A DNA stretch of 64,000 bases from an uncultured Nitrospirales bacterium. GTDB lineage: Bacteria > UBA10199 > JADGCS01. How positions within the stretch are numbered: position 1 is the first letter of the stretch; each line of letters begins with the position of its first letter. A program made the translations under genes and the position numbers. The DNA is taken from assembly GCA_964609965.1 (NCBI GenBank), contig CAZSTS010000001.1, positions 3,191 to 67,190 of the forward strand. The letters are read 5' to 3'. Under the pieces are notes generated by a model. It was not told the DNA's origin and ran no database searches. It saw nothing but the letters and a program-made list of their open reading frames with translations. Positions 1-64,000 of this stretch are shown piece by piece.

Positions 1-684
1 TTCATTGCCGATAGGTTTTTTGTCGTATTTGCGATCTCCTATTGGCACATCAAATCCTTTTTCTTTTTTGAGTAAAGCTCCTACAGGGCATGAGTCCATG
101 GCTTTTTGTGCGAGTTCATTGGTAAGTTTATGGGCTAGTTTGGAATCGATGCTGATTTCGATTTGATGACCTCTTTTGCTATAGGCAAAAATGTTTTTGC
201 CATCTTTATCTTGTATAGCTCTGATGCAGCGTTTACATAGGATGCAACGGTTATGATCTTTGATAAGTTTTGGGTAAGAGGCGTCTACGTTTCGAACAGG
301 AAATTGATAGGGAAAACGAGGCACGATCATTTGAAAGCGATAACCTAATGCTTGTAATTCACAATTACCGCTTTTTTCGCAGCTAGGGCAAAAATGATTT
401 CCTTCAACAAAAAGGACCTCGACAACGGCTTTTCTAAATTCATTAAGGTCATCAGTGTCATTTTCGATTTGCATATTGTCAGTGACAGGTGTTGTGCACG
501 CAGTCATGAGTCGTCCATTAACTCTTACATTGCAAATACGGCATGAACCCCTGGGTTTAATGCCATCCATGTTGCAGAGGGTTGGGATGTAAACACCATT
601 ATCTGCAGCAGCTTCTACAAGGTATTGACCAGGCTTAGCCTGACATTCTTTACCATCAATTGTGAATTTTATTTTTTTACTCAT
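1..684 (-). CDS. NuoG/HoxU-like iron-sulfur subunit, N-terminal part (2Fe-2S ferredoxin + His/Cys 4Fe-4S + 4Fe-4S); C-terminus lies beyond window start
   Basis: Minus-strand translation from ATG at 684 gives MSKKIKFTIDGKECQAKPG...CxxC...NHFCPSCEKSGNCELQ...CILCKRCIRA, a typical NuoG/FdsA/HoxU N-terminus. Sits immediately downstream of the NuoEF-like gene. Confidence 0.6.
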   Translation of the reverse strand, partial: MSKKIKFTIDGKECQAKPGQYLVEAAADNGVYIPTLCNMDGIKPRGSCRICNVRVNGRLMTACTTPVTDNMQIENDTDDLNEFRKAVVEVLFVEGNHFCPSCEKSGNCELQALGYRFQMIVPRFPYQFPVRNVDASYPKLIKDHNRCILCKRCIRAIQDKDGKNIFAYSKRGHQIEISIDSKLAHKLTNELAQKAMDSCPVGALLKKEKGFDVPIGDRKYDKKPIGNE

Positions 685-690
685 AATAAT

Positions 691-2484
691 TTATTTAGGT
701 ATTCTTCCACTTGCTTGACAGGATTCTTTGACAGCGTTTTTAAGATCAAAACTGCTATCAAAATCTTTGTCTTCTTGAATTAAGCTTTCGTAGAGATGGC
801 GAAAGTTTTTGAGTGATCTGATAATTGGGTTTATGGCAGTGTGACCAAGTCCACAGCGATTAGCGAGCATCCAGGGAGCCCAGTCTTCTATGTCTTCAAT
901 GTCTTGTAGAACACCATTTCCTTCGAGGATTTTTAATAGTTTAGCTTTAAACTGAATTGTAAGGGCGCGACAAGGAACACAGGAACCACAAGATTCCTCA
1001 ATAAAAAAGTCCATAAAGCCGAGGACAATATCTCTTAAAAGATCGCGTTCAGGTCCGATAATAACAAGAGAGCCTCCTGTTGAGAGATCTTCGTAACTGA
1101 GTGTGCGGTTAAATTTATTAGGAGCTATAAGGGTTCCAGAGGGGCCTCCTACTTGGACTGCCTGAACATTTTTTGCGCCAATCATTTTCAAGATTTCATT
1201 TACAGTAAATCCCCATTCAACTTCGTAGATTCCTGGGATGGGGCAATCACCAGAGATGCTGAGAACTTTTGTGCCAGAAGATTTTTTTGTGCCAAAGGAT
1301 CGATACCAAGTAGCTCCATTGAGAATAACTTTTGTAACAGAGCAAAGGGTTTCGACATTATTCACAACTGTCGGGCAATTGAGGTAGCCACTTTCAACAG
1401 GAAAGGGAGGGCGGTCACGGGGCTCTCCGCGTTTTCCTTCGGCAGATTCAATGAGGGCTGATTCTTCGCCACAGACATAAGCTCCAGCGCCAAATTGAAT
1501 GCGGATGTCAAAATTAAACCCTTTTTTCCCTAAGATGTTTTTGCCAAGGTATTTGTTTTTGCGTGCTTCTTCTAAAATGCTTTCAAGAAAACCTTGAAGG
1601 TATTTGTACTCGTGTCTGATGTAAAGAATGCCTTTGGTTGCTCCAATGGCGTAGCCAGCAATAACCATGCCTTCGAACATAAGTCGTGGTCTTTCGGTGA
1701 GGAGTACTCGGTCTTTAAATGTGCCGGGTTCACCTTCGTCCGCATTGCAAAAAATATATTTTTCTTTTCCTTTGGCTTTGCGACAGAGTTCCCATTTGAG
1801 GCCTGTTGGAAAACCAGCTCCTCCTCGACCTCTGATGCTCGAGAACTTAATTTCTTTGATAACTTCATCGGGCTTCATTTTGATAACAGATTTAATAGCT
1901 GAGCCGATTTCGTATTTTTTATCGAGCACAGGGCCAATTTTTCGAATATTATTATTCACCATCGCGTTGATGAGAGGGTGGCTGTTTTTGCTATCGCCAG
2001 ATCCTTCGACAACAATGTCTTCGAGTTTCTTTCCAACTTTAATATCATTAATAATTTCTTTGGCACGAAAAGGTGTGAGTTTAGTAAAAGGGATATTATT
2101 GATAAGAGCTGCTGGTTCTTGGTCACTCATTCCAATACAGGATGTTTTGTAAAGACCGATAAAACCATTAGGACCCAATTGCCCAAATTCACAGCCAACA
2201 GCTTCTTCAAATGCTTTTGCCACTTCATCACTGCCCATCATTTTAGCAACAACACTATCATTGAGATAAATTGTAAATTTGCCACGGTCTTTTTTTGAAA
2301 AGAAATGATAGAAAGACAGGGTTTGTTCAATATCAGCCTGTGAAATATTGAGGCGATCGGCAATAAATGAACAGACTTCGTTTGTAACACAGCTGTATTC
2401 TGATTGAATATCAATGAGGATGTCCATGAGGCGCGTTTTATCGTTTTTATATTTACTTAACGTGTTTTTCAGGAATTTATTCAT
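691..2484 (-). CDS. NAD(H)-binding NuoF/HoxF-like flavoprotein with N-terminal NuoE-like extension (fused 51-kDa/24-kDa-type subunit)
   Basis: Motifs GRGGAGFPTGLKWE (FMN/NADH site) and ESCGSCVPCR (4Fe-4S) in the 597-aa ORF. The N-terminal ~150 aa is thioredoxin-like with Cys residues. Confidence 0.8.
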   Translation of the reverse strand: MNKFLKNTLSKYKNDKTRLMDILIDIQSEYSCVTNEVCSFIADRLNISQADIEQTLSFYHFFSKKDRGKFTIYLNDSVVAKMMGSDEVAKAFEEAVGCEFGQLGPNGFIGLYKTSCIGMSDQEPAALINNIPFTKLTPFRAKEIINDIKVGKKLEDIVVEGSGDSKNSHPLINAMVNNNIRKIGPVLDKKYEIGSAIKSVIKMKPDEVIKEIKFSSIRGRGGAGFPTGLKWELCRKAKGKEKYIFCNADEGEPGTFKDRVLLTERPRLMFEGMVIAGYAIGATKGILYIRHEYKYLQGFLESILEEARKNKYLGKNILGKKGFNFDIRIQFGAGAYVCGEESALIESAEGKRGEPRDRPPFPVESGYLNCPTVVNNVETLCSVTKVILNGATWYRSFGTKKSSGTKVLSISGDCPIPGIYEVEWGFTVNEILKMIGAKNVQAVQVGGPSGTLIAPNKFNRTLSYEDLSTGGSLVIIGPERDLLRDIVLGFMDFFIEESCGSCVPCRALTIQFKAKLLKILEGNGVLQDIEDIEDWAPWMLANRCGLGHTAINPIIRSLKNFRHLYESLIQEDKDFDSSFDLKNAVKESCQASGRIPK

Positions 2485-2494
2485 AATGGATTCA

Positions 2495-2554
2495 CCCCGT
2501 TAGAACAATTTGGAGAGTGACCAGGCGCTTTTCTCATAAATTGCTCTAACGGGG
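2495..2554. promoter_or_regulatory. 16-bp inverted repeat (ccccgttagaacaatt / aattgctctaacgggg) in the 5' leader of the NuoEF-like gene
   Basis: The two arms are exact reverse complements apart from one mismatch and are separated by 28 bp. They start 11 bp upstream of the start codon at 2484. Confidence 0.4.
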
Positions 2555-2720
2555 TTCACCTATGCTTGTGTTTCTATACCTAGCACCTCGATTCCAAACT
2601 AAAAGGCATGTTAATATGTTACTCGGTGCAGGCACCTACAAAAGTGATATTATAACCGAATGACTATAATATCAGAGAGATATATTATCTTTTTTGTCTC
2701 GTAGTTTCAATAAGACAATT

Positions 2721-2830
2721 GTCATGAGTGATGAGTGATGAGTGATGAGAGCAGATTCTAAGTGCCAGGTACATGATGTCAGATACTAGCTACCAGATGC
2801 TAGATGCTTGATGGAGGATAGGACAGGAGT
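2721..2830. repeat. Degenerate short-word tandem repeats (GATGAGT x3; CCAGATGCTAGATGCTTGATGG)
   Basis: Direct reading: gtcatgagtgatgagtgatgagtgatgagag ... ctagctaccagatgctagatgcttgatgg. An inverted relative is at 16478-16510. Confidence 0.6.
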
Positions 2831-3017
2831 AAACAAATCCACTCATCTATTATCATATTGATAATAGGGTGTCTCAGTCCCCCAGAAATCCCAATAATGA
2901 GACTCGAACACCCATTAAAGCTGACATGGGATATGAAATAAATGAAGCAAAAACCGGAAAAGACAATGATATCAATTAGATATGAAAGTTTCGATTTTTT
3001 TTAAAATTCTCCAAAGT

Positions 3018-3034
3018 TGGCAGGGCAATTGCAT
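3018..3034 (+). promoter_or_regulatory. Sigma-54 (RpoN) -24/-12 promoter candidate TGGCAGG-N4-TTGCAT
   Basis: GG (3019-3020) and GC (3031-3032) are separated by exactly 10 nt. TGGCA and TTGCA cores match the consensus. It lies 39 bp upstream of the ATG at 3073. Confidence 0.55.
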
Positions 3035-3072
3035 ACATAGATAGAGAGAATCAAAAAGCAAAAGGAGTAGTT

Positions 3073-3420
3073 ATGAAAAAGCAAAATCTACAAACAGTTC
3101 AAAGAGAAGACAGTTTAGAAGATAAATTAGAGCAGGTTGATAATGAGTTTAAGGACTTCCTAGCTAGTCTATCTTATAAAAGAGAATTTGGACCTGATAA
3201 ATTAAGAACATTCAGTCCTTTAGATGCTGTTGCAGATTTTGAACAATATGGCATCCAGTCAGTTCGCGAAGTAACTCGTGAAGAGATGTTAGAGCAAGAT
3301 GCTGGTATTAATAAACTTTTGGCTAATATGCTTGATCAGTGTCAACCAGGTGCTTTGAGCGAAGAAGATGTAAAGCAGATTACTGGAATTAATGGACGCG
3401 AAGTTCATGCAGGACTTTAA
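3073..3420 (+). CDS. Hypothetical acidic protein (115 aa)
   Basis: ORF with SD aaaggag 7 nt upstream of the ATG. No recognisable motif. Confidence 0.55.
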   Translation: MKKQNLQTVQREDSLEDKLEQVDNEFKDFLASLSYKREFGPDKLRTFSPLDAVADFEQYGIQSVREVTREEMLEQDAGINKLLANMLDQCQPGALSEEDVKQITGINGREVHAGL

Positions 3421-3478
3421 AAAAGGGGTCAACTAGAGTATAATATTTAATTAATGTAAACTGTAATGAGAGGTATCT

Positions 3479-3964
3479 ATGGCAGGCGAAATTGTAATTC
3501 CAAAATTTGAAGTAAGTATAACAACCCCAAGTAATAAAGAAGCTTCAGCAGATGTCGCATTAGACAAAAATGGTAAAAAAGCGCTTTCTGGAGTTGTAAC
3601 TCCTGGTGAAAATTATGCAAAAGCGGATCCAAAGCAAGAATATACAAAACCAACACTTAGAGCGAGCTTACATGGTACCTCGCCTCTGAAAGCAGAATCT
3701 GCTGTAGCTAAAAATGAATCAAAAACCTATGGAGAGATGACTCTCATTTGTGATCTTGGAACTGTGGAATGTAATTTAGAAACAGCTGGAATAGGCGTTG
3801 CAGCAGCAGAAGGTGATGCTGTTACTGAAGTAGAAGAAATTTCAGTAGAAGCTATGAAGGAGCAGTTTACTATTACTCAGTTTGTGGATAGAATGGCTGA
3901 TGCAGGAAATGAAAGCTTGGATGCATTAGCAGACTTAGAAGATTCAGAAGATGAGATAGTATAA
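3479..3964 (+). CDS. Hypothetical acidic protein (161 aa)
   Basis: ORF following the 3073 gene, ending in an acidic tail DLEDSEDEIV. Followed by a hairpin+T terminator. Confidence 0.55.
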   Translation: MAGEIVIPKFEVSITTPSNKEASADVALDKNGKKALSGVVTPGENYAKADPKQEYTKPTLRASLHGTSPLKAESAVAKNESKTYGEMTLICDLGTVECNLETAGIGVAAAEGDAVTEVEEISVEAMKEQFTITQFVDRMADAGNESLDALADLEDSEDEIV

Positions 3965-3997
3965 GTTTAACGAGATTCAGCAATAAGAAAAGAATTC

Positions 3998-4028
3998 AAA
4001 GACAGGCCAAAAGCCTGTCTTTTTTTAT
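3998..4028 (+). terminator. Rho-independent terminator (agacaggc-caaaa-gcctgtct + TTTTTTT)
   Basis: 8-bp perfect stem followed by a 7-T tract, directly after the stop at 3964. Confidence 0.75.
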
Positions 4029-4072
4029 CTATTCTTCCATAGGTGCATAGGCGCTTAGGAGCCTAGGCGCGT

Positions 4073-5164
4073 TTATACATCCCCAAAACTCGTGCCCACA
4101 GACTTGGCTGCTTGAATAATGGGGGAATCAGGAATGACAAGGCGTTGTTTATTGGCAATTTCGTCAAGCTTTGTTGTGGCCATTTCGGTTCCTCTTAAAC
4201 CTACCATCACACCAAAGTTTCCTTCAGCAACAAGCTTCATGGCTTTTTGTCCAAAAAGAGTCGCCAGAACTCTGTCATGGGCTGTAGGGGAACCACCGCG
4301 TTGAAGATGTCCTAAGATGGTGGCTCTGGAAGAAATGCCTGTCATGTTTTCAATTTCACGGGCCAACCAGATACCAATACCACCTAGTCTGATTGGATCG
4401 TGACTGCCTTCATCACGTGTTTTGATTTTGTACTCGCCACTTGGCATTTTAACACCTTCTGAAATCACAACAATGCTAAAACGCTTGCCACGCTTGCTTC
4501 TCTCATGAACTCGTTTACAGACATTTTCTAAGCTGTATTTAATTTCTGGAATGAGAATAATATCACCACCACCAGCAAGGCCACCGTAAAGTGCCAACCA
4601 TCCAGCGTAACGTCCCATTGTCTCAACAATCATGACTCTGTGATGAGATTGAGCTGTGGTGTGCAGGCGATCAATGGCTTCGGCAATCACATGAACAGAG
4701 GTATCAAAGCCAAAAGTGACATCTGTTCCAAACAAATCATTATCAATTGTTTTAGGAACACCAACAACAGGGATGCCTTTCTTCATTAGCACATGGGCAA
4801 TACTTAAAGTGCCATCACCACCGATACAAACGAGCGCGTCTAGGCCAGCTTTTTTAACGTTGGCAATAACTTTATCAGAGCAGTCTTTTGGTTTGCCTGA
4901 ATGATCAATGTCAAAAGAAAAGGGGTTGGCACGGTTTGAGGAACCTAAGATCGTGCCGCCTTGTGATAGGATGCCGCTCACGTTTTCGTATTTTAAATTC
5001 ACCATTTTATCGAGGATAAGGCCTTCATAACCATCTTTAATTCCCACACAGGATATATCGTGATCGTTCATGGCTGTTTTAGCTACAGCGCGAATAACAG
5101 CATTAAGGCCAGGGCAGTCACCACCACCAGTGAGGATGCCGATTTTTGATATTTTATTAGTCAT
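4073..5164 (-). CDS. pfkA: 6-phosphofructokinase
   Basis: Motifs GILTGGGDCPGLNA, GGDGT, IVETMGRYAGWLA and PIRLGG. Start placed at the second Met (MTNKISK), which is preceded by aaggga. The ORF-track start is 5179. Confidence 0.85.
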   Translation of the reverse strand: MTNKISKIGILTGGGDCPGLNAVIRAVAKTAMNDHDISCVGIKDGYEGLILDKMVNLKYENVSGILSQGGTILGSSNRANPFSFDIDHSGKPKDCSDKVIANVKKAGLDALVCIGGDGTLSIAHVLMKKGIPVVGVPKTIDNDLFGTDVTFGFDTSVHVIAEAIDRLHTTAQSHHRVMIVETMGRYAGWLALYGGLAGGGDIILIPEIKYSLENVCKRVHERSKRGKRFSIVVISEGVKMPSGEYKIKTRDEGSHDPIRLGGIGIWLAREIENMTGISSRATILGHLQRGGSPTAHDRVLATLFGQKAMKLVAEGNFGVMVGLRGTEMATTKLDEIANKQRLVIPDSPIIQAAKSVGTSFGDV

Positions 5165-5471
5165 AGGATTTCCCTTCATGAGGGTTCTTATTTAAAGTTG
5201 GCTTTATGTCAATTGAAACGGAGTGTTTGCACTAGGTTTTTTTTGTCTCTTCCTTTCAAACGGAAAAAAATGCAGGTCGATTTTCCAAATTGCGCCATTT
5301 TTGAAGGCCAGCGTTGCTGGCGGACAAAAATGACGGCAAGTATTTATTAATCGCTCCATTTTTTAATCGTTTTCAAGGAAGAGACGGGTGTTTTTTTGCC
5401 TTACGGCAACGCTGGTTCCAAAACCTTCCTCAATTATGGTGTGATGATGGTGACAGCAGTGAAAGGGTAGT

Positions 5472-6152
5472 TTAAGTCTTAATAATAATCTCAACTCTTC
5501 GATTTTTGGCGCGACCCTCAGGGTTATCAGACCCATCAGTATTTTCATTAGGGGCTATGGGCTCTAATTCTCCAAGACCTTTTGTTGTGATGATGTCTTT
5601 AGAAATCCCCCCATTAATCACTAACCAATCTTTAACAGACAATGCGCGCTTTTCAGAGAGCTTTTGATTGTACTCGTCACTTCCTTTTGCATCAGTGTGA
5701 CCAATGATTTGAATTGTCTTGGCCTTTTTCTGAGCGATAAGGGAGACTTTTGAAAGTTCTGTGGCAGCAATATCTTTAATGGTGGCTTTATCAAAATCAA
5801 AAAGAACATCGCTGGACAAATCGATTTTGATTTCGAACTTAGTCTCTTGTGCCTTAAGATCCTTCATGGCTGCTTCCAAATCTTTAACAGTAGAAACAAG
5901 CCCTAGTCCTTGAGAATTAATGTCAGCCTGGTCTGAACCTGTATTAGCATCCAACCCTAAGATTGTGTGGCTTACAGAAGGAGCCAGTTTGATAGCGCCA
6001 CGGTTAGGTCCTAAACGCTCTAAGGCTTTTTTTGCAATCTCATGAACCTCTGGATCAAAAGGTTTATCTACATCCCAGCTCCAAGCAGGAAAAGAGAGAA
6101 TAAGAACGAAGAAGAAAACAAGGAGGGCAGATTTTTGTTTGAAATTTATCAT
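5472..6152 (-). CDS. OmpA-family peptidoglycan-binding protein
   Basis: Signal peptide plus C-terminal OmpA_C motifs (IIGHTDAKGSDEYNQKLSEKRALSV...NRRVEI). Confidence 0.8.
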   Translation of the reverse strand: MINFKQKSALLVFFFVLILSFPAWSWDVDKPFDPEVHEIAKKALERLGPNRGAIKLAPSVSHTILGLDANTGSDQADINSQGLGLVSTVKDLEAAMKDLKAQETKFEIKIDLSSDVLFDFDKATIKDIAATELSKVSLIAQKKAKTIQIIGHTDAKGSDEYNQKLSEKRALSVKDWLVINGGISKDIITTKGLGELEPIAPNENTDGSDNPEGRAKNRRVEIIIKT

Positions 6153-6724
6153 CGTGTTACTGCTACATTTTCAAATGGAATTGCGCTAGGAATAACAAGA
6201 TTGATGATATCAGATGTTGGTGCAGGGAATTTAAACCAAACAACTTGTTTTCCTTGCATGGGCACTTCTACACCACCTCGAAAACAGGCATTGGGGTCAG
6301 ATAATTGATCTTTGCATATTGGCGCGCCAAGCCATTTTTTGTTTTCGTCTTGTAAGACGAGGTATTTCTTTTTGGCCTGATTATCTACATAATAAACATC
6401 GGCAATGGGAAACCCCATTTTTACTCGGGCATTTGTGGTATTTTTATAGAGAAGTACTGTAGTCAGAATGCCATCTTGAACTTTGGCCTGCCTTAAAGTG
6501 ACATCAAAATTTCCGTCCATGCTCATATTAGTAATGGGTAATGGAGTTCCTTTTGGTTTTGGTGGAGGAGGAGGCGGTGGTGGCGGTGCTGTTATGGTTG
6601 TTGCCTGTGGAGTGGGTTCTTGGGTTTTTTGAACAGCTGCATCTGTTTGTGCCTGAACTGAATAAATTTGAAATACGAATGTTGCCAGGATGATGAATAC
6701 GAGATAATATTTTTTGCTAAGCAT
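6149..6724 (-). CDS. Secreted proline-rich protein (PPPPPPPPPKPKG)
   Basis: Signal peptide MLSKKYYLVFIILATFVFQIYSVQA. Start overlaps the stop of the OmpA-family gene as ATGA, i.e. an operon. Confidence 0.6.
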   Translation of the reverse strand: MLSKKYYLVFIILATFVFQIYSVQAQTDAAVQKTQEPTPQATTITAPPPPPPPPPKPKGTPLPITNMSMDGNFDVTLRQAKVQDGILTTVLLYKNTTNARVKMGFPIADVYYVDNQAKKKYLVLQDENKKWLGAPICKDQLSDPNACFRGGVEVPMQGKQVVWFKFPAPTSDIINLVIPSAIPFENVAVTR

Positions 6725-6860
6725 GTTACGCCTCCGTTTATGTTAACACAAATAGTTTAGCCCATTCTTATTAGCTTATAACCTCTTGTTACAAAGGGCT
6801 CAAGCTTAAATCTTCATAAAATCCTTCCATTTCACCCTTATAAATTCTATAGAACTTTTC

Positions 6861-7634
6861 GTGAAAAAGGGAAGACAACATCATAGCAAAAAGCCTCTGA
6901 CCAATATTCTTTATGGCAAAAACCCTGTTGTAGAGGCCATCAAAGCTGGCAAAAGAAAAACCCATGAGGTTCTTGTGGCGACTTCGGTTCAACAGGCAAA
7001 AGATACAGAGCTGTTTGATGTGGCAAGAAAGCACGGAGTGAAAATCGCGCATGCTGAGATGAGTGAAATTACAAACATCACACAGGGAGCTGTGCATCAA
7101 GGCGTTGTGGCGCGTGTGGGACCCTACCCAGAATATTTCCTAGAAGATACTGTAAAAGAAATGCCTGAAAGAAATCTTGTTCTCGTTTTAGACAGTGTTC
7201 AAGACCCTCAAAATTTTGGCACACTTTGCCGATCTGCTCTTGCGTTTGGTGTGAAAGAAGTGATTGTCCCTCGTGATCGATCAGTACCCATTACAGCAAC
7301 AGTGGCAAAAGCGAGTGCAGGGGCTATTGAGCATTTAAAAATAATATCAGTAACCAACCTTGTGCGTGCCATGGAAGTTCTCAAGAAAAATAAATTTTGG
7401 CTTTATGGGGCATCACTTGATGCTGATTCTCAGGATTTGAATACAATTGACCCTGGCGTTCGGGCTGCAATTGTTTTAGGGTCCGAAGGCAAAGGTCTTC
7501 GTCGCTTGGTTTCCGAAACCTGTGACATAAAAGTAAAAATCCCCATGGCAGCGGGCTTTGATTCTCTTAATGTGGCTCAAGCGGGGACGGTGTTTATGTA
7601 TGAATTTAATAGAAAGTTGGACCTAGGGACCTAA
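6861..7634 (+). CDS. SpoU/TrmH-family RNA 2'-O-methyltransferase (RlmB-like)
   Basis: SpoU motifs LVLDSVQDPQNFGTLCRSALAFG, IVLGSEGKGL and SLNVAQAG. Confidence 0.8.
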   Translation: MKKGRQHHSKKPLTNILYGKNPVVEAIKAGKRKTHEVLVATSVQQAKDTELFDVARKHGVKIAHAEMSEITNITQGAVHQGVVARVGPYPEYFLEDTVKEMPERNLVLVLDSVQDPQNFGTLCRSALAFGVKEVIVPRDRSVPITATVAKASAGAIEHLKIISVTNLVRAMEVLKKNKFWLYGASLDADSQDLNTIDPGVRAAIVLGSEGKGLRRLVSETCDIKVKIPMAAGFDSLNVAQAGTVFMYEFNRKLDLGT

Positions 7635-7729
7635 GGGCCTTTGGGCCTTGGGAAAAAGGCTACGAAAAAACGAGGATACGATGGACGATCAAAAGCAATC
7701 CACTATCCACGATTATCGATTCACAAATT

Positions 7730-9061
7730 ATGTTTAATCATTTATCCGACAAAATAGGCGGAGTCTTCAAGAAGCTTCGCAACACAGGCGTTATTCGAGA
7801 GTCAAATATCCAAGAGGCTATCAGAGAGGTACGTCTTGCATTACTCGAAGCTGATGTTCACGTCACTGTCGTCAAAGAACTTCTTTCTCACATCAAAGAA
7901 CGCGCTTTAGGCCAAGAAGTCATTGGTTCGAACACAGCTGCACAACAATTTTTCACAATTGTTCAAACAGAACTCATCAAAACTTTAGGTGGGGAACAGA
8001 AGAATCTAGTCTTAGATGGAAAGCCACCTCATGTGATTCTCATGGTGGGGCTTCAAGGTTCTGGTAAAACAACAACAGCTGCAAAACTAGCACTCCATTA
8101 CAAAAAAAAGGGGCGAAGACCCTATCTTGTTCCAGCAGACTTTAATCGTCCTGCAGCAGTAGAGCAGTTAAAGACTCTTGCTAGGCAAATTGATATTCAA
8201 GCGTACGACACCAACATCAAAAAAGATCCTATTAAAACAGTCAAAAAAGCTGTGAGCGAAGCTCAGGCACAGTTTACCGATATCGTAATTGTCGATACAG
8301 CAGGGCGCCTTCATGTTGATGATGACATGATGGGTGAGCTCAAAAAGATGCAAAAAAAGCTCGACGAACCAACTGTTCTCTTTGTGGCTGATGCCATGAC
8401 AGGGCAAGAAGCTGTTCATGTGGCTAAAACGTTTCACGATGTCTTAAATATCGACGGTGTTGTACTCACAAAAATGGATGGTGATGCCAGAGGTGGGGCA
8501 GCTCTTTCAATTCAATCAGTAGCAGGTTGTCCTATATATTTTGTTGGGATGGGTGAGAAGCTTAGTGAGCTTGAACCTTTTCATCCAGACCGCCTTGTTT
8601 CTCGTATTCTAGACCGTGGCGACATCATGTCTCTTGTTGAAAAGGCAGAAGGACTCATCGACGAAGACTCTGCACAAGAATTAGCAGAGAAAATGACAAA
8701 GAATGAATTTGATTTAGAAGATTTTAGACAGCAACTTCGTCAGATGAAAAAGCTGGGTTCCATGTCATCTCTCATCAAATTTCTCCCAGGCGCAAAAAAA
8801 ATCACAAAGAATGTGAACATGGATCAGGCTGAAGGCGAGCTTAAGAAAAAAGAAGCTATTATTAATTCCATGACCATTAAAGAGCGTCGCAAACCCAAAA
8901 TTCTTAATGGTTCACGCCGTAGTCGCATTGCTATGGGCAGTGGGACGTCTGTGGCAGATATCAACCGCTTCATGAAGGAATTTGAGCAGATGAGAAAGAT
9001 GATGAAAGGGATGATGGGTGGCAAAATGGCTGCGATGATGTCTAAAATGGGAATGGGGTAA
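7730..9061 (+). CDS. ffh: Signal recognition particle protein Ffh
   Basis: GLQGSGKTTT, DTAGRL, TKMDGDARGGAALS and a Met-rich C-terminal M domain. Confidence 0.92.
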   Translation: MFNHLSDKIGGVFKKLRNTGVIRESNIQEAIREVRLALLEADVHVTVVKELLSHIKERALGQEVIGSNTAAQQFFTIVQTELIKTLGGEQKNLVLDGKPPHVILMVGLQGSGKTTTAAKLALHYKKKGRRPYLVPADFNRPAAVEQLKTLARQIDIQAYDTNIKKDPIKTVKKAVSEAQAQFTDIVIVDTAGRLHVDDDMMGELKKMQKKLDEPTVLFVADAMTGQEAVHVAKTFHDVLNIDGVVLTKMDGDARGGAALSIQSVAGCPIYFVGMGEKLSELEPFHPDRLVSRILDRGDIMSLVEKAEGLIDEDSAQELAEKMTKNEFDLEDFRQQLRQMKKLGSMSSLIKFLPGAKKITKNVNMDQAEGELKKKEAIINSMTIKERRKPKILNGSRRSRIAMGSGTSVADINRFMKEFEQMRKMMKGMMGGKMAAMMSKMGMG

Positions 9062-9077
9062 TTTATTTAAATCTGAT

Positions 9078-10340
9078 TTATTCAGTGTCTGTTTTTTCCT
9101 CAGCGCATGCAGAGGTTGTGTCTGAAGTCAGTGCTGTTGAAAAATCAATTGAGCTTGCAGTTGTTGTATCGATAATTTTCAAAATAAAATTATCATCATC
9201 ATTCAATTCAGCAACTGATGCCTTTCCAAAAGAAGTAACACATTCTGATAGAGGGACATATTTTGAAGAAACAATGCTGGAGCCAATTTCAACACAACGG
9301 TTTGCTGTAGGGCTGTCTTTGTGTGTTGCTACTTCTTCAGGGGTGTCAAAAAGGCCATCTCCGGCCCAGCGCTGTCCCCAAATATGAGTTCCGTTAGACT
9401 TGATTCGATAGATATAAGAATTTGGAGACTGATCACGAACCTGAATAACCTCAAATTCTTGTGTAGACTCAGTGAGGCTGCCTGCATAACCAGCTATGTT
9501 AATACCTTCGTCTTCTCCATTGCTCGAATAATAAGCCGGGGATCCTGTTCCAAAAAAGATAAAATGATCATTTGCCGTGTCTTTTACACCGCCATAAAGC
9601 CAGTCAGAATTCAGTGAGACAAAGTATTGAGTGTTTGCAGAATCACCGTCATTGATAGTCCACCACATACCTCCACCATCAGTATCTGAGCTTTTTTGAT
9701 AGCCAGAGAAATTTACAATTTGTGGAATGTCCCATGAAGTGTACCAAGGTATGGCAGAAGAGATGTCAACATCTGTGCCTTCAACAGAATAACATGTATC
9801 CATGTTTTCAATATCGGCAATCATTGAGTCAAAACGACAGGGATCTATTCCAAAGTTAACATAGCGGCCTGAAGAGTCAGTCGAACATGAATCTGGGTCA
9901 TCTAAAACTGTAGGGATGATGTAATCAGAGCCTTCGCTGCCGCTTGAGCAATCAGTACATGTAAAACAAGTGCCTGCTGTGAAAAGATCATCAGTGCATT
10001 CGTCATTGTAATCTATGCCCCAAAGGCGTGACAGAATTTCCCCAGCCATGGAGTCTGCTCCATTTGCTTCTGTTAAATAAGGACAATCAGTGTAATCTTC
10101 ATCACATGTGCCAGCTAGAGAAAAAAGAGTAGATAAACTTGCACTGATACTTAGGTTTACACCACCTGTTTTTAGGCCTGCAGGAACTTGATTGCTGAAT
10201 GTCTCGCCAAAAACCGCGTATGTGGTTGCTTCCACTGTAGTTGTCCCTGAACCAGGAGAGTTTGAGTCAGTTGATGAGCCGCAGCCTGAAATGAAAAAAA
10301 TGCACACCAACGTCACTAATAAAGATAATTTATTTTTCAT
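9078..10340 (-). CDS. Cys-rich lipoprotein, hypothetical
   Basis: Lipobox LVCIFFISGCGSS. No other recognised domain. Confidence 0.6.
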   Translation of the reverse strand: MKNKLSLLVTLVCIFFISGCGSSTDSNSPGSGTTTVEATTYAVFGETFSNQVPAGLKTGGVNLSISASLSTLFSLAGTCDEDYTDCPYLTEANGADSMAGEILSRLWGIDYNDECTDDLFTAGTCFTCTDCSSGSEGSDYIIPTVLDDPDSCSTDSSGRYVNFGIDPCRFDSMIADIENMDTCYSVEGTDVDISSAIPWYTSWDIPQIVNFSGYQKSSDTDGGGMWWTINDGDSANTQYFVSLNSDWLYGGVKDTANDHFIFFGTGSPAYYSSNGEDEGINIAGYAGSLTESTQEFEVIQVRDQSPNSYIYRIKSNGTHIWGQRWAGDGLFDTPEEVATHKDSPTANRCVEIGSSIVSSKYVPLSECVTSFGKASVAELNDDDNFILKIIDTTTASSIDFSTALTSDTTSACAEEKTDTE

Positions 10341-10438
10341 GTTTTCCCCCTAAAATTGATAATATTCAGTAGTATACACTTAAAGTTTAGGAGTATCAAC
10401 TTGTGAGTAAGATTTGAAGATAGAAATGTAAAGAATTA

Positions 10439-12007
10439 CTAATTAATGTCAGTCAAAGTCACTGGCAAGATAATGCCAGAATCAATGATCGCATCAATAT
10501 AACCATCACCATCAACATCAGAAGTGATCAAAAGATCGTTTATCACTTCAGTATTGGGATTTGTGTCAACAACGCCATCTCCATCAGTATCATAAGAGAA
10601 TGTTCCAAAATGTGGATCACTACTTAAATAACTACATTCAACCTGAGGTGAGTAGGTGATTTTTGATTGGGTAGGTGTAAAAAGACCATTAACGCCTTCT
10701 TGGATTTCTTGGTATTGAACAAGATCTACAAGGGTACGACTGTTTCCTGGAAGCGACCAGTTACAGATAAAACCACTAGCTGTGTTGTCATATGTTCCCA
10801 GGGCAGCATCTGCAGAAAAACCAAAATAAGCATCACCTACAAGCAGGTTATTTACATCGAGTTCGAGGCTAATATTTAAAGCACGCATAAAACCATCTGA
10901 CTGTCCTGCCTGCCATGAGTAGGAATAGAATCCGACAAAGGTTTCAAAATCAAAGTCAGACTGGAAGTTAATCCTGTTTGATGTCCAACCAGTGGGATTT
11001 GTTGTGGCATCAAATGTGTCTGTGGGATCAAGCAGGCCGTCAACAAAAGGATCAACATTTAAACCACAATACATGGCACTTTCTGCCCTGAATTTGAGAT
11101 TATCTGATTCTCCCATATTGTAGAGAACAGAAGTAGCATTTGTTGTTTCTGTAGGACACAGTCCTGCTTGTTCATCTGGTAAACTGAATGACAAGTGGCC
11201 AATGTAGGTGTCATTATCTGCATCCATAGGTTCATGTTGCATGTTTATAGAAATAGGGATTGCTGTGGTTTCGCCAGTCTCTGTATGATTCAGAACTAGT
11301 GAGTATGTATATACAGTATTTCCTGTTACTGAATCAGTCGAAACAGTGATGCTAGCGCTAGTGATAGTCGTTGCTGTGATGCTATTTTGAGTGAGCATGT
11401 CTGTCATTTCGTCTGTGAGATCAAGGGGAGTATCATTTGCTGCAAAGGAAAGTGAGTTAACATTCATTGTGCAAATAGTGCTGGCCAGGACTTTTTGAAT
11501 AATAAGGTTTTTGATTGAAAAGCCATCCAAGCGGGCATTAAGTTGGGCAGCTGCACAGGCTTCGTTTGTGACTGGATCTATTGCCATCCAAATTCCAGCA
11601 TCACCAGAACCAGCAATACCACTGGAATTATCACCATTAGGGTGGTTCTCGTAGGCAAAGGCAGGTCCATAACAGTCTGCATTAACGATTTCATCCGCCA
11701 GTGAATCTAGATCGCCAAAACTGCAGTCAGTGATGGTTGTTCCTTCTAAGATGGTGTTTACTTCATTGTTGTAACTGGGAATAGCTGCGGTGTACATGAC
11801 AGAGCTATCTTCAGTAGTGGCATTGAGGCTTGTAATGGCAGTGGGTGAAGCTTCGAGAGGTGACGCTATAGCCAAATTTACAGGGTAGGCTGATGATGTG
11901 GTTGGAGGGTTGCCCACTCTTGTTCCCGCATCTCCGCATGAGCAAATAATCAATAATGTGATGATAAGAAAACTCAATGAGGTGAGATGTTGTATGCCCT
12001 GTTTCAT
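10439..12007 (-). CDS. Lipoprotein with C-terminal DxDGDG calcium-binding-type repeats
   Basis: Lipobox IICSCGDAG. Repeats DTDGDGVVD / DVDGDGYID near the C-terminus. Confidence 0.6.
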   Translation of the reverse strand: MKQGIQHLTSLSFLIITLLIICSCGDAGTRVGNPPTTSSAYPVNLAIASPLEASPTAITSLNATTEDSSVMYTAAIPSYNNEVNTILEGTTITDCSFGDLDSLADEIVNADCYGPAFAYENHPNGDNSSGIAGSGDAGIWMAIDPVTNEACAAAQLNARLDGFSIKNLIIQKVLASTICTMNVNSLSFAANDTPLDLTDEMTDMLTQNSITATTITSASITVSTDSVTGNTVYTYSLVLNHTETGETTAIPISINMQHEPMDADNDTYIGHLSFSLPDEQAGLCPTETTNATSVLYNMGESDNLKFRAESAMYCGLNVDPFVDGLLDPTDTFDATTNPTGWTSNRINFQSDFDFETFVGFYSYSWQAGQSDGFMRALNISLELDVNNLLVGDAYFGFSADAALGTYDNTASGFICNWSLPGNSRTLVDLVQYQEIQEGVNGLFTPTQSKITYSPQVECSYLSSDPHFGTFSYDTDGDGVVDTNPNTEVINDLLITSDVDGDGYIDAIIDSGIILPVTLTDIN

Positions 12008-12949
12008 TTATTTATTTTTCTTCTTTTTGATTAACGGATTATTTGTGACAGGGAAAAGCTGCACATTTAATTGATAAACATTGTCGTAGTGTATGTTCTC
12101 GGCATTAACGAGGTCTAGGATTTCATTTTGAAAAGAATCTATTCTTTTTGAAATCTCTTTTTCAAGATAAGTAGGGATAGGAATAGTGAGTGCTGTAAAA
12201 TTACGTTTTTCTTGTTCAAGATGTCCTAGATAACGTCTGGCTTTATTCAAGACTGCTTCATGAAAACTAAAGGCCTCTATTTCTGTAGCACTTTGGCCTG
12301 TGTCTACAATGGGATCAGATTGCACAAGGTTATTGTTTTCATCGCGCTTGAGCATTCTGAGTTCTAATAATGTCTCAATAGCTTCTCTAGCTTCAGTAGG
12401 GGAGATGCGTGGTAAGCATTTTGCTGCAATCCACTTGGCGTCTTCCTTAAAATCTTTTAAGAGAACCATTTCTCGAATAGCTGCATAGTAATCATTTGAT
12501 AAATACTTGGCCTGATGGTTCTTAATTTTTGAAAAGGTTACCCTTGGTCTGAGTTTGTTGAGTTCTTCAAAAAGGATCTTTTTTGTATCAGGATCTGTTG
12601 ATTGGTTAAACTTGACTAAGGTGATAAAAAAGTCCTTTTCGCGATTTTTAATATTTAGAGTTTCGCAAAACTTAGGAAGGGCTTTTTCAGTGAGTGTACG
12701 TTCGCCATCAATAATCATCTTTAAAAAACTAGGGGATCCAAAACCTGCCTGTTCAGCAAAGGTTCTCATGGTAAAGTTTTTGTTTAGCTCTTTGAGTTCA
12801 TGCACGAGATCCTTGAGATAGGTTCTAAAATCAGAATATTGAAAAATATTGATTCTTGGTTTTGTTCGTTTTCTTGGCATGTCGCTTTTATTATAACTCT
12901 TTGTGTACGTTACGTCAATTGAGCAATCTATAACCCGCTGATATAACAC
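12008..12949 (-). CDS. TIGR02147-like hypothetical protein (family expanded in Bdellovibrio/Fibrobacter); start uncertain (internal Met MPRKRTK)
   Basis: Basic N-terminus with an HTH-like segment. Family assignment is by resemblance only. Confidence 0.5.
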   Translation of the reverse strand: MLYQRVIDCSIDVTYTKSYNKSDMPRKRTKPRINIFQYSDFRTYLKDLVHELKELNKNFTMRTFAEQAGFGSPSFLKMIIDGERTLTEKALPKFCETLNIKNREKDFFITLVKFNQSTDPDTKKILFEELNKLRPRVTFSKIKNHQAKYLSNDYYAAIREMVLLKDFKEDAKWIAAKCLPRISPTEAREAIETLLELRMLKRDENNNLVQSDPIVDTGQSATEIEAFSFHEAVLNKARRYLGHLEQEKRNFTALTIPIPTYLEKEISKRIDSFQNEILDLVNAENIHYDNVYQLNVQLFPVTNNPLIKKKKNK

Positions 12950-13060
12950 GTTAAATACGTGTTTGTCGCATAATGTACAAATTATAAAATGCTATTTATA
13001 TGTGGACAACCCTGTGTGTTTTTTTAGTACAGAGGAAAGAGGAAAGCAATGGGATATTGT

Positions 13061-13133
13061 GTCTAACGTCTAGTGTTTAGCGTCTGGCGTAAATAGCGTT
13101 CGCTAGACTCTAGACTCAGGACGCTAGACGTGA
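13061..13133. repeat. Degenerate word repeats (CTAACGTCTAG / GCGTCTGGCG / CTAGACTCTAGACTCAGGACGCTAGACG)
   Basis: Direct reading of the divergent intergenic region. Confidence 0.5.
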
Positions 13134-13171
13134 TTGATGACCAAAACGTCAAAATATGATACAATAATCCT

Positions 13172-13795
13172 ATGAGCCTTAGAGATAGACTTCTCATAGT
13201 CATTGCAATGCTGCTATTTTGCGTGGGCACCTATATGGGTTCACAAAAGCTTGTCATGTCGTATTTAAGCCTTTCTGAAGTCAGTCTTCTTTTGCCAGGT
13301 GAAGAGCAGATTCCTTTTATGCCGATGACTATCTTCATCTATATCATTCAATGGGTTCTCCCAATTTCTGTGTTCATGATGATCACGAAAAAACAACGAA
13401 TCATGAAAATCCTTGTGGCATTTCTTATCACTATTCTCATTCATAATATGTTTTTTCTCATTTTTCCTGTTGAATACAGCCTCAGACCGGTTTTCTCAAT
13501 GGACTCTACAATAGCTGTATTGGTTGGTTATCTGTATCAGATGGATGCTCCCATCAATACCTTTCCCTCCATGCACGTGTCCTTTGTGTTTCTCATTTAC
13601 TTTATAATTAAGCGCTATCGCCCCCAATTTAAGTGGACATTTTTGTTTTTGGCTGTTGCCATTTCCATTTCAACGGTTTTGGTTAAGCAACACTATATCT
13701 TAGATGTTGGGGCGGGATTTATCCTCGCTTACCTTGTCAATTATGTATGGATTTCAAGAAAGTATGAGGCTTTTGATAAATTCATAGAACCCTAA
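13172..13795 (+). CDS. PAP2-like membrane phosphatase (putative)
   Basis: Multi-TM protein with a PSMH (PSGH-like) motif and H-x3-D (HYILD) near the C-terminus. Confidence 0.5.
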   Translation: MSLRDRLLIVIAMLLFCVGTYMGSQKLVMSYLSLSEVSLLLPGEEQIPFMPMTIFIYIIQWVLPISVFMMITKKQRIMKILVAFLITILIHNMFFLIFPVEYSLRPVFSMDSTIAVLVGYLYQMDAPINTFPSMHVSFVFLIYFIIKRYRPQFKWTFLFLAVAISISTVLVKQHYILDVGAGFILAYLVNYVWISRKYEAFDKFIEP

Positions 13796-13865
13796 GATTC
13801 CCCTAAAATCTCTATTGCCAAACGCCCTTCAATTCACTAAATATTCTGCCACGAATGCGTCTATC

Positions 13866-13978
13866 GGCTACGGTTACGAAGCCCGTATCGTTTAGCGGTT
13901 TGGGTTACGTCAATATTTCATCACGTAACCATTACCGATTGACGAAACGGGCTTCGTAACCATTACCGACAGACGATG
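13866..13978. repeat. MITE/REP-like palindromic intergenic element (CGTAACC/GAAGCCCGT words); related inverted copy at 26996-27105
   Basis: Internal inverted arms ggttacgaagcccgtatcg / cgaaacgggcttcgtaacc. Bases 13882-13911 match the reverse complement of 27061-27090 at 29/30. Confidence 0.65.
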
Positions 13979-13991
13979 CTAGGAGATACCC

Positions 13992-14849
13992 TTGACCACA
14001 ATACTTGATGGAAAACTAGTTGCTGCAAAGCTTAAAGAAGAACTCACTGCTGAGGTGAAAACCTTTACCGAGAGCACAAGCATTGTCCCAGGTTTGGCCA
14101 CTGTTCTTGTTGGAGAAAACCCAGCAAGTCAGATTTACGTTAAAAATAAGATCAAAACAGCGCAAAAATGCGGGATTAAATCCACCCATCATCAAATTGA
14201 CGAAACTATATCCGAAGAAGATCTTCTCAGCCTCGTTGATTCTTTAAACAAAGATAAAAATGTTCATGGTATCCTGGTCCAGTTGCCACTCCCATCACAT
14301 ATCAGTGAAGAAAAAATCATCAACGCTATCAATTCAAAAAAGGATGTTGATGGTTTTCACCCTGAAAATATGGGTCGGTTATTGGCAGGTTATGATGCTC
14401 TTATGCCTTGTACACCCAGTGGTGTGATGGAGATTTTTAAACATTACAAGATAGAGTTAAAGGGAAAAGATGTTCTCATTATAGGTCGCTCAAATATTGT
14501 AGGAAAACCACAGGCTATTATGATTCTCAAAGAGCATGCTACTGTTACCTTAGCTCATTCTCGAACTATTGATCTTTCTGCTAAGGCAAAGGCAGCGGAC
14601 ATAATCATCGCTGCTGTAGGAAAAGCAAAAATGGTTAAAAAAGATTGGGTAAAAGAGGGCGCTGTTGTTGTCGATGTGGGAATGAACCGTGATGAGAATG
14701 GCAAACTTTGTGGTGATGTTGATTTTGAAGGGGTGAAAGAAAAAGCGGCTTTTATCACACCTGTACCTGGTGGTGTAGGGCCAATGACGATTACAATGTT
14801 GATGAAGAATACTTTGAAAGCGGCAAGGCAGCTATTAAATGAAAAGTGA
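13992..14849 (+). CDS. folD: Bifunctional methylenetetrahydrofolate dehydrogenase/cyclohydrolase FolD (TTG start)
   Basis: VGENPASQIYVKNK, GRSNIVGKPQ and PVPGGVGPMT. SD aggagat 6 nt upstream of the TTG. Confidence 0.9.
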   Translation: MTTILDGKLVAAKLKEELTAEVKTFTESTSIVPGLATVLVGENPASQIYVKNKIKTAQKCGIKSTHHQIDETISEEDLLSLVDSLNKDKNVHGILVQLPLPSHISEEKIINAINSKKDVDGFHPENMGRLLAGYDALMPCTPSGVMEIFKHYKIELKGKDVLIIGRSNIVGKPQAIMILKEHATVTLAHSRTIDLSAKAKAADIIIAAVGKAKMVKKDWVKEGAVVVDVGMNRDENGKLCGDVDFEGVKEKAAFITPVPGGVGPMTITMLMKNTLKAARQLLNEK

Positions 14850-14910
14850 AAAATCCTTCGACCTGGCTCAGGACAAGGTACATAAATGAACAATGAAAAG
14901 AGAGTTCTAG

Positions 14911-16002
14911 ATGTCGAAATTAAGAAAAACACCGTTGTACGAAGAGCACAAAAAACTCAAAGCCCGTCTTGTTCCTTTTGCAGGCTGGGAAATGCCAGTG
15001 CAATATTCAGGTGTGATTCAAGAACATGAAGCAGTACGAACTAAGGTTGGTGTTTTTGATGTGAGCCACATGGGAGAGTTTTTTATTTCGGGTAAGAGAG
15101 CCGAAGAATATCTCAATCGTGTGACAACGAATAATGTCACAAAGCTCGAGGATGGCACTTGTCAGTACACATTGCTATGTTACGAAAATGGCACAGTGGT
15201 TGATGATCTCATCTTAAGCCGTGTCTCTCCAACAGAGTACATTGCTGTTGTTAATGCCGCAAATTTGCAAAAAGATCTCAAGTGGTTGATGGACCAAAAC
15301 AAAGAGGGTGTTGAAATAATAGATAGATCTGATGAATTCGCCATGTTGGCAATCCAAGGCCCCAATAGCGAAAAGTTGGTTAGTAAAATTTATAACTCAG
15401 ATTTTTCCTCCCTCAAATATTATAATTTTTCACAACCTGAATACCATGGCGCGCCTTCCTATGTGATGAGAACAGGCTACACTGGTGAATCAGGATTTGA
15501 AGTCATGGTGCCAGTGAGTAAAGCGTGTGAACTGTGGCAGGATGTGATGACGCTTGGCCAAGAATTTGGCATTCAACCAGTTGGTTTAGGGGCAAGAGAT
15601 ACATTGCGCTTAGAAGTGGCGTATAGTCTTTACGGTCACGAGATCAGTGATCAGATTTGTCCTCTCGAAGCAAGTCTCGGTTGGGTTATTAAACTTAAAA
15701 AAGGTGATTTTATTGGGAGAGAGGCTTTACAAAAAGTAAAAGACGAGGGTTTAAAAAGAAAAGTTGTGGGTTTTGAATTGACTGAACCTGGAATAGGTCG
15801 AGATGGTTGTGATGTTTATGTTGGTGATCAAAAAATTGGTTATGTGACAAGTGGAACTTTTTCTCCCTCACTCAAAAAATCAATTGGATTGGCTTTGATC
15901 GATATTTCTCATGTAGAGATCGATAAAGAAATAGAGCTCGACATTCGAGGTCGTCGTAAAAAAGCCATTATTGTAAAGACACCGTTTTATAAGAAAATGT
16001 AA
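14911..16002 (+). CDS. gcvT: Glycine cleavage system aminomethyltransferase T
   Basis: GcvT family features ([12 protein letters not shown]), operon with gcvH/P. Confidence 0.9.
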
Positions 16003-16011
16003 TTTAATAGT

Positions 16012-16046
16012 AGGGGCACGGCGCGCCGTGCCCTTACGAAATTTTA
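16012..16046 (+). terminator. GC-rich palindromic terminator-like hairpin (gggcacggcg/cgccgtgccc) - member of GTAGGGGCAC family
   Basis: Perfect 10-bp stem, then cttacgaaatttt. Confidence 0.55.
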
Positions 16047-16067
16047 AATATATTTAAGGAGAAACCA

Positions 16068-16457
16068 ATGGCAAATTACCCCAGTGAATTAAAGTACAGC
16101 AAAGAACATGAATGGTTAAAGACCGAGGGTGAGACAATCACTATTGGCATATCTGAATATGCTACAGAACAACTTGGTGACATTGTGCATGTAGAGCTCC
16201 CACAACCAGGTGACGAGTTTGGTGTTGGCGATGCTTTTTGTGTTGTGGAATCAGTTAAGTCTGTTTCAGATATTTACATGCCTGTTACAGGTAAGATTAC
16301 AGAGGTGAATGAACTCATTTCTGATAATCCAGGGATTATTAATGATGATTGTTACGGTGAAGGCTGGATTATTAAAGTGGCAACAGAAAACAAGTCAGAA
16401 CTCGAAAAACTCATGGCTTCTGATGCTTACGAAGCCTTTATTGCAGAAGAATCTTAA
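16068..16457 (+). CDS. gcvH: Glycine cleavage system H protein
   Basis: Lipoyl-lysine motif ESVKSVSD; 129 aa. Confidence 0.9.
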   Translation: MANYPSELKYSKEHEWLKTEGETITIGISEYATEQLGDIVHVELPQPGDEFGVGDAFCVVESVKSVSDIYMPVTGKITEVNELISDNPGIINDDCYGEGWIIKVATENKSELEKLMASDAYEAFIAEES

Positions 16458-16524
16458 TTGAGAGCTTTGAGCTTCGTGATTTGTGCTCATCACTCATCAC
16501 TCATGACTCATAGCTTCCCCCAAG

Positions 16525-17871
16525 ATGCGCTATATTCCTCATAGTTCAAAAGATATCGAAGAGATGTTAAAGACAATTGGTGTTGCGAGTGTGGATGATC
16601 TCTTTAAGGGTATTCCAGATGACCTTCGCTTAAAATCACAACTCGAATTACCAAAAGCCTTATCTGAATTAGAACTCAGAGATGAACTTAGAGAAATAGC
16701 TGATAGCAATATCAATCTCTCTGAAGGTTCAAATTTTATTGGGGCAGGAGCTTATCATCACTATGTTCCTGCTGTGATTTCTCAACTGATTCAAAGAGGT
16801 GAATTTCTCACTGCCTACACACCTTATCAAGCCGAGGTTTCACAAGGGACACTTCAGGCTATTTTTGAGTTTCAAACCATGATTTGTGAACTCACAGGCA
16901 TGGAAGTTGCCAATGCCAGTAACTATGATCTGTCCACGGCTTGTGCTGAGGCTTTGATCATGGCGAATAGGGTGAATAAAAAGAAAAAGGCCTTGGTCGC
17001 GCGAACTCTTCATCCCCATTACAGAGAAGTCATCAAAACATATTTTAAACATCAAGATTACGAAATTATCGAAATCCCACTCACTAAAGAAGGAAGGCTC
17101 GATACGGATTTTATAAAAGATAACCTAGATGATTCAGTGTCGGCAGTTTTAGTACAGTCACCCAATTTCTTTGGAGTCATTGAAGACTTGGCTCCTCTTG
17201 GGCAAATAATCGCAGAAAAACCAGCCTTGTTTGTTGTGGCCACAGCAGAACCATTATCCTACGCTGTTCTCACATCTCCTGCTGAAGTAGGTGCTGATAT
17301 TGCAATTGGCGAAGGCATGAGTTTTGGTGTAGGGTTAAATTACGGAGGCCCTTACTTAGGTCTTTTTGCAACTAAGAAAAAATACATTCGAAACATGCCA
17401 GGCAGATTAGTGGGACAAACAGAGGATCTTGATGGCAAACGAGGTTATGTTCTCACTTTTGCTACACGCGAACAACACATTAGGCGCGAAAAAGCCACTT
17501 CGAATATCTGCACAAATCAAGGTTTGTGTGCTTTGATGTGTGCTATTCATCTTTCGCTTCTAGGGCCAAAAGGTTTAGAAAAAATCGCGCTTATTAATAT
17601 GCAAAGGCTCCAACAACTAGAATCTATACTTAAAGAAGAAAGTGATAAGGCTGTTCTTTTTAGTGCGCCAAAATTCAATGAAACAGTGATAGAGCTTGCT
17701 GTGCCTGCTCGCGAGGCTGTTATCAAATTGCTCAAAGATCGTGTTTTGGCAGGCATTGATCTGTCCACCTATTATCCCGAGTTAGAAAGACATATACTCA
17801 TCTGTACTACTGAAATGAACCGCTCAATGGATGTAGAGATATTTGCTGAGAGAATCAGGAGGTTTTTATAA
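16525..17871 (+). CDS. gcvPA: Glycine dehydrogenase (decarboxylating) subunit 1
   Basis: Split GcvP N-terminal subunit, 448 aa. Confidence 0.88.
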   Translation: MRYIPHSSKDIEEMLKTIGVASVDDLFKGIPDDLRLKSQLELPKALSELELRDELREIADSNINLSEGSNFIGAGAYHHYVPAVISQLIQRGEFLTAYTPYQAEVSQGTLQAIFEFQTMICELTGMEVANASNYDLSTACAEALIMANRVNKKKKALVARTLHPHYREVIKTYFKHQDYEIIEIPLTKEGRLDTDFIKDNLDDSVSAVLVQSPNFFGVIEDLAPLGQIIAEKPALFVVATAEPLSYAVLTSPAEVGADIAIGEGMSFGVGLNYGGPYLGLFATKKKYIRNMPGRLVGQTEDLDGKRGYVLTFATREQHIRREKATSNICTNQGLCALMCAIHLSLLGPKGLEKIALINMQRLQQLESILKEESDKAVLFSAPKFNETVIELAVPAREAVIKLLKDRVLAGIDLSTYYPELERHILICTTEMNRSMDVEIFAERIRRFL

Positions 17872-17915
17872 AAACTGAAGAAAAAACAATTTATCAAAAA
17901 TCAAACCCTGGACGG

Positions 17916-19322
17916 ATGGGATATTCTTTTAAGACAGACGATGTTGAAGGAAAATCAATTAAAGATTTTTTGCCAGAGGAATTGCGTCGTCAAACTCCTG
18001 CAAAATTACCAGAACTTTCCGAACTCGATGTTGTGCGTCATTACACAAGATTGTCACAACTCAATTATTCCATTGATACGCATTTTTATCCCTTAGGTTC
18101 TTGCACTATGAAGTACAATCCTCGCATCAATGAGGAACTAGCTTTATTAGAGGGTTTTAGACTCGCGCATCCTATGCAGTACCAGTACACCATTCAGGGT
18201 AATTTACGTATCATGTATGGATTGGGTAAATTACTGAAAATAATTACAGGATTGGATTCCGTTACACTTCAACCTGCGGCAGGGGCTCATGGAGAACTTA
18301 CGGGTCTTTTTATGATCAGGGCTTGTTTGACTGCAAAGGGTAATCCAAGAAAGAAAGTTATTATTCCTGATTCAGCCCATGGCACAAATCCTTCATCAGC
18401 CAATCTCTGTGGTTATGAAGTTATCACTGTAAAGACGACTGAAGAAGGTTACATGACGCCAGAATCGGTGAAAAAAGTCATGGACAAAGATGTGGCCTGT
18501 CTCATGGTAACCAATCCTTCCACTCTTGGTGTTTTCGAAAAAAACATAAAAGCCATCACAGACATTGTTCATGATGAGGGTGGTTTTATTTATTGTGATG
18601 GGGCTAATCTCAATGCTGTTTTAGGACATGTGCGTATGGCAGATTTGGGTGTTGATTGTTTGCACATTAACCTGCACAAAACATTTTCAACACCACATGG
18701 TGGTGGCGGGCCTGGTTCTGGTCCTGTTGTTGTGACAAAAGAACTCGAGCCCTTTTTGCCCATACCAGTGATTGCCAGAAAGGATAACGGCCGTTACACA
18801 GCTTTGTTTAACAGACCTGAGTCTATTGGGCGTGTGAGGGCATTTTTTGGAAATTTTGCTATGCTCGTTCGTGCTTATGCCTATATTCGCGAGATGGGTG
18901 CAGAAGGACTCAAACAAGTGTCGGACATGGCTGTGCTCAATGCAAATTATATTAGAGCTCGTCTTAAAAACCATTATTCTTTGGCTTGCGAGGCTCCTTC
19001 AATGCATGAGGTGGTTTTTTCGGACAAATCCTTCAAAGCCACAGGGATTAAAACACTCGATCTTGCCAAAAGATTGCTCGATCTTGGTGTGCACGCGCCA
19101 ACAGTTTATTTTCCCATCATTGTTTCTGGTGCTATTATGATCGAGCCCACAGAGACTGAATCCAAAGACACGCTCGATAGTTTCTGCGACACGATGATTC
19201 AGGTTCAAAAAGAAATAACAGAGAATCCTCAGGTTCTCAAAGATTCACCTCAGTTTACATATCGTAAACGACTTGATGAGGTGAAGGCTGTGAGAGAACC
19301 AAAACTAAGGGAGGAATTCTAA
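17916..19322 (+). CDS. gcvPB: Glycine dehydrogenase (decarboxylating) subunit 2
   Basis: PLP-lysine region NLHKTFSTPHGGGGPG. Confidence 0.88.
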   Translation: MGYSFKTDDVEGKSIKDFLPEELRRQTPAKLPELSELDVVRHYTRLSQLNYSIDTHFYPLGSCTMKYNPRINEELALLEGFRLAHPMQYQYTIQGNLRIMYGLGKLLKIITGLDSVTLQPAAGAHGELTGLFMIRACLTAKGNPRKKVIIPDSAHGTNPSSANLCGYEVITVKTTEEGYMTPESVKKVMDKDVACLMVTNPSTLGVFEKNIKAITDIVHDEGGFIYCDGANLNAVLGHVRMADLGVDCLHINLHKTFSTPHGGGGPGSGPVVVTKELEPFLPIPVIARKDNGRYTALFNRPESIGRVRAFFGNFAMLVRAYAYIREMGAEGLKQVSDMAVLNANYIRARLKNHYSLACEAPSMHEVVFSDKSFKATGIKTLDLAKRLLDLGVHAPTVYFPIIVSGAIMIEPTETESKDTLDSFCDTMIQVQKEITENPQVLKDSPQFTYRKRLDEVKAVREPKLREEF

Positions 19323-19325
19323 AAA

Positions 19326-19805
19326 ATGAAGAATCAAAATCAAAAACCAGTTTCTTTATCTAAAACCGAAAACCATCACATGGTATTGCCAGAACACACG
19401 AATCCCATGGGCAATCTCTTTGGGGGGACGCTCATGTCTTGGATTGATGAGACCGCAAGCATTGCTTCCTTTCGCCATTGTCGCACCCTTGTTGTGACTG
19501 CTTCTATGGATAGTCTTTCTTTTATCACGCCTGTTAAATTAGGCGAGTTGGTCACTCTTAAGTCATCGGTGAATTATACAAGTAATCGATCCATTGAAGT
19601 AGGCGTGAAAGTGTTTGCCGAAAATCCTATCAAGGGCGAAGAACGGCATGTAGCCAGCGCCTATCTCACATTCGTCTCTCTAGACAAAAAGGGCAAAGCT
19701 CAACCTGTTCCTCCTGTTTTTCCTGAAACGCTTGAAGAAAAAAAGAGATATGAAGCAGGGAGACAAAGGCGTGAGGAGAGGTTAGTGAAGAGGAAAGGGA
19801 AATAG
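19326..19805 (+). CDS. Acyl-CoA thioesterase (hotdog fold, YciA-like)
   Basis: HMVLPEHTNPMGNLFGGTLMSWIDE motif. Confidence 0.75.
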   Translation: MKNQNQKPVSLSKTENHHMVLPEHTNPMGNLFGGTLMSWIDETASIASFRHCRTLVVTASMDSLSFITPVKLGELVTLKSSVNYTSNRSIEVGVKVFAENPIKGEERHVASAYLTFVSLDKKGKAQPVPPVFPETLEEKKRYEAGRQRREERLVKRKGK

Positions 19806-19806
19806 A

Positions 19807-21576
19807 TCAACCTGCATAACCAAGATATGCTTCAGTAACAACAGGACAGTCAAAGTGTACTGCCAAAATAACTTGGGCAGCCTTTAATCCAGATCGATCA
19901 GCTACGGGATGTTTTTTATTTATTTGTGACACATGTTGTGTTACAGTGTATAGTTCATCGCTTTGTCCGTCTATCCTTATTCTGCTCACGCGACTCCCTA
20001 AAAGATCAACGCCAACAAATCCCGCAGCCACAACTTTATGACCAAGGGCCATCCCTAAATGGTTAGAAAAAAAACAGGTTCCTATTATGAATTCGTAAGC
20101 CCCATTTGGGAGTTGAACTAGTACGTACCTAACTTCATTTGCCAGATCCCCCGGGTTTAAAGGTTCTGGATTGAGATTTCTTCTGGTCTCTGCAATTTTA
20201 GTTAATTCATTAGCATCTGAAATAACAGTTGCGTGCGCGTCTCTAAGTTTTGCTGTTCTGAATTCCAATAGAGCTCTATTGGCTTCATCCTCAAAAGGGG
20301 TTTCGGTTAATAGATAGAGGGCTTTTTCAGCAACAGGATTAGATTCTAGGAGATTGAGAAGTAAGTTAAAATTTGTTTTGCTTTGCGTAGTTACTGTTCT
20401 AAAATACAGGCCTTCTACAGCAGTGTCAGTGTCAGTCAACATATCTCCATAGGCAAATTCTAGTGCCCACTCAGCGGGTTCAGGATAGAGGATGAATTTA
20501 TCGACCAGTGTAGGCATTTCCATTGCATTGGCCCCTGAGACGATGGCGGCTAAGGCTCTGGTCTCCTCATTTCCCTTTCTTGCAGCTTGGCAGGTACGCT
20601 GAATAAAATGTTCTAGGTGAGATTCATTAGGTGAAAAAATTACTTTGAGACCAGCTTGGAAAATAGCTGCTGCCATGCGCGCTATTGCACCTGTGACGTT
20701 TTTACGCAAACCGGATGAGTCGACCATAAGAGTGCTTAACCACTGACCTCTTTCTATTCTGCTTGAGCGGCAGGACATGCTTGTTAACGTGCTTTCTAAT
20801 TTACTGCTTTTAATAGCCGCTTCAACTAGATTATTTCTTTGAGCGTAGCACTGTTGTTCTAGAAGACTAGGCACAATTCCTTCGCTACTTGTCAGTGTTT
20901 CAAAAGCCCTTAAGGCTTTTTCATTGTTCTTTCCAACCAGGCGTACAAAGCTTGTATAAAAACTCTCACTAAGATCATGGCTCACTTCTAAAAACTTGTT
21001 TGGAGATGAATCCATGACAGCTAGGGCTCTTAATTGTGTTGAGGGATTTCTCATAAGGGCCTCTAAAAACGCTGCTGTTTCTAGGCCATCATGTGCAAAA
21101 ACCTGCATGGCATATTCAGTTTCTGGATATGCTCTTGAGGCGTCAATAAGTTCATCTCTTAATCCGGCAGATAAATGAGGTTCAAGTAGATGAAGATCTG
21201 ATTTTGCTAAATCATTAATGGACATATATTTACCAACACTTCTAGGAAGTTGAAGAAGTGCTTCTAATGATTTTGTATCACCTTGAGATGCTAATTTGCC
21301 TAAAACAGCTGGATTATCATGATGTCTCCATCTTGTATAAAAAGCATGCCAAGGTGCTTTTTTTTGGGGGCCACTCTTTGTTGCTTGTGCCCCTCCTGCT
21401 TCAACTTGACCAAGTGCATTTCCTGCATTTTGCGATTCGCTCGCTGCTTTTAAAGGGGCATCTGTCGAGGTTTCAAAACCTGTGAATGAGTGATTTGCTG
21501 AACAAACTCCATCATAAATTGTGAAACTTTTAAAAGCTGTAGTTTGAATTTGTATATTAGACCTAGCAAGAACCAT
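19807..21576 (-). CDS. Hypothetical protein (589 aa)
   Basis: Long ORF convergent on the thioesterase gene. No confident motif. Confidence 0.5.
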   Translation of the reverse strand: MVLARSNIQIQTTAFKSFTIYDGVCSANHSFTGFETSTDAPLKAASESQNAGNALGQVEAGGAQATKSGPQKKAPWHAFYTRWRHHDNPAVLGKLASQGDTKSLEALLQLPRSVGKYMSINDLAKSDLHLLEPHLSAGLRDELIDASRAYPETEYAMQVFAHDGLETAAFLEALMRNPSTQLRALAVMDSSPNKFLEVSHDLSESFYTSFVRLVGKNNEKALRAFETLTSSEGIVPSLLEQQCYAQRNNLVEAAIKSSKLESTLTSMSCRSSRIERGQWLSTLMVDSSGLRKNVTGAIARMAAAIFQAGLKVIFSPNESHLEHFIQRTCQAARKGNEETRALAAIVSGANAMEMPTLVDKFILYPEPAEWALEFAYGDMLTDTDTAVEGLYFRTVTTQSKTNFNLLLNLLESNPVAEKALYLLTETPFEDEANRALLEFRTAKLRDAHATVISDANELTKIAETRRNLNPEPLNPGDLANEVRYVLVQLPNGAYEFIIGTCFFSNHLGMALGHKVVAAGFVGVDLLGSRVSRIRIDGQSDELYTVTQHVSQINKKHPVADRSGLKAAQVILAVHFDCPVVTEAYLGYAG

Positions 21577-21745
21577 AGAAACTCCTGATGCAAATTTATA
21601 TAGTTCTATGTTCGAGTAATTTATATTCCTGTTGCGTGTTTGAGGGGATAAAGGTTTTTTGGAAAAAACGGGATTGTTATATTGGGTGTCATCTTCGCGG
21701 AGGCGGGGATCCAGTCTAAAAAAATATTCTATTCATCATAAAAAG

Positions 21746-21892
21746 TGTAGGGGCACAGCATGCTGTGCCCCTACAAAGATATCACAAGTCTTCCTGGGAT
21801 TAAAATCCCAGGCTTTATGCTTTAGTCCTTGCAGGACTAGGAAGGAATGTCCTTTAGGACAATAGCATATAGCCGGAGACTTTAGTCTCTGG
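21746..21892. repeat. Cluster of five palindromic hairpins (first: gtaggggcacagcatgctgtgcccctac)
   Basis: Perfect palindromes at 21746-21773, 21792-21811, 21822-21838, 21848-21859 and 21875-21892. Confidence 0.6.
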
Positions 21893-21930
21893 AAGAGAGG
21901 TTTAAGAGATTTTATTTGGGGGGTGGCAGA

Positions 21931-23469
21931 TTACGCAATCCTACGCTCTGTTTTCATGGCGCGTTTTTTGACCTTTTCGACCTCTTGCCAGATGAGATCT
22001 GTGATTTTTAGACCGAGCATGAGCTTGGAATCTAATCCAAATCCAGCAAAGATAGAAGGGTGTGAAATGTAAAAGTTGGGAGAAGGGGTGGTGTAATTGA
22101 GTTTAAATAAATTAACAAAACTTCGTTCATTCTGTGTGGTCACACCATTATTAGAGGCACTGTGACGGAAAATCTCAAAATCGTTTTCATTGAGAGGAAA
22201 CAAAGTATCTGTAGGCATGTTTTTGCTTTTAACAGGGAATTGGAATTCTATTGAGTCATCAGAAAAGGGCATGAGGTTAATGAGACTTTGTTTGATCGCA
22301 TCAAAGTATTGATCAAAAAACTCCTCTTCTTCTGTGAGTGCTGATTTTGGGAGTAAAAAGTTAACGCTCAAAACAGTTTTTGGTTCAATTTTATTTGCCT
22401 TAGTTTGAATATAAAGAAAATTATCGCCAACGAGTTCTTTTTTGGGATTTTTGATTACAACGGCGTTTGATTTTAAGAGTTCAGGTAAATAGTTTGTGTC
22501 CACAGAAAAACGTGTTGTAAACCAGTGAAAATCAATTTGGTTGCTAACGCAATTTTTTCGTAAAGTACGAAAACGCCATTTATTAGGAAGCAATTCTTTG
22601 AGTTTGTCTAGAGAATCATTCCAAATAACATATTTGCAAAGAACATGCCCGTGTGACTCATCAAGTTCAACACCCTCGAGAACACCGTTTCGGTATAACA
22701 AAGAATTTACTTGGACTTTGTTTCTGATTGAACCGTCGTAATGTGTGATTCGTTCGTGAAGAACCTTTTTAAATGAGTTAAGTCCTGCATGAACGCCAAA
22801 GATCTCGCCGTCTCCAGGGTTAAATAAAGCAGACACCTGATAAGAGAAAGGGTTGTTACAAAAATGCTGATAAGCCATCAGGTATTGTGCAAGAAAATAG
22901 CTCTTGATGTGGGGGTCTTTTTTTAAAAGCTTTGTGTACTCGGAGTTTTTTTCGTTTAGAGATTGTGTTTGAATAAATTTTTTGAGTTTTCGTTTTTCTT
23001 GCCATCCACTGGGAATAAGTTGTTCAAATAAATCGGTAACATTTGTACGGTGCCTGAGTTTTGACTGATTTTCGTAGAATTTTTTGATGTCTGGGTAATG
23101 ATCTGGAAATTCTCTTTCAAGCTCCTCGAAATAATCTAAGGGATTATTGAAAATATCGATTCTATGTCTTGGGAAAATTGTTTGAAGTGTAGAATCTTGG
23201 TTGAGCAGGTTTTGAATTGTGGTTTCTGGTACATTAAGCCGGCCTAAGATAGAGCGTAACAGTGTAGAATGAATTTTATTTGAACAAACCGGATCAGGGT
23301 TTTTTTCGTGGCCGCTGAAAAGATCTGAGTCTATCACTTGTACACTGAGACCTCTCCTTGCTAGAAATGCCGCTGTTACAAGGCCTGGAAGGTTGTCGCC
23401 AATAACTAAGATGTCACAATATTTTTCTAGCATTCTTAAATGATCCTGCTGCAAGCAGCGGGAAATCAA
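21931..23469 (-). CDS. FAD/NAD(P)-binding oxidoreductase (amine oxidase/phytoene desaturase-like)
   Basis: Dinucleotide-binding motif DILVIGDNLPGLVTAAFLARRGLSVQVIDSD. Confidence 0.65.
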   Translation of the reverse strand: MISRCLQQDHLRMLEKYCDILVIGDNLPGLVTAAFLARRGLSVQVIDSDLFSGHEKNPDPVCSNKIHSTLLRSILGRLNVPETTIQNLLNQDSTLQTIFPRHRIDIFNNPLDYFEELEREFPDHYPDIKKFYENQSKLRHRTNVTDLFEQLIPSGWQEKRKLKKFIQTQSLNEKNSEYTKLLKKDPHIKSYFLAQYLMAYQHFCNNPFSYQVSALFNPGDGEIFGVHAGLNSFKKVLHERITHYDGSIRNKVQVNSLLYRNGVLEGVELDESHGHVLCKYVIWNDSLDKLKELLPNKWRFRTLRKNCVSNQIDFHWFTTRFSVDTNYLPELLKSNAVVIKNPKKELVGDNFLYIQTKANKIEPKTVLSVNFLLPKSALTEEEEFFDQYFDAIKQSLINLMPFSDDSIEFQFPVKSKNMPTDTLFPLNENDFEIFRHSASNNGVTTQNERSFVNLFKLNYTTPSPNFYISHPSIFAGFGLDSKLMLGLKITDLIWQEVEKVKKRAMKTERRIA

Positions 23470-23529
23470 TTTGAGTACAAAATATATTAAAGGGCAAGTA
23501 GCCCCGGGAAATCAAATCCAAAATTTGGG

Positions 23530-24126
23530 TTAAAATCTATATCCAACGCGTCCAAAAAGAGTGTAAGGCATGTAGGTTGAAGCATTTGCTGTTCCAGTCA
23601 GGCTATTGATCAATCCAACAGAACGATAAGTGCCTCCAACGCCAAGAACAAGATTAGCGGCAATATTATATTCTAAACCAACCTCGATTTGAGCTCCAAT
23701 TCCATAACCTTGAGTGGCATTGGCAACATCACCTTCGAATAAACCATAGAGACCAATCCCGATTCCAACATAAGGGTCGATTTGTGGTAGGTTTTGGAAA
23801 AAATAAATTTTAAATGTAGCTGCTGGTATGGCAAGAAATGTGATTGTGTTTTCAGCTGCGCTCACTCCCTTTCCATCTTGAAAAGTAAAGAAGGTTTCGA
23901 TCATGAGAGAGAATTTTGGATTAAATCTATAATCAAAATACAGGCCACCACCAATGCCCATTTGGACAATGGGGAGTGTGTCTACTAATTGAATGCTGCC
24001 GTAAACGTTTCCTCCCACTGTTCTATTGTAGCTAGCAGTTTCGTACTCTTCTTCATAAGCTAAAGCTGTTAAAGGAAGTGTGAGGATAAAGGTAAATAAA
24101 ATTAGGTGTTTTAGAATGTTTTTCAT
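23530..24126 (-). CDS. Outer-membrane beta-barrel protein (OmpW/OmpA-like porin family)
   Basis: Signal peptide, alternating amphipathic strands and a C-terminal ...GYRF. Confidence 0.6.
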   Translation of the reverse strand: MKNILKHLILFTFILTLPLTALAYEEEYETASYNRTVGGNVYGSIQLVDTLPIVQMGIGGGLYFDYRFNPKFSLMIETFFTFQDGKGVSAAENTITFLAIPAATFKIYFFQNLPQIDPYVGIGIGLYGLFEGDVANATQGYGIGAQIEVGLEYNIAANLVLGVGGTYRSVGLINSLTGTANASTYMPYTLFGRVGYRF

Positions 24127-24168
24127 GATTACTCCCGTAACAAAGTTTTATGAGCTTGTAAAATAACT

Positions 24169-24756
24169 TCATTCATTATTCTCAATAAGCTGTATGGCTT
24201 TTATTAATGTTTTATGCTCTTTTTTCAAGAGACGATTTGATAAAGAGTTAGCATCGTCGTCATTTTTGATTTCTTCTTTTGCTTGGAGAATGATGGGGCC
24301 TGTGTCACAGCCTTCATCCACATAATGGACAGTACAGCCTGTCACTTTTACACCAGCCTTAATAGCTTGTTCTTGGGCGTCTAATCCAGGAAATTCAGGT
24401 AAAAGTGAAGGGTGGATGTTGATAATACGGTTTTTAAAGCTGTTAACAAATTTAGGTGGCAGAATCTTCATGTATCCCGCTAAAACAATGAGATCAGGAT
24501 TGAGTTCAGAAGCCTTTTGAAGGAGGTCATTATTATAGTCGTCTTTGTCTCGTTTTTTTGATGGAATGACGAAGCTAGGGATGCCTGCTTTTTTAGCTCT
24601 CTCTAGAGCCAAGGCACCTTCTTTATTTGAGATAACTGCTTTAATTTTGCTTTGGATTTGGTTTGTGGTTTGGGCGTCGATAATGGCCTGAAGATTTGTC
24701 CCGCGCCCTGAGACTAATACAAGAATATCAAGTGATTGTGATGTCTGGCTAGTCAT
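24169..24756 (-). CDS. purN: Phosphoribosylglycinamide formyltransferase
   Basis: ILVLVSGRGTNLQAII and NIHPSLLP motifs. Confidence 0.88.
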   Translation of the reverse strand: MTSQTSQSLDILVLVSGRGTNLQAIIDAQTTNQIQSKIKAVISNKEGALALERAKKAGIPSFVIPSKKRDKDDYNNDLLQKASELNPDLIVLAGYMKILPPKFVNSFKNRIINIHPSLLPEFPGLDAQEQAIKAGVKVTGCTVHYVDEGCDTGPIILQAKEEIKNDDDANSLSNRLLKKEHKTLIKAIQLIENNE

Positions 24757-24773
24757 CTAAGATTACATAATCA

Positions 24774-25817
24774 TTATACAAAACTGATGCAAGAATTCTC
24801 TTCAGCTTTCTTTTCGATCATTTCACCAATGGAAAAGGCTTTGATTTTCATATCATCAAGCTTGGCTAATATGGCTGTTTCATCTGTGGCCTTTACGATG
24901 AGCGCAAATCCAATTCCCATGTTAAAGACGCGTAACATTTCTGCTTCAGTGACATTCCCTTGTTTTGCTAAAAACTGAAAGACATTTGGAACTTCAAAAG
25001 AATCTCCGTGGATAATGGCTTTGAGGTTATGGGGAAAGACTCGAGGGAGATTTTCGAGAAGACCACCTCCAGTAATATGTGACATGGCCTGGATCTTAAA
25101 TTCATCGAGAAGTTTTAAGATAGGTGAGACATAAATTTGAGTGGGTGTGAGTAACTCTTTACCTAAGCTTTGTGAAAAACCATCTGGGGTTGAATCTAAA
25201 TCGAGATCATTATCCCGAATGATTTTTCGAACTAATGAAAAACCATTTGAATGGAGACCGGATGAAGCGAGTCCAATGATCTTGTCTCCTGCACTGACTG
25301 AATTACCGTTAATTATGTTGTCTTTATCGACGATTCCAACAGAAAATCCGGCAAGATCAAAATCACTGCCTTGGTAAAAACCAGGCATTTCTGCTGTTTC
25401 ACCGCCTAAAAGGGTGCATTGGATGTCTTTGAGACATGTGGCAATAGATTTGATGACTTTAGCGGCTTCATCTGGATCGAGCTTGCTTGTAGCAAGGTAA
25501 TCGAGAAAAAAGAGAGGTTTTGCCCCACAACAGATGAGGTCATTCACACACATGGCCACAAGGTCTTGTCCCACATGGTCAATCCATTTATAATCAATGG
25601 CTAGTTTTAGTTTTGTTCCTACGCCATCTGTGGCGGCGACTAAGACGGGTTTTTTGAGATTAATGTTTTCTAAAGAAAAGAGCCCCGAAAACCCACCAAT
25701 GCCTGAAAGTACTTCTGGTCCACAAGTGCTTTGAGCATAGCCCTTGATTTGATGAACAAGCTCATTGCCTGCAGTGATATCAACTCCAGCATCTTTGTAG
25801 GTTGTAGGGGATTTCAT
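24774..25817 (-). CDS. purM: Phosphoribosylformylglycinamidine cyclo-ligase
   Basis: YKDAGVDI, DGVGTK, HITGGG. Confidence 0.9.
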   Translation of the reverse strand: MKSPTTYKDAGVDITAGNELVHQIKGYAQSTCGPEVLSGIGGFSGLFSLENINLKKPVLVAATDGVGTKLKLAIDYKWIDHVGQDLVAMCVNDLICCGAKPLFFLDYLATSKLDPDEAAKVIKSIATCLKDIQCTLLGGETAEMPGFYQGSDFDLAGFSVGIVDKDNIINGNSVSAGDKIIGLASSGLHSNGFSLVRKIIRDNDLDLDSTPDGFSQSLGKELLTPTQIYVSPILKLLDEFKIQAMSHITGGGLLENLPRVFPHNLKAIIHGDSFEVPNVFQFLAKQGNVTEAEMLRVFNMGIGFALIVKATDETAILAKLDDMKIKAFSIGEMIEKKAEENSCISFV

Positions 25818-25837
25818 ATTAAAAAATATTTCTTTTT

Positions 25838-26941
25838 TTATTTAGCGGCGTCTCTTTTTTCTTTTTCAACGTGTGCGTCTCTTTTAGGCTTATTATCAAT
25901 GTGCGCATCTCTTTTAACCTTTTCAACGGGCTTTTTTACGGTGTCTTTCTTCTCTTTTGCAGGCTCTGTTTTTTCTTCCTCTTTTTTAACCGTTGGGACT
26001 ACCTTTTTCTCTTCTTTTTTAACAGCTGGTTTAGCTATGAGCGCGTATTCAATTTTAGCTTTACCTTTTAATTCTTTGAGAAGGTTTTCTTTAACTTTGT
26101 TTTGAAGCTCAAACCCAAGAACGCGTTTGGCATCTTCGAAAGAAATAACAAAGGGTTCAGAGGTAACCTTGACAAGGTAGTAGCCATTCTTTGTTTTGAT
26201 AGGGCCTGAGACCTCGTCTTTTTTCATTTTGAAGGCCGCTGTGATGAGTGGTTCGTAACCTAAGCTTTTAAAACGTTTGTCGTTCTTTGAAACTTTTCCA
26301 GCTTTGCCGCCTTTTTTTGCAGTCATTTTATCATCTGATTCTTCCTTTGCAACTGCTACAAAATCATCGCCTTTGGTTAAGCGTGCTTTAATCTTTTTAA
26401 TACGGGCGAGAGCAGCTTTGATTTCTGCATCAGTGGCTTTAATCTCTTTTTTCTTGTTTTTCTTAGATTCCTTAGGTTGAAAGTAGGCTGCAATGAGTGA
26501 AACATTGAGTTTTGTAAATTCAGTATCAACTCTCTCATCATACGCCTTTTTCATGGCTGATTCGGTCTCACGTTCAAGAAGAGCATTTGAAACAATGACG
26601 TGCTTATTAAGTAGAGATTTAATGATGACAGATTCTTCGTTGGCTAATCCTCTTTTCATGGCTTCTTGATAGAGAAGTTGCTGGTCAACCAGTGATTCAA
26701 CAATCTTCTTCCGTGTAAGAGGGTTGGCTAGTTGGGCTTTGATACGTGCATTGAGTGTGCTGAGAACATCTAATAGCCCTTGATGGACATCAGTACCATT
26801 TACTGTGACAACCGTAGGTCCTTCGTTAACTTTTTTAAGATCATAAATAGTATCAGCGTTATTTGCACTTTGTTGTGAACAAGAAATGAGCATGCTGACA
26901 GCGATGAGTGTGATTAAGTATTTCTTCATTAAATCCTCCAA
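25838..26941 (-). CDS. SurA/PpiC-type peptidyl-prolyl isomerase with Lys/Glu-rich repetitive C-terminal tail
   Basis: Signal peptide and parvulin region SGPIKTKNGYYLVKV. The tail carries KRDAHIDNKPKRDAHVEKEKRDA repeats. Confidence 0.7.
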   Translation of the reverse strand: MEDLMKKYLITLIAVSMLISCSQQSANNADTIYDLKKVNEGPTVVTVNGTDVHQGLLDVLSTLNARIKAQLANPLTRKKIVESLVDQQLLYQEAMKRGLANEESVIIKSLLNKHVIVSNALLERETESAMKKAYDERVDTEFTKLNVSLIAAYFQPKESKKNKKKEIKATDAEIKAALARIKKIKARLTKGDDFVAVAKEESDDKMTAKKGGKAGKVSKNDKRFKSLGYEPLITAAFKMKKDEVSGPIKTKNGYYLVKVTSEPFVISFEDAKRVLGFELQNKVKENLLKELKGKAKIEYALIAKPAVKKEEKKVVPTVKKEEEKTEPAKEKKDTVKKPVEKVKRDAHIDNKPKRDAHVEKEKRDAAK

Positions 26942-26995
26942 GTTTTAAAAATATAAGGGGTATTCGTATAGTCATGAGGGCTTGTCAAGGCAAGT

Positions 26996-27105
26996 ACGTA
27001 TTTCGGTTAGGGTAACGAAGCCCGTTTCGTCAGGTGGTTACGGTAACGTGTTGTAATTTGGACGTAACCCAAACCGATAAACGATACGGGTATCGTATCC
27101 GTAAC
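26996..27105. repeat. MITE/REP-like intergenic element, inverted relative of 13866-13978
   Basis: Bases 27061-27090 are the reverse complement of 13882-13911 (29/30). Also carries gaagcccgt and cgtaacc words. Confidence 0.65.
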
Positions 27106-27110
27106 CGAAG

Positions 27111-28049
27111 TTACAGCCTCTCCTGTATAAACTTCTCAATACGGAGGTTTATGAGGGCAGGCTGCTCTACCAAGGCTACATGAGAGGCTTTTTTGATGAT
27201 AAGCAGTTCGGACTTTTTGATAAGATGGTGCATTTTTTTTGAGATCCAGACAGGTGTAAATTTATCCTTTTCTGCTGAGATGATTAGCGTGGGAACTTTA
27301 ATTGTTTTGAGGACGCGTTCGGCATTATAGTCTTGCATGCTTTTGGCCAAAGTAGCCAAAACAACAGAGTCCATACTTGTGATATGTTGGATGTACTCTT
27401 TGAGAATCTTTTTATCAGCCAATCCAGGATTAAGCATTTTAAGTGATTTTCCCATTTGCCACCAGAAAGGGTTTTTTGAAAAGAAACGACCTATATTATT
27501 TGCTAAATCAGGAAAGAGATGATTAAAAATATAAATTCCCGCAAAGAAATATTTGAGTGCTGGGATATTATAAAAAGTGTCGATGGGCTTGCTGTAAGTG
27601 CCGCAGCATGGGATCAAGCCAAGAACTTTTTTGGGATACTTTTCATAAAAATGATACAGTATCTGCGTTCCCATAGAATGACCGGCAATGATAGCCTTTC
27701 TGATCTTTAGTTTTTTCAAAACAGCGTTCATATCTTCTGTAAGGGCGTCAATTGTCATGTGTTTTTCATCGTGAACTAATTCAGATCGGCCATGGCTGCG
27801 CCAGTCAAAGACAATGACTTGGTATTTCTTTTTTAGATAAGATTCCACATGCTTCCAAAAAAAGACCGAGCAACCCAATCCATTACAAAAAATGATTGGT
27901 TGACCGGAGCCTTGTTTGCGGTACCAGATTTTAGTGCCATCAAAGCTTTTGGCAAAACCCTCATCGATTGTGCTGAGCTGTTTTAATTTTGAACGCTTAT
28001 TTGAGGTTTTTTTTGTTTTTTTCAGTGGCATATTCTTAAATGAACTCAA
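27111..28049 (-). CDS. Alpha/beta-fold hydrolase
   Basis: Nucleophile elbow GHSMGT; 312 aa. Confidence 0.7.
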   Translation of the reverse strand: MSSFKNMPLKKTKKTSNKRSKLKQLSTIDEGFAKSFDGTKIWYRKQGSGQPIIFCNGLGCSVFFWKHVESYLKKKYQVIVFDWRSHGRSELVHDEKHMTIDALTEDMNAVLKKLKIRKAIIAGHSMGTQILYHFYEKYPKKVLGLIPCCGTYSKPIDTFYNIPALKYFFAGIYIFNHLFPDLANNIGRFFSKNPFWWQMGKSLKMLNPGLADKKILKEYIQHITSMDSVVLATLAKSMQDYNAERVLKTIKVPTLIISAEKDKFTPVWISKKMHHLIKKSELLIIKKASHVALVEQPALINLRIEKFIQERL

Positions 28050-28247
28050 GATGGTAAATTATATCAACATGTTAGTTAAATTACAAGGTTAGGTCAATAG
28101 GTCATACATGTTCGATAGACATTAGAACCTATGTGATTTTACTATTGCATTGAAATTATAAGGATATTAAAAGACCGGGACTTATTAGAATGTGATTTGT
28201 TGCCATGTCCTGAGTGAGCGCAGCGAGTCTAAGGATTAGGAGAAGAT

Positions 28248-28868
28248 ATGCAAGTTATACTTAATGAAGATTATACAAATCTTGGATTTGTTGGCGATAT
28301 TGTTAATGTTAAGCCAGGTTTTGCCCGTAATTACCTTTTTCCAAAAAAGATTGCTATTGAGGCTAATTCTGAGAGCATTAAGCTTTTTGAGCACCGAAAA
28401 CGCCAAGTACAGGTTAAAAAGCAGCAACGACAAAAGGATGCTGACAAACTTAGAGAAAAAATTGATGGTGTCAAGGTGACCATTCAACACGCAGCGACTG
28501 AAGATAATAAATTATTTGGCTCAGTATCGCTCACAGAGATTCATACTAAATTAGCTGAGGCGGGTGTTGAAGTTGACCGTAAGCTCATTCGTTTGGAAGC
28601 TCCCATCAAATCACTTGGTGAATATGATGTCGAAATTAAACTTCATCAAGATGTTTCAGCTAAAGTAAAGGTTATCGTTGAGAAAAATGAAAACGCCGAA
28701 GTTCCTAAGCAGGCAAAAAGCCCAAAAAAAGCAGCTAAAAAAGCAGCTCCCAAAGAAGAAGAAGCTAAAGGTGAAGAAGTAGCTGCACCAAAAGCTGATA
28801 AAGATGCTAAAGAAAAGGCGCCAGCAAAAGAAGAAAAATCAGAAGAAACTAAGTCCAACGATTCATAA
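28248..28868 (+). CDS. rplI: 50S ribosomal protein L9 with ~55-aa Lys/Ala/Glu-rich C-terminal extension
   Basis: L9 N-terminus MQVILNEDYTNLGFVGDIVNVKPGFARNYLFP. Tail KKAAKKAAPKEEEAKGEE.... Confidence 0.85.
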   Translation: MQVILNEDYTNLGFVGDIVNVKPGFARNYLFPKKIAIEANSESIKLFEHRKRQVQVKKQQRQKDADKLREKIDGVKVTIQHAATEDNKLFGSVSLTEIHTKLAEAGVEVDRKLIRLEAPIKSLGEYDVEIKLHQDVSAKVKVIVEKNENAEVPKQAKSPKKAAKKAAPKEEEAKGEEVAAPKADKDAKEKAPAKEEKSEETKSNDS

Positions 28869-28930
28869 ATTCAAACGAATTTATTCACTCAGGACAGGTA
28901 AACAACTATTAATCTTTTAGTTTATCCACA

Positions 28931-28967
28931 ATGGGGTATAGAGTAAATCTATACCCCATTTTTTTTA
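28931..28967 (+). terminator. Rho-independent terminator (ggggtatag...ctatacccc + T8)
   Basis: 8-bp stem followed by a TTTTTTTT tract after rplI. Confidence 0.75.
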
Positions 28968-29013
28968 GAGATGTTATTGACCTCACCAATCATTTATCAT
29001 TAAAGGCAATGGG

Positions 29014-30480
29014 ATGGCACAAGCTTCAAAAAACAGATCACAAAAATATCAACCAGCACAAGTTATTCCCATCTCAAAAGTGCCGCCTCAAAATGTCGAG
29101 GCAGAACAAGCCATACTCGCTTCTATTCTCATTGATAATACTGCGTTTAACACATGTTTAGAATTCATTGGTCCCGACGACTTTTATAAAGAAGCTCATA
29201 AAATTATTTTTAGAAGCATGCTTGAGCTCAATGAGAAAAATGAACCCACAGATCTTATCACACTTAATTCTCTGCTAGAAACAAAAGGTGAACTAGATCA
29301 GATTGGTGGGAGTGCCTATCTTTCTCACATTGTTGATTCAATCCCTACAGCAGCAAATGTAGCTAGTTATGCAAAATTTGTTCGCGAAAAATCTACCTTG
29401 CGTACGCTTATCAGTGTAGGTACAGAAATTGTCAGCGAGGGTTTTAATGCAGACGGTGATGTTAATGAACTCTTGGATAATGTCGAAAACCGTATTTACG
29501 CTTTATCAGAACAAAAGGTTTCAAAGGGTTTCACACCTGTAAAAGACCTGGTGAAAGGCACATATAAGCAAATCGAACATCTCTTTGAGAAAAAGGGTCA
29601 TCTCACTGGTTTGATTACAGGGTTTAAAGATTTTGATAAAATCACAGCTGGACTTCAACAAAGTGATCTCATTATTGTGGCAGGACGCCCCTCAATGGGT
29701 AAAACAGCTTTTGCGATGAACATTATTGAGAACGCGTGTCGCATGGACAATGCTAAAGCAGCAGTTTTTTCTTTAGAAATGAGTAAAGAGTCTCTCATGA
29801 TGAGACTTTTGACTTCTACAGCCAGGATCGATGCTTCTCGAGTGAGAACGGGTAATTTAGAAGAATCTGATTGGCCAAAACTTTTAGCCGCTGCTGACAC
29901 ACTCTCTAACCTCAATATATATATAGACGATCAGCCTGCACAATCTCCGTTAGAAATTCGGGCAAAAGCAAGACATCTTGCAAAAACTGTAGGTGGTTTA
30001 GATATTATATTAGTTGATTACATGCAGCTCATGCAGGCCTCTGGTTCGCATCAATCTCGAGAGCAAGAAATATCAGAAATCAGTCGATCGCTAAAAGCTT
30101 TGGCAAAAGATCTGAGCGTGCCTGTTGTAGCAGTCTCGCAGCTTAACCGTTCTTTAGAAGGTCGCCAAAACAAACGACCAATGATGAGTGATTTAAGAGA
30201 GTCAGGTGCCATTGAGCAAGATGCAGACGTGATCACTTTTGTTTATCGCGATGAGGTGTACAATCCCGAAACACCAGACAAGGGCATGGCAGAAATTATT
30301 ATTGGCAAACAACGAAACGGGGCTATTGGAACTTGTCGTATGGCTTTTGTGAATAAATATGTTCGTTTTGAAGACCTGGCCTATGATAATGAATACCAGT
30401 TTGAGCCTACAGATACCCCTGGTGCAGATGATGTTTCGCTTGATGTTGAGACACCTAGACCAGAAGATGTTATATTTTAG
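29014..30480 (+). CDS. dnaB: Replicative DNA helicase DnaB
   Basis: Walker A GRPSMGKTAF, DYMQLM and the conserved N-terminal NVEAEQAILASIL. Confidence 0.92.
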   Translation: MAQASKNRSQKYQPAQVIPISKVPPQNVEAEQAILASILIDNTAFNTCLEFIGPDDFYKEAHKIIFRSMLELNEKNEPTDLITLNSLLETKGELDQIGGSAYLSHIVDSIPTAANVASYAKFVREKSTLRTLISVGTEIVSEGFNADGDVNELLDNVENRIYALSEQKVSKGFTPVKDLVKGTYKQIEHLFEKKGHLTGLITGFKDFDKITAGLQQSDLIIVAGRPSMGKTAFAMNIIENACRMDNAKAAVFSLEMSKESLMMRLLTSTARIDASRVRTGNLEESDWPKLLAAADTLSNLNIYIDDQPAQSPLEIRAKARHLAKTVGGLDIILVDYMQLMQASGSHQSREQEISEISRSLKALAKDLSVPVVAVSQLNRSLEGRQNKRPMMSDLRESGAIEQDADVITFVYRDEVYNPETPDKGMAEIIIGKQRNGAIGTCRMAFVNKYVRFEDLAYDNEYQFEPTDTPGADDVSLDVETPRPEDVIF

Positions 30481-30527
30481 GGTACATTTTTTTGACTTTC
30501 GACCTTAGACCTTTGACTTTTGACAAT

Positions 30528-31718
30528 ATGTTACCAATTTATCTCGACTACAACGCAACAACACCAGTAGATCCTCAAGTTCTTGAGGCCATGCTTCCTT
30601 ATTTTACAACGCAGTTTGGAAACCCAGCTAGCAACACGCATCCTTTTGGTTGGGAGGCTCAAAAAATTATAAAAGAATGTAGAGGAAAGATTGCTGATTT
30701 TATTGGTGGTGAAGGGCCTGAGAGCATTATTTTTACGGCAGGAACAACAGAATCAAATAATCTTGTGATCAAAGGTTTGGTTGAAATGTCGTCACATAAT
30801 CCACCACATATTATCACACAAAAAACAGAGCACGGTAGTGTTTTGCAACCTTGTGAACATGTTGAATCAGCTAAGGGTTGTGAAGTGACTTATCTTGATG
30901 TGGACGAGAATGGTCTTGTACGACCTGAAGATTTGCGTGCAGCTATTAAAGAAAATACAATCCTCGTGACAATCATGGCTGCTAATAACGAGATTGGCAC
31001 TGTTCAAAATCTTAAAGAGCTAGCGGCTGTTGCGCACGAAAAACCAGGTGTTCTTTTTCATACAGATGCAGCGCAGGCAGCTGGTAAAGTTTCTATGCAT
31101 GTGCAAAATGATGGCATTGATCTCATGAGTTTTACATCTCATAAAATCTATGGGCCAAAAGGAGTGGGGTCTTTGTATGTGGCTCAGAAAAATCCTCCTA
31201 TTGGCTTGGCTCCTTGCGTACATGGTGGCGGGCATGAAAAAGGTTTAAGATCTGGCACACTCAATGTGCCTGGTATTGTTGGACTGACAAAGGCCTTAGA
31301 AGTTTGTGTAGGAGAGATGAAAACTGAGTCTGAGCGAGAGATTAAGTTTCGTGATTATATATTAAAAGAACTCAATGAAAAGCTTGGTCACATCACACTC
31401 AATGGTCATCCAACTCAAAGACTTCCCAATAATACAAATATTGCTATCAAATTTATCGATGCCTCTGATCTCATTGCTGCACTTCCAGGGTATGCGTTTT
31501 CCACAAGTTCTGCTTGTTCATCAGAGTCAACAAAACCTTCTCATGTGCTCATGGCAATTGCCGATGACGAGGGTCGCGCTAAATCTTCTATGAGAATCAG
31601 CGTGGGGCGTTCAACAACAGAAGATGAAGTCAAAAAGGCTGTTCACGACATCATCGATGCTGTCAAAAAACTCCGTTCAAAATCTCTGGAATACGAGATG
31701 TCTCAAAGAAACACTTAA
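30528..31718 (+). CDS. Cysteine desulfurase (IscS/NifS family)
   Basis: PLP-lysine FTSHKIYGPKG and active-site Cys SSACSS. Start moved to the MLPIYLDYNATT Met because 30481-30527 is a TTGAC(C)TT word repeat. Confidence 0.85.
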   Translation: MLPIYLDYNATTPVDPQVLEAMLPYFTTQFGNPASNTHPFGWEAQKIIKECRGKIADFIGGEGPESIIFTAGTTESNNLVIKGLVEMSSHNPPHIITQKTEHGSVLQPCEHVESAKGCEVTYLDVDENGLVRPEDLRAAIKENTILVTIMAANNEIGTVQNLKELAAVAHEKPGVLFHTDAAQAAGKVSMHVQNDGIDLMSFTSHKIYGPKGVGSLYVAQKNPPIGLAPCVHGGGHEKGLRSGTLNVPGIVGLTKALEVCVGEMKTESEREIKFRDYILKELNEKLGHITLNGHPTQRLPNNTNIAIKFIDASDLIAALPGYAFSTSSACSSESTKPSHVLMAIADDEGRAKSSMRISVGRSTTEDEVKKAVHDIIDAVKKLRSKSLEYEMSQRNT

Positions 31719-31772
31719 AAAACTGAAGTTTTAGACTAAGATTGATATTTCCCAATAATTTGACTAAAATAT

Positions 31773-31804
31773 GCGCCCTCAACAACAACTGAGGGCGTTT
31801 TTTT
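31773..31804 (+). terminator. Rho-independent terminator (cgccctca...tgagggcg + T7) abutting next ATG
   Basis: 8-bp stem plus TTTTTTT. The next ATG at 31805 follows immediately. Confidence 0.7.
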
Positions 31805-32719
31805 ATGTCAAAAGACTATTATAAAGCATTGGGTATCAAAAAATCAGCTTCTCAAGCTGAGGTGAAATCTGCTTTTAAGAAATTAGCCAGAAAATATCAT
31901 CCTGATGTGAATTCTGAAAAAAGTGCTGAAGCCAAGTTTAAAGATGCCTCTGAGGCGTACGAAGTCCTTGGCGATGCCAAAAAAAGAAAACAGTATGACA
32001 CAATGGGTTCTTTTAATTTTGGATCACGTGGACCACAAAATCCCTACACACAGAATTATTGGCAGTCAGTTAACATGAACGACATCGATCTCGAAGACAT
32101 CTTTGGAGATGTTTTTGGGTTTGGTGGACCAAAACGTGGAAGAAGAAGCAAAACGCGTTTTGATTTTGGTGGTTTTGGCAATAGAAAGGCTGCTGGATCT
32201 GATGCATCATGGACAATCCCTCTAGACTTCATATCATGTGTAAATGGGTGCCAAAAAGAGATCCTCATGTCTGATGGTAAGAAGGTGAGGGTTAAGATTC
32301 CTGCTGGAGTAGATAATGGATCAAAAATTCGTTTGGCAGGAAAGGGCAATCCAGGAATAGGCGGGGGCAAGGCAGGGGATCTCATTATCGAGATAAAAAT
32401 GGAATCCCATTCCTATTTTGAGCGCAAAGGCAATGACATCCACGTGAATTTGAACCTATCTCTCGCTGAAGCCATCTCAGGCGCCAAAATCACAGTGCCT
32501 ACTATTTCGGGAAACGTTGGCATGAAAATCCCTGCAGGTTCTCAGAGCGGTCAAAAGCTCAGACTCAAAGGCAAGGGTGCAAAAAATATCAAGTCAGGTG
32601 TGAATGGCCATCAGTACGTACACCTCGTAGTCAAATATCCTTCAAGGCTTAGTAAGGCTGATGCCAAAGAGATTGTCGACATTGTCGAAAAACACAAAGC
32701 CGTGGATAGGGGCTGGTAA
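31805..32719 (+). CDS. DnaJ-domain co-chaperone (CbpA-like, no zinc-finger)
   Basis: J domain DYYKALGI...KYHPD, a G/F region, C-terminal substrate-binding repeats, and no CxxCxGxG. Confidence 0.8.
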   Translation: MSKDYYKALGIKKSASQAEVKSAFKKLARKYHPDVNSEKSAEAKFKDASEAYEVLGDAKKRKQYDTMGSFNFGSRGPQNPYTQNYWQSVNMNDIDLEDIFGDVFGFGGPKRGRRSKTRFDFGGFGNRKAAGSDASWTIPLDFISCVNGCQKEILMSDGKKVRVKIPAGVDNGSKIRLAGKGNPGIGGGKAGDLIIEIKMESHSYFERKGNDIHVNLNLSLAEAISGAKITVPTISGNVGMKIPAGSQSGQKLRLKGKGAKNIKSGVNGHQYVHLVVKYPSRLSKADAKEIVDIVEKHKAVDRGW

Positions 32720-32735
32720 ATTAAAGATTAAGGTT

Positions 32736-33413
32736 CTATTTTTTAGGTGTTACGATCGCAATCCCTTCTTTTTTCAAATACTCTTCATACAATTGCCAAT
32801 AGAGATGCCATTGAACCATGAACATAAAGGGGATGGATAGGTATGTTCCCACGCAGCAAAGTAACAATCCTGCAATAGCAGCTGCAAAACTCACGGCCCA
32901 AAGGAAGAGAAGCGAGATGAGTGTCTCGGCCCACATTTTTTTGATAAAATCAAAAATAAAATCTCTTGCAAAAGCTGCTTTAAGAGATTGACCAAGGGCG
33001 CCACCAATAACACAGGGGACAAGAATAAAATGCAGGAGAATAATAATTGGGAAATTAATTAATGAAAGAAAAGGGGCAAAGAGTGCGATTCCTTCGGGTT
33101 TTTTTGTAGCGATTGATAATCCTATTGTTCCAAAAAAGAATAATCCAAACAGCAGACCATATATAAGACCAGGGATAAGCATGGCTAGAAAAGGCCAGAT
33201 ACCTGTTTTGAGATAATCTCCCAAGAGATTAAAATCAAAATCAATGAGAGGATCCTTTTTTGTTTTATGGTGCTGCATGAGGCTTGTGGCCAAATAGCCC
33301 ATGAAAACTATGGTGCCAACTATGGGAACTAAGATACAAAGAAGGCCTATGAGAATAACCACCCACCATTTTGGGTTTTCGAGAATATATTTTACAGATC
33401 GCATGTAATTCAT
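32736..33413 (-). CDS. Integral membrane protein, hypothetical
   Basis: Five to six hydrophobic helices. Tandem TAGGAGC (SD-like) words precede the start on the mRNA strand. Confidence 0.55.
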   Translation of the reverse strand: MNYMRSVKYILENPKWWVVILIGLLCILVPIVGTIVFMGYLATSLMQHHKTKKDPLIDFDFNLLGDYLKTGIWPFLAMLIPGLIYGLLFGLFFFGTIGLSIATKKPEGIALFAPFLSLINFPIIILLHFILVPCVIGGALGQSLKAAFARDFIFDFIKKMWAETLISLLFLWAVSFAAAIAGLLLCCVGTYLSIPFMFMVQWHLYWQLYEEYLKKEGIAIVTPKK

Positions 33414-33500
33414 AGTTACGCTCCTACGAGCCTATGCTCCTACGATCCAATGACAAGAAAACATTGGTTCGTCGGTACATCGACTCATTGGCACCAGGGT

Positions 33501-33752
33501 TCAGTTTTTAGTCTCTTCTTCCATTCTTTTTAAAATTTCTTTTTCTTCTTCTTTTTTAGTAGCTTTTTTATATTGCAGGTATTTTCTGTACTCTGCCTTT
33601 TCTTCTAAAGAATAGTCTGTCGGATCCTTTTTTGTATTCAGTGTTGTGTTCTCTGAAATGGAGATAATGGATTGATCTATCGCAGCGCAACTGGTTTGCA
33701 GAAAAACAAAAATCAGGATTGCGATAAAGAGTGGTTGGGTGTACTTATTCAT
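33501..33752 (-). CDS. Small secreted protein, hypothetical
   Basis: 83 aa with a signal peptide and a KE-rich tail. Confidence 0.45.
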   Translation of the reverse strand: MNKYTQPLFIAILIFVFLQTSCAAIDQSIISISENTTLNTKKDPTDYSLEEKAEYRKYLQYKKATKKEEEKEILKRMEEETKN

Positions 33753-34686
33753 TCAGAGAAATCCTATGTTATTTCAAAGAACTTTAGCACATATTTCCCG
33801 ATTTGTCTTGTTTTTGCTCATCAGCCTTTTTTTTGTGGGCAATTATGCAATTGCTGATATTTCATTGCCCCACGATGGTAAAATCAGATTCTATGCCTAT
33901 CACGTAGATGAATTCCTCGAAATCCAATATCTTGATGAGAATCATCAATGGATTGAGTCAGCACATAAAAAAATCAACTTTCTACTTCGATCCCGTGGCG
34001 ACAATAAGGTTTTTCCTATTGATAGGCGTTTGATTGAACTAGCTGATCATCTCCAAGATCATTTTAAGATAGATACGATTGAGGTTATCTGTGGTTACCG
34101 AAGTCCTGAGTTTAATGCTAAGCTGAAGGATGAAGGGCATAGAGTCGCTGGTGAAAGTAAGCATATGAAGGGCCTGGCCATGGATTTTCACATTGATGAA
34201 ATAAACGAAAGGGCGATTTTCGACTACATTGCTTCTTTAAAGATTGGTGGCGTTGGTTATTATGGCTCTAATTTGATGATCCATTTTCAGATAGGGAAGC
34301 TTTGGTCTAAAGTACAAAATGCATTTAAGGAAAATACAGGCGTTGGGGTTTTTAATAAGAAAATCCCTGTGGTGATTCGAACAGATAAGTTTTTCTACGC
34401 TCAAAAAGACAAGATGACGCTGTTTCTCGATGGTGTTTATGAGAACGTGGAGGCTCAGCTTAAGCTACAAAAGTTTTATCGAGGTAAGTGGGTGAGCGTT
34501 CCCTTATCACGTTTCGCTGTTAAAGATGAGAGAGTCCAGCTAACAAAAACAATCAAACAAGGCCTTATATTGAAGTCTGTTTTAAATAAGATAGAAAATA
34601 TGTCGATATTTGGTAAGTTTCGTTGGCGTTATAAAGATAAAGGTCAATGGCAAAATTCAAACGAATTTTATGTAAAGAAAATATGA
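33739..34686 (+). CDS. DUF882/peptidase M15-like (YcbK-like) protein
   Basis: GYRSPEFNAKL...GESKHMKGLAMDF, a zinc D-Ala-D-Ala carboxypeptidase-like fold signature. Confidence 0.65.
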   Translation: MYLFIQRNPMLFQRTLAHISRFVLFLLISLFFVGNYAIADISLPHDGKIRFYAYHVDEFLEIQYLDENHQWIESAHKKINFLLRSRGDNKVFPIDRRLIELADHLQDHFKIDTIEVICGYRSPEFNAKLKDEGHRVAGESKHMKGLAMDFHIDEINERAIFDYIASLKIGGVGYYGSNLMIHFQIGKLWSKVQNAFKENTGVGVFNKKIPVVIRTDKFFYAQKDKMTLFLDGVYENVEAQLKLQKFYRGKWVSVPLSRFAVKDERVQLTKTIKQGLILKSVLNKIENMSIFGKFRWRYKDKGQWQNSNEFYVKKI

Positions 34687-36170
34687 TTTCATTCAAAGAA
34701 TTTACTCAAATCGCAAAAGATCATAATGTAATTCCTCTGCATGAGACATTGTCTGCAGACCTTGATACAGCAGTGTCTGCCTTTATGAAGATTCGTTCAG
34801 GGAAATATGATTTCTTATTTGAGTCTGTAGAAGGTGGTGAAAAATGGGCACGGTATAGTTTTTTAGGTACTGAACCTCAAAAAATCTATCAGCTCAATGA
34901 TGGTGAATTCAAAATCATCAAACCAGATGGCAAATCTATTGTAGTTCCATTCGATAACAATCCATTAGAGGTTCTGAGAGAAGAATTTTTTCAATTTAAA
35001 CCCTATCAAGATCCAGATCTTCCCCGATTTTTTGGTGGTGCTGTTGGGTATTTTGGCTATGATATGGTTCAATACTTTGATGGCATTGAACTAAAGAATC
35101 CAAAAGAAAGCTCTGTTCCAGATTTTATATTCCTTCTCACAGATTCAGTCATAATTTTTGATAACTTATATCAGATTGTTAAAGTAGTGAATTCAATTTC
35201 GATCCCACAAAGCTGTCAAACCGATGAAGCTGCTTTGAAGAACCTCTATGATGCTGCTCTTGCCAAAATTCAAAATATCACTGAAAAATTATCTTCTGAT
35301 CTATCAGATTTCAAAAAGTCCGAAACCGTATCTGATTATAAAGAAGAACAATTAGTCAGTCAGGATCAGTTTTGCAAAATGGTTGAATGTGCCAGGGAAT
35401 ACATTGCTGCTGGAGATGTTTTTCAGGTTGTGCTCTCCATGCCTTTTGAACTTAAGGCTAGAGGGATTGATTCAATGCAGATTTATCGTTCGATCAGGCG
35501 TATAAATCCATCACCTTATATGTTTTATCTTCAGCTAGATGAATTTGCGATTGTGGGCGCTTCACCAGAGGTCATGGTCAGGTTAGAGGATGACGTTGTC
35601 GAAGTCAGACCCATAGCAGGCACAAGAAAACGAGGAGACACTGACGCGCGTGATCAAGAACTCGAGCAAGAGCTCATTAATGATCCAAAAGAACAGGCTG
35701 AGCATATTATGTTGGTTGATTTAGGGCGCAACGACATAGGTCGTGTGGCTCAAACAGGTTCAATTAACGTGGATGAACAAGATGTGATTGAACGGTATTC
35801 GCATGTGATGCACATGGTGAGTCATGTTTCTGGCAAAAAAGCGGAAGATAAAAATGTTTTTGATGTGATTGCATCGACTTTTCCAGCTGGCACACTCAGT
35901 GGCGCTCCCAAAATTAGGGCCATGGAAATTATTGAAGAGCTCGAAGAGGTTTCACGCGGTGTTTATGGTGGTGCTATTGGTTATATTAGTTTTACCGGGA
36001 ATACTGACCTGGCTATTACTATAAGAACTGCTGTTGTGCATGAGGACAGGGTGAGAGTTCAGGCAGGGGCAGGCATAGTGTATAATTCTGTTCCAGAATT
36101 GGAATATAAAGAGTGTTGCCATAAGGCCAAGGCTATGATTGAAGCGGTAAAGAGATCGATAGCTATTTGA
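34683..36170 (+). CDS. trpE: Anthranilate synthase component I
   Basis: Chorismate-binding motifs MLVDLGRNDIGRV and GAIGY. Start taken at ATG 34683, which overlaps the upstream stop as ATGA. The ORF-track start is 34647. Confidence 0.88.
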   Translation: MISFKEFTQIAKDHNVIPLHETLSADLDTAVSAFMKIRSGKYDFLFESVEGGEKWARYSFLGTEPQKIYQLNDGEFKIIKPDGKSIVVPFDNNPLEVLREEFFQFKPYQDPDLPRFFGGAVGYFGYDMVQYFDGIELKNPKESSVPDFIFLLTDSVIIFDNLYQIVKVVNSISIPQSCQTDEAALKNLYDAALAKIQNITEKLSSDLSDFKKSETVSDYKEEQLVSQDQFCKMVECAREYIAAGDVFQVVLSMPFELKARGIDSMQIYRSIRRINPSPYMFYLQLDEFAIVGASPEVMVRLEDDVVEVRPIAGTRKRGDTDARDQELEQELINDPKEQAEHIMLVDLGRNDIGRVAQTGSINVDEQDVIERYSHVMHMVSHVSGKKAEDKNVFDVIASTFPAGTLSGAPKIRAMEIIEELEEVSRGVYGGAIGYISFTGNTDLAITIRTAVVHEDRVRVQAGAGIVYNSVPELEYKECCHKAKAMIEAVKRSIAI

Positions 36171-36351
36171 AAAACTATTATATTAGTTTCTGGGTCCTGC
36201 TACGGATCGCTATTTTAAAATTTATCGCCAGTACACACAGCATTTATTAATCTTCTCGCGATTTTCTTGTTTTGCAAGATAATGTGTTAACTAGACGTTC
36301 GAAGGTTAATAAATACTGTATGTACTGACTAATTTAAATGTTAAGGATAAT

Positions 36352-36915
36352 ATGATTATCGTCATCGACAACTATGATTCGTTTACTTTTAACCTTGTTC
36401 AATATTTGGGGGAATTGGGGGGAGAGGTTGAGGTGTATCGAAATGATGAAATCACTTTAGAGGGGATTGAAAAAAAGACTCCAGAAAAAATCGTGATATC
36501 TCCTGGACCATGTACACCCAAAGAAGCAGGCATTTCTGTTAATTTAATCAAAAGATTTTATGATAAAATACCTATTTTAGGTGTTTGCCTAGGGCATCAA
36601 TCTTTGGCAGCTGCTTTTGGGGGTAAGATCATACGTGCACCCTCGATAATGCATGGAAAGACGTCGGAGATTTTTCATGATCAAAAAACAATTTATCAGG
36701 GGATTGAGAGCCCTTTTGTAGCCACGCGTTACCATTCATTGATAGTTGACAAAAAGACTCTTCCAAAGGAATTAGAAATAACTTCCTGGACTCAAGATAA
36801 CATCATCATGGGGCTCAGGCATAAAAAGCACCCTGTTGAGGGTGTCCAGTTTCATCCAGAGTCAATATTGACTCAAGTGGGACACGATTTATTGAGAAAC
36901 TTCTTGGAAATGTGA
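36352..36915 (+). CDS. trpG: Anthranilate synthase component II / glutamine amidotransferase
   Basis: GVCLGHQ catalytic Cys. HPE motif at the C-terminus. Confidence 0.85.
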   Translation: MIIVIDNYDSFTFNLVQYLGELGGEVEVYRNDEITLEGIEKKTPEKIVISPGPCTPKEAGISVNLIKRFYDKIPILGVCLGHQSLAAAFGGKIIRAPSIMHGKTSEIFHDQKTIYQGIESPFVATRYHSLIVDKKTLPKELEITSWTQDNIIMGLRHKKHPVEGVQFHPESILTQVGHDLLRNFLEM

Positions 36916-36916
36916 G

Positions 36917-37001
36917 CCTAAGCACCTGTGCACCTAGGAGCCTACGAAAAAACAGTACTGAATGTTTAACGTAGGATCATAGGAGCCTAGGAGCGTAGGA
37001 G
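36917..37001. repeat. TAGGAGC-word degenerate repeats (tandem SD-like AGGAG copies before ispD)
   Basis: Reading: gcacctaggagcctacg...cataggagcctaggagcgtaggagcaaaaaaATG. Confidence 0.6.
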
Positions 37002-37008
37002 CAAAAAA

Positions 37009-37710
37009 ATGAACACACACATTATCATTCCAGCTGGTGGTTCTGGCATACGTTTTGGTGGCAAGGATAAGAAGCAATTCTTAACTCTTGGTGGCGAATC
37101 AATTTTGAATCAGGTCATCAGTCTCTTCGACAAACTTTCATTCATTAAATCAGTTTCGGTGAGCTTGCCTTTTGACGAGATTGACAGACAAGTAGAAAAT
37201 CCTGATTGTTTCTATCAAAGTGAAAAAGTTCATTACATGATTGGTGGTAAAACGCGTTCAGCTTCGGTTTACCAGGGATTTATTCATCTTAAAAAATGTC
37301 AGGATGATGATGTCGTTCTTATCCATGATGCAGTTCGTCCTTTAGTCTCTCAGTCACTTGTCGAAAAGATCATTGAAACTACAAAGGTGTTTGGGGCTTG
37401 TGTGCCCGCATTGAAAATGACAGATACAGTAAAAAGAGCTAGCAGAAAAAACATGGTGATAGAAACTATACCTAGGCATGACCTTCATGCAGTTCAAACG
37501 CCACAAGGTTTTTTATATGGTAAGCTAAAAGAGGCCTATGATAGCATTGATTATCGAGATGGCAAGTACACTGATGAGGCTATGCTCATGGAGCTTACGG
37601 GGGTGCCTGTGAAGATTGTAGAGGGTGATGTAGAAAATATAAAAATCACAGCGCCGTTTGATCTAAAGATTGCGGAGGAAATATGGAATGCAAAAAAGAA
37701 ACAAATCTAA
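37009..37710 (+). CDS. ispD: 2-C-methyl-D-erythritol 4-phosphate cytidylyltransferase
   Basis: [12 protein letters not shown] and VLIHDAVRP motifs. Confidence 0.85.
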
Positions 37711-37886
37711 AAAACTGTAATTGCACATATGAGCCTTGTTCACGAAAAGGCACATGCTGTGATTGCATCTTGTATCATGTCAAAAGTCGACAACTACCTG
37801 CTTGCTGTTTTCCGACAAGTGCTGAGAGTACCTATGATCGTTCCTTTGAATTTTTTGCAAAACTTGTGAATGATGGGGATGTTTAA
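37683..37886 (+). CDS. Small Cys-rich protein (67 aa), hypothetical
   Basis: CNCTYEPC...GTCCDC...ACC, 11 Cys in total. Its 3' end is duplicated at 39060-39147. Confidence 0.5.
37797..37886 (+). repeat. Direct repeat copy A (~88 bp) flanking the kinase cassette
   Basis: About 88% identical to 39060-39147, including a 34-nt identical core ttcctttgaattttttgcaaa...cttgtgaatgatggggatgttt. Confidence 0.8.
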
Positions 37887-38917
37887 TAAGATCTAGGTGC
37901 TTTATATTTTGGTGGATTGTCTTGTAACTTTCGAAATATTGCTAAAAGTGGTTTGTGAGGAATGCGTTTCGTAGGATCTTTTTCTAGCATTCCAGCGAGG
38001 AGTTCATTGAGCTCAGGGCAATTTTCTAAAGGAATCATTGTTGCTGTTTCATGGATGTCTTTGAGAAAATAGTAAGGCATGTATTCATCAGTTTCTTCAT
38101 CTCTCATTTCTGCATAAGGATCTTGACCAGTTAACATGCGATAAAGGCAAATACCAAGGGCGTAAACATCTGTAGTTTGGTGTAATTGATAGTTCCAGAG
38201 TTCTGGAGCCATTTGAACAGGTGAGCCTTTTGCTTTTATGTCTACAACAAGATCTTCACTAGAAGGTATTTTCTCTCCATAAAAATGGCCTCCAATACCC
38301 CAATCACCAAGCATATAATCGAAAACATTACCTGGCTTGACATCACCATGGATAGTTAGAATACCTTTGGCTTTACCAGCCTCTAGAACATCAGATAATG
38401 CTTGTAGAATAAAACCTGCAAAGAATAATGCGCCAGTTACTTTGAGGTGTCCAAGCAATTCTAGGATATCTTTTAAACATTCGGTACCTACATCTCTAAT
38501 AAAGCAATAAGCGCCATTTACATACCCATGATCATAATATCGTGGAATATGAGGATTATCTAATGGATTCAGAATCTCACTGGCATAGGTAAATTCTGCT
38601 GACATAGTTTTGACTGCATTTTCTCTAAACTTGATATTGCTGGATGGTTTTTGTGTTATCTTTAATCTATCTCTAGGTGCGATTCTACGAATTCTATCAT
38701 GAAGATATCTAGGAGGATTTTTTTCATCGCTTCTAGCTACATTTATTGCCAAGGGTGGTAATTGATTATCTTGATTTTTGGGTTCTAATAAAAAAACATC
38801 ACAAAAAGAACCACTTCCTAAATACTTTGATACAGTATATAATTCAGCGGCCTGATTTAGGGGCATATCAAAATTTGATGAGCGGGTTAAATGACTTGTT
38901 AGCTTAGGAGAAAACAT
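37883..38917 (-). CDS. Soluble eukaryotic-like Ser/Thr protein kinase, atypical (HGD catalytic loop, DWG instead of DFG)
   Basis: Gly-rich loop GSGSFCDV, catalytic [16 protein letters not shown]. No TM segment. Confidence 0.75.
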
Positions 38918-39059
38918 AAATTGTCTTCTAAATTATTAATTAGTTTTAAAGAGGGAACTCTATGTAATGTTATTATTTATACACCCATATTTATAATCAT
39001 CTGGAGATTATGTCTGTTTATCGGAAAATGAAATCAAAAGTTGCTTAAAAAAAAGGGGA

Positions 39060-39147
39060 ACCTGCTGTTTCCCGCCTAGTGCTGAGAGCACATACGATCG
39101 TTCCTTTGAATTTTTTGCAAATCTTGTGAATGATGGGGATGTTTGAT
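39060..39147 (+). pseudogene. 3' remnant of the Cys-rich small gene (direct repeat copy B), no start codon
   Basis: In-frame ...[32 protein letters not shown] directly after a TAA stop. Confidence 0.7.
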
Positions 39148-39529
39148 GCGCTTGCCCTGAGCGATCCCGAGCTTGTCGAGGGAGAGTCGAAGGGTCTGAC
39201 GTGAGAAGAAAATCTTACATCCGGCAGTTTATATCTAACAGCTATTCTTTTATTTAGTATTTCCATGATATAATTACAAAATTCCATCTCAGTTTATTTT
39301 CATTTATCTAGCAACATCTCTTCCTCATTTTCGATAAGAATAATAATTATGGGTGACCGAAAGACAGGGTCATAGGGTATAGGATTAAACAAAAAAATAT
39401 AATGAGAAGATTTGGACACAATAGTGCCCGAAATCTTATTAAAATGGGAAACTTCAGTTGCTCAAGTGCGATCCTATTATAAGAATTGGTATGATAATGA
39501 CTTATGAGTAAATGATTAAGGAGACAACC

Positions 39530-42500
39530 ATGGCTAATCCAATCTATTCAGATATTTTAGATGTGAATGATAGTGGGCATTTTGATGTACCAGATACGCA
39601 TATCATTAAAAAATCTATCAAGGAACAGGATACACAAATTGCTTTACCACCAACAGAAGAGGGTGTTTTTTATATTGTTGATAGGTCTAATTTGTTTGCA
39701 GCATTTGAAGAAATAGAAGGGTGCGGGGAGCAAGGTAATTGTTCCGAGATCAATGGTAGAACTCTCCAAACTTCATTTTCTGTTTCTCGTCCATTAGCCC
39801 AAACCTTAAATGATCAGAAATTAGATCAAGTAACATTAGAAAATATCGATGTCTTTTTAAGGCAAATTGAAGGTTGGAACACTGATGGAGAGACAAAAAT
39901 CGATTGCATGTCACGTTTAATCGCAGCGCTTTTTCTTGATCCCAGTTCAATGCAGGAGAAAAAGAAATGGTTGGCAGATCACACAGGGGAGAATCCAAGT
40001 GAAAATTTCGTAGCCAGTGTTCAAGTTGTTAAAGAACGATTAGAAGTGGCACGGGATCCAGAAGTTCCGAATGAACAGCTTAGCCATGTCATTGAAATAT
40101 TCGACGTGTTTCTTGTTATGGCAGAGCTCAGCCAATATATTCATCAGGTAGAGGAATCTTCCTTAGATCCTGATGGATTTATGAGAGATATTAACATGGC
40201 AGATTTAGATGGGATGACTTTTTTTACAACGCGCGGTTTTTACGTCCCTAAAGCTATAACGTATGAAGATCGTGATGTCTATGCCGCTTACCTTAAGCTT
40301 GTAGAAAAGCATGTTGTTTTACATTATTATTTTAAATTTGGCATGTTTGAGTTTTTTGAGACACCTGAGCGTTTAATTAATACTCGTGTTGTTATTTCTG
40401 CAGAGGAAAATCCCGAATCAGGACAGATTGAAAAACCAAGAGTTGAACTGAGAAAAAGTTTAGATGGTGCATTCATGCCATCAATCAGAAAGGCTTTTCT
40501 GGATGGGTTAGAAGGGCCAAAAGAGTGGGCAGAAAAAGTCTTTGATGAAGGTGTCATGAAATTGCCTGAAACTGAGGCGCATCCGTTATACCAAGTATTT
40601 GGTAATGTTTTTTTAACCTTAGATACTGATTCTACCAATCTGTCAGGAGCATTAACAGGCTTGGTTGTCTGGGAAGAGGGCGTTGAGGAAGGGGATAAAA
40701 CACCTGAGGCAACTTGGCAGCGACTTCTTGGCGAAGTGGAGACATATCCTGTCATTGCCTTGAAGAAAATGTCTCTTTACGTGACTTACGAAGCCATGGG
40801 AAGAGTAAACGATTATGAGCAATTGAGTCGAGAAGACTGGTGTGCGCTTTATGCACTTGGTCCAAGGCCAGGAACACCACAAGAAGTCATTGATGCCTTT
40901 AATAACAGTGCGAGAAATTGGGTTTTTGGAATTAATCCAAGTTTTCTAAACACAGATGGTAATCCAGAAGGTGCGGAAACAAAAAAGGAACCTATTGAGG
41001 AATACATTGATCTCATCCATGAGTTGCATTCGCAAGATGAAGGTGGAATTTCTGATGAAGTTTTTCTGGCACATAGGGAGTACATAAAAAAGCTTATCTA
41101 TTTGCAAGGTTTAATGCTTTTGGGCCAAGAAACAACAGACGATGGTATGTTGGCTTCACTTTCCACAGTGAGCCTGGCATTGCAAAACCTGTACCGTGGT
41201 GATGAAGCTGCCTATCGAGAGGCTTTTGTTTTATTTGAGGAGTTTAAGGTCGATGAAATCATTGATGAGACAGGCTTGGATGTTGGAAACATTAATGCAG
41301 AGTGGTTATTTGATTTAAGAGAACAAGCTGATGAAATGAGGGAAGATATAAAGTTCACGGCCCTTTATACACAAAACCAGCAGATTCTTGAAGCCACTGG
41401 AGATCTCAAAGATGACCTACAAACAATACAAGATGGCATCACTACACTGATTGATGGACAGAGACAAATATTAGACCAAGCTGACGAACAACTTGGAGAA
41501 TTTAATTTCAAAAACTTAGCTGCTAGCACAGGTCGAACGGTTGTTAGAGCTGTCATAGATAAGAGAGTAGATGCAATTACGGATTTGGCTGATGAACTCA
41601 TCATTGGTATTTCGCAAAGCATTACATTTGACGGTGACATTAAAGATGGTCTTGTTCAGCTAGGAGAGAACTGCGCTGATTTTGCCTTTGCGCAGATGAG
41701 GGCTATTTTAGAAAGGCTCATGGCCAATAATCAAGAAATGAGAGAAATTTTTGGGCCTTTCATAGAAATGATAGAAGATGGCGATGTTTCTGTAGATGAG
41801 CTTAGAACGCTTTTAAATACAATCAAAACAGAGAATCCCGCTCTATTAGATTTATTGTCAGTGGATCTTCCAGAGCTAGAGGCTCTCATTGATGAAATAG
41901 AATTTTACAGAGGAATAGTAGACGATATTCTCGGAATTATTGGAACAGTGACAGCGTTGGTTGATGCCTTTGAGAGCTACGCAAGAGATATTGAAAGAGT
42001 TGGAAAGGCAATTGCTGATAGACCCACAAATATTGTTGCTCTGTGGCAGAGCAATAAAGAAACTCTTATGCAGCATGAGGCAAGTATCCAGGGATTGCTT
42101 GACACACTTGAAACTCAGATCAGTGAATTTTCAGAGGGGATAGAAGGTCGCTACGCTAATTCGCCCGTAGTAACAATTCTCAATGAAGTGGCTGCTTCTG
42201 TAGGAAAAACAAAAGAGGTCTTAGAGGTTCTTTCTTTTACAAAACTCAATGAGATGATCAACAAACTTGCAAGAAAGCTTGCTGAGCATCTATCTTGGGT
42301 CAACAGAGGCTTCATTGATCTTAATTATGGAGAGTATGGCTTTCAGACAGGTTTAGCCCTGGAACAAGAACTCTGGAATTTCTTAAGACTTGGTGGGACA
42401 ACCTATTTTGATACCTCTCACACCCTTGGTTTTGAGGGACATGTTTGCTTGTCTGCTAAAGCAAATGATCTCACTTTTGATGGTTGTGCTGGTGTGGGTG

Positions 42501-42760
42501 GTCCGTTTAGAGCAGCTCCTGGAGAGAAGGCTCATAAGCTTGTTCCTCAAGATCCGTACGGCTTTGCTTCTTTCTTGGTTGGCATGAGAGGCTTAGGTCG
42601 ATTAGGCGTTACCTATAGCAGAGATTTTGGTATTGTGGGAGATTACCCTCCTTCAAATCGCCTAAGTATAGTTTTCATGGTTGCTCCTATACCTACTAAG
42701 GGCAAAAAGATTGAAGAAGAAGAGCCTGTTTTGACGATCCAGGCTCCAGACGATGAGTAA
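39530..42760 (+). CDS. Large acidic hypothetical protein (1077 aa from Met 7), orphan
   Basis: Start at the ATG preceded by taaggag. No signal peptide and no recognisable motifs. Central coiled-coil-like region and a Gly/aromatic-rich C-terminus. Confidence 0.6.
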   Translation: MANPIYSDILDVNDSGHFDVPDTHIIKKSIKEQDTQIALPPTEEGVFYIVDRSNLFAAFEEIEGCGEQGNCSEINGRTLQTSFSVSRPLAQTLNDQKLDQVTLENIDVFLRQIEGWNTDGETKIDCMSRLIAALFLDPSSMQEKKKWLADHTGENPSENFVASVQVVKERLEVARDPEVPNEQLSHVIEIFDVFLVMAELSQYIHQVEESSLDPDGFMRDINMADLDGMTFFTTRGFYVPKAITYEDRDVYAAYLKLVEKHVVLHYYFKFGMFEFFETPERLINTRVVISAEENPESGQIEKPRVELRKSLDGAFMPSIRKAFLDGLEGPKEWAEKVFDEGVMKLPETEAHPLYQVFGNVFLTLDTDSTNLSGALTGLVVWEEGVEEGDKTPEATWQRLLGEVETYPVIALKKMSLYVTYEAMGRVNDYEQLSREDWCALYALGPRPGTPQEVIDAFNNSARNWVFGINPSFLNTDGNPEGAETKKEPIEEYIDLIHELHSQDEGGISDEVFLAHREYIKKLIYLQGLMLLGQETTDDGMLASLSTVSLALQNLYRGDEAAYREAFVLFEEFKVDEIIDETGLDVGNINAEWLFDLREQADEMREDIKFTALYTQNQQILEATGDLKDDLQTIQDGITTLIDGQRQILDQADEQLGEFNFKNLAASTGRTVVRAVIDKRVDAITDLADELIIGISQSITFDGDIKDGLVQLGENCADFAFAQMRAILERLMANNQEMREIFGPFIEMIEDGDVSVDELRTLLNTIKTENPALLDLLSVDLPELEALIDEIEFYRGIVDDILGIIGTVTALVDAFESYARDIERVGKAIADRPTNIVALWQSNKETLMQHEASIQGLLDTLETQISEFSEGIEGRYANSPVVTILNEVAASVGKTKEVLEVLSFTKLNEMINKLARKLAEHLSWVNRGFIDLNYGEYGFQTGLALEQELWNFLRLGGTTYFDTSHTLGFEGHVCLSAKANDLTFDGCAGVGGPFRAAPGEKAHKLVPQDPYGFASFLVGMRGLGRLGVTYSRDFGIVGDYPPSNRLSIVFMVAPIPTKGKKIEEEEPVLTIQAPDDE

Positions 42761-42765
42761 TCTTT

Positions 42766-42806
42766 CATAAAAAAAGGCGATCCTGATGGATCGCCTTTGT
42801 AATTTT
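42766..42806. terminator. Bidirectional rho-independent terminator (aaaggcgatcc/ggatcgccttt) between large ORF and dnaK
   Basis: 11-bp stem with an A-tract upstream and a T-rich tract downstream. Confidence 0.7.
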
Positions 42807-42831
42807 CGATTATGAAGCCTGTATCCTGTGA

Positions 42832-44757
42832 CTATTCCTTACTCTCTTCGTATTCAGCGTCGACAACATCATCATCTTTTTTCTTTTCTTCGCCAGCATC
42901 AGCGGCACCTGGATCTTGTTGGGCTTGCTGCTCTTTGGCTTGATCAGCTTGTTGTTGCTTGTACATGACTTCGCCGATTTTGAGTGAGGCTTGTTGTAAG
43001 TCATCAAAGGCCTTTTTGATGTCGTCATCATTAGCAGACTCAAGAGCCTTTTTAGCCTTTTCGATTTCATCTTCGATCTTTTTGACTTCTTCTGCAGGAA
43101 GTTTGTCTTTATGCTCTTTAAGAACTTTTTCGGATTCATAGACTAAAGACTCTGTTTTGTTCTTGGTTTCGATGCCTTCACGCTTTTTCTTGTCTTCGGA
43201 TTCATGTTCCTTGGCTTCGTTAACCATTTTTTCGATATCATCCTTTGGAAGATTTGAACCAGCAGTAATTGTGATCTTTTGTTCTTTGTTTGTAGCCTTG
43301 TCGATAGCTGTGACATGCACAATACCGTTGGCGTCGATGTCGAAAGTTACTTCAACTTGAGGAATGCCTCGTGGTGAAGGAGGAATGCCGTCTAAGTGAA
43401 AACGTCCTAATGAACGGTTAGAAGCGGCCATTTCACGTTCACCTTGGAGAACGTGGACTTCGACCGAAGTTTGATTATCGGCTGCTGTTGAAAAAATCTG
43501 AGATTTTTTCACAGGAATAGTTGTGTTACGATCAATAATCTTTGTGAATACACTACCAAGTGTTTCGATTCCAAGTGAAAGAGGGGTAACGTCGAGTAAG
43601 AGCATGTCTTTGACATCACCAGCTAAAACACCACCTTGAACTGCAGCACCGCTAGCCACGACTTCGTCAGGGTTAACGCCCATGTGAGGCTCTTTGCCAA
43701 AGAATTTTATCACTTCTTCGCGCACTTTAGGCATACGGGTTTGACCACCGACGAGAATAACTTCGTTGATGTCTGATGGTTTTTTTCCTGCATCATCGAG
43801 ACATTTTTTCACAGGGATAAAAGATTTTTCGATCATCTCTGAACAAAGTGATTCAAGTTTTGATCGCGTCATATTAACGTTTAAGTGCTTGGGGCCACTA
43901 GCATCTGCTGTGAGGAAGGGCAGGTTGATTTCCGTTTCCATAGCTGAAGAGAGTTCGATCTTGGCTTTTTCTGCAGCTTCTTTCAGACGTTGGAGGACCA
44001 TTTTGTCGGATGATACATCAAGGCCTTGGTCTTTTTTGAATTCGCTCATGAGGTAATCAATAACGACTTGGTCAATGTTATCACCACCTAAGTGGGTGTC
44101 ACCATTAGTGGCGACCACTTCGACCACATTGTCACCAACTTCGAGAATCGAAATATCAAAAGTACCACCACCAAAGTCATAAACTGCGATGAGTTCATTC
44201 TTTTTCTTATCGAGTCCGTAACTCAAGGCTGCGGCAGTTGGTTCGTTAATGATTCTTTTAACTTCGAGTCCAGCGATTTTGCCGGCATCTTTTGTGGCTT
44301 GTCGTTGGGAATCGTTAAAGTAGGCAGGTACAGTGATGACTGCTTCTTTGATGGGTTCGCCAACATAATCTTCGGCAGCTTTTTTGAGCTTTTGAATGAT
44401 TTTTGCAGAGATTTCTTCTGGAGAAAACACTTTAGTATCAATTTCTACAGCTGCGCCACCACTTTTGTGATCAACAACCTTGTAAGGGACTAATTTGATT
44501 TCTTCGGACACTTCATCTTTGCGACGGCCCATGAAACGTTTGATTGAATAAATTGTTTTTTCGGGATTGGTGATGGCTTGTCTTTTCGCGGCTTGTCCAA
44601 CGAGAGTTTCGCCATCTTTTGTATAGGCAACAACAGAGGGAGTTGTGCGGGTACCTTCTTGGTTAGCAATTACTTTTGGTTCTGATCCTTCCATAATAGC
44701 TACGCATGAGTTTGTTGTTCCTAGGTCAATTCCTATAATTTTTGATTTAGTTGCCAT
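42832..44757 (-). CDS. dnaK: Chaperone DnaK (Hsp70)
   Basis: [21 protein letters not shown], and an acidic [16 protein letters not shown]-terminus. Not followed by grpE or dnaJ. Confidence 0.95.
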
Positions 44758-45021
44758 TTGTTCTTCTCCTATTTTCTAAACTGTTTATGTAATACACGTT
44801 CTGTGTGCTAAGCTATAAGTTAAGCTCGAAGTCCTTGCTGTCAACCCCCCGAAGTAGTTAAAGTTCCATTATTCTTTTCTTAACAAATCTTAGCTAAATG
44901 ACGCGCAGGGTCAAGAAAACAGACTTGTAATTAGTGAATGAAAACCAACCATTATAAAAGCGCTCAAAGATGCCTTCTAAGAGTCGAATTGATTTTTAAT
45001 TGCGAGTAGTAGAATTCACAA

Positions 45022-45049
45022 ATATATGTGGTGTCTACACCCCATATAT
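45022..45049. promoter_or_regulatory. Palindromic operator-like site ATATATGTGGTGT-cta-CACCCCATATAT
   Basis: 12/13-bp inverted repeat, 55-80 bp upstream of the 45104 operon. Confidence 0.35.
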
Positions 45050-45103
45050 GGTAAATTTATGATATTACTTTGTTAGTGGCTAGTAGCTAGTAGCTTGTGA
45101 CTT

Positions 45104-45805
45104 GTGATATCGAGTCATGAAGAACGAGCGACGAGGAACGGATCCATGGTCGATAGAGTCGAAAACAGATTCGAGCAACCACATTTATATAGAGTAGATG
45201 GCACTAGAGATGCGCTCGAAGAAGAAAGAAGCAAAGACGGAAATGAAGGCGAAGACGAGGGCGAACCTGATAATTTTGATAAGCTCCGCGACAGCGATGA
45301 TTTAAGGTCTCTCTTTAATAAGGCTCATCTTTGGCAAAGAAATATCGAAGTCAAAGTTGAAGACATTGATAAAATCAAAGTTCTTGGTGTAAATCTCAAG
45401 ACTGATCCCTCTTTGTTAAAAATCAGGATATTTCTTTATGACGGACAAGTAATACCTACTGCTTTTCTTTCAATTTCTCGAGAGCTTGGGTTTAAGGTTC
45501 GCAGTCTTAAGGATACGGCGTTTATTGATGTGAATGTTTTGACAAAGGAACGGGTTTTACGCATCACAATGCCTAAAGATGAATCACAATTAGATGAAGA
45601 AATAACAAAAATTACAGGAACTGTTAAAGAAAAAACATTTTCTCAAACTTTTAAAAGACTAATTTCAAAAAAGAGCTGGTTTGAAAGGCTCGGGGTGCAA
45701 GATCCGGTTTCAAAAAAGGTTAATAATGAAATAGTCTGGGTATATATTACGGTCATTGCCTTAATCACAGTATTAAGTTTTGGCATAATGTATTTATTAA
45801 TATAA
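45104..45805 (+). CDS. Tail-anchored membrane protein, hypothetical (possible Hsp20-like core); GTG start or ATG at 45146
   Basis: C-terminal TM helix IVWVYITVIALITVLSFGIMYLLI. Stop overlaps the kinase start codon. Confidence 0.5.
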   Translation: MISSHEERATRNGSMVDRVENRFEQPHLYRVDGTRDALEEERSKDGNEGEDEGEPDNFDKLRDSDDLRSLFNKAHLWQRNIEVKVEDIDKIKVLGVNLKTDPSLLKIRIFLYDGQVIPTAFLSISRELGFKVRSLKDTAFIDVNVLTKERVLRITMPKDESQLDEEITKITGTVKEKTFSQTFKRLISKKSWFERLGVQDPVSKKVNNEIVWVYITVIALITVLSFGIMYLLI

Positions 45806-48411
45806 TGGCAAAATTCGAACCAAAACCTTTCGGAAAGCATTTTCTTACAGACCGCATAGCCATTGGCGGCATGGCCGAGATTTATAAAGCCAAGACTTTT
45901 GGTGTTGATGGCTTTGAGAAGGTTTTGGCTATCAAAAAAATCCTCGCTCATTACTCTGCCGACAAAGAATTCATTACCATGCTCACTGACGAAGCTAAGT
46001 TAGTGGTGAATTTATCTCATGCGAATATTGTTCAAGTATATGATTTAGGGCGTGTGGGAGATGATTATTTTATTTCAATGGAGTACATTGACGGTATTAA
46101 TCTGAGAGATTTGATTGAGCGTAGCCGCGAATTAGACGAAGCTGTGCCCATTGATGTGGCTGTTTATGTTCTTTCGGAGGTTTGTCGAGGCTTAGATTAT
46201 GCTCATAACAGAAAAGATGTCGAAGGTAAGCCGCTAAAAATTATTCATCGAGATATTTCACCCCAAAATATTCTTGTTTCTTATGATGGCGGTGTCAAAA
46301 TTGTAGATTTTGGCATTGCAAAGGCTGCCTATAATCTTTCTCAAACACACGCAGGTATTCTCAAGGGAAAAGTCAATTACATGGCCCCGGAGCAGGCTTT
46401 TGGCAAGCCTATGGATCATCGGTCAGATATTTTTTCATTGGGAATAGTGCTTTTTGAACTTCTCACGAATAAAAGACTTTTCCATGGCGAAACGCAGATG
46501 GAGATTCTCAAAAAAATCCGTAACAATAAAATCACAGAAGCCACTTTTGAAAAAGAAGAAATCCCCGCGTTTCTTAAACCTCTCATCGCTAAGTCATTAG
46601 CTTATTCACCAAATAAACGCTATGGATCAGCTGCTGATTTGCAAATTGATCTTACAAGAATTCTTTATTCCACGTATAATGATTTTACGCCCAGAAAACT
46701 CACCGAATTGTTAGACCGTTGGTTTTCGGACCGCAGACCCAACGATGATGATCCTGAGGATGATGAACGCGAAACAGTATTAGTGAGCTCTACAGATAAT
46801 CAAGTCGATCAGCAAATCAACATTGTTCATCGTGACGAATCACTAGATTTAGACAAAGATTCATTAGATGTTGATATGCAAGAAGAGACTATAAGTCCCG
46901 AAGATGGCTTAACTGGTGACTATTTTAAAGAACCTGATGATGATATTGATGATGATATTAAAGATGAGCACATAGAAAAAACTGAAAAAACAGAAAAAAG
47001 CGAGGTCACTCATCCTCGGGAAACAATTGATGATCTTCTGAGAAGAAAGGAGACACAAAGAATCAAGGCCTATAGGCGAACATCCATCTGGGTGATTATC
47101 TTTTTTATTTTCTGCTTAGTCTTTGGTTATTACTTATTTAACAAATATCATGAAGAGATTTTTAATTTTATCAACGGTCAAGAAATAGAAGTAGTGCCCA
47201 TTGATCCAAACGAAATTAACCAAGAAAAGCCAAGTCTGAAAATAGTTTCTGAACCCTCTGGAGCCTCTGTTTGGTTCAATGGTGAAAAAACTCAAAAAAC
47301 GACACCAGCAGATATTGAAAGCATAGAACTCAACAAAAAACATTCAATAAAGCTAGTTCTCGAAGGTTTTGCTGAGGCCGAACAAGATATCACTCTCACA
47401 AAAACCGAAAACCAACTCCTCACGTTTAATCTTAAGGCAATCAGTGCTAAAACATATCCACTTGTTATTGAATCCACTCCTTCTGGAGCTCAGGTGTATC
47501 TTGATGGAAAAGATACTGGCAAAAAAACGCCTGCTCGCATCGAAAAGCTAATTGCAGAACAATCCTATAAGATCACACTCAAGTTAGATAAGTATGAGGC
47601 CTATGAAGAAACCGTGGTGCAAAAGAACGACAAAGAAAAGAAGGTTGAATCGATTCTTGTCCCCATTCCTTTAGCCTCTGTTGTTATTAGTTCCGCACCC
47701 AAGGGAGCTGATATTTATATCAACGGAGAAAAAACACCCCATCAAACGCCATACACGTTTAAAGATCTAAGTGTTCCTTCAAAATTAAGTGTTACTCTTA
47801 AAAAAGAAGGGTATCATGAGGTCGTAGAGGATTTTTCAATCGAAGCTGCAAAAAAATACAAGAAAGATCTTAAATTAAAAGAGATCATTGTTGAGGTCCC
47901 TGTAAAAGTGACTACAAATATCTCTGGTGCTCAGGTCTATATCGGCAAAAAGAAAATGGGAACAGCGCCTCTCACATTCAAACTTACTCCAGGAAGACAT
48001 AAATTATACGTAAAAAGAAATAAGTATCAAACTCAGTCAAAGACAGTATTGATTAATAAAAAAGACAAAGATTTAAAGAAGTATTATTTTAAGCTCATTA
48101 AAGAACCTGTTGCTGCAACAACAACGACAACTACCACTACCACAACAAAACCCGTTGATTCGCACACAACAATGAACACAACAACAACGAATGTGGCTCA
48201 GCAGGGAAAGTTGCGTGTGGACTCAAGCCCTCGAGGAGCAAGTGTGTCTATAAATGGAGCAGGGAAGGGCATTACGCCATTGGTAGTTAGCGGTTTACCA
48301 AAGAATAAATCATTAACAATATCAGTATCAAAAAAAGGTTATCGAACTTGGAAGAGAACCATTAATTTAACCAGAGATAGAACAGAAATTAGTGCTGTTC
48401 TTACAAAATAG
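45805..48411 (+). CDS. Membrane Ser/Thr protein kinase (Hanks-type) with five extracytoplasmic PEGA domains
   Basis: HRDISPQNILV, DFGIAK, APE. TM helix IWVIIFFIFCLVFGYYLF. Five PEGA repeats (e.g. SEPSGASVWFNGEKTQKTTP) and a poly-Thr linker. Confidence 0.85.
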   Translation: MAKFEPKPFGKHFLTDRIAIGGMAEIYKAKTFGVDGFEKVLAIKKILAHYSADKEFITMLTDEAKLVVNLSHANIVQVYDLGRVGDDYFISMEYIDGINLRDLIERSRELDEAVPIDVAVYVLSEVCRGLDYAHNRKDVEGKPLKIIHRDISPQNILVSYDGGVKIVDFGIAKAAYNLSQTHAGILKGKVNYMAPEQAFGKPMDHRSDIFSLGIVLFELLTNKRLFHGETQMEILKKIRNNKITEATFEKEEIPAFLKPLIAKSLAYSPNKRYGSAADLQIDLTRILYSTYNDFTPRKLTELLDRWFSDRRPNDDDPEDDERETVLVSSTDNQVDQQINIVHRDESLDLDKDSLDVDMQEETISPEDGLTGDYFKEPDDDIDDDIKDEHIEKTEKTEKSEVTHPRETIDDLLRRKETQRIKAYRRTSIWVIIFFIFCLVFGYYLFNKYHEEIFNFINGQEIEVVPIDPNEINQEKPSLKIVSEPSGASVWFNGEKTQKTTPADIESIELNKKHSIKLVLEGFAEAEQDITLTKTENQLLTFNLKAISAKTYPLVIESTPSGAQVYLDGKDTGKKTPARIEKLIAEQSYKITLKLDKYEAYEETVVQKNDKEKKVESILVPIPLASVVISSAPKGADIYINGEKTPHQTPYTFKDLSVPSKLSVTLKKEGYHEVVEDFSIEAAKKYKKDLKLKEIIVEVPVKVTTNISGAQVYIGKKKMGTAPLTFKLTPGRHKLYVKRNKYQTQSKTVLINKKDKDLKKYYFKLIKEPVAATTTTTTTTTTKPVDSHTTMNTTTTNVAQQGKLRVDSSPRGASVSINGAGKGITPLVVSGLPKNKSLTISVSKKGYRTWKRTINLTRDRTEISAVLTK

Positions 48412-48423
48412 GTGAGGCATATT

Positions 48424-49851
48424 ATGTCAGATAAAGTAAATAAAGAAGTCGATGTGACAACAGCAATCATTGCTCCTGATGAAACAAGAGATCTTATATC
48501 ACTCAGACGCTATCAGCTTGTGGTTGTTGCTAAAGATAGTAATCGCCGAAAGTTTGAATTAGGTAAGAAAAAGGTGATTAAGATAGGAAAGAAAACCGAC
48601 AATGATATTGTAATTAACGACAAAACGGTTTCTCGTTATCATTCTGAGATTTATGTTACAGATGATAATACATATCTCTTAAAAGATAAGAATTCTACCA
48701 ATGGAACCACAATCAATTCCATGAAAGTTAAAGAAGCCTATCTTTCACAGGGAGATCTCATTGAAATTGGTGAAACAAAGATCGAGTTTCAAACTTATGA
48801 TGAGTCTGTGCAAATTGAGCCAAGCTCAAATAATTTTTTTGGTGATATGGTGGGAAAAAGTCGAAAAATGAGACAGATTTTTGGTATTTTAGAGAGAGTT
48901 AGTAAAACACAGGCAACTGTTATCATTGAGGGAGAAACAGGCACAGGAAAAGAGTTGGTGGCCAGAGCTATTCACACTAATTCACCACGTAAAGACAAAC
49001 CTTTCATCGTTTTTGATTGTTCGTCTGTGGCACCAAATCTTATCGAGTCTGAGCTTTTTGGACACACTAAAGGGTCGTTTACAGGTGCTCTCAAGGATCG
49101 TTTGGGTGCTTTTGAGGCAGCCAATGGGGGAACCATTTTTCTTGATGAAATTGGTGAGCTCAGCATGGATTTGCAACCAAAATTATTACGTGCGCTTGAG
49201 CAACGTGAAATAAAACGTGTTGGTTCAACAAGAGCCATTAATCTCGATGTTCGTGTAGTCACAGCTACGAATCGAAACCTAAAAGAAGAAGTAAAGGCCA
49301 GTACTTTTAGAGAAGATCTGTATTACCGGCTTTCGGTGGTAAAAATTCAGGTGCCATCTTTACGTGAAAAGCTCGAAGACATTCCATTGCTTGTCGAAAA
49401 AATATTAAGTGTGGCTAGATTTAATCGCAAGGGTGATGGGAGTTTTTATGTGGCACGAATTGAGGACGATGCTTTAAAAATGCTTCAACGTTATCAGTGG
49501 CCAGGCAATGTGCGAGAGCTTACAAATATTCTTGAACGGGCTGTGAGTTTTTCGGAAAATGGCGTGGTCAAGGGAGTCCACCTTCAATACGTGTTTAGTG
49601 AGGTCGAAACAGGTGAGGAAGCCACAGTACGTCTCCAGGGCATTGCCATGGACAGGCCTTTTAAGGAGGCCAAGCAAGCTGTTGTGGAAGAGTTCGAAAA
49701 AGAATATCTCCAAGATCTATTGCAACGTAATAATGGCAATGTGTCTAAGGCAGCTCGCGAAGCCAAGATCGACCGCAAACATCTTCGCAATCTTCTTATC
49801 AAATACGAAATCATCAAGTCTGATGCTGAGTTATTAGAAGATGGGGAGTAA
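48424..49851 (+). CDS. Sigma-54-dependent transcriptional activator with N-terminal FHA domain
   Basis: FHA motif VSRYHSEI...STNGTTIN. AAA+ motifs GETGTGKE, ESELFGH and GAFEAANGGTIFLDEIGEL. C-terminal HTH. Start at ATG 48424 with SD ggtgagg. The ORF-track start is 48412. Confidence 0.88.
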   Translation: MSDKVNKEVDVTTAIIAPDETRDLISLRRYQLVVVAKDSNRRKFELGKKKVIKIGKKTDNDIVINDKTVSRYHSEIYVTDDNTYLLKDKNSTNGTTINSMKVKEAYLSQGDLIEIGETKIEFQTYDESVQIEPSSNNFFGDMVGKSRKMRQIFGILERVSKTQATVIIEGETGTGKELVARAIHTNSPRKDKPFIVFDCSSVAPNLIESELFGHTKGSFTGALKDRLGAFEAANGGTIFLDEIGELSMDLQPKLLRALEQREIKRVGSTRAINLDVRVVTATNRNLKEEVKASTFREDLYYRLSVVKIQVPSLREKLEDIPLLVEKILSVARFNRKGDGSFYVARIEDDALKMLQRYQWPGNVRELTNILERAVSFSENGVVKGVHLQYVFSEVETGEEATVRLQGIAMDRPFKEAKQAVVEEFEKEYLQDLLQRNNGNVSKAAREAKIDRKHLRNLLIKYEIIKSDAELLEDGE

Positions 49852-50065
49852 GAAACTATTCCTGTTAACTATAGCTATTTACTTAATTAAGTGATTAGTG
49901 AAAAGGAATAGTGAAAAGTTCGCAGCCATATCTCTAACAATAACAACAATATAACTCTCCTAAAATAATCACACAACCTATTGATGTCAATGGCGATAAG
50001 ATTTAGAGTAAAACAGATTTAGGCATACAATTTTAATTAAACACATAAGTTCATAGGAGGTTTTT

Positions 50066-50659
50066 ATGGGTATATTTGGGCAAGCTGCCGATGCATTAGC
50101 TCGTGATAAAGTATTATCAGAACAAACATATGGTGTTGTTGGAGAAACCTTACCAGAAAATTACGATGCGCCAATCGAAATCAAACTTGTGGAAAAAAGA
50201 GCGGTCGGCTCTGAATCTACATATGAATTGAGAACGAAAGTGAGAAAGGATGGACAGGTTTATACACAAACAGATGAACTAAATACGGGGACACATGTTT
50301 GGGACAGTTTAAACAGAATCGAAGTTTATCCCATACCTCAGTATCATGGAATTGATTGTATAGAGGCTAATTCAACTTGTTGGCAGGTTTCGGCTGTGTT
50401 TTTAGGTGAATCAGGAAATTATTACCTTCATCAAAATTCATACCAAATTGGTAATCCAATAGATGGCGACAATGTTTTTTGGGCTACATATGGTTCAAGA
50501 GAATTAACACAAACTTCAGAAGATTATGAACTAGCAGAAATGACAACTAACCAAGATGACAATGAGCTTAAGTTAGTTTTCGAACACACTGATGGTGAAT
50601 CAGAACCATCTGTTGAGACAACAATCCTAGATCCTGGTCCTGGATTTGGTCTGTTGTAG
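50066..50659 (+). CDS. Hypothetical protein (197 aa), candidate toxin/effector partner of macro-domain protein
   Basis: Strong SD aggagg 6 nt upstream of the ATG. No recognisable motif. Acidic C-terminus. Confidence 0.6.
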   Translation: MGIFGQAADALARDKVLSEQTYGVVGETLPENYDAPIEIKLVEKRAVGSESTYELRTKVRKDGQVYTQTDELNTGTHVWDSLNRIEVYPIPQYHGIDCIEANSTCWQVSAVFLGESGNYYLHQNSYQIGNPIDGDNVFWATYGSRELTQTSEDYELAEMTTNQDDNELKLVFEHTDGESEPSVETTILDPGPGFGLL

Positions 50660-50743
50660 AATATTCTATTTGAAATTCCTATTCCAATAGTAATAAGTGA
50701 TATCTCAGTATGGGGTATGAATGAATTGCAGTGAGGAGACATC

Positions 50744-51640
50744 ATGAGGATACCAGCAGTTACGGCAGCGTATGAAGCAGCAGGTCAAATTCCAGCAGTA
50801 TTAGCAGCAACATTGGTAACAACTTCGGCCTGGGCAGGTGATGCAGCTTCAAGTGGTTCAGAAGTTGCTAATTCGAATACAGGAGTACTAAAGCTGTTTG
50901 GTGATGTGTGTGAATTAGCAATAACAAATCCTATTCCTACAATCGCCATAGGAGCAGGTGTAGGTATAGCAGTTCTCGGTGGTGTGTATTTTGGAGTTGT
51001 AAAACCAAAGCTTAGAGATGCTCAATCTGCTATTAGAGGAGCAGCGTTTCTTCTTGGCGAAGCAAGAGGATTAGAACAAAAGGCAGGTATAAGGAGAAGC
51101 GAAATGGCAACATCAGGACAAATCGAAGTTATTCAAGGCAACATTACAGAGCAAAGTGTAGATGCTATTGTGAATGCAGCTAATTCTGATTTAGCTGGAG
51201 GTGGCGGTGTTGATGGTGCAATTCATAGTGCAGCTGGATGGGATGAATTACAAGCTTTGTGCAAACCCTTGGGAGGGTGCCCAACAGGTAGTGCCAAAAT
51301 GACAGGGAGTTGTGGGTTGGCTGAAAGAGGTATTAAGCACATCATCCATGCTGTGGGACCAATTTATGGGAGGAATGCTGGCAGGGACGATGAACTTTTA
51401 GCAGGATGTTATCGAGAATCTTTGCGTCTTGCTGAAGAAAGTGGTGACATCGAGTCCATTGCCTTTCCCGCCATTAGTACAGGTGTTTATGGTTTTCCTG
51501 CAGCTCTAGCTGCCAAGATTGCAGCCAGAGAAATCAAAGCCTTTCTTGCAACAAGTCAAAATGTTAAAAGAGTCGTTTTAGTAGGATATAGTTCTGATTC
51601 AACTAGAGTGCTTGCAAAAGGAGTGAGGAAAGCGCGGTGA
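50744..51640 (+). CDS. Macro-domain (MacroD/YmdB-type ADP-ribose hydrolase) protein with 120-aa hydrophobic Gly/Ala-rich N-terminal extension
   Basis: NAANSDLAGGGGVDGAIHSAAG, AFPAISTGVYGFP. An alternative internal start at 51104, with SD aaggag, would give the macro domain alone. Confidence 0.75.
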   Translation: MRIPAVTAAYEAAGQIPAVLAATLVTTSAWAGDAASSGSEVANSNTGVLKLFGDVCELAITNPIPTIAIGAGVGIAVLGGVYFGVVKPKLRDAQSAIRGAAFLLGEARGLEQKAGIRRSEMATSGQIEVIQGNITEQSVDAIVNAANSDLAGGGGVDGAIHSAAGWDELQALCKPLGGCPTGSAKMTGSCGLAERGIKHIIHAVGPIYGRNAGRDDELLAGCYRESLRLAEESGDIESIAFPAISTGVYGFPAALAAKIAAREIKAFLATSQNVKRVVLVGYSSDSTRVLAKGVRKAR

Positions 51641-51654
51641 TTGTCTCATTTTCC

Positions 51655-51800
51655 AATCCCAGTCCCATTTATGAGACTTAAGTGAGACTCATTTGGGACT
51701 GAAATATCAAATCAATAAGATCTAACCTGTTGATATTTTATCTATAAATATATTTAACTCTTTGGCATGGTTGGTGCAATATAGCTCTTAAAGGAGATGT
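51655..51800 (+). repeat. ~150-bp repeated intergenic promoter element, copy 1 (second copy 53293-53443)
   Basis: About 85% identical to copy 2. Begins cccagtcccatttatgagacttaagtgagactcatttgggactg. Confidence 0.8.
51763..51779 (+). promoter_or_regulatory. Sigma-54 -24/-12 promoter candidate TGGCATG-N4-GTGCAA inside repeat copy 1
   Basis: GG (51764-51765) and GC (51776-51777) are exactly 10 nt apart. Confidence 0.5.
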
Positions 51801-51874
51801 ATGCCTTGCTATACTCAACTTTTTCTTTGTTTTTTTTGAGCGAGAAAAGTATAATAAGATATACATATAGATAT

Positions 51875-52135
51875 ATGTATAAACTACTTTTGTCTGAAGT
51901 TGTTAAAAAGCAGTGTAAAAATATTCCGAGAAAAGACTTGGAAAAGATTAAAAACATCGTTTCAGAATTGAGAAAAGAACCACGACCTAGAAAGTGTAAG
52001 AAGCTTAGTGGTGGAAAACAAGAATATAGAATCAGGTATCGTTATTGGAGAATACTATATTCTGTTTATGATAATAATAATAATAATACCATTGTTGTTT
52101 ATGGTGTTTTGTCAAGGAAGGAGGCCTATCGATGA
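51875..52135 (+). CDS. RelE/ParE-family type II toxin (ORF track start 51797; Met at 51875 fits family length)
   Basis: KKLSGGKQEYRIRYRYWRILYSVYD...TIVVYGVLSRKEAY signature. Contains an in-frame (AAT)5 Asn run. Confidence 0.7.
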   Translation: MYKLLLSEVVKKQCKNIPRKDLEKIKNIVSELRKEPRPRKCKKLSGGKQEYRIRYRYWRILYSVYDNNNNNTIVVYGVLSRKEAYR

Positions 52136-52335
52136 AAACTGTGTCCGTAAAACTTGATGATTATGTACTTAGCCTTTTAAATTCAGAAGCAAAAAAACGA
52201 AAAGTAACCCGTATGGAGATCATAAGATCCTCAATAATCAAATTTCTACTTAGTACAAGTGATGCTGAAGATTTGGAATATATCAAAAATCATAAAAATG
52301 ATAAATTAGTGGGTTTTGATAAGGTGTTTAAGTAA
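52132..52335 (+). CDS. Ribbon-helix-helix (CopG-like) antitoxin
   Basis: KTVSVKLDDYVLSLLNSEAKKRKVTRMEIIRSSI. Overlaps the toxin stop as ATGA. Confidence 0.65.
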   Translation: MKTVSVKLDDYVLSLLNSEAKKRKVTRMEIIRSSIIKFLLSTSDAEDLEYIKNHKNDKLVGFDKVFK

Positions 52336-52405
52336 TCGATCCCAAAACCGCAGTCATTCGTTAGCTACTCGTCGAAGCGCTCATGTCGAGGAAGAAAATG
52401 GCGTG
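52336..52405 (+). pseudogene. 3' remnant of a brnA-like antitoxin gene (~90% identical to 54193-54264), interrupted by in-frame TAG
   Basis: atcccaaaaccgcagtcattcgttagct...gtcgaagcgctcatgtcgaggaagaaaatggcgtga aligns with the end of the 54010-54261 gene. Confidence 0.65.
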
Positions 52406-52451
52406 AGGGGGGTATTTGTAATATTCATAAACATAATGTATTAATTACTTA

Positions 52452-53294
52452 GTGAAAAATCTTCATTACACACCACAGTCTCTCATCAAAAAGTTACAAG
52501 AACTTGATAAAGAATTAGACTGGAAAGAGTTATTAAGAAATGGCTATCAGAAATCTGCTGTTTTTGATGCTGATGGGACTTTGTGGAAAGACAATCTTTC
52601 AGCGAGAATGATAGAAGAAGATACAAGGAATCGAAACCTGTCAGAAAAAGGCCTTAATGCTTTAAATCAGCATTTAATCTATTTCAATCTAGAGCCACAA
52701 GAGACGATTTATTTGGCTAAAGCTAAATTGACTGAAGCTTTCTGGAGTGGAGAACTGTATAAAATAGCAAAAGACCTTAAACCATCTTTGAATGAAGATG
52801 AAGTGCATGAGAAAATATGGAATCATTATAACTTGCTCTATGTTGGTTTATCACCACAGGAATTAGAAGAGAAAGCCACACGTTTTTTGGAGCAGGGTTT
52901 TAAAGATAACTTTTATAAAGGCATGGAAGAGGTTATTCGTTATTTAAAAAGAGCTGGATTTAAACTCTACGTTGTAAGTGCTGGAGTACATGAATTCGTG
53001 ACTGCTGGGGCTCGCTTGCTTGGTTTTAACAAGAGTGATGTTCATGGATTGAAATTAAAGGTGGTAGATGGGCTCATCACTTCCGAAACCGAACTTCCTG
53101 TTACGTATAAGGATGGAAAAACTCAAATAGCAACGAAGTTGTGTGGAGGAAAACCTTTTCTTGTCTTTGGTGATTCTGTCTCTGGTACAGATGAAAAAAT
53201 CTTAGAAGAAGCGTATTTTCCTGTGGCAGTTGAGCCTGAGGGTAAAGATCTAAAAATAGCTCAGGAAAAGGGGTATGCAATATTAGGTTTCTAG
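52452..53294 (+). CDS. HAD-superfamily hydrolase (subfamily IB-like)
   Basis: Motif I VFDADGTLW and motif IV GDSVSGTDE. Confidence 0.65.
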   Translation: MKNLHYTPQSLIKKLQELDKELDWKELLRNGYQKSAVFDADGTLWKDNLSARMIEEDTRNRNLSEKGLNALNQHLIYFNLEPQETIYLAKAKLTEAFWSGELYKIAKDLKPSLNEDEVHEKIWNHYNLLYVGLSPQELEEKATRFLEQGFKDNFYKGMEEVIRYLKRAGFKLYVVSAGVHEFVTAGARLLGFNKSDVHGLKLKVVDGLITSETELPVTYKDGKTQIATKLCGGKPFLVFGDSVSGTDEKILEEAYFPVAVEPEGKDLKIAQEKGYAILGF

Positions 53295-53443
53295 TCCCAG
53301 TCCCATTTATGAGACTTAAGTGGGACTCATTTGGGACTGATGTTTCAAGTCAATAAGATCTAACCCATTGATATTTAATCTATAATTAATTTTCACAGAT
53401 TGGCATAGTTGGTGCTTAATCATATCTTAAGAAAGGAGATATT
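53293..53443 (+). repeat. ~150-bp repeated intergenic promoter element, copy 2
   Basis: Same inverted-repeat head and tail as copy 1. Contains the SD aaggagatatt before the ATG at 53444. Confidence 0.8.
53401..53417 (+). promoter_or_regulatory. Sigma-54 -24/-12 promoter candidate TGGCATA-N4-GTGCTT inside repeat copy 2
   Basis: GG (53402-53403) and GC (53414-53415) are 10 nt apart. Lies 27 nt upstream of the ATG at 53444. Confidence 0.5.
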
Positions 53444-53710
53444 ATGAATAAGTATCCATATGAACTCATAAAGTACTCATCTTTTGGTTATTATGCCTTT
53501 GGTGAAAGTGATTTCATCATTACACCTCCACAGTGTTATCTTGATTTAGGAAGTTCAAAAGCAGAAAGACAGGAGCGCTTTCGCCAAATGGTGGATTTGA
53601 TTCTCAAACATGATTTTCCAGATGCCACATATTGGGAAGAGTATGCTTCAGTCAGCAATCCATTCTGGGTATGTGAACGGTATGAAGAAATTGTGGAAAA
53701 GCTAAATTAA
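53444..53710 (+). CDS. Hypothetical small protein (88 aa)
   Basis: Good SD and a sigma-54 candidate promoter upstream. No motif recognised. Confidence 0.55.
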   Translation: MNKYPYELIKYSSFGYYAFGESDFIITPPQCYLDLGSSKAERQERFRQMVDLILKHDFPDATYWEEYASVSNPFWVCERYEEIVEKLN

Positions 53711-53774
53711 TCTAAGTAGATAAAGGATATATTAATAACATTGCAAATGCATATCAATTTAATATATAATAAAT

Positions 53775-54047
53775 ATGTATTCGTGGGATAATAAGAAGAA
53801 TAAGAGTAATATTCAAAAACATGGTATTAGTTTCGAAGAAGCAAGAGATCATATTTTTGAAAAGGATAATATTTTAGTAACTAATGTAGCCTACAACAGA
53901 GGTGAGAAACGTCATGCAGTGATAGGTAGGTACCTAGATAAATACTATGTTGGGATATTTACTTTCAAAAGAAAAACGATTCGAATTATTTCAGTGAGGA
54001 GGGCTCGCTATGAAGAAGAAAAACAAGCAAAAGAAAAAGGACTTTGA
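53775..54047 (+). CDS. BrnT-family (DUF497) type II toxin
   Basis: SWDNKKNKSNIQKHGISFEEA...RIISVRRARYEEEK matches the BrnT signature. Confidence 0.75.
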   Translation: MYSWDNKKNKSNIQKHGISFEEARDHIFEKDNILVTNVAYNRGEKRHAVIGRYLDKYYVGIFTFKRKTIRIISVRRARYEEEKQAKEKGL

Positions 54048-54261
54048 TCAAGAGTTTTCAGACGGAAAAGTGGCTGTTGATTTTACTGCCGGTGTTAAAA
54101 CAAGTGGACTCAGTCGTGTAAAGAAACTCCCTCCTATGACAATTCCTGCCTGGCTAAATGCCGAAATTGAAAAAATATCCAAATTACAAGCCAATCCCAA
54201 AACAGCTGTCATTCGTCAGCTTCTTGTCGAAGCGCTCATGTCGAGGAAGAAGATGGCGTGA
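54010..54261 (+). CDS. BrnA-family RHH antitoxin
   Basis: C-terminal RHH TIPAWLNAEIEKISK...AVIRQLLVEAL. Overlaps the brnT end. Confidence 0.7.
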   Translation: MKKKNKQKKKDFDQEFSDGKVAVDFTAGVKTSGLSRVKKLPPMTIPAWLNAEIEKISKLQANPKTAVIRQLLVEALMSRKKMA

Positions 54262-54270
54262 TGGATGAGA

Positions 54271-56103
54271 TTACCCCAAAATTTCTTCTAACTTCCTATC
54301 AAATTTCTGATTGAGTACATCAAACTCAAGGCTGAGTTTTTCAAAACGATCAAAAGAGATGTCTATTTCATTCATGGCCTCTTTGGCTTCTTTGGAGAGT
54401 CTCACAATCTCATCACCATTCTGTTCTTGAGAAGCTACTTCTAACTCCTTATGGATCGAGGCTTCTTTGGCTTCTAATTCGAATATTTTCTTCTCAAGTG
54501 CCTTTATCTCCCTTTGTCTTGGTTTCATGACCTTGTCTCGCTCTTCCCTAAGACCTGCTTTGAGTTTACGAAGCTCTTTTTTAGGATGCGTTGTTTGTGT
54601 GCTGGAAGGTTTGTTCTCCTCATCTCCCCAGCCCACTTTTTCTAAGAATTCATCATAAGACCCATTAAAAATAGTCACTTCATCGTCTTTGAAGACAATG
54701 ATTTTATTGGCAATGGATTTCAATATCATCTCAGAATGAGTCACCATGAGAAGAGCGCCTTTGTACCCGCTGATAGCCGTAACAAGCGCATCAATAGATT
54801 GCATATCAAGATGGTTGGTGGGTTCATCGAGTAGGAGTAGATTTGTAGGAGCTGCAATAACTTTTCCAAGCATCACGCGGCTTCTTTCACCTCCAGAGAG
54901 AACAGAGATTTTCTTTTCGGCAAACTCCCCACTAAACATCATGCAACCACAAATAGTTCTCACTCCTGTACGATCTAACCCGGGATTAGAGCTTTGAACT
55001 TCTTCTTCGACCGTGCATCGCTCAGAGAGTTCATCGATGTTTGTTTGAGCAAAGTACCCTGTTTTTACAAGCTCATGCTTATGAACACTTCCTTTTTGAG
55101 GACTGAGTTCTCCTGCCAAAAGTTTGATGAGGGTGGATTTGCCTTTTCCGTTTTTGCCCACAATAGCAATTCTATCATCTGGACGTACAGTGAGAGAAAA
55201 ATCTTTTATGAGAGGAGATGCAGGATCATAGCCAAATTGAAGGTCTTCTATCTTCATCAATTGCTTGCTTTGGATTGGCTTGTATTGAAACTTGAAACCT
55301 AGATTGGCAATTTTCGAAAGGACTTCTTTTTGCGAGAGTTTTGCAATCACCTTCATCTTAGATTGAGCGGCCGAGGCCTTGGTAGCCTTTGTTCCAAAGC
55401 GTTCCACAAATCTTTCCAAATGCTTTCTTTGTCGCTCTTCATTCAAACGTGTTTTTTCATAAACCTCTTCATCTTGTTCTATTTGGGCATATATTTTTTG
55501 GGTATTTCCCCTCATCTTTCTTATCTTTGTTCTATGGATACAGGCAGTGTGGGTTGTTACCTGATCCATAAATCCTCTATCATGTGAAATAATAATCAAT
55601 TCATGTTTCCAATTACGCAAAAACTTGATGATCCAGCGGATTGAAATAACATCGAGATAGTTTGTGGGTTCGTCTAGGAGCAAGAGATGGGGGTTGGAAA
55701 TCAAAACTTTAGCAAGGTTTAATCTTACCTGAAAACCGCCTGAGAATGTCTCGGGTGATTTATCCAAATCTTCTTTTGTAAAACCAAGGCCAAAAAGAAT
55801 CTTTTCTACTTTGTAAGTATCATTAATTTCATCTGGCAAAAGTCCAAGACAACCTTCTTCTAGAATAGTCGGTTTTGTAAAATTGAGGAGCTGAGCCACG
55901 TGCCCGATTCGATAGTCTTTTGGAAAGATAATGCTTCCTGAATCAGTAGAGGATTCTTCAAGGATCATTTGAAACAAAGTTGTTTTTCCAGATCCATTTC
56001 GGCCCACGAGTCCAATACGTTCTCCCTGGTGAATTTGTAAGCTAGCCTTATCAAAGAGGATTTGAGGGCCATAGGATTTTGAGATGTTCTCAATCGTCAG
56101 CAT
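54271..56103 (-). CDS. ABC-F family ATPase (two ABC cassettes, no TMD; EttA/Uup-like)
   Basis: Two Walker A sites (GRNGSGKTT, GKNGKGKST), two LSGG signatures and a linker. Confidence 0.88.
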   Translation of the reverse strand: MLTIENISKSYGPQILFDKASLQIHQGERIGLVGRNGSGKTTLFQMILEESSTDSGSIIFPKDYRIGHVAQLLNFTKPTILEEGCLGLLPDEINDTYKVEKILFGLGFTKEDLDKSPETFSGGFQVRLNLAKVLISNPHLLLLDEPTNYLDVISIRWIIKFLRNWKHELIIISHDRGFMDQVTTHTACIHRTKIRKMRGNTQKIYAQIEQDEEVYEKTRLNEERQRKHLERFVERFGTKATKASAAQSKMKVIAKLSQKEVLSKIANLGFKFQYKPIQSKQLMKIEDLQFGYDPASPLIKDFSLTVRPDDRIAIVGKNGKGKSTLIKLLAGELSPQKGSVHKHELVKTGYFAQTNIDELSERCTVEEEVQSSNPGLDRTGVRTICGCMMFSGEFAEKKISVLSGGERSRVMLGKVIAAPTNLLLLDEPTNHLDMQSIDALVTAISGYKGALLMVTHSEMILKSIANKIIVFKDDEVTIFNGSYDEFLEKVGWGDEENKPSSTQTTHPKKELRKLKAGLREERDKVMKPRQREIKALEKKIFELEAKEASIHKELEVASQEQNGDEIVRLSKEAKEAMNEIDISFDRFEKLSLEFDVLNQKFDRKLEEILG

Positions 56104-56394
56104 GAAAGCGTAATATCAAAAATCACCAAAGATTAACACGTTAAAGATTATCAACCCAAAATTTGGGTTTGAATCCACGGGGTTTACCCCGTAAACATAA
56201 AAAATATTCAGATTCAAACCCCGTTGCTTGCTGCGGGGTCATTGATCTGACGCTTAGGAGCACTGAAATCGTGTGTCCGGCAAATATTGCCTATCATTTT
56301 GATAAATAACCAATATTTTCTCATATATTATTCGCTTAACGGCTGAAAAAAATGAATATATTGCGATATATCAAGGGTTTATATTTGAAGGCTA

Positions 56395-56411
56395 TGGCAT
56401 CAATTTTGCAT
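56395..56411 (+). promoter_or_regulatory. Sigma-54 -24/-12 promoter candidate TGGCATC-N4-TTGCAT
   Basis: GG (56396-56397) and GC (56408-56409) are 10 nt apart. The predicted leader to the ATG at 56425 would be very short. Confidence 0.4.
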
Positions 56412-56424
56412 TAGTAAAGTCATT

Positions 56425-58272
56425 ATGAAAAAACAAAATATATTAAAAAAAGGGTTTATTTGTTTAATTGTGGCCATGGCATGTGTAGCCTTGATTCATT
56501 GCTCATCATCAGATTCAGGATCGAGCGGTGATACGACGCCAAATACTAATGAAGAAGTTCTCGCTCTCACAGCAACAACTCAATCTGTGTGGTATTATCT
56601 TGATTCGGATGGAGATGGAGAAGGAGAAATCGAAAACCAACGCGTGAAATATTATGATTCTAACAGCAATCTTTTAATGAAAACAATTGCTGATACTGAC
56701 GGAAATGTAGAATCTGAGAGAACGTATACCTATGATGCTAATGGCGACCTGCTTAGTATTTCAATTGATTCAGATAATGATGGTTCATACGATTCTATTT
56801 CAGAATATGAGTACAATGATAAATCACAATACATAGGGTTTACCTATAAATCTAAAGACGAAGAAGAAAAATTAGAGACAGTTTATACAAAAACATTTGA
56901 ACGCACTTACAATGATGATGGAAATCTTACAAAAATAGTAGAGAACAAAGACGGAGAATTACAATCAACCACAGACTTTGAGTACAGTAAGTCTGGTGAT
57001 TATTACGGTGTATTTGTAAAAGCTTATTCTTCAACAAATATGATTACTGAGGTAAACTTCTTTCTTTTTGATAGTACAGATGATTACCAGAGCTGTCTAT
57101 TTACAAGTGCCATTGAAGCAATTTGTGATCTTAGAATAGCTTACCACGTTACTTCAGAAATAATATATTATGATGCCAGAACATATGATAGTTACAAAAA
57201 CGAAACGCAAACTCTGTCCTATTATGATGAAACCCCTGAATCAATGGTGCCTTCATTAGATCTTTCCCTTGATAGCTTGTTAGCCTTGTTTACTAATTAT
57301 ACTTCATTCCCAGTAAAAGGTGAGGTCACAACAACGTATACGTACGAAGAAGATTCAGATAAAATACTAAAAAAGAATGTCAATACAGTTTTTACTACTA
57401 CTTATAGTGATGGAGTTGATACAGCACTTGATTCAGAAGATGGAGATAGTACTGATGCAGATGAAACAAGTGCAAGCGTGCAGACTCAAATCGAGATCTA
57501 TTGGTACCTTATTTATGATATAGTAAATGATGCCTATTTTGTTCTAGCAGATGAAGACGGTAACAATATTTCTGATGAAGTAGATGCAATTTTAGCAGGA
57601 GGTGTAGAAGGAATTGCAGGGAGTGCAGAAGAAACTTGTGATGGCAAGGACAATGATGGTGATGAAGAGATTGATGAAGGCGTCATGACGACTTATTACG
57701 ATGATGATGACCATGATGGCTATGGAGACCCTGCTGTGACTTCTGAGGCCTGTAGCAAACCCACTGGTTATGTAGAGAATGCCTTAGATTGTGATGATAC
57801 AGATAGAGAAGTGACAACTGCAGAGGAAACAATATGGTATTTGGATGATGATGGTGATGGTGAAGGAGATGAAACGAGTACTAAAACTGGTTGTGAAGCA
57901 CCTGAAGGTTATGTAGATAATGCTGATGATTGCGATGATACTAACCCAAATGTTTATAAAGATAATGAAGAAGTCTGTGATGGTATAGATAACGACTGTG
58001 ATGATAGAATAGATGAATATTTTACTGAAAGAACCTACTATGCGGATTCAGATGAAGATGGGTATGGGGATCCAGCTTCAACTATTGACTATTGTGAACA
58101 ACCAGATGGCTATGTGACGGATAATACAGATTGCGATGATGATAATGCAAACATTCATCCTGGACATGGAGAAGTTTGTGCTGATGGTGTAGACAGTAAT
58201 TGTGAAGATGGCGATACCGAAACATTCTCAGATGGTGAGTGCACAATGAGATATGCACCTTTTGGGATATAG
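56425..58272 (+). CDS. Lipoprotein with C-terminal MopE-type Cys/Asp-rich 'putative metal-binding' repeats
   Basis: Lipobox VALIHCSSSD. Repeats ...YYDDDDHDGYGDPA...CDGxDNDCD... x4. Confidence 0.7.
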   Translation: MKKQNILKKGFICLIVAMACVALIHCSSSDSGSSGDTTPNTNEEVLALTATTQSVWYYLDSDGDGEGEIENQRVKYYDSNSNLLMKTIADTDGNVESERTYTYDANGDLLSISIDSDNDGSYDSISEYEYNDKSQYIGFTYKSKDEEEKLETVYTKTFERTYNDDGNLTKIVENKDGELQSTTDFEYSKSGDYYGVFVKAYSSTNMITEVNFFLFDSTDDYQSCLFTSAIEAICDLRIAYHVTSEIIYYDARTYDSYKNETQTLSYYDETPESMVPSLDLSLDSLLALFTNYTSFPVKGEVTTTYTYEEDSDKILKKNVNTVFTTTYSDGVDTALDSEDGDSTDADETSASVQTQIEIYWYLIYDIVNDAYFVLADEDGNNISDEVDAILAGGVEGIAGSAEETCDGKDNDGDEEIDEGVMTTYYDDDDHDGYGDPAVTSEACSKPTGYVENALDCDDTDREVTTAEETIWYLDDDGDGEGDETSTKTGCEAPEGYVDNADDCDDTNPNVYKDNEEVCDGIDNDCDDRIDEYFTERTYYADSDEDGYGDPASTIDYCEQPDGYVTDNTDCDDDNANIHPGHGEVCADGVDSNCEDGDTETFSDGECTMRYAPFGI

Positions 58273-58290
58273 TTTTTTGAATGAGTGCTA

Positions 58291-58362
58291 AAGTAGGGGC
58301 GTCCCTTGTGGGCGCCCGTATTATATTAAGTATTCGGGTAGGCACTAGGCCTACCCCTACGA
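58291..58362. terminator. GC-rich nested palindromes (GTAGGGGCG...CGCCC; GGTAGGC..GCCTACC; ..CCCCTACgaaaat) between convergent genes
   Basis: Shares GTAGGGGC / CCCCTACGAAA words with the hairpins at 16012 and 21746. Confidence 0.5.
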
Positions 58363-58393
58363 AAATATAGATAGTTAACAGGACTAGTTCCTA

Positions 58394-58693
58394 TTAATTC
58401 ATATCTTTAATTTTTTTCTTTTGAACAAGAAGGGCCTTGATTCGATCAAGGATGACGATGAGGTTAACTGCTCTGATTGAGCCTTTTTTATTGGGAAGTT
58501 TGATTCGGGTCACTGCATCTTGATTTTTCTTTAGGCTCGATAATATTGCCTGACATTGCCTCTTTGTAATCCTATTTTTGGTTTTAGTTTTTTTCTTTTG
58601 ATCTTTTTGATTGGCAATATTCGCCCCTAAAAGTCTAGATTTTACAAATAAACGGGCCTCAGAAGGGGGCATTAATTTAGGGTCAAGTGTCAT
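58394..58693 (-). CDS. Small very basic protein (99 aa, K/R-rich), hypothetical
   Basis: ORF with KKKTKTKNRITKRQ. No motif recognised. Confidence 0.4.
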   Translation of the reverse strand: MTLDPKLMPPSEARLFVKSRLLGANIANQKDQKKKTKTKNRITKRQCQAILSSLKKNQDAVTRIKLPNKKGSIRAVNLIVILDRIKALLVQKKKIKDMN

Positions 58694-58747
58694 AACTCTG
58701 TAATATCCTTATATAATCATATTATCGGTCAAAAATTCGATAAGTTG

Positions 58748-59692
58748 CTAATAATTTAGATCAAAAGGACAGATTCCATTATACGCCTCACAAACACCAT
58801 TATTGCAAGAATAACCCACACAGCAAAAATTCACACCATCGCCACAAGCTCCGCCTGTCATATTGCAGGCTGATGATGAACAAACACCTGGGGACACGGT
58901 TCCTGTACAATTACAATTTGAGCTTCCTTTCATAATTATGCAGTTTCTGGTCGAAACACAGGTGACTGAGCATTCCCCAGAATAAGTACAAGCTGTCCCT
59001 GTGATCTCCACTGTTTCTTCAGCTTCTTCGGATTCGTTTGTGGTGGAAACTGTTTGTGGTATTGTGACAGAATTGCCCACAATGACTTCAGAAGAGTCTA
59101 TGTCGGCTAGGTTTTGATCATTGCTGATTGCCATGTCAAAAAGATCAAGAGGATCATAAGCATTAGGAGTGGCAACCGGGGTGATATTGAGATCAAAGCC
59201 AATGGAATCGCTTTCTTCATCAAGTGAGGCGGAAATACCTATCCATACCTGCCACGCCCCTTGGTCAGAATCAACGTCTTCAGATTGCGCGCAGAGAAAA
59301 GCCGTTGGCTCACATTCTTCGTCTTTTGGGCACACGCTCATGCAAAATGTAGGCTGGTTTGAGTGAGGGTTTTCCCACTCAATAAACAATGGTGTGATTT
59401 CAGATGGATCAGAAATCGTTAAGGATGAAGGTTGATTGGTGATTATAGGTATTGCTTCCAAATCACTAGCCGCTGGAAGAGGCTCTGTATAGGGAACGAG
59501 CTCTATTTCTTCTCCATCTTCTGCGTAAAGAATGATGTTATCTAAAAAGCAGGTAAGATCATCCGAAGAGCAGGTGTCTTCTGATGTAGAAGGAAAAATA
59601 AAATTTTCGATGGAATCAGGTATAAGGGCTGAACAGGATAAATGGCAGACTAAAAAAAATCCTAAAATAAATGATGTAATAAACTTTTTCAT
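58748..59692 (-). CDS. Secreted Cys-rich protein, hypothetical
   Basis: Signal peptide. C-terminal Cys cluster CSVTCVSTRNCIIMKGSSNCNCTG.... Confidence 0.55.
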   Translation of the reverse strand: MKKFITSFILGFFLVCHLSCSALIPDSIENFIFPSTSEDTCSSDDLTCFLDNIILYAEDGEEIELVPYTEPLPAASDLEAIPIITNQPSSLTISDPSEITPLFIEWENPHSNQPTFCMSVCPKDEECEPTAFLCAQSEDVDSDQGAWQVWIGISASLDEESDSIGFDLNITPVATPNAYDPLDLFDMAISNDQNLADIDSSEVIVGNSVTIPQTVSTTNESEEAEETVEITGTACTYSGECSVTCVSTRNCIIMKGSSNCNCTGTVSPGVCSSSACNMTGGACGDGVNFCCVGYSCNNGVCEAYNGICPFDLNY

Positions 59693-59772
59693 GAACTGAT
59701 TTCAGCGATTTAAGAAGAAATGAAGGGGAAAGCAATGAATAAGTTAATAGGAATAGTTAACAGGAATAGTTT

Positions 59773-62019
59773 TTACTGCACGACGCCGCCAATGACTGAA
59801 GGATCATCAACAGAAGGTTTAGTTCCTATATCAGGTTCAGTGTATTGATTTTCTGGTGTGGTAAGATCTGTTGGCAGAGCCAGGCTGGAACAAGAAGAGG
59901 AGTCCAAAGATGTCATGTATTCTTCAACAACCATGGCCTTTGTATAATATGTGGTTCCATTACAACTGATTTCAGTGCCATTGGGGATCGCAAAGAGAGA
60001 AGACCAATGCTCAAAATTTGAACTTGTATCTTCATTTAACTCATAGGGAATACCCCAAAGTTCACCTACGCCTGCATATTCTAGATAATATGTTCCGTAC
60101 GTTGAATGTGTGTATGTACAAACAAGTGGTTCATCAAATTCCACAACATCTCCGTTGCTGTCTATGAGTGCCGTATATTTATTCCAGGATTCAGGTCCTG
60201 TCTCCCATTGGTATGTGATTTCAGCATCCCAAACATCCCAAGAATCTTCTAAGGCACTGGTGACTAAGTCTCCAGAAGCTAATCCCCAATAATAATAACT
60301 ACCACTATCAATCACGGCTCCAGAGGCAATTGTGACTTCATCTCCATTATAGGTTAACGAATAATCACTAGGGTCAAAAGTATATGTGTAGTAAATTTCA
60401 CTTCCATAAATAAAATCATACACTGTATCTAGAAATGGTGTTTCGTCATTAAGATCACTAGCGCTGAGGGCTCCCTTAGGGCATTGGTAATAACAGTAGA
60501 GGGTGAAAGGGCTGCTGTAATCATCAGGTGTAACAAGGGTCTCAATATCATATGTGATAGATGTTGCATCAGAAAGGCCTTCATAAGGCACAATAACAGT
60601 GACCGAACCGAAACTTTGTTTCCAAAGACTAATCCATTCATCAGTGTAAAATATAAGAGGTGTTTCACTCATAGCTATTGTTGTACAACCATCATCTCCA
60701 CAAGATTCATAAGCAGTCGCTACAAAATCAGTTCCATTCCATTTCACCCAGTAGGAATCTCCAATATAGTCCCAGTACATGAATGTCTCATCCTTGATTG
60801 AAGCAAGTGTGCTGGTGCTCGATGTGATTTTGGTTAATCTACCACCTCCCACAAGGGTAGTGTAATTCTGATCAGTACCTGCTAAGGTCATCCCTGATGT
60901 GACTTCAGTATCATCTGAGAGCCAAATTCCATAGTAACTTGCATAACCATAAATATCTGTTCCTTGAGTAACAGAAAAGCCTCCATTGAGATCTACTTTT
61001 GCTCCATCAGAGTCATAAAGATTGTATTGCCAGACTGAGGAAGTATAATTTTGTCGATCAAGACAGTTATTAGAAGTTTTTGTATCTGAACCATCAACAG
61101 AATCAACTTTTGAGCGATAATAGTTGCTATCAAAAGCCACATAACTTGTCCGTACAAAATCAGCTGCTGTCTCGTAAGAATATGCCTTGCCTGAGTCAGC
61201 TGATGGATTCAACAGAGCATTGACGGTTTGATAGCTTGGTTCAGTCATATAAGGATTTGAGAGTGTCATTTGTAAAGTTGTTTCGCCAGAATCATTAGTT
61301 GTAGCAACAATAAATCCTGTAAGGGCAGCAAGGCCATTACTATCATAGCCTGCTAAATCCATATGAAAGGAACCTAGAGGATTGTCATCGCTGGCCTCTT
61401 CTGTGATAGTCATTTTAGCTTTGATTTCATCAAGATCAGAGGTGGGGTCCTCAGAGCCATGGGTTGTTGTTGATGTGTTTTCAACCCAGATATTAATAAC
61501 TTGATCTGCTGTGTCAGAGGCTCTTGTGCTATTCAGGATCCATCTTTCATAATTAATAGGTTTACCTGTTGATTGGTTTGTTGAGCTTGAGGCCTGGCTG
61601 CTATTGCGATCGCATACATCGTAATTAATAAGAGCAGCATAAGCGCCTTCATTGATCATGCTATCAGATCGCGCTTGTTTGAGTGAGCATAAAATTATGT
61701 TCATTGTATCTAAAGCCTGCATTGACTCTTCATAGACATAATATTCTGTTTCATCTGTTAAATATTCTCCGGCAGTAGGGACTGCAAATTTTGAAATATT
61801 ACCTAGAAAACTATTCGTACTGGCAGATGCAATTGTTTCTTGAGGTGTAATATACGAAACTTGTTCTGGAATGGTTAAGGCATTAATTCCACTTGGTGTG
61901 TCTAAAGGAATGGAAGCTGTTGGAGCGTTATTTCCACAAGCACCAGCACCAAAACAGATAAATAGACAGATAATGAAGAGGTTATTTAAACTGAACCTCA
62001 TTATATAGTCCCCTCTCAA
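59773..62019 (-). CDS. Large secreted/lipoprotein, hypothetical (748 aa)
   Basis: Signal/lipobox ICFGAGACGNN. Ser/Thr/Tyr-rich and beta-rich. Confidence 0.55.
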   Translation of the reverse strand: MRGDYIMRFSLNNLFIICLFICFGAGACGNNAPTASIPLDTPSGINALTIPEQVSYITPQETIASASTNSFLGNISKFAVPTAGEYLTDETEYYVYEESMQALDTMNIILCSLKQARSDSMINEGAYAALINYDVCDRNSSQASSSTNQSTGKPINYERWILNSTRASDTADQVINIWVENTSTTTHGSEDPTSDLDEIKAKMTITEEASDDNPLGSFHMDLAGYDSNGLAALTGFIVATTNDSGETTLQMTLSNPYMTEPSYQTVNALLNPSADSGKAYSYETAADFVRTSYVAFDSNYYRSKVDSVDGSDTKTSNNCLDRQNYTSSVWQYNLYDSDGAKVDLNGGFSVTQGTDIYGYASYYGIWLSDDTEVTSGMTLAGTDQNYTTLVGGGRLTKITSSTSTLASIKDETFMYWDYIGDSYWVKWNGTDFVATAYESCGDDGCTTIAMSETPLIFYTDEWISLWKQSFGSVTVIVPYEGLSDATSITYDIETLVTPDDYSSPFTLYCYYQCPKGALSASDLNDETPFLDTVYDFIYGSEIYYTYTFDPSDYSLTYNGDEVTIASGAVIDSGSYYYWGLASGDLVTSALEDSWDVWDAEITYQWETGPESWNKYTALIDSNGDVVEFDEPLVCTYTHSTYGTYYLEYAGVGELWGIPYELNEDTSSNFEHWSSLFAIPNGTEISCNGTTYYTKAMVVEEYMTSLDSSSCSSLALPTDLTTPENQYTEPDIGTKPSVDDPSVIGGVVQ

Positions 62020-62315
62020 AAATTCCGACTCTTCTAATTCTAACGCAATATGTTTTCATGTGGGTTCATCTACAACACCATGAATTCCATATTCCCCTAA
62101 GATATTGAAGCAATATGCATGCCAGAATCTGCAAATAAAAAGGGCAGAAAATACGGAATGTTACTGAATTATTCAATACTTAGAGGCAAAACTTGCCTAT
62201 AAAATACAGATATTAACTGTAAAATTCCTAATAAAGTGTACTTGGATAGGAATGAGGAAACTTCATAATAACGTCATACTTGCTTGTCCTTTATCTTCTT
62301 GATAACGGCGTGCGT

Positions 62316-63329
62316 ATGAAAACCACTGAAGCCATAAAACTTTTATCAAATAAACAAAGTCTAAAAACCTCTGAAATCCAATTGGTTTTTGATGATATCT
62401 TTATGGGTAAGGTTGTTGATGATGATGTAAGACGTTTTTTGGTTTTATTGCATGAAAAGGGTGAGTCATTTGAAGAAATCCTTGGAGCTGTCAAATATCT
62501 CAGAGCCAAGGGCAAAAGCCTTTCTTGTTCCTGTCCAAACCTAATTGATTGTTGTGGTACTGGTGGGGATCAGAAAAACACATTTAATATTTCTACAGCA
62601 GTATCCTTTGTTTTGGCAGGAGCAGGTTGCACTGTTGCCAAACACGGAAATCGCGCTATGAGTTCACAGTCAGGGTCTGCTGATATCCTCACAGAATTAG
62701 GTGTGGGTATTCAGTCAGATACCTCAGTCGACAAAAAATGCCTTGAGGAGCTTGGTATAGGATTTCTTTTCGCCCCTGATTATTATCCACTCATGAAGAA
62801 AGTGGCTTCAATTCGAAAGTCCATTCCACACAGAACGATCTTTAATATTTTGGGCCCACTTTTGAATCCAGCTGGGGCAAAAAAACAACTCATTGGTGTT
62901 TTTGATACGACTTTTGCACCGGTCATGGCTAGAGTTCTTCAGGAAACAGGGAGTGAATCAGCTGTTGTTGTGACAGCCAAGGATGGCACTGATGAGTTCA
63001 GTCTTGTTTGCGATAATGATGTGGTTCAACTAGCGGGTAATGAAATCAAAGAGTTTTCCTTTGATCCTCGTGAATCTGGGTATCCTTATTGCACTGTCGA
63101 AGATCTTAAGGGTGGTACTGCCAAAGAAAATGCAGATAGACTGAAAAAATGCCTAAAAGGTCATTCCATGCCGCTTGATCATGTTGTTCACATCAATTCT
63201 GCATGGGGACTGATTGCGGCTGGAAAAGCAGATAGTTTATTAGAAGGACTTCTCATGGCCCAGGAATCTATCTCGAGTGGCAGGGCGTATCAGAAGTTAG
63301 AGGGATTGATTGAGATGACAAAAGGTTGA
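62316..63329 (+). CDS. trpD: Anthranilate phosphoribosyltransferase
   Basis: CGTGGDQKNTFNIST and AKHGNRA motifs. Start taken at MKTTEAIKLL. The ORF-track start is 62280. Confidence 0.85.
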   Translation: MKTTEAIKLLSNKQSLKTSEIQLVFDDIFMGKVVDDDVRRFLVLLHEKGESFEEILGAVKYLRAKGKSLSCSCPNLIDCCGTGGDQKNTFNISTAVSFVLAGAGCTVAKHGNRAMSSQSGSADILTELGVGIQSDTSVDKKCLEELGIGFLFAPDYYPLMKKVASIRKSIPHRTIFNILGPLLNPAGAKKQLIGVFDTTFAPVMARVLQETGSESAVVVTAKDGTDEFSLVCDNDVVQLAGNEIKEFSFDPRESGYPYCTVEDLKGGTAKENADRLKKCLKGHSMPLDHVVHINSAWGLIAAGKADSLLEGLLMAQESISSGRAYQKLEGLIEMTKG

Positions 63330-63373
63330 GCCTACGCGCCAACGAACCAATGCGCCTACGTAAGAGTTATAGG

Positions 63374-64000
63374 CTAAATTGATGAGGAATCTTTTTTAGA
63401 AAAGGTCATCAAGAGTAACCCAATTCCAATCCACACAACACCGCGTACTCTACGAATCAAAGAGAATATCACACCTACGGTTGCTCCTAAAGTGAGGAGT
63501 TTAAATAAGATATAATGGCTTCCTTCTGCAGCACCAATGGCTAACGGTATGAAGGAGAAGAGAAAGTTAACAAGTTGATTCATGGACTGAATCACAAAGG
63601 CAGTGATGAAATCAATGTGATAGCCTAAGACATAAAGAATAACTATCGCATCAAGGGCGTTGATTATTCTTGCTAGGAAGTGAAAGAAAAAACACAAGGC
63701 GAAATTTGTTTTATTCTTCTTATAGAGATTTAAAATTAACTGGTCGATTTCTTCTGCATGGCTCAATTTATCTTCGATGTTTTTGATGGGGATTCTAAAA
63801 AACATGAGCAGGGATAAGAGTTTTCGGACCAGGCCTTTTTTTTGAAGAAATATCACCAAAAACAATAACAGGATAACGATCAATATAGAAGCACCCGCTA
63901 TGATTTTAACTGACAGAGGCATTTCGATAATGAAAAGAGATAATAAAAATCCAATGGCAATGAATTGAATGCTGGTGAGGTGCTTGATTGTGTTATCAAC
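63374..64000 (-). CDS. Multi-TM membrane protein (lysylphosphatidylglycerol-synthase TM-region-like / flippase-like), probably partial; frame open to window end
   Basis: Hydrophobic helices. The minus-strand reading frame upstream of Met 63922 has no stop before 64000. Confidence 0.5.
   Translation of the reverse strand, partial: VDNTIKHLTSIQFIAIGFLLSLFIIEMPLSVKIIAGASILIVILLLFLVIFLQKKGLVRKLLSLLMFFRIPIKNIEDKLSHAEEIDQLILNLYKKNKTNFALCFFFHFLARIINALDAIVILYVLGYHIDFITAFVIQSMNQLVNFLFSFIPLAIGAAEGSHYILFKLLTLGATVGVIFSLIRRVRGVVWIGIGLLLMTFSKKDSSSI

Follow-up and report, generated by a model that had tools for sequence, protein, structure and literature searches.

The locus lies within a 64,000-nt stretch of DNA from an uncultured Nitrospirales bacterium, here called the window, and the genes around it encode IspD, a DUF6485 protein, a kinase, a 1082-aa orphan protein and DnaK. 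The ispD gene (37009..37710, + strand) encodes 2-C-methyl-D-erythritol 4-phosphate cytidylyltransferase (Pfam IspD, E 2.5e-51) and is the conserved gene that anchors the locus upstream. The final 28 nt of ispD are also the beginning of an intact gene for a 67-aa, Cys-rich DUF6485 protein (37683..37886, + strand), and because of this overlap the two genes are probably co-expressed. On the opposite strand, a gene for a stand-alone kinase-fold protein of 344 aa (37883..38917, - strand) runs towards the DUF6485 gene, and its stop codon (TTA at 37883-37885 on the + strand) overlaps the DUF6485 stop. Upstream of the kinase is an AT-rich leader or promoter region of 145 nt (38918..39062, - strand, 26% GC), from which the kinase is probably expressed. 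A consensus scan of this leader detected no promoter, and promoter and terminator signals at the locus were nowhere convincing above chance. The orphan protein gene (39512..42760, + strand), which is divergent from the kinase gene and lies outside the repeats described below, has no Pfam domain.

The 67-aa protein was assigned to DUF6485 by its match to Pfam PF20095 (E 9.7e-11; 42.4 bits against a gathering cutoff of 24), in which residues 8-64 correspond to profile positions 3-67 of 70. All nine of its Cys residues align to the consensus of 76 homologues. DUF6485 proteins were found at at least 80 metagenome loci, 64-78% identical over the full 67 residues and with the nine Cys conserved; by these alignments, the family is widespread and very conserved. 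At 80 other loci among the matches listed, DUF6485 is single-copy, with no partial copy in flanks of up to 6 kb; the neighbourhood there differs, and neither ispD nor a kinase gene is adjacent. Public gene callers place a wrong-frame 46-aa ORF where the 67-aa gene lies, and the DUF6485 gene of the nearest relative is likewise uncalled. The literature searched contained no mention of DUF6485 or of the sample accessions.

A preliminary description of this DNA had claimed that the kinase is bracketed by direct repeats of the 3' end of the Cys-rich gene. The repeats are real and survive alignment. A repeat finder and local alignment both returned a direct pair, 37803-37887 and 39063-39147, of 85 nt, ungapped and 90.6% identical (77/85; blastn E = 4.5e-28). 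The limits first given (37797-37886 and 39060-39147) and the identity of ~88% are replaced by these values, and the 34-nt identical core first reported is lost, as the longest identical run between the copies is 26 nt, followed by one of 22 nt. Copy 1 (37803..37887, + strand) comprises the last 27 codons and the stop of the live DUF6485 gene, and the kinase stop codon lies within it as well. Copy 2 (39063..39147, + strand) begins 1,260 nt further downstream and is a DUF6485 3'-end remnant in which the frame is kept and the stop is TGA (tblastn, 92.6% over 27 aa). It was rightly called in-frame and start-less: an in-frame stop lies upstream, an ATG, GTG or TTG start is absent, and only the last two of the nine Cys are retained. 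The unique segment between the copies (37888-39062, 1,175 nt) contains the kinase coding sequence and its 145-nt leader alone, and the kinase is indeed the sole gene there, with no other ORF of at least 60 aa. Inverted repeats are absent from the ends of the insert, and neither the repeat nor the kinase flanks turned up a further time.

The homology between the copies ends abruptly on both sides. Local alignment of the flanks (120/145 nt upstream, ~120/150 nt downstream) found no similarity beyond the 85 nt; the observed scores were reached by 353 of 500 shuffles upstream, where the score was 10 against a shuffle mean of 10.6, and by 287 of 500 downstream. The right edge coincides with the stop codon, where coding constraint ends, and the left edge falls within a TGCT-TGCT/ACC microhomology. 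Such abrupt edges fit a recombination junction. Immediately after the remnant lies a GC-rich stretch of 54 nt (39148..39201, 65% GC), with no stable fold and no Rfam match, which is unique in the window and was seen elsewhere only in contigs of the same species. It presumably belonged to the DNA that originally followed the displaced gene.

The protein encoded between the repeats has a clear kinase fold. It matched Pkinase (PF00069) with E 3.7e-16 and 59.8 bits against a gathering cutoff of 31.7. An AF2 model (pLDDT 78, pTM 0.80) is disordered at residues 1-16, 69-91 and 224-228, and Foldseek matched it with probability 1.00 to CaMKII, PKA and PknB; many solved kinases were matched, with no specific affinity. 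The catalytic residues had been described as non-canonical on account of HGD in place of HRD and DWG in place of DFG. Both motifs are present, but they are minor variants: the protein is a non-RD kinase with both catalytic Asp retained, and the HxD...N and DxG catalytic and metal-binding residues are kept (H190, D192, K194, N197, D205 and G207). HGD and DWG occur in active kinases, DWG being the normal motif of CK2, and Gly stands at the Arg position of HRD in 5/59 aligned kinases. The anomaly lies elsewhere. At the position of the beta3 Lys (VAIK), which is Lys in 56/59 aligned kinases, the protein has N59, and at the position of the alphaC Glu, which is Glu in 54/59, it has A112; MAFFT and an independent profile alignment concur on both assignments. 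A 39-residue insert separates beta3 from alphaC, and the stretch from the catalytic loop to DWG is 5 residues shorter than in the profile. We read this protein as a putative lineage-restricted pseudokinase or non-canonical enzyme.

Searches of 5.8e9 and 1.84e9 sequences returned one close relative beyond the kinase itself, a protein 46% identical to it (P0002). P0002 comes from the same samples but from a different contig with an unrelated gene context and no DUF6485 sequence, and it is presumably a paralogue of the kinase. The subfamily, formed by these two proteins, was seen in no other organism. It has Ser and Ala at the beta3 Lys and alphaC Glu positions, and it also lacks the catalytic-loop Lys (HGDVGREN). 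The neighbours of P0002 and of the kinase locus have nothing in common, and therefore there is no kinase-partner module. A reading of the kinase as part of a defence system was rejected as well. The protein matches the PD-T4-6 and MADS6 antiphage models of PADLOC with E 1e-19 to 1e-22 (PD-T4-6, 1.7e-19), but these matches are generic, as ordinary kinases score 50-60 orders of magnitude better against the same models (9e-69 for a PEGA-domain kinase in the window and 2.5e-81 for another kinase, P0013). A search of PHROGs returned a generic kinase family only.

Comparison with relatives shows the locus without its insert. The nearest sampled relative, represented by loci L008 and L009, has an IspD 55% identical to that of the window. 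Since no IspD of 55-100% identity was found in the database, the lineage has no sampled sister species. In L008, ispD is followed by a single DUF6485 gene (L008 3028-3231, 73% identical) and then by unrelated genes, and on the DNA from TrpE to DnaK in L008/L009 there is neither a kinase nor a second DUF6485 fragment. The preliminary description had predicted an empty site of this kind, in which ispD is followed by a single Cys-rich gene; L008/L009 provide it, as the sole such site and in a distant relative. Relatives with both copies intact would speak for an old paralogous duplication; DUF6485 is single in L008/L009 and in the 80 other listed loci. On DNA, synteny with L008/L009 extends from TrpE to IspD, and the order M15-TrpE-TrpG-IspD recurs in relatives. 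The gene table of the nearest relative's 559-kb contig has DnaB...DnaJ-DUF4013-M15-TrpE-TrpG-IspD on one side and DnaK on the other, and the whole ispD-dnaK interval differs from that of the window. More distant relatives (IspD 47-50% identical) have the order ispD-ispF-cysS, and a profile search of genome contigs with the IspD alignment gave distant taxa at 31-42% identity among the matches listed. Judged by gene order, the clade comprising L008 and the window thus shares the ispD-DUF6485 adjacency, and the region that follows ispD is a rearrangement hotspot.

The differences between the two repeat copies bear on when and how they parted. Several residues that are rare in the family are common to both copies (S46, S49, F57, N63, D64 and D66), and therefore the copies are each other's closest relatives and both derive from this lineage. 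Their 8 differences fall at codon positions 3, 1, 3, 3, 3, 3, 3 and 2, so that 6/8 are at the third position. Five are synonymous, one lies within an already changed codon, and one turns TAA into TGA and keeps the stop; protein and stop are unaffected by 7/8. The two amino-acid changes, T45P and K60N, are both at family-variable positions. Simulations gave the probability that at most 2 amino-acid changes arise while the frame stays intact. With every one of the 8 hits neutral it was 0.001-0.007; with repeats identical at birth and ~70-85% of the subsequent hits in a neutrally evolving remnant it was ~0.03-0.10. This mostly silent pattern, with frame and stop kept, modestly suggests that the copies diverged as the tails of working genes and were then brought together, or one of them truncated, relatively recently. 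The differences also cluster in the first 33 nt (6/33 versus 2/52, Fisher p = 0.05), possibly the trace of a conversion tract.

Collectively, these observations lead us to favour, tentatively and at somewhat below an even chance, the import of a segment consisting of the DUF6485 tail, the kinase and its leader from a closely related lineage by homologous recombination, with displacement of the resident tail. The ancestor would have carried ispD followed by one DUF6485 gene, and the donor segment would have carried the kinase already tail-to-tail against DUF6485. Entry would have been by homologous recombination through the DUF6485 sequence. A circular intermediate of ~1.26 kb could have integrated by one crossover (Campbell type), or one end could have recombined homologously while the other was joined through microhomology; either route would give the repeat-unique-repeat layout that is observed. 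The incoming DUF6485 tail and kinase would then form the live arrangement of today, and the last 85 nt of the resident gene would have been pushed 1,260 nt downstream and left as a dead remnant, which is now probably without function. What we infer in this model is which lineage gave the segment, which way the event ran and how the DNA recombined. Base composition of the kinase, a check that the preliminary description had called for, showed third positions slightly rich in AT (GC3 0.22 against a window mean of 0.327, SD 0.053) and a codon-usage distance that is ordinary for the window, as would be expected of DNA from a related and not a distant source.

The tail copy might instead have been made in place. 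The kinase would then already have stood beside DUF6485, or have inserted at staggered nicks 85 nt apart, with the 85-nt copy produced by template switching, by fill-in of a staggered break, or by tandem duplication and deletion, and the remnant would have drifted neutrally since. Such an origin makes an unseen donor unnecessary, and it agrees with a kinase subfamily that is native to this organism and with the ordinary codon usage of the gene; the simulated probability of ~0.03-0.10 also leaves room for it. Nevertheless, harmless changes at 7/8 sites and an intact frame are unexpected if ~80% of hits fell on a neutral remnant, so the substitution test weakly disfavours an in-situ origin. Moreover, the tandem-duplication route requires at least two precise steps, and a target duplication of 85 nt is far longer than transposition footprints, none of which is, to our knowledge, as long as this. 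We regard duplication in place as unlikely, though far from negligible. Insertion of a transposon or IS element was rejected, as the repeat is 85 nt at 91% identity rather than an identical duplication of 2-15 bp, and there are neither inverted repeats nor, among the ORFs scanned, a transposase. The alternative that the preliminary description had offered, a decayed tandem duplication of the whole gene with the kinase captured between the copies, is disfavoured by the lack of residual similarity outside the 85 nt and by single-copy DUF6485 at the 80 other listed loci. A variant with two old tandem DUF6485 paralogues, both under selection, between which the kinase landed while deleting the 5' two-thirds of the downstream copy, would account for the coding-type divergence of the copies, and the sharp left edge would be the deletion or insertion junction. 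The same single-copy state in L008/L009 and elsewhere speaks against it, the stop codon, at which the homology breaks off, would have to be the boundary of the duplicated unit as well, and a separate kinase insertion would also be needed. This variant seems to us doubtful.

Integrated islands classically lie between direct repeats that stem from a conserved gene's 3' end, and the insertion of a cassette by site-specific or homologous recombination had been proposed for this locus. The recombination junction in that proposal is supported, with the kinase between an intact gene and a displaced 3' fragment; its site-specific and mobile part is unsupported, since tRNA and a recurring site are missing and the ORFs scanned include no integrase or transposase. 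Integration of a mini-island at the DUF6485 3' end by a tyrosine or serine recombinase would make the repeats attL and attR, with the recombinase gene since lost, and both the 26-nt identical run and the derivation of the repeats from the 3' end of the target gene agree with this. Against it, the called neighbours within ~10 kb and 26 other window ORFs that were scanned (~16 further ORFs of at least 150 aa lay outside the scan) include no integrase or transposase, and no tRNA, tmRNA or Rfam RNA family was found. The insert is just 1.18 kb with one gene, the repeat and the kinase flanks have no further copies, and the relative of the kinase lacks such flanks. Site-specific integration is therefore very improbable. 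An improbable reading, if a slightly better one, is that the 1.26-kb unit of DUF6485 tail, kinase and leader would be a minimal recombinase-free cassette, which moves between related genomes and could loop out by homologous recombination at the conserved DUF6485 3' end. As a further speculation on this reading, a kinase transcript that starts upstream of the remnant would carry 85 nt antisense to the DUF6485 mRNA. Two repeats of ~85 nt and ~90% identity, one of them at a gene 3' end, also superficially resemble a diversity-generating retroelement, in which a variable repeat at the end of a gene has its template repeat ~1.2 kb away. This resemblance was dismissed as having next to no chance of being real: there is no reverse transcriptase, the kinase being the sole gene between the repeats, and the mismatches are not adenine-specific, with A at 1/8 differing sites in copy 2 and at 4/8 in copy 1. 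The metagenomic source raises the possibility of an assembly artefact that joined two strains at a common DUF6485 tail. That possibility is negligible and was rejected, as the structure is the same in seven contigs, assembled independently from different samples (JGI, ENA and Logan) and by different pipelines, which match the 2.6-kb region at 99.96-100% identity, one of them ending ~100 nt short. The sampled contigs are essentially clonal (at least 99.94% over 20 kb), and no presence/absence polymorphism was seen among them. Taken together, the locus is an old recombination scar and not a mobile cassette with visible machinery.

A further pair of gene units in the window has shared ends. At 51.6-54.3 kb lie two toxin-antitoxin units, a ParE/RHH unit and one that pairs BrnT with a BrnA-like protein, which have in common 128 nt at the 5' end and 71 nt at the 3' end. 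The 71 nt form the end of the antitoxin gene in the BrnT unit; their counterpart in the ParE unit is a remnant that contains an in-frame stop and does not code. This is a second displaced gene-tail scar, and therefore recombination-driven gene replacement recurs in this genome. If the cassette reading of the kinase unit were true, this unit and the toxin-antitoxin pair would jointly point to a lineage in which cassettes are exchanged at short conserved gene ends that act as landing pads.

Insertion scars with a duplicated gene end at their flank are a known phenomenon; what this one carries is an unusual orphan kinase. The locus offers a clean, datable example of a single gene added beside a conserved housekeeping operon without mobile-element machinery, with a displaced tail left behind, which makes such scars useful markers when comparable events are sought in sparsely sampled lineages. 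The kinase and P0002, which have both lost the Lys-Glu pair, constitute a small natural test of whether bacterial kinase folds work, or are repurposed, without it. Neither the scar nor the kinase overturns current understanding.

Among known systems, the locus resembles islands that are integrated, flanked by attL/attR, into the 3' ends of tRNA or protein genes: in both, the inserted DNA has an intact conserved gene on one side and, on the other, a displaced copy of that gene's 3' end. It differs from them in that tRNA genes are absent, no recombinase was seen among the ORFs scanned and the 1.18 kb carry a single cargo gene, and its repeats are 9% diverged with no long identical core. Other parallels are Campbell-type single-crossover integration and homology-facilitated illegitimate recombination; reports of the latter concern naturally competent bacteria and E. 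coli conjugation (PMC3240628). In both, a short homologous segment anchors foreign DNA, as proposed here, and the insert is flanked by or next to the homologous segment. The ACC/TGCT microhomology at the non-homologous joint of this locus is a further likeness to homology-facilitated illegitimate recombination. We infer these likenesses from the end product.

The kinase likewise has partial counterparts. It shares HGD and DWG with non-RD kinases and CK2, and the missing Lys-Glu pair is what sets it apart from them. With the PD-T4-6 and MADS6 antiphage kinases it shares a stand-alone architecture, whereas here there are no partner defence genes. Its best PDB sequence matches are WNK1 and WNK3, and ULK4 was also matched. 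As in WNK kinases and ULK4, the beta3 Lys has given way to another residue (N59 here), and the HxD, Asn and DxG motifs are kept. In WNK kinases the glycine loop provides a substitute Lys. In contrast, the glycine loop of the kinase (GSGSFCDV) and that of its relative (GQGGYSDV) have no Lys, and the position of the WNK substitute is Cys39 in the former and Ser in the latter. The kinase further departs from WNK kinases and ULK4 in lacking the alphaC Glu (A112), in carrying the 39-residue insert and in having its catalytic loop 5 residues closer to DWG.

The 344-aa kinase has a single relative, P0002 (L006/L007, 10001-10939), which has additionally lost the catalytic-loop lysine, its motif reading HGDVGREN. 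This further loss strengthens the case for regarding the kinase subfamily as putative pseudokinases. Window 27875-48919 was compared with contigs of the same species from seven samples in three repositories (L001-L005, L091 and L092). The identity was 99.94-100% over up to 21 kb, and the population is therefore remarkably clonal.

The DUF6485 gene, whose 3' end forms repeat copy 1, is poorly served by public gene calls. In this species a wrong-frame 46-aa ORF is called where the conserved gene stands (window 37729-37869; 11049-11189 on the conspecific contig L001), and in the nearest sampled relative the gene is wholly uncalled (L008, 3028-3231). DUF6485 is under-represented in protein databases as a result of this miscalling and omission. 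The gene overlaps ispD by 28 nt (window 37683-37710), suggesting that expression of the two is coupled. The more distant relatives L173, L174 and L175 have the order ispD-ispF-cysS where the window has ispD-DUF6485, and therefore ispF was relocated away from ispD in the window's clade.

Directly 3' of the start-less DUF6485 remnant that constitutes repeat copy 2 lies a 54-nt stretch (39148-39201) with a GC content of 65%, compared to 39% for the genome; it translates as LSDPELVEGESKG, and its reverse strand as PFDSPSTSSGSLRAS. Searches of this stretch for a further copy, a stable fold or an Rfam match found none. It is reminiscent of the short GC-rich repeats that are frequent in metagenome-assembled genomes. 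The left junction of the remnant is straddled by a weak terminator-like hairpin on the minus strand (39056-39073), in which a T8 run comes after a stem of 5 bp, with one arm in the remnant and the other in the AT-rich kinase leader. This hairpin is predicted to act on minus-strand transcription, which it would keep out of the kinase leader. Divergent to the kinase is a gene for a 1082-aa protein (39512-42760). No match to this protein was found in Pfam, NCBIfam or PADLOC, a single weak match was obtained in PHROG (E 3e-4), and the available DNA of L008-L010 does not encode a homologue.

Elsewhere in the window, two toxin-antitoxin units, A and B (51650-54264), have conserved ends in common. 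The 5' ends (51650-51777 and 53288-53415; 128 nt, 86% identical) contain an imperfect palindrome, and the 3' ends (52339-52409 and 54194-54264) are 90% identical over 71 nt. Unit A, preceded by a Macro-domain gene, carries ParE and an RHH protein, and its 3' end is a dead remnant. Unit B, separated from unit A by a HAD hydrolase gene, carries an 88-aa ORF, BrnT and a BrnA-like ORF, and its 3' end is the coding end of the BrnA-like ORF. A palindromic element of ~112 nt, with two 53-nt arms that are 79% complementary and 12 nt apart, is also present (13858-13975); its second copy (26997-27108) is inverted, 13 kb away and 82% identical. In appearance the element resembles small repeats of the REP or MITE type.

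Follow-up and report, generated by a model that had tools for sequence, protein, structure and literature searches.

Layout and proteins of a conserved three-gene operon

The 64-kb stretch of DNA analysed here, hereafter the window, contains three plus-strand open reading frames (45104/45146-45805, 45805-48411 and 48412/48424-49851) that encode a small membrane protein (gene 1), a Hanks-type Ser/Thr kinase and a sigma-54 enhancer-binding protein (EBP) with an FHA domain, referred to below as the activator (Table 1). A first-pass annotation of this DNA had described a compact three-gene cluster, and bases 45146-49851 indeed hold three genes on the same strand, with both of the junctions it had claimed: gene 1 and the kinase gene overlap by 1 nt, their stop and start sharing one base in TAATG, and 12 nt separate the kinase stop (TAG, 48409-48411) from the activator ATG at 48424, a gap that carries the ribosome-binding site AGGTGAGG. 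Gene 1 likely starts at ATG 45146 (RBS GAGGAA) and not at GTG 45104, since 17 of 17 homologues are 215-220 aa long and one of them is a 100% identical protein of 219 aa.

In an uncultured lineage with records labelled 'Deltaproteobacteria' or 'bacterium', these three genes make up a single conserved operon. Synteny of the trio holds in L001, L002/L003, L004, L085, L086, L087, L088 and a JGI 559-kb contig, with differing flanking genes, and in L005 the kinase and EBP genes are adjacent. Order, strand and near-zero spacing are the same across about ten contigs of this one 'deltaproteobacterial' lineage, among which the EBP is 62-88% identical.

Table 1. Features of the operon and its surroundings, with positions in the window.
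Feature	Position	Strand	Basis or remarks
Conserved upstream block and sigma-54 promoter	2868..3033	+	ahead of 115-aa and 161-aa ORFs
Conserved dyad TGTGGTGTCTACACCCCA, TGGGG-N8-CCCCA type with 1 mismatch; candidate operon operator	45027..45044		5-genome alignment
Sigma-70-like promoter TCTACA-18-TATGAT, overlapping the dyad	45034..45063	+	consensus scan; weak match only
Gene 1, 219 aa	45146..45805	+	acidic disordered N-terminus, beta-rich core, C-terminal TM helix (tail-anchored)
Hanks-type Ser/Thr kinase, 868 aa	45805..48411	+	Pfam, hydropathy
Kinase catalytic domain	45862-46629 (residues 20-275)	+	Pfam Pkinase PF00069, E 7e-42
Kinase acidic linker	between catalytic domain and TM helix	+
Kinase TM helix, single hydrophobic segment	~47086-47142 (residues ~428-446)	+	hydropathy
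Five extracytoplasmic PEGA repeats of the kinase	~47300-48390	+	PF08308, E 4e-62, 5 stretches
Activator (FHA sigma-54 EBP), 475 aa	48424..49851	+	disordered N-tail, FHA, AAA+, HTH_8; Pfam
N-tail motif T12-T13-A-I-I; T13 candidate phospho-acceptor and FHA ligand	48457..48471	+	conservation, GarA likeness
Activator FHA domain	about 48577-48771 (residues about 56-120)	+	PF00498, E 8e-18; directly upstream of AAA+
K56, Lys at the canonical phosphate-contacting Arg position of the FHA 'GR' motif	48589..48591	+	119/120 orthologues
Activator AAA+ sigma-54 interaction domain	about 48847-49350 (residues about 146-313)	+	Sigma54_activat PF00158, E 8e-70
Activator HTH_8	49684-49791	+	PF02954, E 9e-8, above family cut-off
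Strain-specific island, about 8.5 kb	49852..58393		between the activator gene and a convergent 99-aa gene; not in the conserved system
Repeat copy 1, 128 nt, including the 51763 site	51650..51777	+	upstream of ParE/RHH cassette
Repeat copy 2, 86% identical to copy 1, ending in TGGCATAGTTGGTGCT, including the 53401 site	53288..53415	+	upstream of 88-aa ORF
Sigma-54-like motif TGGCATCAATTTTGCA	56395..56410	+	inside the island; 15 nt before ATG of MopE/RHS-repeat ORF
Sigma-54 promoter CTGGCATGCATATTGCT	62109..62124	-	about 100 nt upstream of 748-aa/314-aa/99-aa secreted-protein operon

The architectures proposed at first pass, a kinase with a Hanks domain, one TM helix and five PEGA domains and an activator with FHA, sigma-54 AAA+ and HTH domains, agree with the Pfam and hydropathy results; gene 1 as a conserved third partner had been overlooked. 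In the four aligned kinase orthologues, K44, E63, H148-R149-D150, N155, D168-F169-G170 and APE 194-196 are invariant, and the catalytic domain is intact by its motifs, with activity predicted. S179 and T181 of the activation loop are likewise invariant, and the linker is poorly conserved. The K02 orthologue has a kinase without the PEGA region, so the sensor part can be dispensed with. Among the window ORFs scanned, none was identified as a PP2C phosphatase. The window also holds a second kinase-like ORF.

The gene 1 product, whose predicted TM segment covers residues ~197-218 (hydropathy), matched no Pfam or NCBIfam family, and its own family has 80 representatives among 1.84 billion proteins. 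Its AF2 model (mean pLDDT 69, about 80-88 in the core) matched no PDB fold at E<=0.001. T133, T154 and T157 are invariant among 17 close homologues. A role for gene 1 as a conserved phospho-substrate was considered and demoted, since the wider 85-member family, in which no Thr is conserved, does not preserve the EEIT(K/R)(I/V)T motif that is invariant in the close homologues. The gene 1 product is probably a kinase partner.

For the activator, the match to PF00158 spans the full model (1-168), and AAA_lid_14 is matched as well. Walker A (GETGTGKE) and Walker B (D241/E242) are invariant in 58 orthologues, as are F219, T220, G221 and A222 of the GAFTGA loop, which here reads GSFTGA. The closest NCBIfam cores are NifA, NorR and NtrC, with no equivalog cut-off reached. 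Judged by these motifs, the protein is a genuine sigma-54 activator.

The FHA domain had been taken for a phosphothreonine-binding one at first pass. The FHA assignment stands, and G55, S70, R71, H73, S91, T92, N93, G94 and T95 are invariant in the set of 120 orthologues; what had been overlooked is the Arg-to-Lys swap at K56, which aligns with the Arg of GarA 'SAGRHPD' and is replaced by S/T/A/G in most distant FHA-EBPs. The best solved matches (GarA, Rv1747, FhaA/TB39.8, EmbR and OdhI) are true pThr-binding FHA domains, the closest being GarA (E 1e-10), including its pThr22 closed form. Binding of pThr by the activator domain is assumed.

Upstream of this domain, T13 is present in 118 of the 120 orthologues, in the motif TT[A/S]I[I/L] with L/I at +2 and +3. 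Distant FHA-EBPs carry a Thr at or within one residue of the same column in about 23 of 26 cases, and the hydrophobic +2/+3 recurs. In the AF2 model of the activator (mean pLDDT 78), residues 1-26 score below 50 and are disordered, and no docked N-tail is seen, so that the model lends structural support neither way. T13 lies only about 12 residues before the first FHA strand, a short distance for cis binding.

Control region and sigma-54 promoter candidates

In the five-genome alignment of the dnaK-gene 1 intergenic region, the dyad is the only conserved block. It occurs with <=1 mismatch upstream of the module in L001, L002 (two copies), L004, L085, L086 and L087, and just upstream of the distant FHA-EBP of L006; the region upstream of the module in L088 has the same TGTGGTGTCCACACCCCA. 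A TGnTAAATT block at the sigma-70-like promoter is also conserved in the intergenic alignment. No -24/-12 element was found upstream of gene 1, and sigma-54 autoregulation of the operon was rejected, the match at 45199 lying inside coding sequence. The overlap of the conserved G/C-tract dyad with the sigma-70-type promoter suggests that the operon may be autoregulated. At <=1 mismatch, the only TGGGG-N8-CCCCA match in the window is this candidate operator, and the pattern was rejected as a general enhancer on that account.

The pattern TGGC-N8-TGC was observed 13 times in the window vs 5.8 expected. Sigma-54-like motifs are present at all four positions listed as promoters at first pass (3018, 51763, 53401 and 56395). 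The site at 3018 holds up, being conserved in three genomes, whereas the other three fall in the strain-specific island, where the first two represent one repeat; nor was the list complete, as it missed the conserved minus-strand site at 62124-62109. At the former, a block AGTCCC..TCCCA..TGAGACT..CCCAT at 2868-2915 sits about 120 nt upstream of the candidate promoter TTGGCAGGGCAATTGCA (3018-3033), and the block and the -24/-12 element are kept in the window, L091 and L092, where the flanks diverge. This upstream block and the left half of the 128-nt repeat are alike. Any link between the dyad and the blocks upstream of sigma-54 sites rests on shared short G/C words, in a set of sites partly chosen by eye.

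The minus-strand site has counterparts at the same position in L085 (CTGGCATATGGATTGCG) and L086 (CTGGCACATAGCTTGCG), and the secreted-protein operon behind it is the immediate convergent neighbour of the activator gene in relatives. This promoter lacks a dyad of the TGGGG-N8-CCCCA type and could be a target of another activator, such as the GAF-type one that lies nearby in L085 and L086. Both conserved candidates, at 3018 and 62124(-), are of the TGGCA-N6-TTGC type; rpoN is absent from the window. Scans of the window for Rfam families and tRNAs gave no hits.

Inverted repeats at 49851-49885 and 58358-58392 delimit the island, which is missing in L085, L086 and the JGI 559-kb contig, where the activator gene is directly convergent with genes for proteins of 100, 315 and 750 aa. 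Copy 1 of the repeat consists of a 42-nt palindrome at 51660-51701, CAGTCCCA..TGGGACTG, then a reverse-strand IHF-like TATCAACAGGTTA and then TGGCATGGTTGGTGCA, the IHF-like match being read against the consensus, WATCAANNNNTTR. The palindrome had no match in a metagenome scan. The 88-aa ORF that follows copy 2 precedes a gene pair read by eye as BrnT/BrnA-like, with no NCBIfam match. No supporting upstream block accompanies the site at 56395.

A candidate pathway from kinase to activator and its alternatives

With the conserved synteny and a family-wide excess of kinases, a link between kinase and FHA-EBP is well supported on comparative genomic grounds, although this evidence is circumstantial. 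Among the matches listed, a Hanks kinase lies in the flanks (up to 8 kb each side) of 12 of 23 FHA-type EBP loci vs 2 of 57 non-FHA EBP loci (Fisher p=1.5e-6), an excess that is confounded by taxonomy since FHA-type EBPs come mostly from kinase-rich Myxococcota. In the same matches, eight of the 12 kinases at FHA-EBP loci are 37-44% identical to the window kinase and that of L005 is 65% identical, whereas those at L016, L018, L035 and the two non-FHA loci are 28-31% identical; some half of the distant FHA-EBP loci lack a kinase in flanks of this size. In L088, an FHA-GGDEF protein has another PEGA kinase beside it, so the combination of a PEGA kinase with an FHA output is reused within the same lineage.

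From these observations we infer a scheme, including its signal, every phosphorylation and binding step and its regulon. The operon would be read from the sigma-70-type promoter overlapped by the dyad. The tail-anchored gene 1 product, translationally coupled to the kinase, would act as the kinase partner, and the membrane kinase would turn an envelope or external cue into threonine phosphorylation through its cytoplasmic domain. The FHA domain of the activator, in place of a two-component receiver, would read the phosphothreonine. The likeliest phospho-site would be T13 of the activator itself, which lies in the disordered tail in a motif resembling 'ETTSVF' of GarA/OdhI; the 'one-step' pathway proposed at first pass may thus actually mean phosphorylation of the activator's own N-terminal Thr. 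Capture of pT13 by the FHA domain, likelier that of a neighbouring subunit than in cis because of the short linker, would then switch the assembly of the AAA+ ring and open-complex formation at sigma-54 promoters. With moderate confidence, we consider this pathway as a whole, with T13 as the likeliest phospho-site, to be the probable one.

Alternatively, the FHA domain might bind pThr on the gene 1 product or, after autophosphorylation of the kinase, in the kinase's activation loop or linker, such that the activator is held at or released from the membrane and T13 is not the switch. Mycobacterial FHA proteins dock on phosphorylated kinases and on substrates such as MviN. MviN is mentioned in PMC12599244. 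The invariant S179 and T181 of the activation loop would suit such recruitment, as would a membrane-anchored gene 1 product that is always co-located and translationally coupled and whose T133, T154 and T157 are invariant in the 17 close homologues. However, none of the gene 1 threonines is conserved across the 85-member family, the kinase linker is poorly conserved, and the conservation of T13 in distant FHA-EBPs without gene 1 would be left unexplained; we therefore judge recruitment or sequestration to be unlikely, although worth keeping in mind. Less probable still is that the FHA-like domain serves as a phospho-independent regulatory or oligomerisation domain, the kinase acting on other substrates and the adjacency of the genes meaning co-expression only. 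The missing canonical Arg (Lys here, S/T/A/G in distant FHA-EBPs) would fit this explanation, and the activator domain also matches Pfam Yop-YscD_cpl, whose FHA-like domains do not bind pThr. Yet Lys preserves the positive charge, S70-R71-x-H73 and S91-T92-N93-G94-T95 do not vary, the solved domains that match best are true pThr binders, and kinase adjacency is both conserved and family-wide.

Finally, such lineages encode many kinases, and a kinase-rich genome could have placed one beside the activator with no functional link, as the second kinase-like ORF in the window might suggest. Coincidence of this kind is strongly disfavoured, and in our estimate very improbable, given that order, strand and near-zero spacing are kept in about ten contigs with different flanks and that the kinase enrichment is significant (p=1.5e-6).

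Relation to known signalling systems

In 2005, Jelsbak, Givskov and Kaiser reportedly described in PNAS the FHA-domain EBPs of Myxococcus xanthus and hypothesised a Ser/Thr kinase input to them. The first-pass annotation had proposed signalling from the kinase through an FHA domain instead of a receiver; the link gains from the synteny and the neighbour counts. The idea is this published hypothesis and no new pathway, and the system belongs to the class described in Myxococcus and is not a new kind. The proteins of both combine an N-terminal FHA domain, a sigma-54 AAA+ domain and a C-terminal HTH, with Ser/Thr kinase input proposed instead of a histidine kinase and receiver, and Myxococcota relatives are 35-50% identical to the activator among the matches listed. 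What sets the activator here apart from the Myxococcus proteins is its origin in a different, uncultured low-GC lineage, its invariant Lys in place of the FHA Arg, and the fixed operon that it shares with one particular PEGA kinase and a tail-anchored protein specific to the lineage. New details are the near-invariant N-tail T13, this Lys and the conserved dyad upstream of the operon. In the literature searched, we found no cognate kinase, phospho-site or switching mechanism for the FHA-EBP family, nor any paper that dealt with PEGA kinases or the biochemistry of kinase/FHA-EBP pairs.

The proposed switch resembles that of GarA, of which a Hanks kinase phosphorylates an N-tail Thr that its own FHA domain then binds. 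GarA (M. tuberculosis Rv1827) and OdhI (Corynebacterium) share with the activator a disordered N-tail with TT[S/A][V/I][F/I] upstream of the FHA domain. GarA, however, stands alone as a metabolic regulator and has the canonical Arg and about 30 linker residues, whereas here the FHA module forms part of a sigma-54 AAA+ activator, the linker has about 12 residues, Lys replaces Arg and phosphorylation is putative. The AAA+ and HTH output is that of NtrC-type two-component activators, in which ring assembly depends on the phosphorylation state of an N-terminal regulatory domain, and the same general logic is proposed here, although without a receiver domain or a histidine kinase. A membrane Hanks kinase is likewise encoded together with its FHA read-out in the Pseudomonas H1 type VI secretion system, where the two make up the PpkA-Fha1 threonine-phosphorylation pathway; there the output is the post-translational assembly of a secretion machine, whereas here it would be transcription, and no T6SS genes are present here.

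The operon overturns no current view. It offers a clean case, in which a single kinase, activator and accessory protein follow a fixed order, with a single near-invariant candidate phospho-threonine and a conserved candidate operator, and a convenient system for asking how Ser/Thr phosphorylation couples to the assembly of an AAA+ activator; the few sigma-54 promoters with conserved upstream blocks would be usable reporters. More tentatively, and with the odds against it, FHA-type sigma-54 activators in general might be self-contained GarA-like switches, in which an N-tail Thr, phosphorylated by a co-evolving kinase, is captured by the FHA domain of a neighbouring protomer to drive or block the hexamer. 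The system here would then be a plug-and-play alternative to two-component signalling, with sigma-54 AAA+, GGDEF or cyclase outputs and a dedicated tail-anchored accessory.

Composition of the three-gene locus

The kinase/FHA-activator locus noticed in the first-pass annotation is confirmed by the ORF calls of the window, the junction sequences and the Pfam domains. The stop codon of gene 1, encoding a 219-aa tail-anchored protein, and the ATG of the kinase gene have one base in common in TAATG, and the kinase TAG is followed by AGGTGAGG and then the activator ATG, which bears out the 12-nt gap and the activator start proposed earlier. Gene 1 most likely starts at an ATG with the RBS GAGGAA, since its homologues are all 215–220 aa long, including one of 219 aa at 100% identity.

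The 868-aa kinase carries a Pkinase domain and five PEGA stretches (Pfam), with one hydrophobic helix (residues ~428–446) between the catalytic domain and the repeats, in agreement with the predicted Hanks domain, single transmembrane (TM) helix and five PEGA domains. Its catalytic signatures (K44, E63, HRD, N155, DFG, and APE) are complete and invariant in four orthologues; the kinase of the uncultured K02 genome is entirely without the PEGA region. Elsewhere in the window, a divergent 344-aa kinase-like ORF, matched by Pkinase (E 4e-16) at model positions 44–254 only, may encode a pseudokinase.

The gene 1 product has an acidic disordered N-terminus, a beta-rich core (pLDDT ~80–88) and a C-terminal TM helix. 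No family assignment was obtained in Pfam or NCBIfam, and its fold has no match in the PDB. With 80 representatives among 1.84 billion proteins, its family is small and confined to the lineage, and gene 1 is the fastest-evolving of the trio, with 65% identity where the activator has 88%. The motif EEIT(K/R)(I/V)T is invariant in close homologues, and no Thr was found to be conserved across the wider family. The protein is a probable partner of the kinase.

Features of the window, and of other loci where indicated
Feature	Position	Strand	Remarks
Three same-strand ORFs	45104-49851
Gene 1 start (most likely)	ATG 45146
Gene 1/kinase junction	45803-45807		TAATG
Kinase stop	48409-48411		TAG
Activator start	48424		ATG
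344-aa kinase-like ORF	37883-38917	minus
1082-aa ORF	39512-42760
Predicted sigma-54 promoter with 115-aa and 161-aa ORFs	2868-3964
Island	49852-58393		~8.5 kb
Imperfect inverted repeats	49851-49885 / 58358-58392		island bounds
128-nt direct repeat	51650-51777 / 53288-53415		86% identity
71-nt direct repeat	52339-52409 / 54194-54264		90% identity
Secreted-protein operon	58394-62124	minus
Conserved sigma-54 promoter	62124-62109	minus
Second PEGA kinase and FHA outputs	L088 638-3376 and 5241-6152
Module with TPR-containing operon	L002 9893-17389; L004 9574-17452

The FHA domain and a candidate phosphorylation site

The 475-aa activator contains FHA, Sigma54_activat, AAA_lid_14 and HTH_8 domains (Pfam), as the sequence-only reading had it. 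Walker A, Walker B and the sigma-54-contacting loop GSFTGA are retained, and invariant in 58 orthologues; the NCBIfam matches cover only the AAA+ core, which falls near NifA, NorR, and NtrC and below every cut-off. In the FHA pocket, S70-R71-x-H73 and S91-T92-N93-G94-T95 are retained, while the Arg of the canonical 'GR' is replaced by Lys in 119 of 120 orthologues (K56, aligned to the Arg of GarA) and by S, T, A, or G in most distant FHA-type activators. The closest solved relatives of this domain are all true phosphothreonine readers, headed by GarA (Rv1827), whose pThr22 closed form is among the matches, ahead of Rv1747, TB39.8/FhaA, EmbR, and OdhI.

The AF2 model shows disorder over residues 1–26 of the activator. 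This tail contains T13, which 118 of 120 orthologues share, with L or I at +2 and +3, while adjacent positions are variable; of 26 distant FHA-type activators, about 23 have a Thr followed by hydrophobic residues at or beside the aligned column. The tail motif, (E/D)-x-T-T-[A/S/Q]-[I/V]-[I/L], visibly resembles 'VETTSVF' of GarA in alignments. In GarA, PknB/PknG phosphorylate the motif, whereupon the protein's own FHA domain binds it. T13 is a possible, still tentative, phospho-site of the activator, and the N-tail Thr switch as a whole is suggested purely by conservation. Since the linker from T13 to the first FHA strand is only ~12 residues, capture of phospho-T13 by the FHA domain of a neighbouring protomer would be more plausible than capture in cis.

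Conservation of the module and comparison with known systems

Many relatives of the activator, at 62–88% identity, are encoded by uncultured genomes (ACD, CG11, K02) that carry the label 'Deltaproteobacteria' or 'bacterium'. The order gene 1–kinase–activator was found again at the loci L001, L002/L003, L004, L085, L086, L087, and L088 and on a 559-kb JGI contig, and the kinase–activator pair at L005. The flanking genes vary, with dnaK at some loci and flagellar export or trp genes at others. The dnaK gene of the window is immediately preceded by a 1082-aa ORF, for which Pfam gave no match at E<=0.01. In the more distant orthologues of the locus, L002 and L004, the module adjoins a four-gene TPR-containing operon that has a sigma-54 promoter of its own and precedes fliR-Q-P-O-N-M. 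This arrangement, which has no counterpart in the window, hints at a connection with flagellar or envelope functions.

Among the 80 loci in the matches listed from a scan of species-representative genomes, 23 have FHA-type activators (Myxococcota, Bradymonadales, and others; 35–66% identity). Within the fetched flanks of up to 8 kb each side, a Hanks kinase is nearby at 12 of these 23 loci vs. 2 of the 57 non-FHA loci (Fisher p=1.5e-6), a comparison confounded by taxonomy, and the excess therefore counts as supporting evidence rather than proof. Eight of the 12 FHA-locus kinases are 37–44% identical to the window kinase in the catalytic domain, and that of L005 is 65% identical; those of L016, L018, and L035 and the two at non-FHA loci are 28–31% identical. 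These identities suggest that the kinase/activator pair is old. The lineage uses the 'PEGA kinase + FHA output' design repeatedly: in L088, a second PEGA kinase lies directly 5' of an FHA-GGDEF protein, which retains the canonical 'GR' and has an N-terminal 'ETIVTS', and a nucleotide cyclase carries a C-terminal FHA domain.

Taken together, the genes of the operon are very likely to be functionally linked, and the earlier interpretation of signalling from the kinase to the activator's FHA domain is partly supported and, on balance, rather probable. The architecture and proposed logic match FHA-domain enhancer-binding proteins (EBPs), which Jelsbak, Givskov and Kaiser (2005) reportedly described in Myxococcus xanthus. 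Our literature search, of incomplete coverage, found no cognate kinase or phospho-site for FHA-type activators. What is new here is modest, namely the fixed order of the three genes in one operon, the Lys-for-Arg exchange in the FHA pocket, the conserved Thr of the N-tail, and the candidate operator; the operon is no surprise, rather a neat, testable case within a class already known.

Control region, sigma-54 promoters and the island

No -24/-12 element was found upstream of the operon. The sole conserved block in the intergenic alignment, TGTGGTGTC-N-ACACCCCA-..-TGnTAAATT, overlaps a predicted sigma-70-like promoter. A TGGGG-N8-CCCCA dyad (<=1 mismatch) lies 5' of the module at every orthologous locus examined except L005, including loci away from dnaK (L002, with two copies, and L004), and, in L006, immediately 5' of the gene for a distant FHA-type activator. 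In L002, a perfect copy is ~100 nt 5' of a perfect sigma-54 promoter, TGGCACGCCAGTTGCT. This fits the dyad being a candidate activator-binding site for autoregulation and activation.

The window encodes no EBP other than the activator; any promoter there as its target is a lead. Of the sigma-54 sites listed previously, 3018 stands: three genomes share its -24/-12 element and upstream block (AGTCCC..TCCCA..TGAGACT..CCCAT, which resembles the 128-nt repeat in its left half) amid divergent flanking sequence. It is predicted to drive two acidic ORFs of 115 and 161 aa, a pair conserved throughout the lineage, with 42 homologues for the 115-aa protein. The list had overlooked a minus-strand sigma-54 promoter conserved in the window, L085, and L086 upstream of an operon for a 748-aa secreted/lipoprotein-like protein, a 314-aa Cys-rich secreted protein and a 99-aa basic protein; the first two have no Pfam match and the third no NCBIfam match.

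By contrast with 3018, sites 51763, 53401, and 56395 all lie within an island located exactly between the activator stop codon and the convergent 99-aa gene. The island is absent from three close relatives (L085, L086, and the JGI contig), in which the activator gene is directly convergent with 100-aa/315-aa/750-aa genes, and these sites therefore cannot be a conserved regulon. No transposase was recognised in it; its cargo comprises a 197-aa hypothetical protein, a membrane-anchored Macro-domain protein, two toxin-antitoxin cassettes, an HAD hydrolase, an ABC-F ATPase, and a MopE/RHS-repeat protein. The two copies of the 128-nt repeat end in sites 51763 and 53401, respectively, and each has a toxin-antitoxin cassette downstream; with its 42-nt palindrome and IHF-like site, the repeat has the classic enhancer/IHF/-24/-12 layout as predicted from sequence. 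Together, the 128-nt and 71-nt repeats bracket the two cassettes (ParE/RHH, and an 88-aa ORF with a BrnT/BrnA-like pair), which looks like duplication followed by replacement; the first 71-nt copy, which is non-coding, is what remains of a 3' end of the BrnA-like gene.

Follow-up and report, generated by a model that had tools for sequence, protein, structure and literature searches.

The stretch of DNA analysed here (the window) comprises 64,000 nucleotides from an uncultured Nitrospirales bacterium. The sequence-only reading had recognised in it a small toxin-antitoxin (TA) islet of ~2.6 kb with two TA pairs, between a macro-domain gene and an ABC-F gene, and comparison with Pfam, PHROG and NCBIfam upholds the gene calls. 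The macro-domain gene is assigned with E = 1e-35 and the ABC-F gene is backed by a profile match. A HAD-IB family phosphatase gene (280 amino acids, 52452..53294, E = 1e-12) lies between the two parts of the islet described below; all islet features are given on the + strand. The GC content of the islet (30-39%, versus 40-46% in the flanks) is the sole hint of a foreign origin. The islet is 99.98-100% identical across all contigs of the same species, and a search for an orthologous locus from related species or a close relative found none.

The first TA pair consists of a RelE/ParE-superfamily toxin gene (86 amino acids, 51875..52135), whose start agrees with metagenome annotations, and a probable RHH (CopG-like) antitoxin gene (67 amino acids, 52132..52335) overlapping it by 4 nt (ATGA). 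The toxin matches Pfam ParE_toxin PF05016 (E = 3.3e-7, 31.2 bits against a cut-off of 23) and, over its full length, the PHROG RelE-like toxin (E = 1.1e-11). Its partner falls just below the cut-off of Pfam RHH_1 (E = 6.8e-4, 19.9 bits against 20.5), and is matched by the PHROG families of transcriptional repressors (9e-7) and CopG-like proteins (6.8e-4) and, weakly, by the NCBIfam aCcr1/BrnA RHH profiles. The second pair begins with a brnT ribonuclease toxin gene (90 amino acids, 53775..54047), identified through Pfam BrnT_toxin PF04365 (76.6 bits against a cut-off of 34.5, E = 1.9e-21), the PHROG RNase toxin (9.4e-15) and the PDB entry 7vd7 'toxin' (9.6e-6). The brnA-like antitoxin gene that follows (83 amino acids, 54010..54261) overlaps brnT by 38 nt. 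It may be called BrnA only from its position, its size and a weak match to the full NCBIfam BrnA profile (E = 0.058, 13.6 bits against a cut-off of 60); neither a Pfam match nor a PDB sequence match was obtained. The same layout, toxin first with a small antitoxin gene adjacent or overlapping, is found around the brnT gene of another locus, L041. The L041 partner matches CopG_antitoxin PF12441, and its alignment with the 83-residue protein is non-significant but collinear (BLASTP E = 8.4). A sigma-70-like promoter, TTGCAA-18-TATAAT (53741..53770; 10/12 matches, a consensus match only), ends 4 nt before the brnT ATG, as in a leaderless-type start.

Two sequences occur twice in the islet. Tiled self-comparison of 51600-54300 produced just two diagonals, D1 and D2, with scores of 35-48 over a background of 7.4 +/- 2.2. 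D1 is the intergenic element of ~150 bp earlier reported as duplicated; it precedes parE in copy 1 (51650..51803) and a short gene of 88 codons in copy 2 (53288..53446), and the similarity of ~86% is far above chance. Its ungapped core spans 128 nt (51650-51777 against 53288-53415, 86% identity) and the similarity runs on through small gaps as far as the SD and the ATG, while a 38-nt palindromic core has exactly 2 occurrences in the 64 kb, with 0.00 expected. The last two codons and the stop of the HAD gene (GGT TTC TAG) fall within the left end of copy 2. D2 (52339..52409 and 54194-54264, 90% identity over 71 nt) comprises the final 22 codons of brnA, the stop and 3 nt. Copy 2 is the tail of the intact brnA-like gene. 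Copy 1, left from a second brnA, begins 3 nt past the RHH stop codon (tblastn: brnA residues 62-83, 91%) and carries a nonsense TAG at 52362-52364, in accordance with the ~70-bp brnA 3'-end copy with an in-frame TAG that had been described, and it is a pseudogene remnant. A third remnant is possible in a stretch of 29 nt (52418..52446) that resembles brnT codons 11-20 (53806-53832) if a 2-nt indel is allowed for; its descent from brnT is uncertain, as 5/2000 shuffles score as high, and it overlaps a sigma-70-like TTGTAA-17-TATTAA ahead of the HAD gene.

The description of D1 as a promoter region is sustained by its composition. It is of sigma-54 type and native to the family of the short gene, and not a generic TA promoter. 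Both copies contain, in order, 4-5 TGRGACT heptamers in 11-bp phase, an IHF consensus, TGGCAT-N5-GTGC, an SD and an ATG. In copy 1 the heptamers (AGTCCCA, TGAGACT, TGAGACT and TGGGACT) lie at 51661-51700, the IHF consensus TAACCTGTTGATA at 51723-51735, the -24/-12 element TGGCATGGTTGGTGC at 51763-51777, with a predicted +1 at about 51789, and the SD at 51791-51796, so that the predicted start is just 2 nt ahead of the SD. The ATG aligned to the start of the short gene (51801) is vestigial there and opens an ORF of 12 codons, and another ATG (51797) abuts the SD and is in frame with parE. In copy 2 the corresponding positions are 53293-53338 for five heptamers, 53361-53373 for the IHF consensus TAACCCATTGATA, 53401-53415 for the -24/-12 element TGGCATAGTTGGTGC (predicted +1 about 53427), 53433-53438 for the SD and 53444 for the ATG. 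The elements TGGCATGGTTGGTGC and TGGCATAGTTGGTGC agree with the TGGCAC-N5-TTGC consensus at 9-10/12 positions and in exact spacing, the -12 box being GTGC, not TTGC. The heptamer array is centred ~108 nt upstream of the predicted start and the IHF consensus at about -60. D1 thus looks like a complete sigma-54-dependent promoter, all sequence features of which it has.

The strict motif TGGCA-N7-TGC, present in both D1 copies, occurs 8 times in the window against 1.9 expected, and 3/9 of the IHF matches of the window lie just upstream of sigma-54-like sites. The -24/-12 motif stands upstream of all five known stand-alone genes in the family of the short gene, every one of them metagenomic (the window, L038, L041, L055 and L060), and upstream of the three closest full-length Y1_Tnp genes (L043-L045), where it reaches 10-12/12 consensus positions. 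At a fixed distance TGGCA-N7-TGC is found in 9/9 loci of the subfamily versus 0/10 of the more remote members of the family; by chance the strict motif would occur about 0.006 times per 100 nt. Between the heptamer array and the -24 element sits an IHF consensus, not only in the two D1 copies but also in L038; the one in L060 has a single mismatch. Heptamers of identical sequence were found also in L055 and L060, and L038 has GTCCCA-N26-TGGGAC. For a sigma-70 reading, with TTGGCA as the -35 box, inspection of the subfamily upstream sequences revealed no conserved -10 box. Points against a sigma-54 promoter are that no rpoN gene turned up in the 64 kb of the window, that the -12 box is GTGC and that the predicted start of copy 1 is so close to the SD; the heptamer region can also fold as a hairpin and may have a structural role.

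The short gene (88 amino acids, 53444..53710) had been taken for an orphan. It is not: the protein shares homology with the extension that Y1_Tnp proteins have at their C-terminus, and its gene is one of the five stand-alone ones. Searches with phmmer returned 38 matches, with E down to 1e-10 for full-length proteins scoring above the Y1_Tnp cut-off, and the short protein aligned solely to the region beyond their Y1 core. It corresponds to the extension domain of class-2 Y1/HUH (RAYT-like) proteins, including the motif SS[FY]..YA.G, and starts at the conserved internal Met. It has neither the HUH motif nor the catalytic Tyr, no Pfam Y1_Tnp match was obtained even at E = 10, and no debris resembling the catalytic core was seen upstream of the gene. 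Lacking the catalytic core, the protein therefore cannot be a transposase. The family is under purifying selection (dN/dS 0.11-0.40 for the short gene), and the start MNKYP/MEKYP, the SD and the promoter are common to the window gene and the four other loci. The product is all-helical and acidic (AF2 model, pLDDT 86).

The islet is probably best explained as two paralogous copies of a single module made of promoter, short gene, brnT and brnA. The intact copy (53288-54264) would hold the sigma-54 promoter region, the short gene and brnT-brnA with their own sigma-70-type promoter. The upstream copy (51650-52409) would keep the promoter region and the last 22 brnA codons, its interior having been swapped for the parE-RHH operon (51804-52338).

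A different role for the short protein would be that of a functional third TA partner (regulator, trigger or anti-antitoxin) in one signal-responsive three-gene system. In 3/5 independent loci the gene immediately after the short gene opens a toxin-first TA operon: brnTA in the window and L041, and one with a gp49/HigB-type toxin in L060. The spacers are similar (64, 67 and 63 nt), and the adjacency has P <= 1e-3 even on the assumption that TA toxins make up 5% of genes. No convincing terminator was found between the short gene and brnT, and many antitoxin-like binders are, like this protein, small, acidic and helical. However, the toxins differ (BrnT, Gp49 and, where the short gene is missing, ParE), every TA operon has its own promoter, and no TA is present at L055 and L038, the two loci closest in context. 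Canonical brnTA needs only its two genes (PMC11980606), and the association could stem from co-location in accessory islets. We regard a third-partner function as unlikely.

Because the short gene is Y1-derived, D1 might alternatively be the end of a mobile element, forming a single-stranded hairpin for a Y1 transposase as IS200/IS605-like ends, REP or PATE do. The heptamer region indeed folds better than its shuffles (z about -3.3 to -3.6), the short gene of L055 adjoins a full-length Y1_Tnp/DnaA_C gene with inverted repeats containing ATGAGAC, and inverted repeats of 40 nt bound L038. Yet the two D1 copies fold in different registers and are the only ones in the 64 kb, both within the islet, and D2 has no consistent hairpin (z = +1.25 and -2.0). 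D1 shows no relation to the inverted repeats of L038 and L055, which lie outside it and are absent from the window, and no inverted repeats surround the window module; the window holds no full-length Y1 gene, and the short protein lacks the catalytic residues of one. Moreover, a hairpin leaves the fixed distance of TGGCA-N7-TGC in all nine subfamily loci and the IHF site unexplained. A mobile-element end at D1 is improbable, and equally so the whole scenario in which the islet was built by Y1-mediated transposition and the -24/-12 match is incidental.

The substitutions between the repeat copies bear on whether the islet arose by plain duplication in situ followed by neutral decay, with D1 copy 1 and the brnA tail as debris and the 88-residue ORF as a transposase pseudogene fragment. 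The stop codon in the brnA tail and the vestigial start codon in D1 copy 1 would suit such an origin, and decayed Y1 fragments do occur elsewhere (L066, L068/69 and L071). On the contrary, the remnant tail differs from the intact brnA by 5 synonymous changes and 1 nonsense change with 0 missense (P = 0.003), and the D1 copies differ at 1/45 motif positions against 17/83 other positions (P = 0.0026, with motif positions partly defined after seeing the sequence). The selection on the short gene, its shared start, SD and promoter and the lack of N-terminal debris also disagree with decay, which we judge very improbable. The synonymous bias of the tail and the sparing of the D1 motifs appear to show that both copies diverged under selection ahead of the truncation; therefore, two functional, diverged modules would predate the gutting of one. 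An integron-like or other site-specific cassette array would account for small promoter-proximal cassettes in one orientation with repeats at their borders, and TA genes are common in chromosomal integrons, but it is already contradicted, since no recombinase is annotated within 10 kb of either side of the islet (as the earlier remark on a missing integrase had it), no attC-like R''...R' core pairs exist on either strand of 51400-54500, and what is repeated is the end of a gene and a region with a promoter rather than imperfect palindromic recombination sites.

Returning to the two-module explanation, a sigma-54 promoter fires only once its activator protein has received a signal. An activated enhancer-binding protein would bind the heptamer array ~110 nt upstream, IHF would bend the DNA and the sigma-54 RNA polymerase would initiate near 51789 and 53427. 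The transcript of copy 1 would run into parE-RHH and possibly into the HAD gene, and that of copy 2 into the short gene and brnTA, so that each TA operon would have, besides its own promoter, one that depends on a signal. A candidate activator (bEBP) with FHA, sigma-54 AAA+ (GSFTGA loop) and Fis-type HTH domains is encoded 1.8 kb upstream of the islet (48412..49851, + strand), in translational contact with the gene of a Ser/Thr kinase (45805-48411); this kinase-coupled FHA protein is only a candidate for action at D1. Its proximity may nevertheless be a coincidence; no bEBP gene was found within 10 kb of L055.

As to the history of the islet, the frame running from D1 to the brnA tail has different contents in its two copies, which fits the cassette shuffling proposed from the sequence. 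The gene order A-X-B-HAD-A-Y-B could have resulted from a circle with one unit that integrated via homologous recombination at D1 or D2. Alternatively, a second, already remodelled module could have been inserted just past the macro gene. The order of events is a reconstruction, because no sister-species locus is at hand to polarise the rearrangement.

The islet is an unusual mix of known parts rather than a new type of system. Three-gene TA systems, such as toxin-antitoxin-chaperone or paaR-paaA-parE, have an extra small gene with or next to the TA pair. The window has a small additional gene adjoining its TA pair too; unlike theirs, it is unrelated to SecB-like chaperones and PaaR-type regulators, lies upstream and has a separate predicted sigma-54 promoter. 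Classical sigma-54 promoters (nifH, glnAp2, pspA) have upstream activator sites and an IHF site. D1 resembles them in its activator repeats ~110 nt upstream, its IHF consensus at about -60 and the 10-nt GG/GC spacing, but precedes a transposase-derived small gene or a TA operon instead of metabolic or stress genes. The parE-RHH operon shares domain content and translational coupling with other toxin-first RelE/ParE-RHH operons; it differs in standing inside the frame of another module, with a captured sigma-54-type promoter region on one side and a brnA tail on the other. In Brucella abortus the canonical BrnT/BrnA system, with its PF04365 toxin and RHH antitoxin, consists of two genes in one operon (PMC11980606). 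The window pair likewise has its own promoter and the toxin gene first, overlapped by a small gene with an RHH-like C-terminus, but this antitoxin has diverged too far for a significant BrnA family match, and in the window and L041 a Y1-derived small gene with its sigma-54-type promoter stands ahead of the pair. Class-2 TnpA-Y1 proteins (TnpA-REP/RAYT, TIRYT) carry a conserved C-terminal extension with a serine motif (Quentin et al. 2018, PMC6006769), to which the short protein aligns. The full-length relatives retain the HUH and Tyr core, whereas in the window the extension is a separate gene devoid of it. That survey left out sequences without core motifs as likely non-functional (PMC6006769); the stand-alone clade, in contrast, is under selection. 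Some E. coli strains offer a precedent for the exchange of a Y1-related locus with a TA operon at a single site of the chromosome: as quoted there (ref. 23 in PMC6006769), a TA operon replaces their REPtron (tnpA-REP locus). The islet differs in that the incoming TA operon still has the Y1-family promoter ahead of it and that the two versions stand in tandem. No sigma-54-controlled Y1/RAYT gene was found in the literature searched, and none of the four papers matching sigma-54 and toxin-antitoxin was, by title and abstract, about an operon of this kind.

Most descriptions present TA operons as autoregulated sigma-70 units; how they are switched on is a long-running question. The locus provides a concrete, testable case, with two different TA operons directly behind a predicted sigma-54 promoter. 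Drawn as it is from sequence patterns at five loci known from metagenomes, the whole picture should be read as a lead, not as an established result. It is conceivable, though unlikely, that a stand-alone, domesticated Y1/HUH C-terminal domain, driven by sigma-54 and a kinase-coupled bEBP, is the input of a portable, signal-responsive TA switch. If so, the switch would serve toxin-first TA operons (brnTA, gp49/higBA and parE-RHH), and the joining of D1 to parE would be its re-use for another toxin. The locus also reveals a small gene family under selection whose members amount to just the extension that RAYT-like Y1 proteins have at their C-terminus. The sigma-54-type promoters of the closest full-length Y1 genes suggest that this Y1 branch serves a host-regulated, domesticated function rather than being a free-running transposase.

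The 2.6-kb toxin-antitoxin (TA) islet between the macro-domain gene and the ABC-F gene contains two repeat pairs clearly above chance, since a tiled local self-alignment of 51600-54300 gave only two diagonals, scoring 35-48 where the background is 7.4 +/- 2.2. The first pair, D1, is a promoter region of ~150 bp that the repeat search located at 51650-51777 and 53288-53415 (86% identity, 128 nt ungapped); gapped alignment extends the copies to 51650-51803 and 53288-53446, reaching the Shine-Dalgarno (SD) box and the ATG. The left edge is sharp in both copies: copy 1 begins 10 nt past the macro gene stop, and copy 2 begins inside the HAD gene, sharing with it the final two codons and the stop. 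The window contains the 38-nt core of D1 twice (0.00 occurrences expected). The second pair, D2, is the brnA tail (52339-52409 and 54194-54264; 90% identity over 71 nt in the repeat search), which starts inside brnA and ends 3 nt past its stop codon; its duplication with an in-frame TAG, here at 52362, had been correctly recognized by the sequence-only reading.

The predicted layout of D1 is that of a textbook enhancer-dependent sigma-54 promoter, of which nifH and glnAp2 are classical examples. Four or five heptamers (AGTCCCA / TGAGACT / TGAGACT / TGGGACT) whose starts are 11 nt apart are followed after ~25 nt by an IHF-type site (TAAC-N4-TTGATA) fitting the IHF consensus YAANNNNTTGATW, and ~30 nt further on by a -24/-12 element (TTGGCAT-N5-GTGC) that agrees with the sigma-54 consensus in sequence and spacing. 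AAGGAG and an ATG can be read at the downstream end. D1 would be expected to depend on sigma-54, with predicted transcription starts near 51789 and 53427. The strict motif TGGCA-N7-TGC, whose background rate is ~0.006 per 100 nt, is found upstream of all the stand-alone homologues of the 88-aa gene that follows copy 2 (metagenomic loci L038, L041, L055 and L060; 41-67% protein identity), and also upstream of L043-L045, the three closest full-length homologues passing the Pfam Y1_Tnp cut-off, in flanking sequences that are otherwise unalignable; it is absent upstream of ten more distant family members. L038 retains GTCCCA-N26-TGGGAC and a strict IHF consensus, and L055 and L060 retain TGAGACT-type heptamers. 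Moreover, the 18 differences between the window copies fall on 1 of the 45 a-priori motif positions versus 17 of 83 elsewhere (Fisher P = 0.0026). Motif conservation, heptamer and IHF retention and motif-sparing differences place the predicted sigma-54 function of D1 above a consensus match. Such a promoter conserved across a Y1 subfamily appears undescribed in the literature searched.

Other readings of D1 were considered. A mobile-element end with a Y1 hairpin is disfavoured, since the window has only two D1 copies, each folding in its own register, D2 forms no consistent hairpin, and the conserved -24/-12 and IHF motifs would be left unexplained. A terminator hairpin does not account for the D1 palindrome, as no T-run follows it and no terminator was detected there, and a sigma-70 reading of TTGGCA was rejected for want of a conserved -10 box. 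An Rfam scan of 50000-56500 at E <= 1 gave no match, so D1 corresponds to none of the known RNA elements.

The host organism, judging from its genes, probably uses sigma-54 activation. An enhancer-binding protein with FHA, AAA+ (GSFTGA) and Fis-HTH domains is encoded at 48412-49851, directly after the gene of a Ser/Thr kinase with five PEGA repeats, the stop and start codons of the two abutting (45805-49851). In L002/L062, which come from one assembly, the FHA and AAA+ parts of the activator stand in separate genes, which suggests a frameshifted variant or an error in sequencing. That this activator is the binder of D1 is only a guess; no FHA-type activator gene lies within 10 kb of the short gene at L055. 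The short protein itself is disfavoured as heptamer binder because it is acidic by residue count. The motif search of the window located two more sigma-54-like sites between genes, one at 56395 and one on the minus strand at 62124. In the former stretch (56369-56409), TGGCATCAATTTTGC has an IHF consensus directly upstream (56369-56381, minus strand) and ends 15 nt before an ATG at 56425; the ABC-F/MopE-like intergenic region also holds two GC-rich hairpin-like stretches (56150-56260). The latter, TGGCATGCATATTGC at 62110-62124 (minus strand), is ~90 nt upstream of a 748-aa ORF (59773-62019, minus strand) with no Pfam match.

The 88-aa gene (53444-53710) had been taken for an orphan, a view that must be abandoned. 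An indexed protein search returned only the protein itself, and an exhaustive phmmer search found 38 relatives. Because the long ones (234-295 aa) match at about residues 140-220, behind an N-terminal Y1_Tnp domain, the short protein is predicted to correspond to the C-terminal extension found in class-2 TnpA-Y1 (RAYT-like) proteins, the part with the conserved serine motif (PMC6006769). Its start coincides exactly with a Met conserved inside the full-length proteins (MVxHP). A broken transposase gene was rejected as an explanation: no catalytic-domain remnant was found upstream, four other loci encode this short form, each with the shared MNKYP/MEKYP start, an SD of its own and the sigma-54 promoter motif, dN/dS is 0.11 against a 67%-identical relative and <0.4 in all computable pairs, and the AlphaFold model is all-helical and confident (pLDDT 86, pTM 0.79). 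Truly decayed Y1 fragments look different and lack the promoter. Structure and sequence comparison gave no solved relative. A selected stand-alone gene for the C-terminal domain appears undescribed in the literature searched.

Several candidate short forms were discarded. P0004 is an artefact, its contig (L039; ENA ERZ650341 NODE_104554) starting with an Illumina Nextera adapter (L039:1-70) that creates an artificial N-terminus; P0014, P0034 and P0037 are decayed full-length genes, and P0015 has a different architecture. A metagenome scan with a 3-sequence alignment gave full-length Y1 genes only, and neither a viral contig scan nor a plasmid tblastn gave a match. At L042:395-460 a tandem direct repeat, AAAAATCCAGACGGACTGACAATT x2, precedes a full-length 295-aa Y1_Tnp homologue, which has no -24/-12 motif.

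The trio of the window recurs at L041, where BrnT and a CopG_antitoxin-type gene come after the short gene. At L060 the short gene is flanked by AbiEi/AbiEii on one side and by a Gp49/HigB-type toxin gene on the other. The spacers from short gene to toxin are 64, 67 and 63 nt (window, L041 and L060), each with a -10 box near the toxin start codon. A TA operon thus follows the short gene in three of the five independent loci, which chance would hardly produce (P <= 1e-3 with a prior of 5%); the short protein may be linked to the toxins. Since L055 and L038 have no TA beside the short gene, a functional three-gene system of promoter, short gene and TA is kept as a rather improbable possibility and not as the main reading. 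At L055 the neighbours of the short gene are thyA and a Y1_Tnp/DnaA_C gene flanked by inverted repeats. The L038 contig, 644 bp long, has 40-nt inverted repeats at both ends (13-52 and 604-643; 93% complementary), missing from the window and all other loci; it could represent a small mobile unit, or the assembly may have broken at a repeat there.

All parts of the islet are of known kinds: type II TA pairs, a sigma-54 promoter and a Y1-family domain. Domain searches uphold the earlier calls of the macro-domain, ABC-F and HAD (HAD-IB hydrolase) genes, and the RelE/ParE-like toxin is supported by ParE_toxin (31.2 bits) and a PHROG RelE-like toxin (1e-11). Its antitoxin is a putative CopG/RHH protein by PHROG (9e-7), with a Pfam score just under the cut-off. 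BrnT is secure (1.9e-21); the 83-aa "BrnA" is so called from where it lies, its 38-nt overlap with brnT and a weak match to NCBIfam over the full length. Sigma-70-like boxes would place other transcription starts at about 51860 and about 53775. At the starts of brnT (53765-53777), the HAD gene (52439-52454) and the L060 gp49 toxin gene (L060:2020-2036) a -10-like box lies 4-7 nt before the start codon, without SD, which suggests leaderless or near-leaderless mRNAs. An ATG at 51797, inside D1 copy 1, opens 26 stop-free codons in the parE frame (51797-51877), the other two frames having stops, and an N-terminally extended toxin could in principle be made from it on a sigma-54 transcript; its direct contact with the SD, and the use of 51875 as parE start by gene callers, speak against this. 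The macro-domain protein (50744-51640) has a 125-residue N-terminal extension, hydrophobic and alanine/glycine-rich by eye, shared by no homologue; its best other matches cover the macro domain only, at <=62% identity.

The islet is ordered A-X-B-HAD-A-Y-B, where A is D1, B the brnA tail, X parE-RHH (51804-52338) and Y the short gene, brnT and the 5' part of brnA. This order fits the cassette shuffling between TA loci proposed earlier, one module probably having had its interior swapped for parE-RHH. Because the six coding differences in B are 5 synonymous and 1 nonsense, versus 23% synonymous expected (P = 0.003), most divergence of the truncated copy would have accrued inside a working brnA gene. 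The idea that the repeats and the short gene are neutral debris is contradicted by the selection signals in D1 (P = 0.0026), the brnA tail (P = 0.003) and the short gene (dN/dS). An integron array is contradicted by the lack of attC-like sites in 51400-54500 and of integrase genes, none being annotated within 10 kb on either side; the sequence-only reading had seen no integrase either. Past the brnA tail, 29 nt (52418-52446) are similar to brnT codons 11-20 (P about 0.0025) and could represent a third scar. The TA parts have a GC content of 30-34% versus 40-46% in the flanking genes. Same-species contigs, from several independent metagenomes, are all 99.98-100% identical across the islet (samples carrying this genome include JGI 3300009374, 3300007510 and 3300008625 and the ENA SUTE22-1 series), and the locus was found in no related species through ABC-F in GTDB representatives (at most 52% identity, unrelated contexts) or through macro-protein relatives.

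A comparable signature occurs at L055, where three diverged thyA-tail copies bracket successive insertions. These direct copies of the thyA 3' tail (L055:8058-8116, 8736-8794 and 10290-10348; 69-80%) surround two small insertions, one with a 149-aa gene and the other with a Y1_Tnp/DnaA_C gene (TIRYT-like) flanked by 25-nt inverted repeats, then the sigma-54 promoter and the short gene. An exchange of REPtron and TA operon in E. coli is cited in PMC6006769 and serves as a precedent. The present order could have arisen by a circle integrating at A or B by homologous recombination, or a second module, remodelled beforehand, could have been inserted behind the macro gene. The placement of such a sigma-54 promoter twice before TA operons appears undescribed in the literature searched, which for sigma-54 and TA comprised titles and abstracts. 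The brnA-tail pattern and the motif-sparing D1 differences point to two diverged, functional modules that would once have existed, the interior of one being later taken by parE-RHH.

Follow-up and report, generated by a model that had tools for sequence, protein, structure and literature searches.

The stretch of DNA analysed here in its full length (64,000 nucleotides, hereafter the window) contains two copies, E1 and E2, of a regulatory element, together with a gene for a transcriptional activator, a small gene (product of 88 aa) and two toxin-antitoxin pairs:

48412..49851, forward strand: activator gene (FHA, sigma-54-interaction and HTH_8 domains), next to a Ser/Thr kinase gene
51650..51803, forward strand: regulatory element E1, its first aligned base through to the homologue of the copy 2 start codon
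51660..51701, forward strand: head of E1, proposed enhancer (UAS), AGTCCC-N6-GAGACT-N5-GAGACT-N5-GGGACT with an 11-12 bp period, inside CAGTCCCA/TGGGACTG
51723..51735, reverse strand: perfect match in E1 to the IHF consensus WATCAANNNNTTR (TATCAACAGGTTA), tentative
51763..51778, forward strand: putative -24/-12 element of E1, TGGCATGGTTGGTGCA, GG at 51764-65 and GC at 51776-77, 16.8 bits, predicted start at about 51789
51790..51839, forward strand: Shine-Dalgarno sequence AAAGGAG of E1, ATG at 51801 and 12-codon remnant ORF (stop 51837-39)
51850..51881, forward strand: TATAAT (51850-55) and perfect 10-bp palindrome TATACATATA-GA-TATATGTATA (51860-81, 100% complementary) over the parE start codon
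51875..52335, forward strand: ParE-family toxin (86 aa) and RHH antitoxin (67 aa), Pfam ParE_toxin 3.3e-07 and RHH_1 6.8e-04
52339..52409, forward strand: remnant of the brnA 3' end (DPKTAVIR*LLVEALMSRKKMA*), 90% identical to 54194-54264
53288..53446, forward strand: regulatory element E2, running to the start codon of the 88-aa gene
53293..53339, forward strand: head of E2, proposed UAS, AGTCCC AGTCCC-N6-GAGACT-N5-GGGACT-N5-GGGACT
53361..53373, reverse strand: perfect match in E2 to the IHF consensus (TATCAATGGGTTA), tentative, the two copies differing only at N positions
53401..53416, forward strand: putative -24/-12 element of E2, TGGCATAGTTGGTGCT, GG at 53402-03 and GC at 53414-15, 14.6 bits, predicted start at about 53427
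53432-38, forward strand: Shine-Dalgarno sequence of E2
53444..53710, forward strand: 88-aa gene served by E2, matching the C-terminal ~80 aa of Y1_Tnp (IS200-like) transposase-like proteins
53741..54261, forward strand: BrnT/BrnA toxin-antitoxin pair (Pfam BrnT_toxin), with its own sigma-70-like promoter TTGCAA-N18-TATAAT (53741-53770)

The initial annotation had reported a repeated element of ~150 bp in two copies, and both were recovered at these positions as the only ones in the window (n = 2). The segments 51650-51777 and 53288-53415 align without gaps at 86% identity, and the similarity extends through the Shine-Dalgarno sequence up to the ATG (51801 and 53444, respectively), where it ends. 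A second repeat at the locus is formed by the 3' end of brnA, which in copy 1 carries a CAG to TAG change and whose remnant is the right-hand boundary of the duplicated segment. This brnA fragment was duplicated together with the element, and we are dealing with a single local segmental duplication and not with a dispersed repeat. Neither the window nor the related loci examined (1.2 Mb) contained a further copy; the element gave no blastn match in 73 loci surrounding activator homologues, and Rfam and tRNA scans of the window were likewise empty. Searches of genome, metagenome and viral collections with the head of the element yielded no real match (the first two missed even the window's own locus), the reference genomes giving no match at all. 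The sole metagenome match to the head (L006), a tandem GGGGACTTTAC repeat of eukaryote-like character, has nothing to do with the element, and the sole viral match (L096) was a palindrome, AGTCTCATTTATGAGACT, in front of a replication gene on a filamentous-phage-like contig that has no sigma-54 motif, which we treated as a chance match. The population contigs that carry the locus are 99.98-100% identical to one another and hence clonal.

Two sharp-ended copies that lie among short accessory genes, within a segment missing from the closest relatives, could also represent a MITE-like mobile repeat carrying a promoter, or the cassette boundary of an integron (attC-type). Nevertheless, we consider such an origin highly improbable, as the element has neither terminal inverted repeats nor target duplications, no integrase is encoded within 20 kb, no other copy was met with in the window, the 1.2 Mb of related loci or the collection scans, and the co-duplicated brnA fragment fits a segmental duplication. 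The features that define a MITE or an attC site are thus absent from the element.

Both copies contain TGGCAT-N6-TGC with the dinucleotides GG and GC exactly 10 nt apart, which bears out the GG-N10-GC pattern with TGGCA and TGC cores that had been described for TGGCATGGTTGGTGCA and TGGCATAGTTGGTGCT. The published sigma-54 consensus is TGGCAC-N5-7-TTGCT (PMC12316311), and at position -14, where the consensus has T, both copies have G. Scored with an RpoN matrix that is our own approximation of the published consensus, E1 and E2 reach 16.8 and 14.6 bits; in random sequence of 64 kb the simulated maximum with the same approximate matrix averages 15.1 bits (95th percentile 17.4), and a single site with the score of E1 or E2 is therefore unexceptional for a stretch of this length. 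Six sites of at least 14 bits on this approximate matrix are found in the window against 1.5 expected, five of the six top-scoring sites are intergenic and aimed at a gene start, and the pattern TGGCAY-N5-KTGCW occurs four times versus 0.41 expected.

The sigma-54-type promoter gains its support mainly from the comparison across species. The 88-aa gene, which had been taken for an orphan, is homologous to the C-terminal part of Y1 (IS200-like) transposase-like proteins, although its product is without the catalytic Y1 domain. A word-indexed search found no homologues of this protein; an exhaustive search found them, among them proteins 67% (L091) and 49% (L093) identical whose genes have promoters of the same kind upstream. 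In L091/L092, AGTCTC-N6-GAGACT and further hexamers are followed by TGGCATGTCTTATGCA, 37 nt before the ATG. In L093, for which we used promoter-anchored coordinates because MAFFT misaligned its promoter, ATGAGACT is followed by TGGCATCTAAATTGCT; this unit adjoins an AbiEii gene (abortive-infection toxin-like). TTGGCAT and TGC are invariant at fixed spacing in E1, E2, L091/L092 and L093, whereas the remaining DNA has diverged, including the 6-nt spacer between them (GGTTGG in E1, AGTTGG in E2, GTCTTA in L091/L092 and CTAAAT in L093). The two other species represented by these loci have also kept the AGTCYC/GAGACT hexamers, at 76-90 nt upstream. A further candidate, P0110 (L094), was uninformative: its genome has 54% G+C, the gene is a full-length Y1_Tnp gene that has been split, and no sigma-54 motif accompanies it. 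With the two cores fixed and the spacer free to vary, the -24/-12 motifs of E1 and E2 are very probably real sigma-54 promoters.

The element opens with the inverted-repeat head that the initial annotation had pointed out, a perfect 8-bp repeat (CAGTCCCA...TGGGACTG) 26 nt apart in both copies. The four-hexamer pattern inside it has a chance expectation of 0.00, even when 3 mismatches are allowed. The same hexamers occur near the other end of the window, in front of a conserved operon:

2876..3033, forward strand: third candidate sigma-54 region, with AGTCCC (2876), TCCCAATAATGAGACT (2889-2904) and TGGCAGGGCAATTGCA (3018-3033), upstream of the p115-p161 operon
3073-3964: conserved p115-p161 operon

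TGGCA-N6-TTGCA in front of the p115 gene is invariant in seven species, in which the hexamers upstream of it are conserved as well; TGAGACT, preceded by AGTCCC, lies 120-123 nt upstream of this promoter (measured in five species). A profile derived from the site upstream of p115 in six other species, which contained no sequence of the window, recovered the p115 site of the window first (E = 1e-5), E1 second (E = 0.044) and then E2 (E = 0.087), the latter two matches being only marginally significant and, as matches to paralogous copies, mutually non-independent. Within 1.23 Mb of loci, AGTCCC occurs at most 40 nt upstream of TGAGACT in nine cases, eight of which lie upstream of sigma-54-like sites. 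Because the same hexamers are kept in the homologous units of other species and at the promoter of the p115 operon, the head is best read as an activator-binding enhancer, and because the enhancer of E1 and E2 is of the same type as that of the p115-p161 operon, one activator probably is common to both. The hexamers lie at -68 to -108 from TGGCA, and the leader measures 12-29 nt including the Shine-Dalgarno sequence; the distances among hexamers, TGGCA and leader fit a predicted sigma-54 promoter. To our knowledge, the AGTCYC/GRGACT hexamer and its 11-bp array match no binding site of any characterised activator.

This layout resembles that of NtrC/NifA-type sigma-54 promoters such as glnAp2 and nifH, with their UAS, IHF bend and -24/-12 element. 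E1 and E2 share with these the GG-N10-GC dinucleotides, the TGGCA and TGC cores, repeated and partly palindromic sites ~70-110 nt upstream, and an AT-rich interval with a tentative match to the IHF consensus; unlike the consensus of that type, they have T at position -21 in addition to the G at -14, and the host differs as well, being of an uncultured marine lineage with relatives that are known as MAGs under the labels Deltaproteobacteria or UBA10199. There are nine matches to the IHF consensus in the whole window, three of them just upstream of a sigma-54-like site. The consensus is absent in L091 and represented by a one-mismatch site in L093, i.e., it is not conserved there.

It may also be asked whether the hexamers are the operator of a repressor (e.g., BrnA) at a sigma-70 promoter, either TTGGGA-N17-TAAGAT or one with TTGGCA as the -35 box, the GG-N10-GC pattern being coincidental. 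Both copies contain TTGGGA-N17-TAAGAT, a scan for such promoters also reports TTGGCA-N17-TATCTT for copy 2, and RHH antitoxins often bind repeats one helical turn apart. However, the region shows no excess of sigma-70-like matches (18 versus 15.6 expected), TTGGGA/TAAGAT amounts to only 8/12 and is not kept in L091 or L093, and the TTGGCA-based pair is absent from copy 1. What persists across species is TTGGCAT and TGC at fixed spacing, and both L091 and L093 retain the hexamers without encoding BrnA, all of which makes a sigma-70 promoter very unlikely here.

A stable hairpin results when the head is folded as a single strand (-20 and -24 kcal/mol, z = -5 and -4, in the two copies), and the head may therefore have a role in RNA or single-stranded DNA. 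But the heads of E1 and E2 favour different pairings and the element as a whole is weakly structured (z about -2 to -2.5), for which reason we take the palindrome to be a DNA-binding site. The left end of IS200/IS605 elements normally has a hairpin ~100 nt upstream of tnpA, and the head could by analogy be a hairpin that serves as the recognition site of a transposase-like protein of the Y1 type (IS200/IS605 or REP-associated), in a decayed IS end or REP-like repeat. As in IS200/IS605 and REP/RAYT systems, E2 has its stable hairpin upstream of a Y1-related gene, homologous to part of Y1_Tnp proteins, and the element in L091 follows directly behind a full-length Y1_Tnp gene of 325 aa. Yet there are only two copies, with no second end, inverted partner or target duplication, and the two differ in their preferred fold; the hairpins at both ends, or many copies together with an active Y1 gene, that mark IS200/IS605 ends and REP sequences are not found, and the 88-aa protein lacks the catalytic domain. 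Unlike in those systems, the same hexamers also stand 120-123 nt (in five species) upstream of the sigma-54 promoter of the conserved p115 operon, which has no transposase gene adjacent to it in the loci examined. An origin of the head as a transposase hairpin is accordingly remote in our estimation.

The promoters had further been proposed to serve the toxin-antitoxin genes, with the FHA-domain activator encoded 2 kb upstream as their cognate regulator, which would place these modules under signal-dependent sigma-54 control. Such control would be favoured by promoters that look real, by the activator gene lying 1.8 kb away on the same strand and by the position of the L093 unit beside an AbiEii gene. 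In addition, no convincing terminator separates parE from E1 or brnT from the 88-aa gene, so that read-through into the toxin-antitoxin genes is possible and BrnTA could be transcribed from E2. Against it, both modules come with promoters of their own: ParE/RHH has exactly the arrangement of autoregulated type II toxin-antitoxin promoters, a sigma-70 TATAAT and a perfect palindrome that we propose to be the antitoxin operator, and BrnTA has the sigma-70-like TTGCAA-N18-TATAAT. These features lie downstream (51850-51881 for ParE, 53741-53770 for BrnT), and E1 and E2 themselves, unlike a type II toxin-antitoxin promoter, show nothing of the kind. The original cargo gene of copy 1 is lost except for the 12-codon remnant, and its association with ParE is hence secondary. 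A 112-aa ORF that starts at an ATG at 51797, in frame with parE, is probably a coincidence, as the ATG homologous to that of copy 2 is the one at 51801, which opens the 12-codon ORF. The homologous units in L091 and L093 carry no recognised toxin-antitoxin genes downstream of the small gene. The toxin-antitoxin modules are thus not the primary cargo of the element and look like later arrivals with their own promoters.

The activator gene is present, as the initial annotation had stated, but its role as the cognate regulator finds no support, since the adjacency is not conserved and the conserved neighbour of the activator has a different palindrome. In the closest relatives (activator 86-87% identical), h314/h748 follow directly after the activator and the segment with E1 and E2 is missing; h748 has a sigma-54 promoter of its own with a GGCA-N5-TGCC palindrome instead of GRGACT hexamers, and such palindromes lie in the window at 56279-91 and 62185-97. 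Control of the toxin-antitoxin modules by this activator through the repeated promoter is, in sum, unlikely. Pairs of a Ser/Thr kinase and an FHA-domain sigma-54 activator (bEBP) have been described for Myxococcus xanthus, and the gene for a Pkinase/PEGA kinase directly upstream of the FHA-AAA+-HTH_8 gene, a pair conserved in the relatives, is reminiscent of these, but nothing links kinase and activator to E1 and E2. A second bEBP gene is found ~9 kb past the right end of the window (in L082). Since no rpoN was detected within the window or its 10-kb flanks, the presence of rpoN rests on these activator genes, and by encoding them the organism shows that it probably uses sigma-54.

Taken together, we consider it likely that a single sigma-54-dependent regulatory region, complete and belonging to the small transposase-derived gene, exists here in the paralogous copies E1 and E2. 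From what is observed (the sequence anatomy, the duplication, and a promoter and hexamers that are conserved across species) we infer sigma-54 and activator binding, the transcription starts and an order of events as follows. A sigma-54 activator would assemble at an enhancer about -130 to -90 from the predicted start, in which four to five AGTCYC/GRGACT hexamers mostly follow one another at 11 bp; IHF may bend the AT-rich stretch between it and the -24/-12 promoter TTGGCAT-N6-TGC, after which would come a short leader with the Shine-Dalgarno sequence and the start codon. The unit would belong to the 88-aa gene (53444-53710), itself presumably derived from a Y1 transposase-like C-terminal part. 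A local duplication would then have spanned the region from the enhancer to the end of brnA, and in the upstream copy a ParE/RHH module with its own promoter and operator may have replaced the small gene, brnT and most of brnA. As ParE/RHH would have brought its own promoter and operator, any sigma-54 transcription of the toxin-antitoxin genes would be read-through and not their main control.

A bolder reading, which we regard as improbable, is that the unit is a portable activator-dependent expression platform that captured new cargo in a variable segment after the duplication, one bEBP signal switching on p115-p161, the 88-aa protein and, by read-through, ParE and BrnT. If this were true, it would amount to a signal-triggered growth arrest or defence response that overrides the usual antitoxin autoregulation.

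On the likely reading as the regulatory region of a small transposase-derived gene, the element is a promoter of an ordinary kind, found in an uncultured marine bacterium; the locus then illustrates how duplication can place a ready-made enhancer-dependent promoter ahead of accessory genes unrelated to it. Should ParE and BrnT really be reached by read-through, their expression would be tied to an activator signal, which is unusual for toxin-antitoxin genes; on present evidence this part is incidental. More generally, the predicted sigma-54 regulon of this uncultured marine lineage would comprise at least two target classes, the p115-p161 operon and a small protein derived from Y1 transposase-like proteins. 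The AGTCYC/GRGACT motif, repeated at roughly one helical turn, offers a means of finding further targets in complete genomes of the group and may help to identify the activator.

The repeated element of about 150 bp occurs exactly twice in the window, as an upstream copy (E1) and a downstream copy (E2); it is quite probably the enhancer-dependent sigma-54 control region of a small transposase-derived gene, copied by a local duplication and not dispersed. The stretches 51650-51777 and 53288-53415 align without gaps at 86% identity, the alignment extending through the Shine-Dalgarno sequence to the ATG. The promoter sequences quoted in the initial annotation are present in both copies, as is the structured inverted-repeat head:

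51763-51778: -24/-12 element of E1, TGGCATGGTTGGTGCA
53401-53416: -24/-12 element of E2, TGGCATAGTTGGTGCT
E1 and E2: perfect 8-bp inverted repeat of the head, CAGTCCCA/TGGGACTG
51723-35 (E1) and 53361-73 (E2), minus strand: perfect IHF consensus WATCAANNNNTTR, between head and promoter

The head consists of hexamers mostly 11 bp (one helical turn) apart, AGTCCC-N6-GAGACT-N5-GRGACT-N5-GGGACT, a four-hexamer pattern with a chance expectation of 0.00 in the window even at 3 mismatches. The IHF-consensus matches of E1 and E2 differ from each other at N positions only; there are nine such matches in the whole window, three of them just upstream of a sigma-54-like site. With the C of GC counted as -12, transcription is predicted to start at ~51789 (E1) and ~53427 (E2), giving AAAGGAG-containing leaders of 12 and 17 nt. 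Just 3' of the E1 Shine-Dalgarno sequence, an ATG at 51797 opens a 112-aa ORF (51797-52135) in the parE frame with 26 additional N-terminal residues, probably a coincidence since the Shine-Dalgarno spacing is 0 nt. That the element is a MITE or an attC site is very improbable, every defining feature tested being absent.

The sigma-54 consensus is TGGCAC-N5-7-TTGCT (PMC12316311), and the pattern TGGCAY-N5-KTGCW occurs four times in the window against 0.41 expected. Using our own approximation of the published consensus as scoring matrix, the E1 and E2 sites reach 16.8 and 14.6 bits; as the best chance match in 64 kb averages 15.1 bits, a single site of this strength is unremarkable. Scoring against chance favoured the class, with six sites of at least 14 bits against 1.5 expected, and not the individual site. 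Five of the six are intergenic and face the start of a gene close by (3018, 51763, 53401, 56395 and, on the minus strand, 62124), and this excess and placement point to a class of sigma-54-like promoters in the host of which E1 and E2 are members. The motif by itself would not have settled the sigma-54 reading. A sigma-70 promoter with an operator is an unlikely alternative reading of the element: sigma-70-like matches are not enriched (18 versus 15.6 expected) and the candidate hexamers are not kept across species.

Conservation between species bears out the promoter class. The gene downstream of E2 (53444-53710, plus strand) encodes an 88-aa protein for which a word-indexed search returned no homologue; it had been taken for an orphan, but 38 homologues emerged when 1.8 billion representatives were searched exhaustively. 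It aligns to the last ~80 residues, at the C-terminus, of proteins of 240 aa that have a Y1_Tnp (IS200-like) domain as their N-terminal half, and short free-standing forms also exist. Another species (L091/L092) has a homologue of 67% identity, separated by 186 nt from the 325-aa Y1_Tnp gene on its upstream side; this homologue is preceded by AGTCTC-N6-GAGACT and more hexamers, then by TGGCATGTCTTATGCA 37 nt before the ATG, the top sigma-54 score within that 13.9-kb locus. A 49%-identical homologue adjoining an AbiEii gene (L093) has ATGAGACT and TGGCATCTAAATTGCT upstream. In E1, E2 and these two loci TTGGCAT and TGC are unchanged and equally spaced; the six-base spacer varies (GGTTGG, AGTTGG, GTCTTA, CTAAAT), and the surrounding DNA has diverged past blastn detection. 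Invariant cores around a changing spacer are expected of a sigma-54 promoter rather than of a recent copy. In L091 (8837-10276) the small homologue behind the Y1_Tnp gene is 91 aa long, has a sigma-54-type promoter and is homologous to the middle/C-terminal region of that Y1_Tnp protein, which suggests that the small gene arose through partial duplication of a transposase-like gene.

The same hexamers stand before a second transcription unit, in which the sigma-54-like site at 3018 precedes genes for proteins of 115 aa (p115) and 161 aa (p161):

2889-2904: upstream site of p115, TCCCAATAATGAGACT; its counterpart in the element is TCCCATTTATGAGACT

Among the 42 homologues of p115, six loci were fetched, giving seven species with the window. 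The promoter TGGCA-N6-TTGCA is invariant in all seven, as are AGTCCC 5' and CCCA 3' of GAGACT, and in the five species measured TGAGACT precedes this promoter by 120-123 nt. A profile of the upstream site built solely from the six non-window species placed the p115 site of the window at the top (E = 1e-5), followed by the head of E1 (0.044) and then that of E2 (0.087). In 1.23 Mb of loci, AGTCCC occurs within 40 nt upstream of TGAGACT nine times, eight of them upstream of sigma-54-like sites. Based on this conservation, ranking and specificity we read the head as a candidate activator-binding enhancer of the 88-aa gene, of a type shared with the conserved p115 operon. The head could instead be a Y1-transposase hairpin (an IS200/IS605 end or REP), given that the downstream gene family is Y1_Tnp-related and the head folds stably (-20 and -24 kcal/mol); this is improbable, however, with two copies only, no partner end, preferred folds that differ between the copies, and hexamers that keep a constant distance to a conserved promoter which, in the loci fetched, has no transposase gene beside it. 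A perfect palindrome, AGTCTCATTTATGAGACT, found 7 nt before the replication-protein gene of a filamentous-phage-like viral contig (L096, 3178-3197), lacks a sigma-54 motif, and its resemblance is probably fortuitous.

The p115 and p161 proteins (2876-3964; L085-L090) form a conserved acidic pair without Pfam domains, usually encoded near SpoU methylase and ffh genes. Tandem 8-nt repeats of TAGGAGCN, three to four units each, lie 3' of the p161 terminator (4040-4072) and directly 5' of two start codons, at 37009 (plus strand; repeats 36972-37004) and 33413 (minus strand; 33417-33441). Stacked Shine-Dalgarno or GGA motifs, e.g., sites of a CsrA-like regulator, are one possible reading. Elsewhere, 85-nt direct repeats (37803-37887 and 39063-39147, 91% identical) flank a 344-aa minus-strand gene (37883-38917) and may be insertion edges or a duplicated intergenic region.

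A second repeat pair (52339-52409 and 54194-54264, 90% identical) corresponds to the brnA 3' end. Its upstream copy reads DPKTAVIR*LLVEALMSRKKMA* and is a remnant, because CAG has become the stop TAG. As the divergences are similar (86% and 90%), one event would fit both pairs: in the simplest history the segment from the enhancer to the brnA end was duplicated locally, and in the upstream copy the stretch from just past the start codon to mid-brnA would later have been swapped for a ParE toxin/RHH antitoxin pair. The E1 counterpart of the E2 start codon, ATG 51801, now opens a 12-codon ORF only. The inserted pair has signals of its own:

51850-55: TATAAT, promoter box of ParE/RHH
across the ParE/RHH start codon: perfect 10-bp palindrome, TATACATATA-GA-TATATGTATA

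Autoregulated toxin-antitoxin promoters are usually arranged in this way, with a -10 box and a palindrome over the start codon. BrnTA, which follows the 88-aa gene, is preceded by TTGCAA-N18-TATAAT, and the homologous units of L091 and L093 have no recognised toxin-antitoxin genes 3' of the small gene. The toxin-antitoxin genes, which had been proposed as the regulated cargo, thus appear to be later-arriving neighbours. Sigma-54 read-through into them is possible, since no convincing terminator intervenes.

The activator gene reported upstream is present (48412-49851; FHA, sigma-54-interaction and HTH_8 domains), directly 3' of a Ser/Thr kinase gene; its suggested role as cognate activator is not supported, as nothing was found linking it to the hexamers and its adjacency is not conserved. 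The window comes from a marine metagenome contig, and its locus is essentially clonal across many samples; the closest activator homologues (80-87% identical) come from MAGs labelled Deltaproteobacteria, UBA10199, "bacterium" and, once, Nitrospirales. In L009 and L010, the closest of all, the genes at window 58748-62019 come straight after the activator gene. Compared with L009 6868-7293 and L010 1481-2154, what these two lack between the activator gene and h314/h748 (h748 being a 748-aa minus-strand gene) is the window segment 50066-58272, about 8-9 kb. This contains a 197-aa gene, a macro-domain gene, E1, ParE/RHH, a HAD hydrolase, E2, the 88-aa gene, BrnTA, an ABC-F gene and a MopE-like gene; neither an integrase nor a tRNA borders it. 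The element thus lies in a variable segment. Better target candidates for the FHA activator are the promoters bearing GGCA-N5-TGCC palindromes 60-115 nt upstream, at 56395 (plus strand, MopE-like gene) and 62124 (minus strand, h748, a conserved neighbour of the activator), a candidate regulon of the kinase/FHA-activator pair:

62124-62109, minus strand: sigma-54-like promoter of h748, TGGCATGCATATTGCT; h748 has a sigma-54-like promoter in L009 and L010 too
56279-56291 and 62185-62197 (window), 9665-9677 (L009): GGCA-N5-TGCC palindromes

A second sigma-54 activator gene (GAF-domain, 909 aa; L082 19143-21050) lies ~9 kb outside the window on its right-hand side and adjoins nrfH/nrfA-like cytochrome c nitrite reductase genes. 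Neither the window nor its flanks showed an rpoN gene; the activator genes and conserved promoters lead us to infer that the host has one. Promoters of this kind are well known; what the finding chiefly offers is an enhancer motif that can be put to use in an uncultured lineage.
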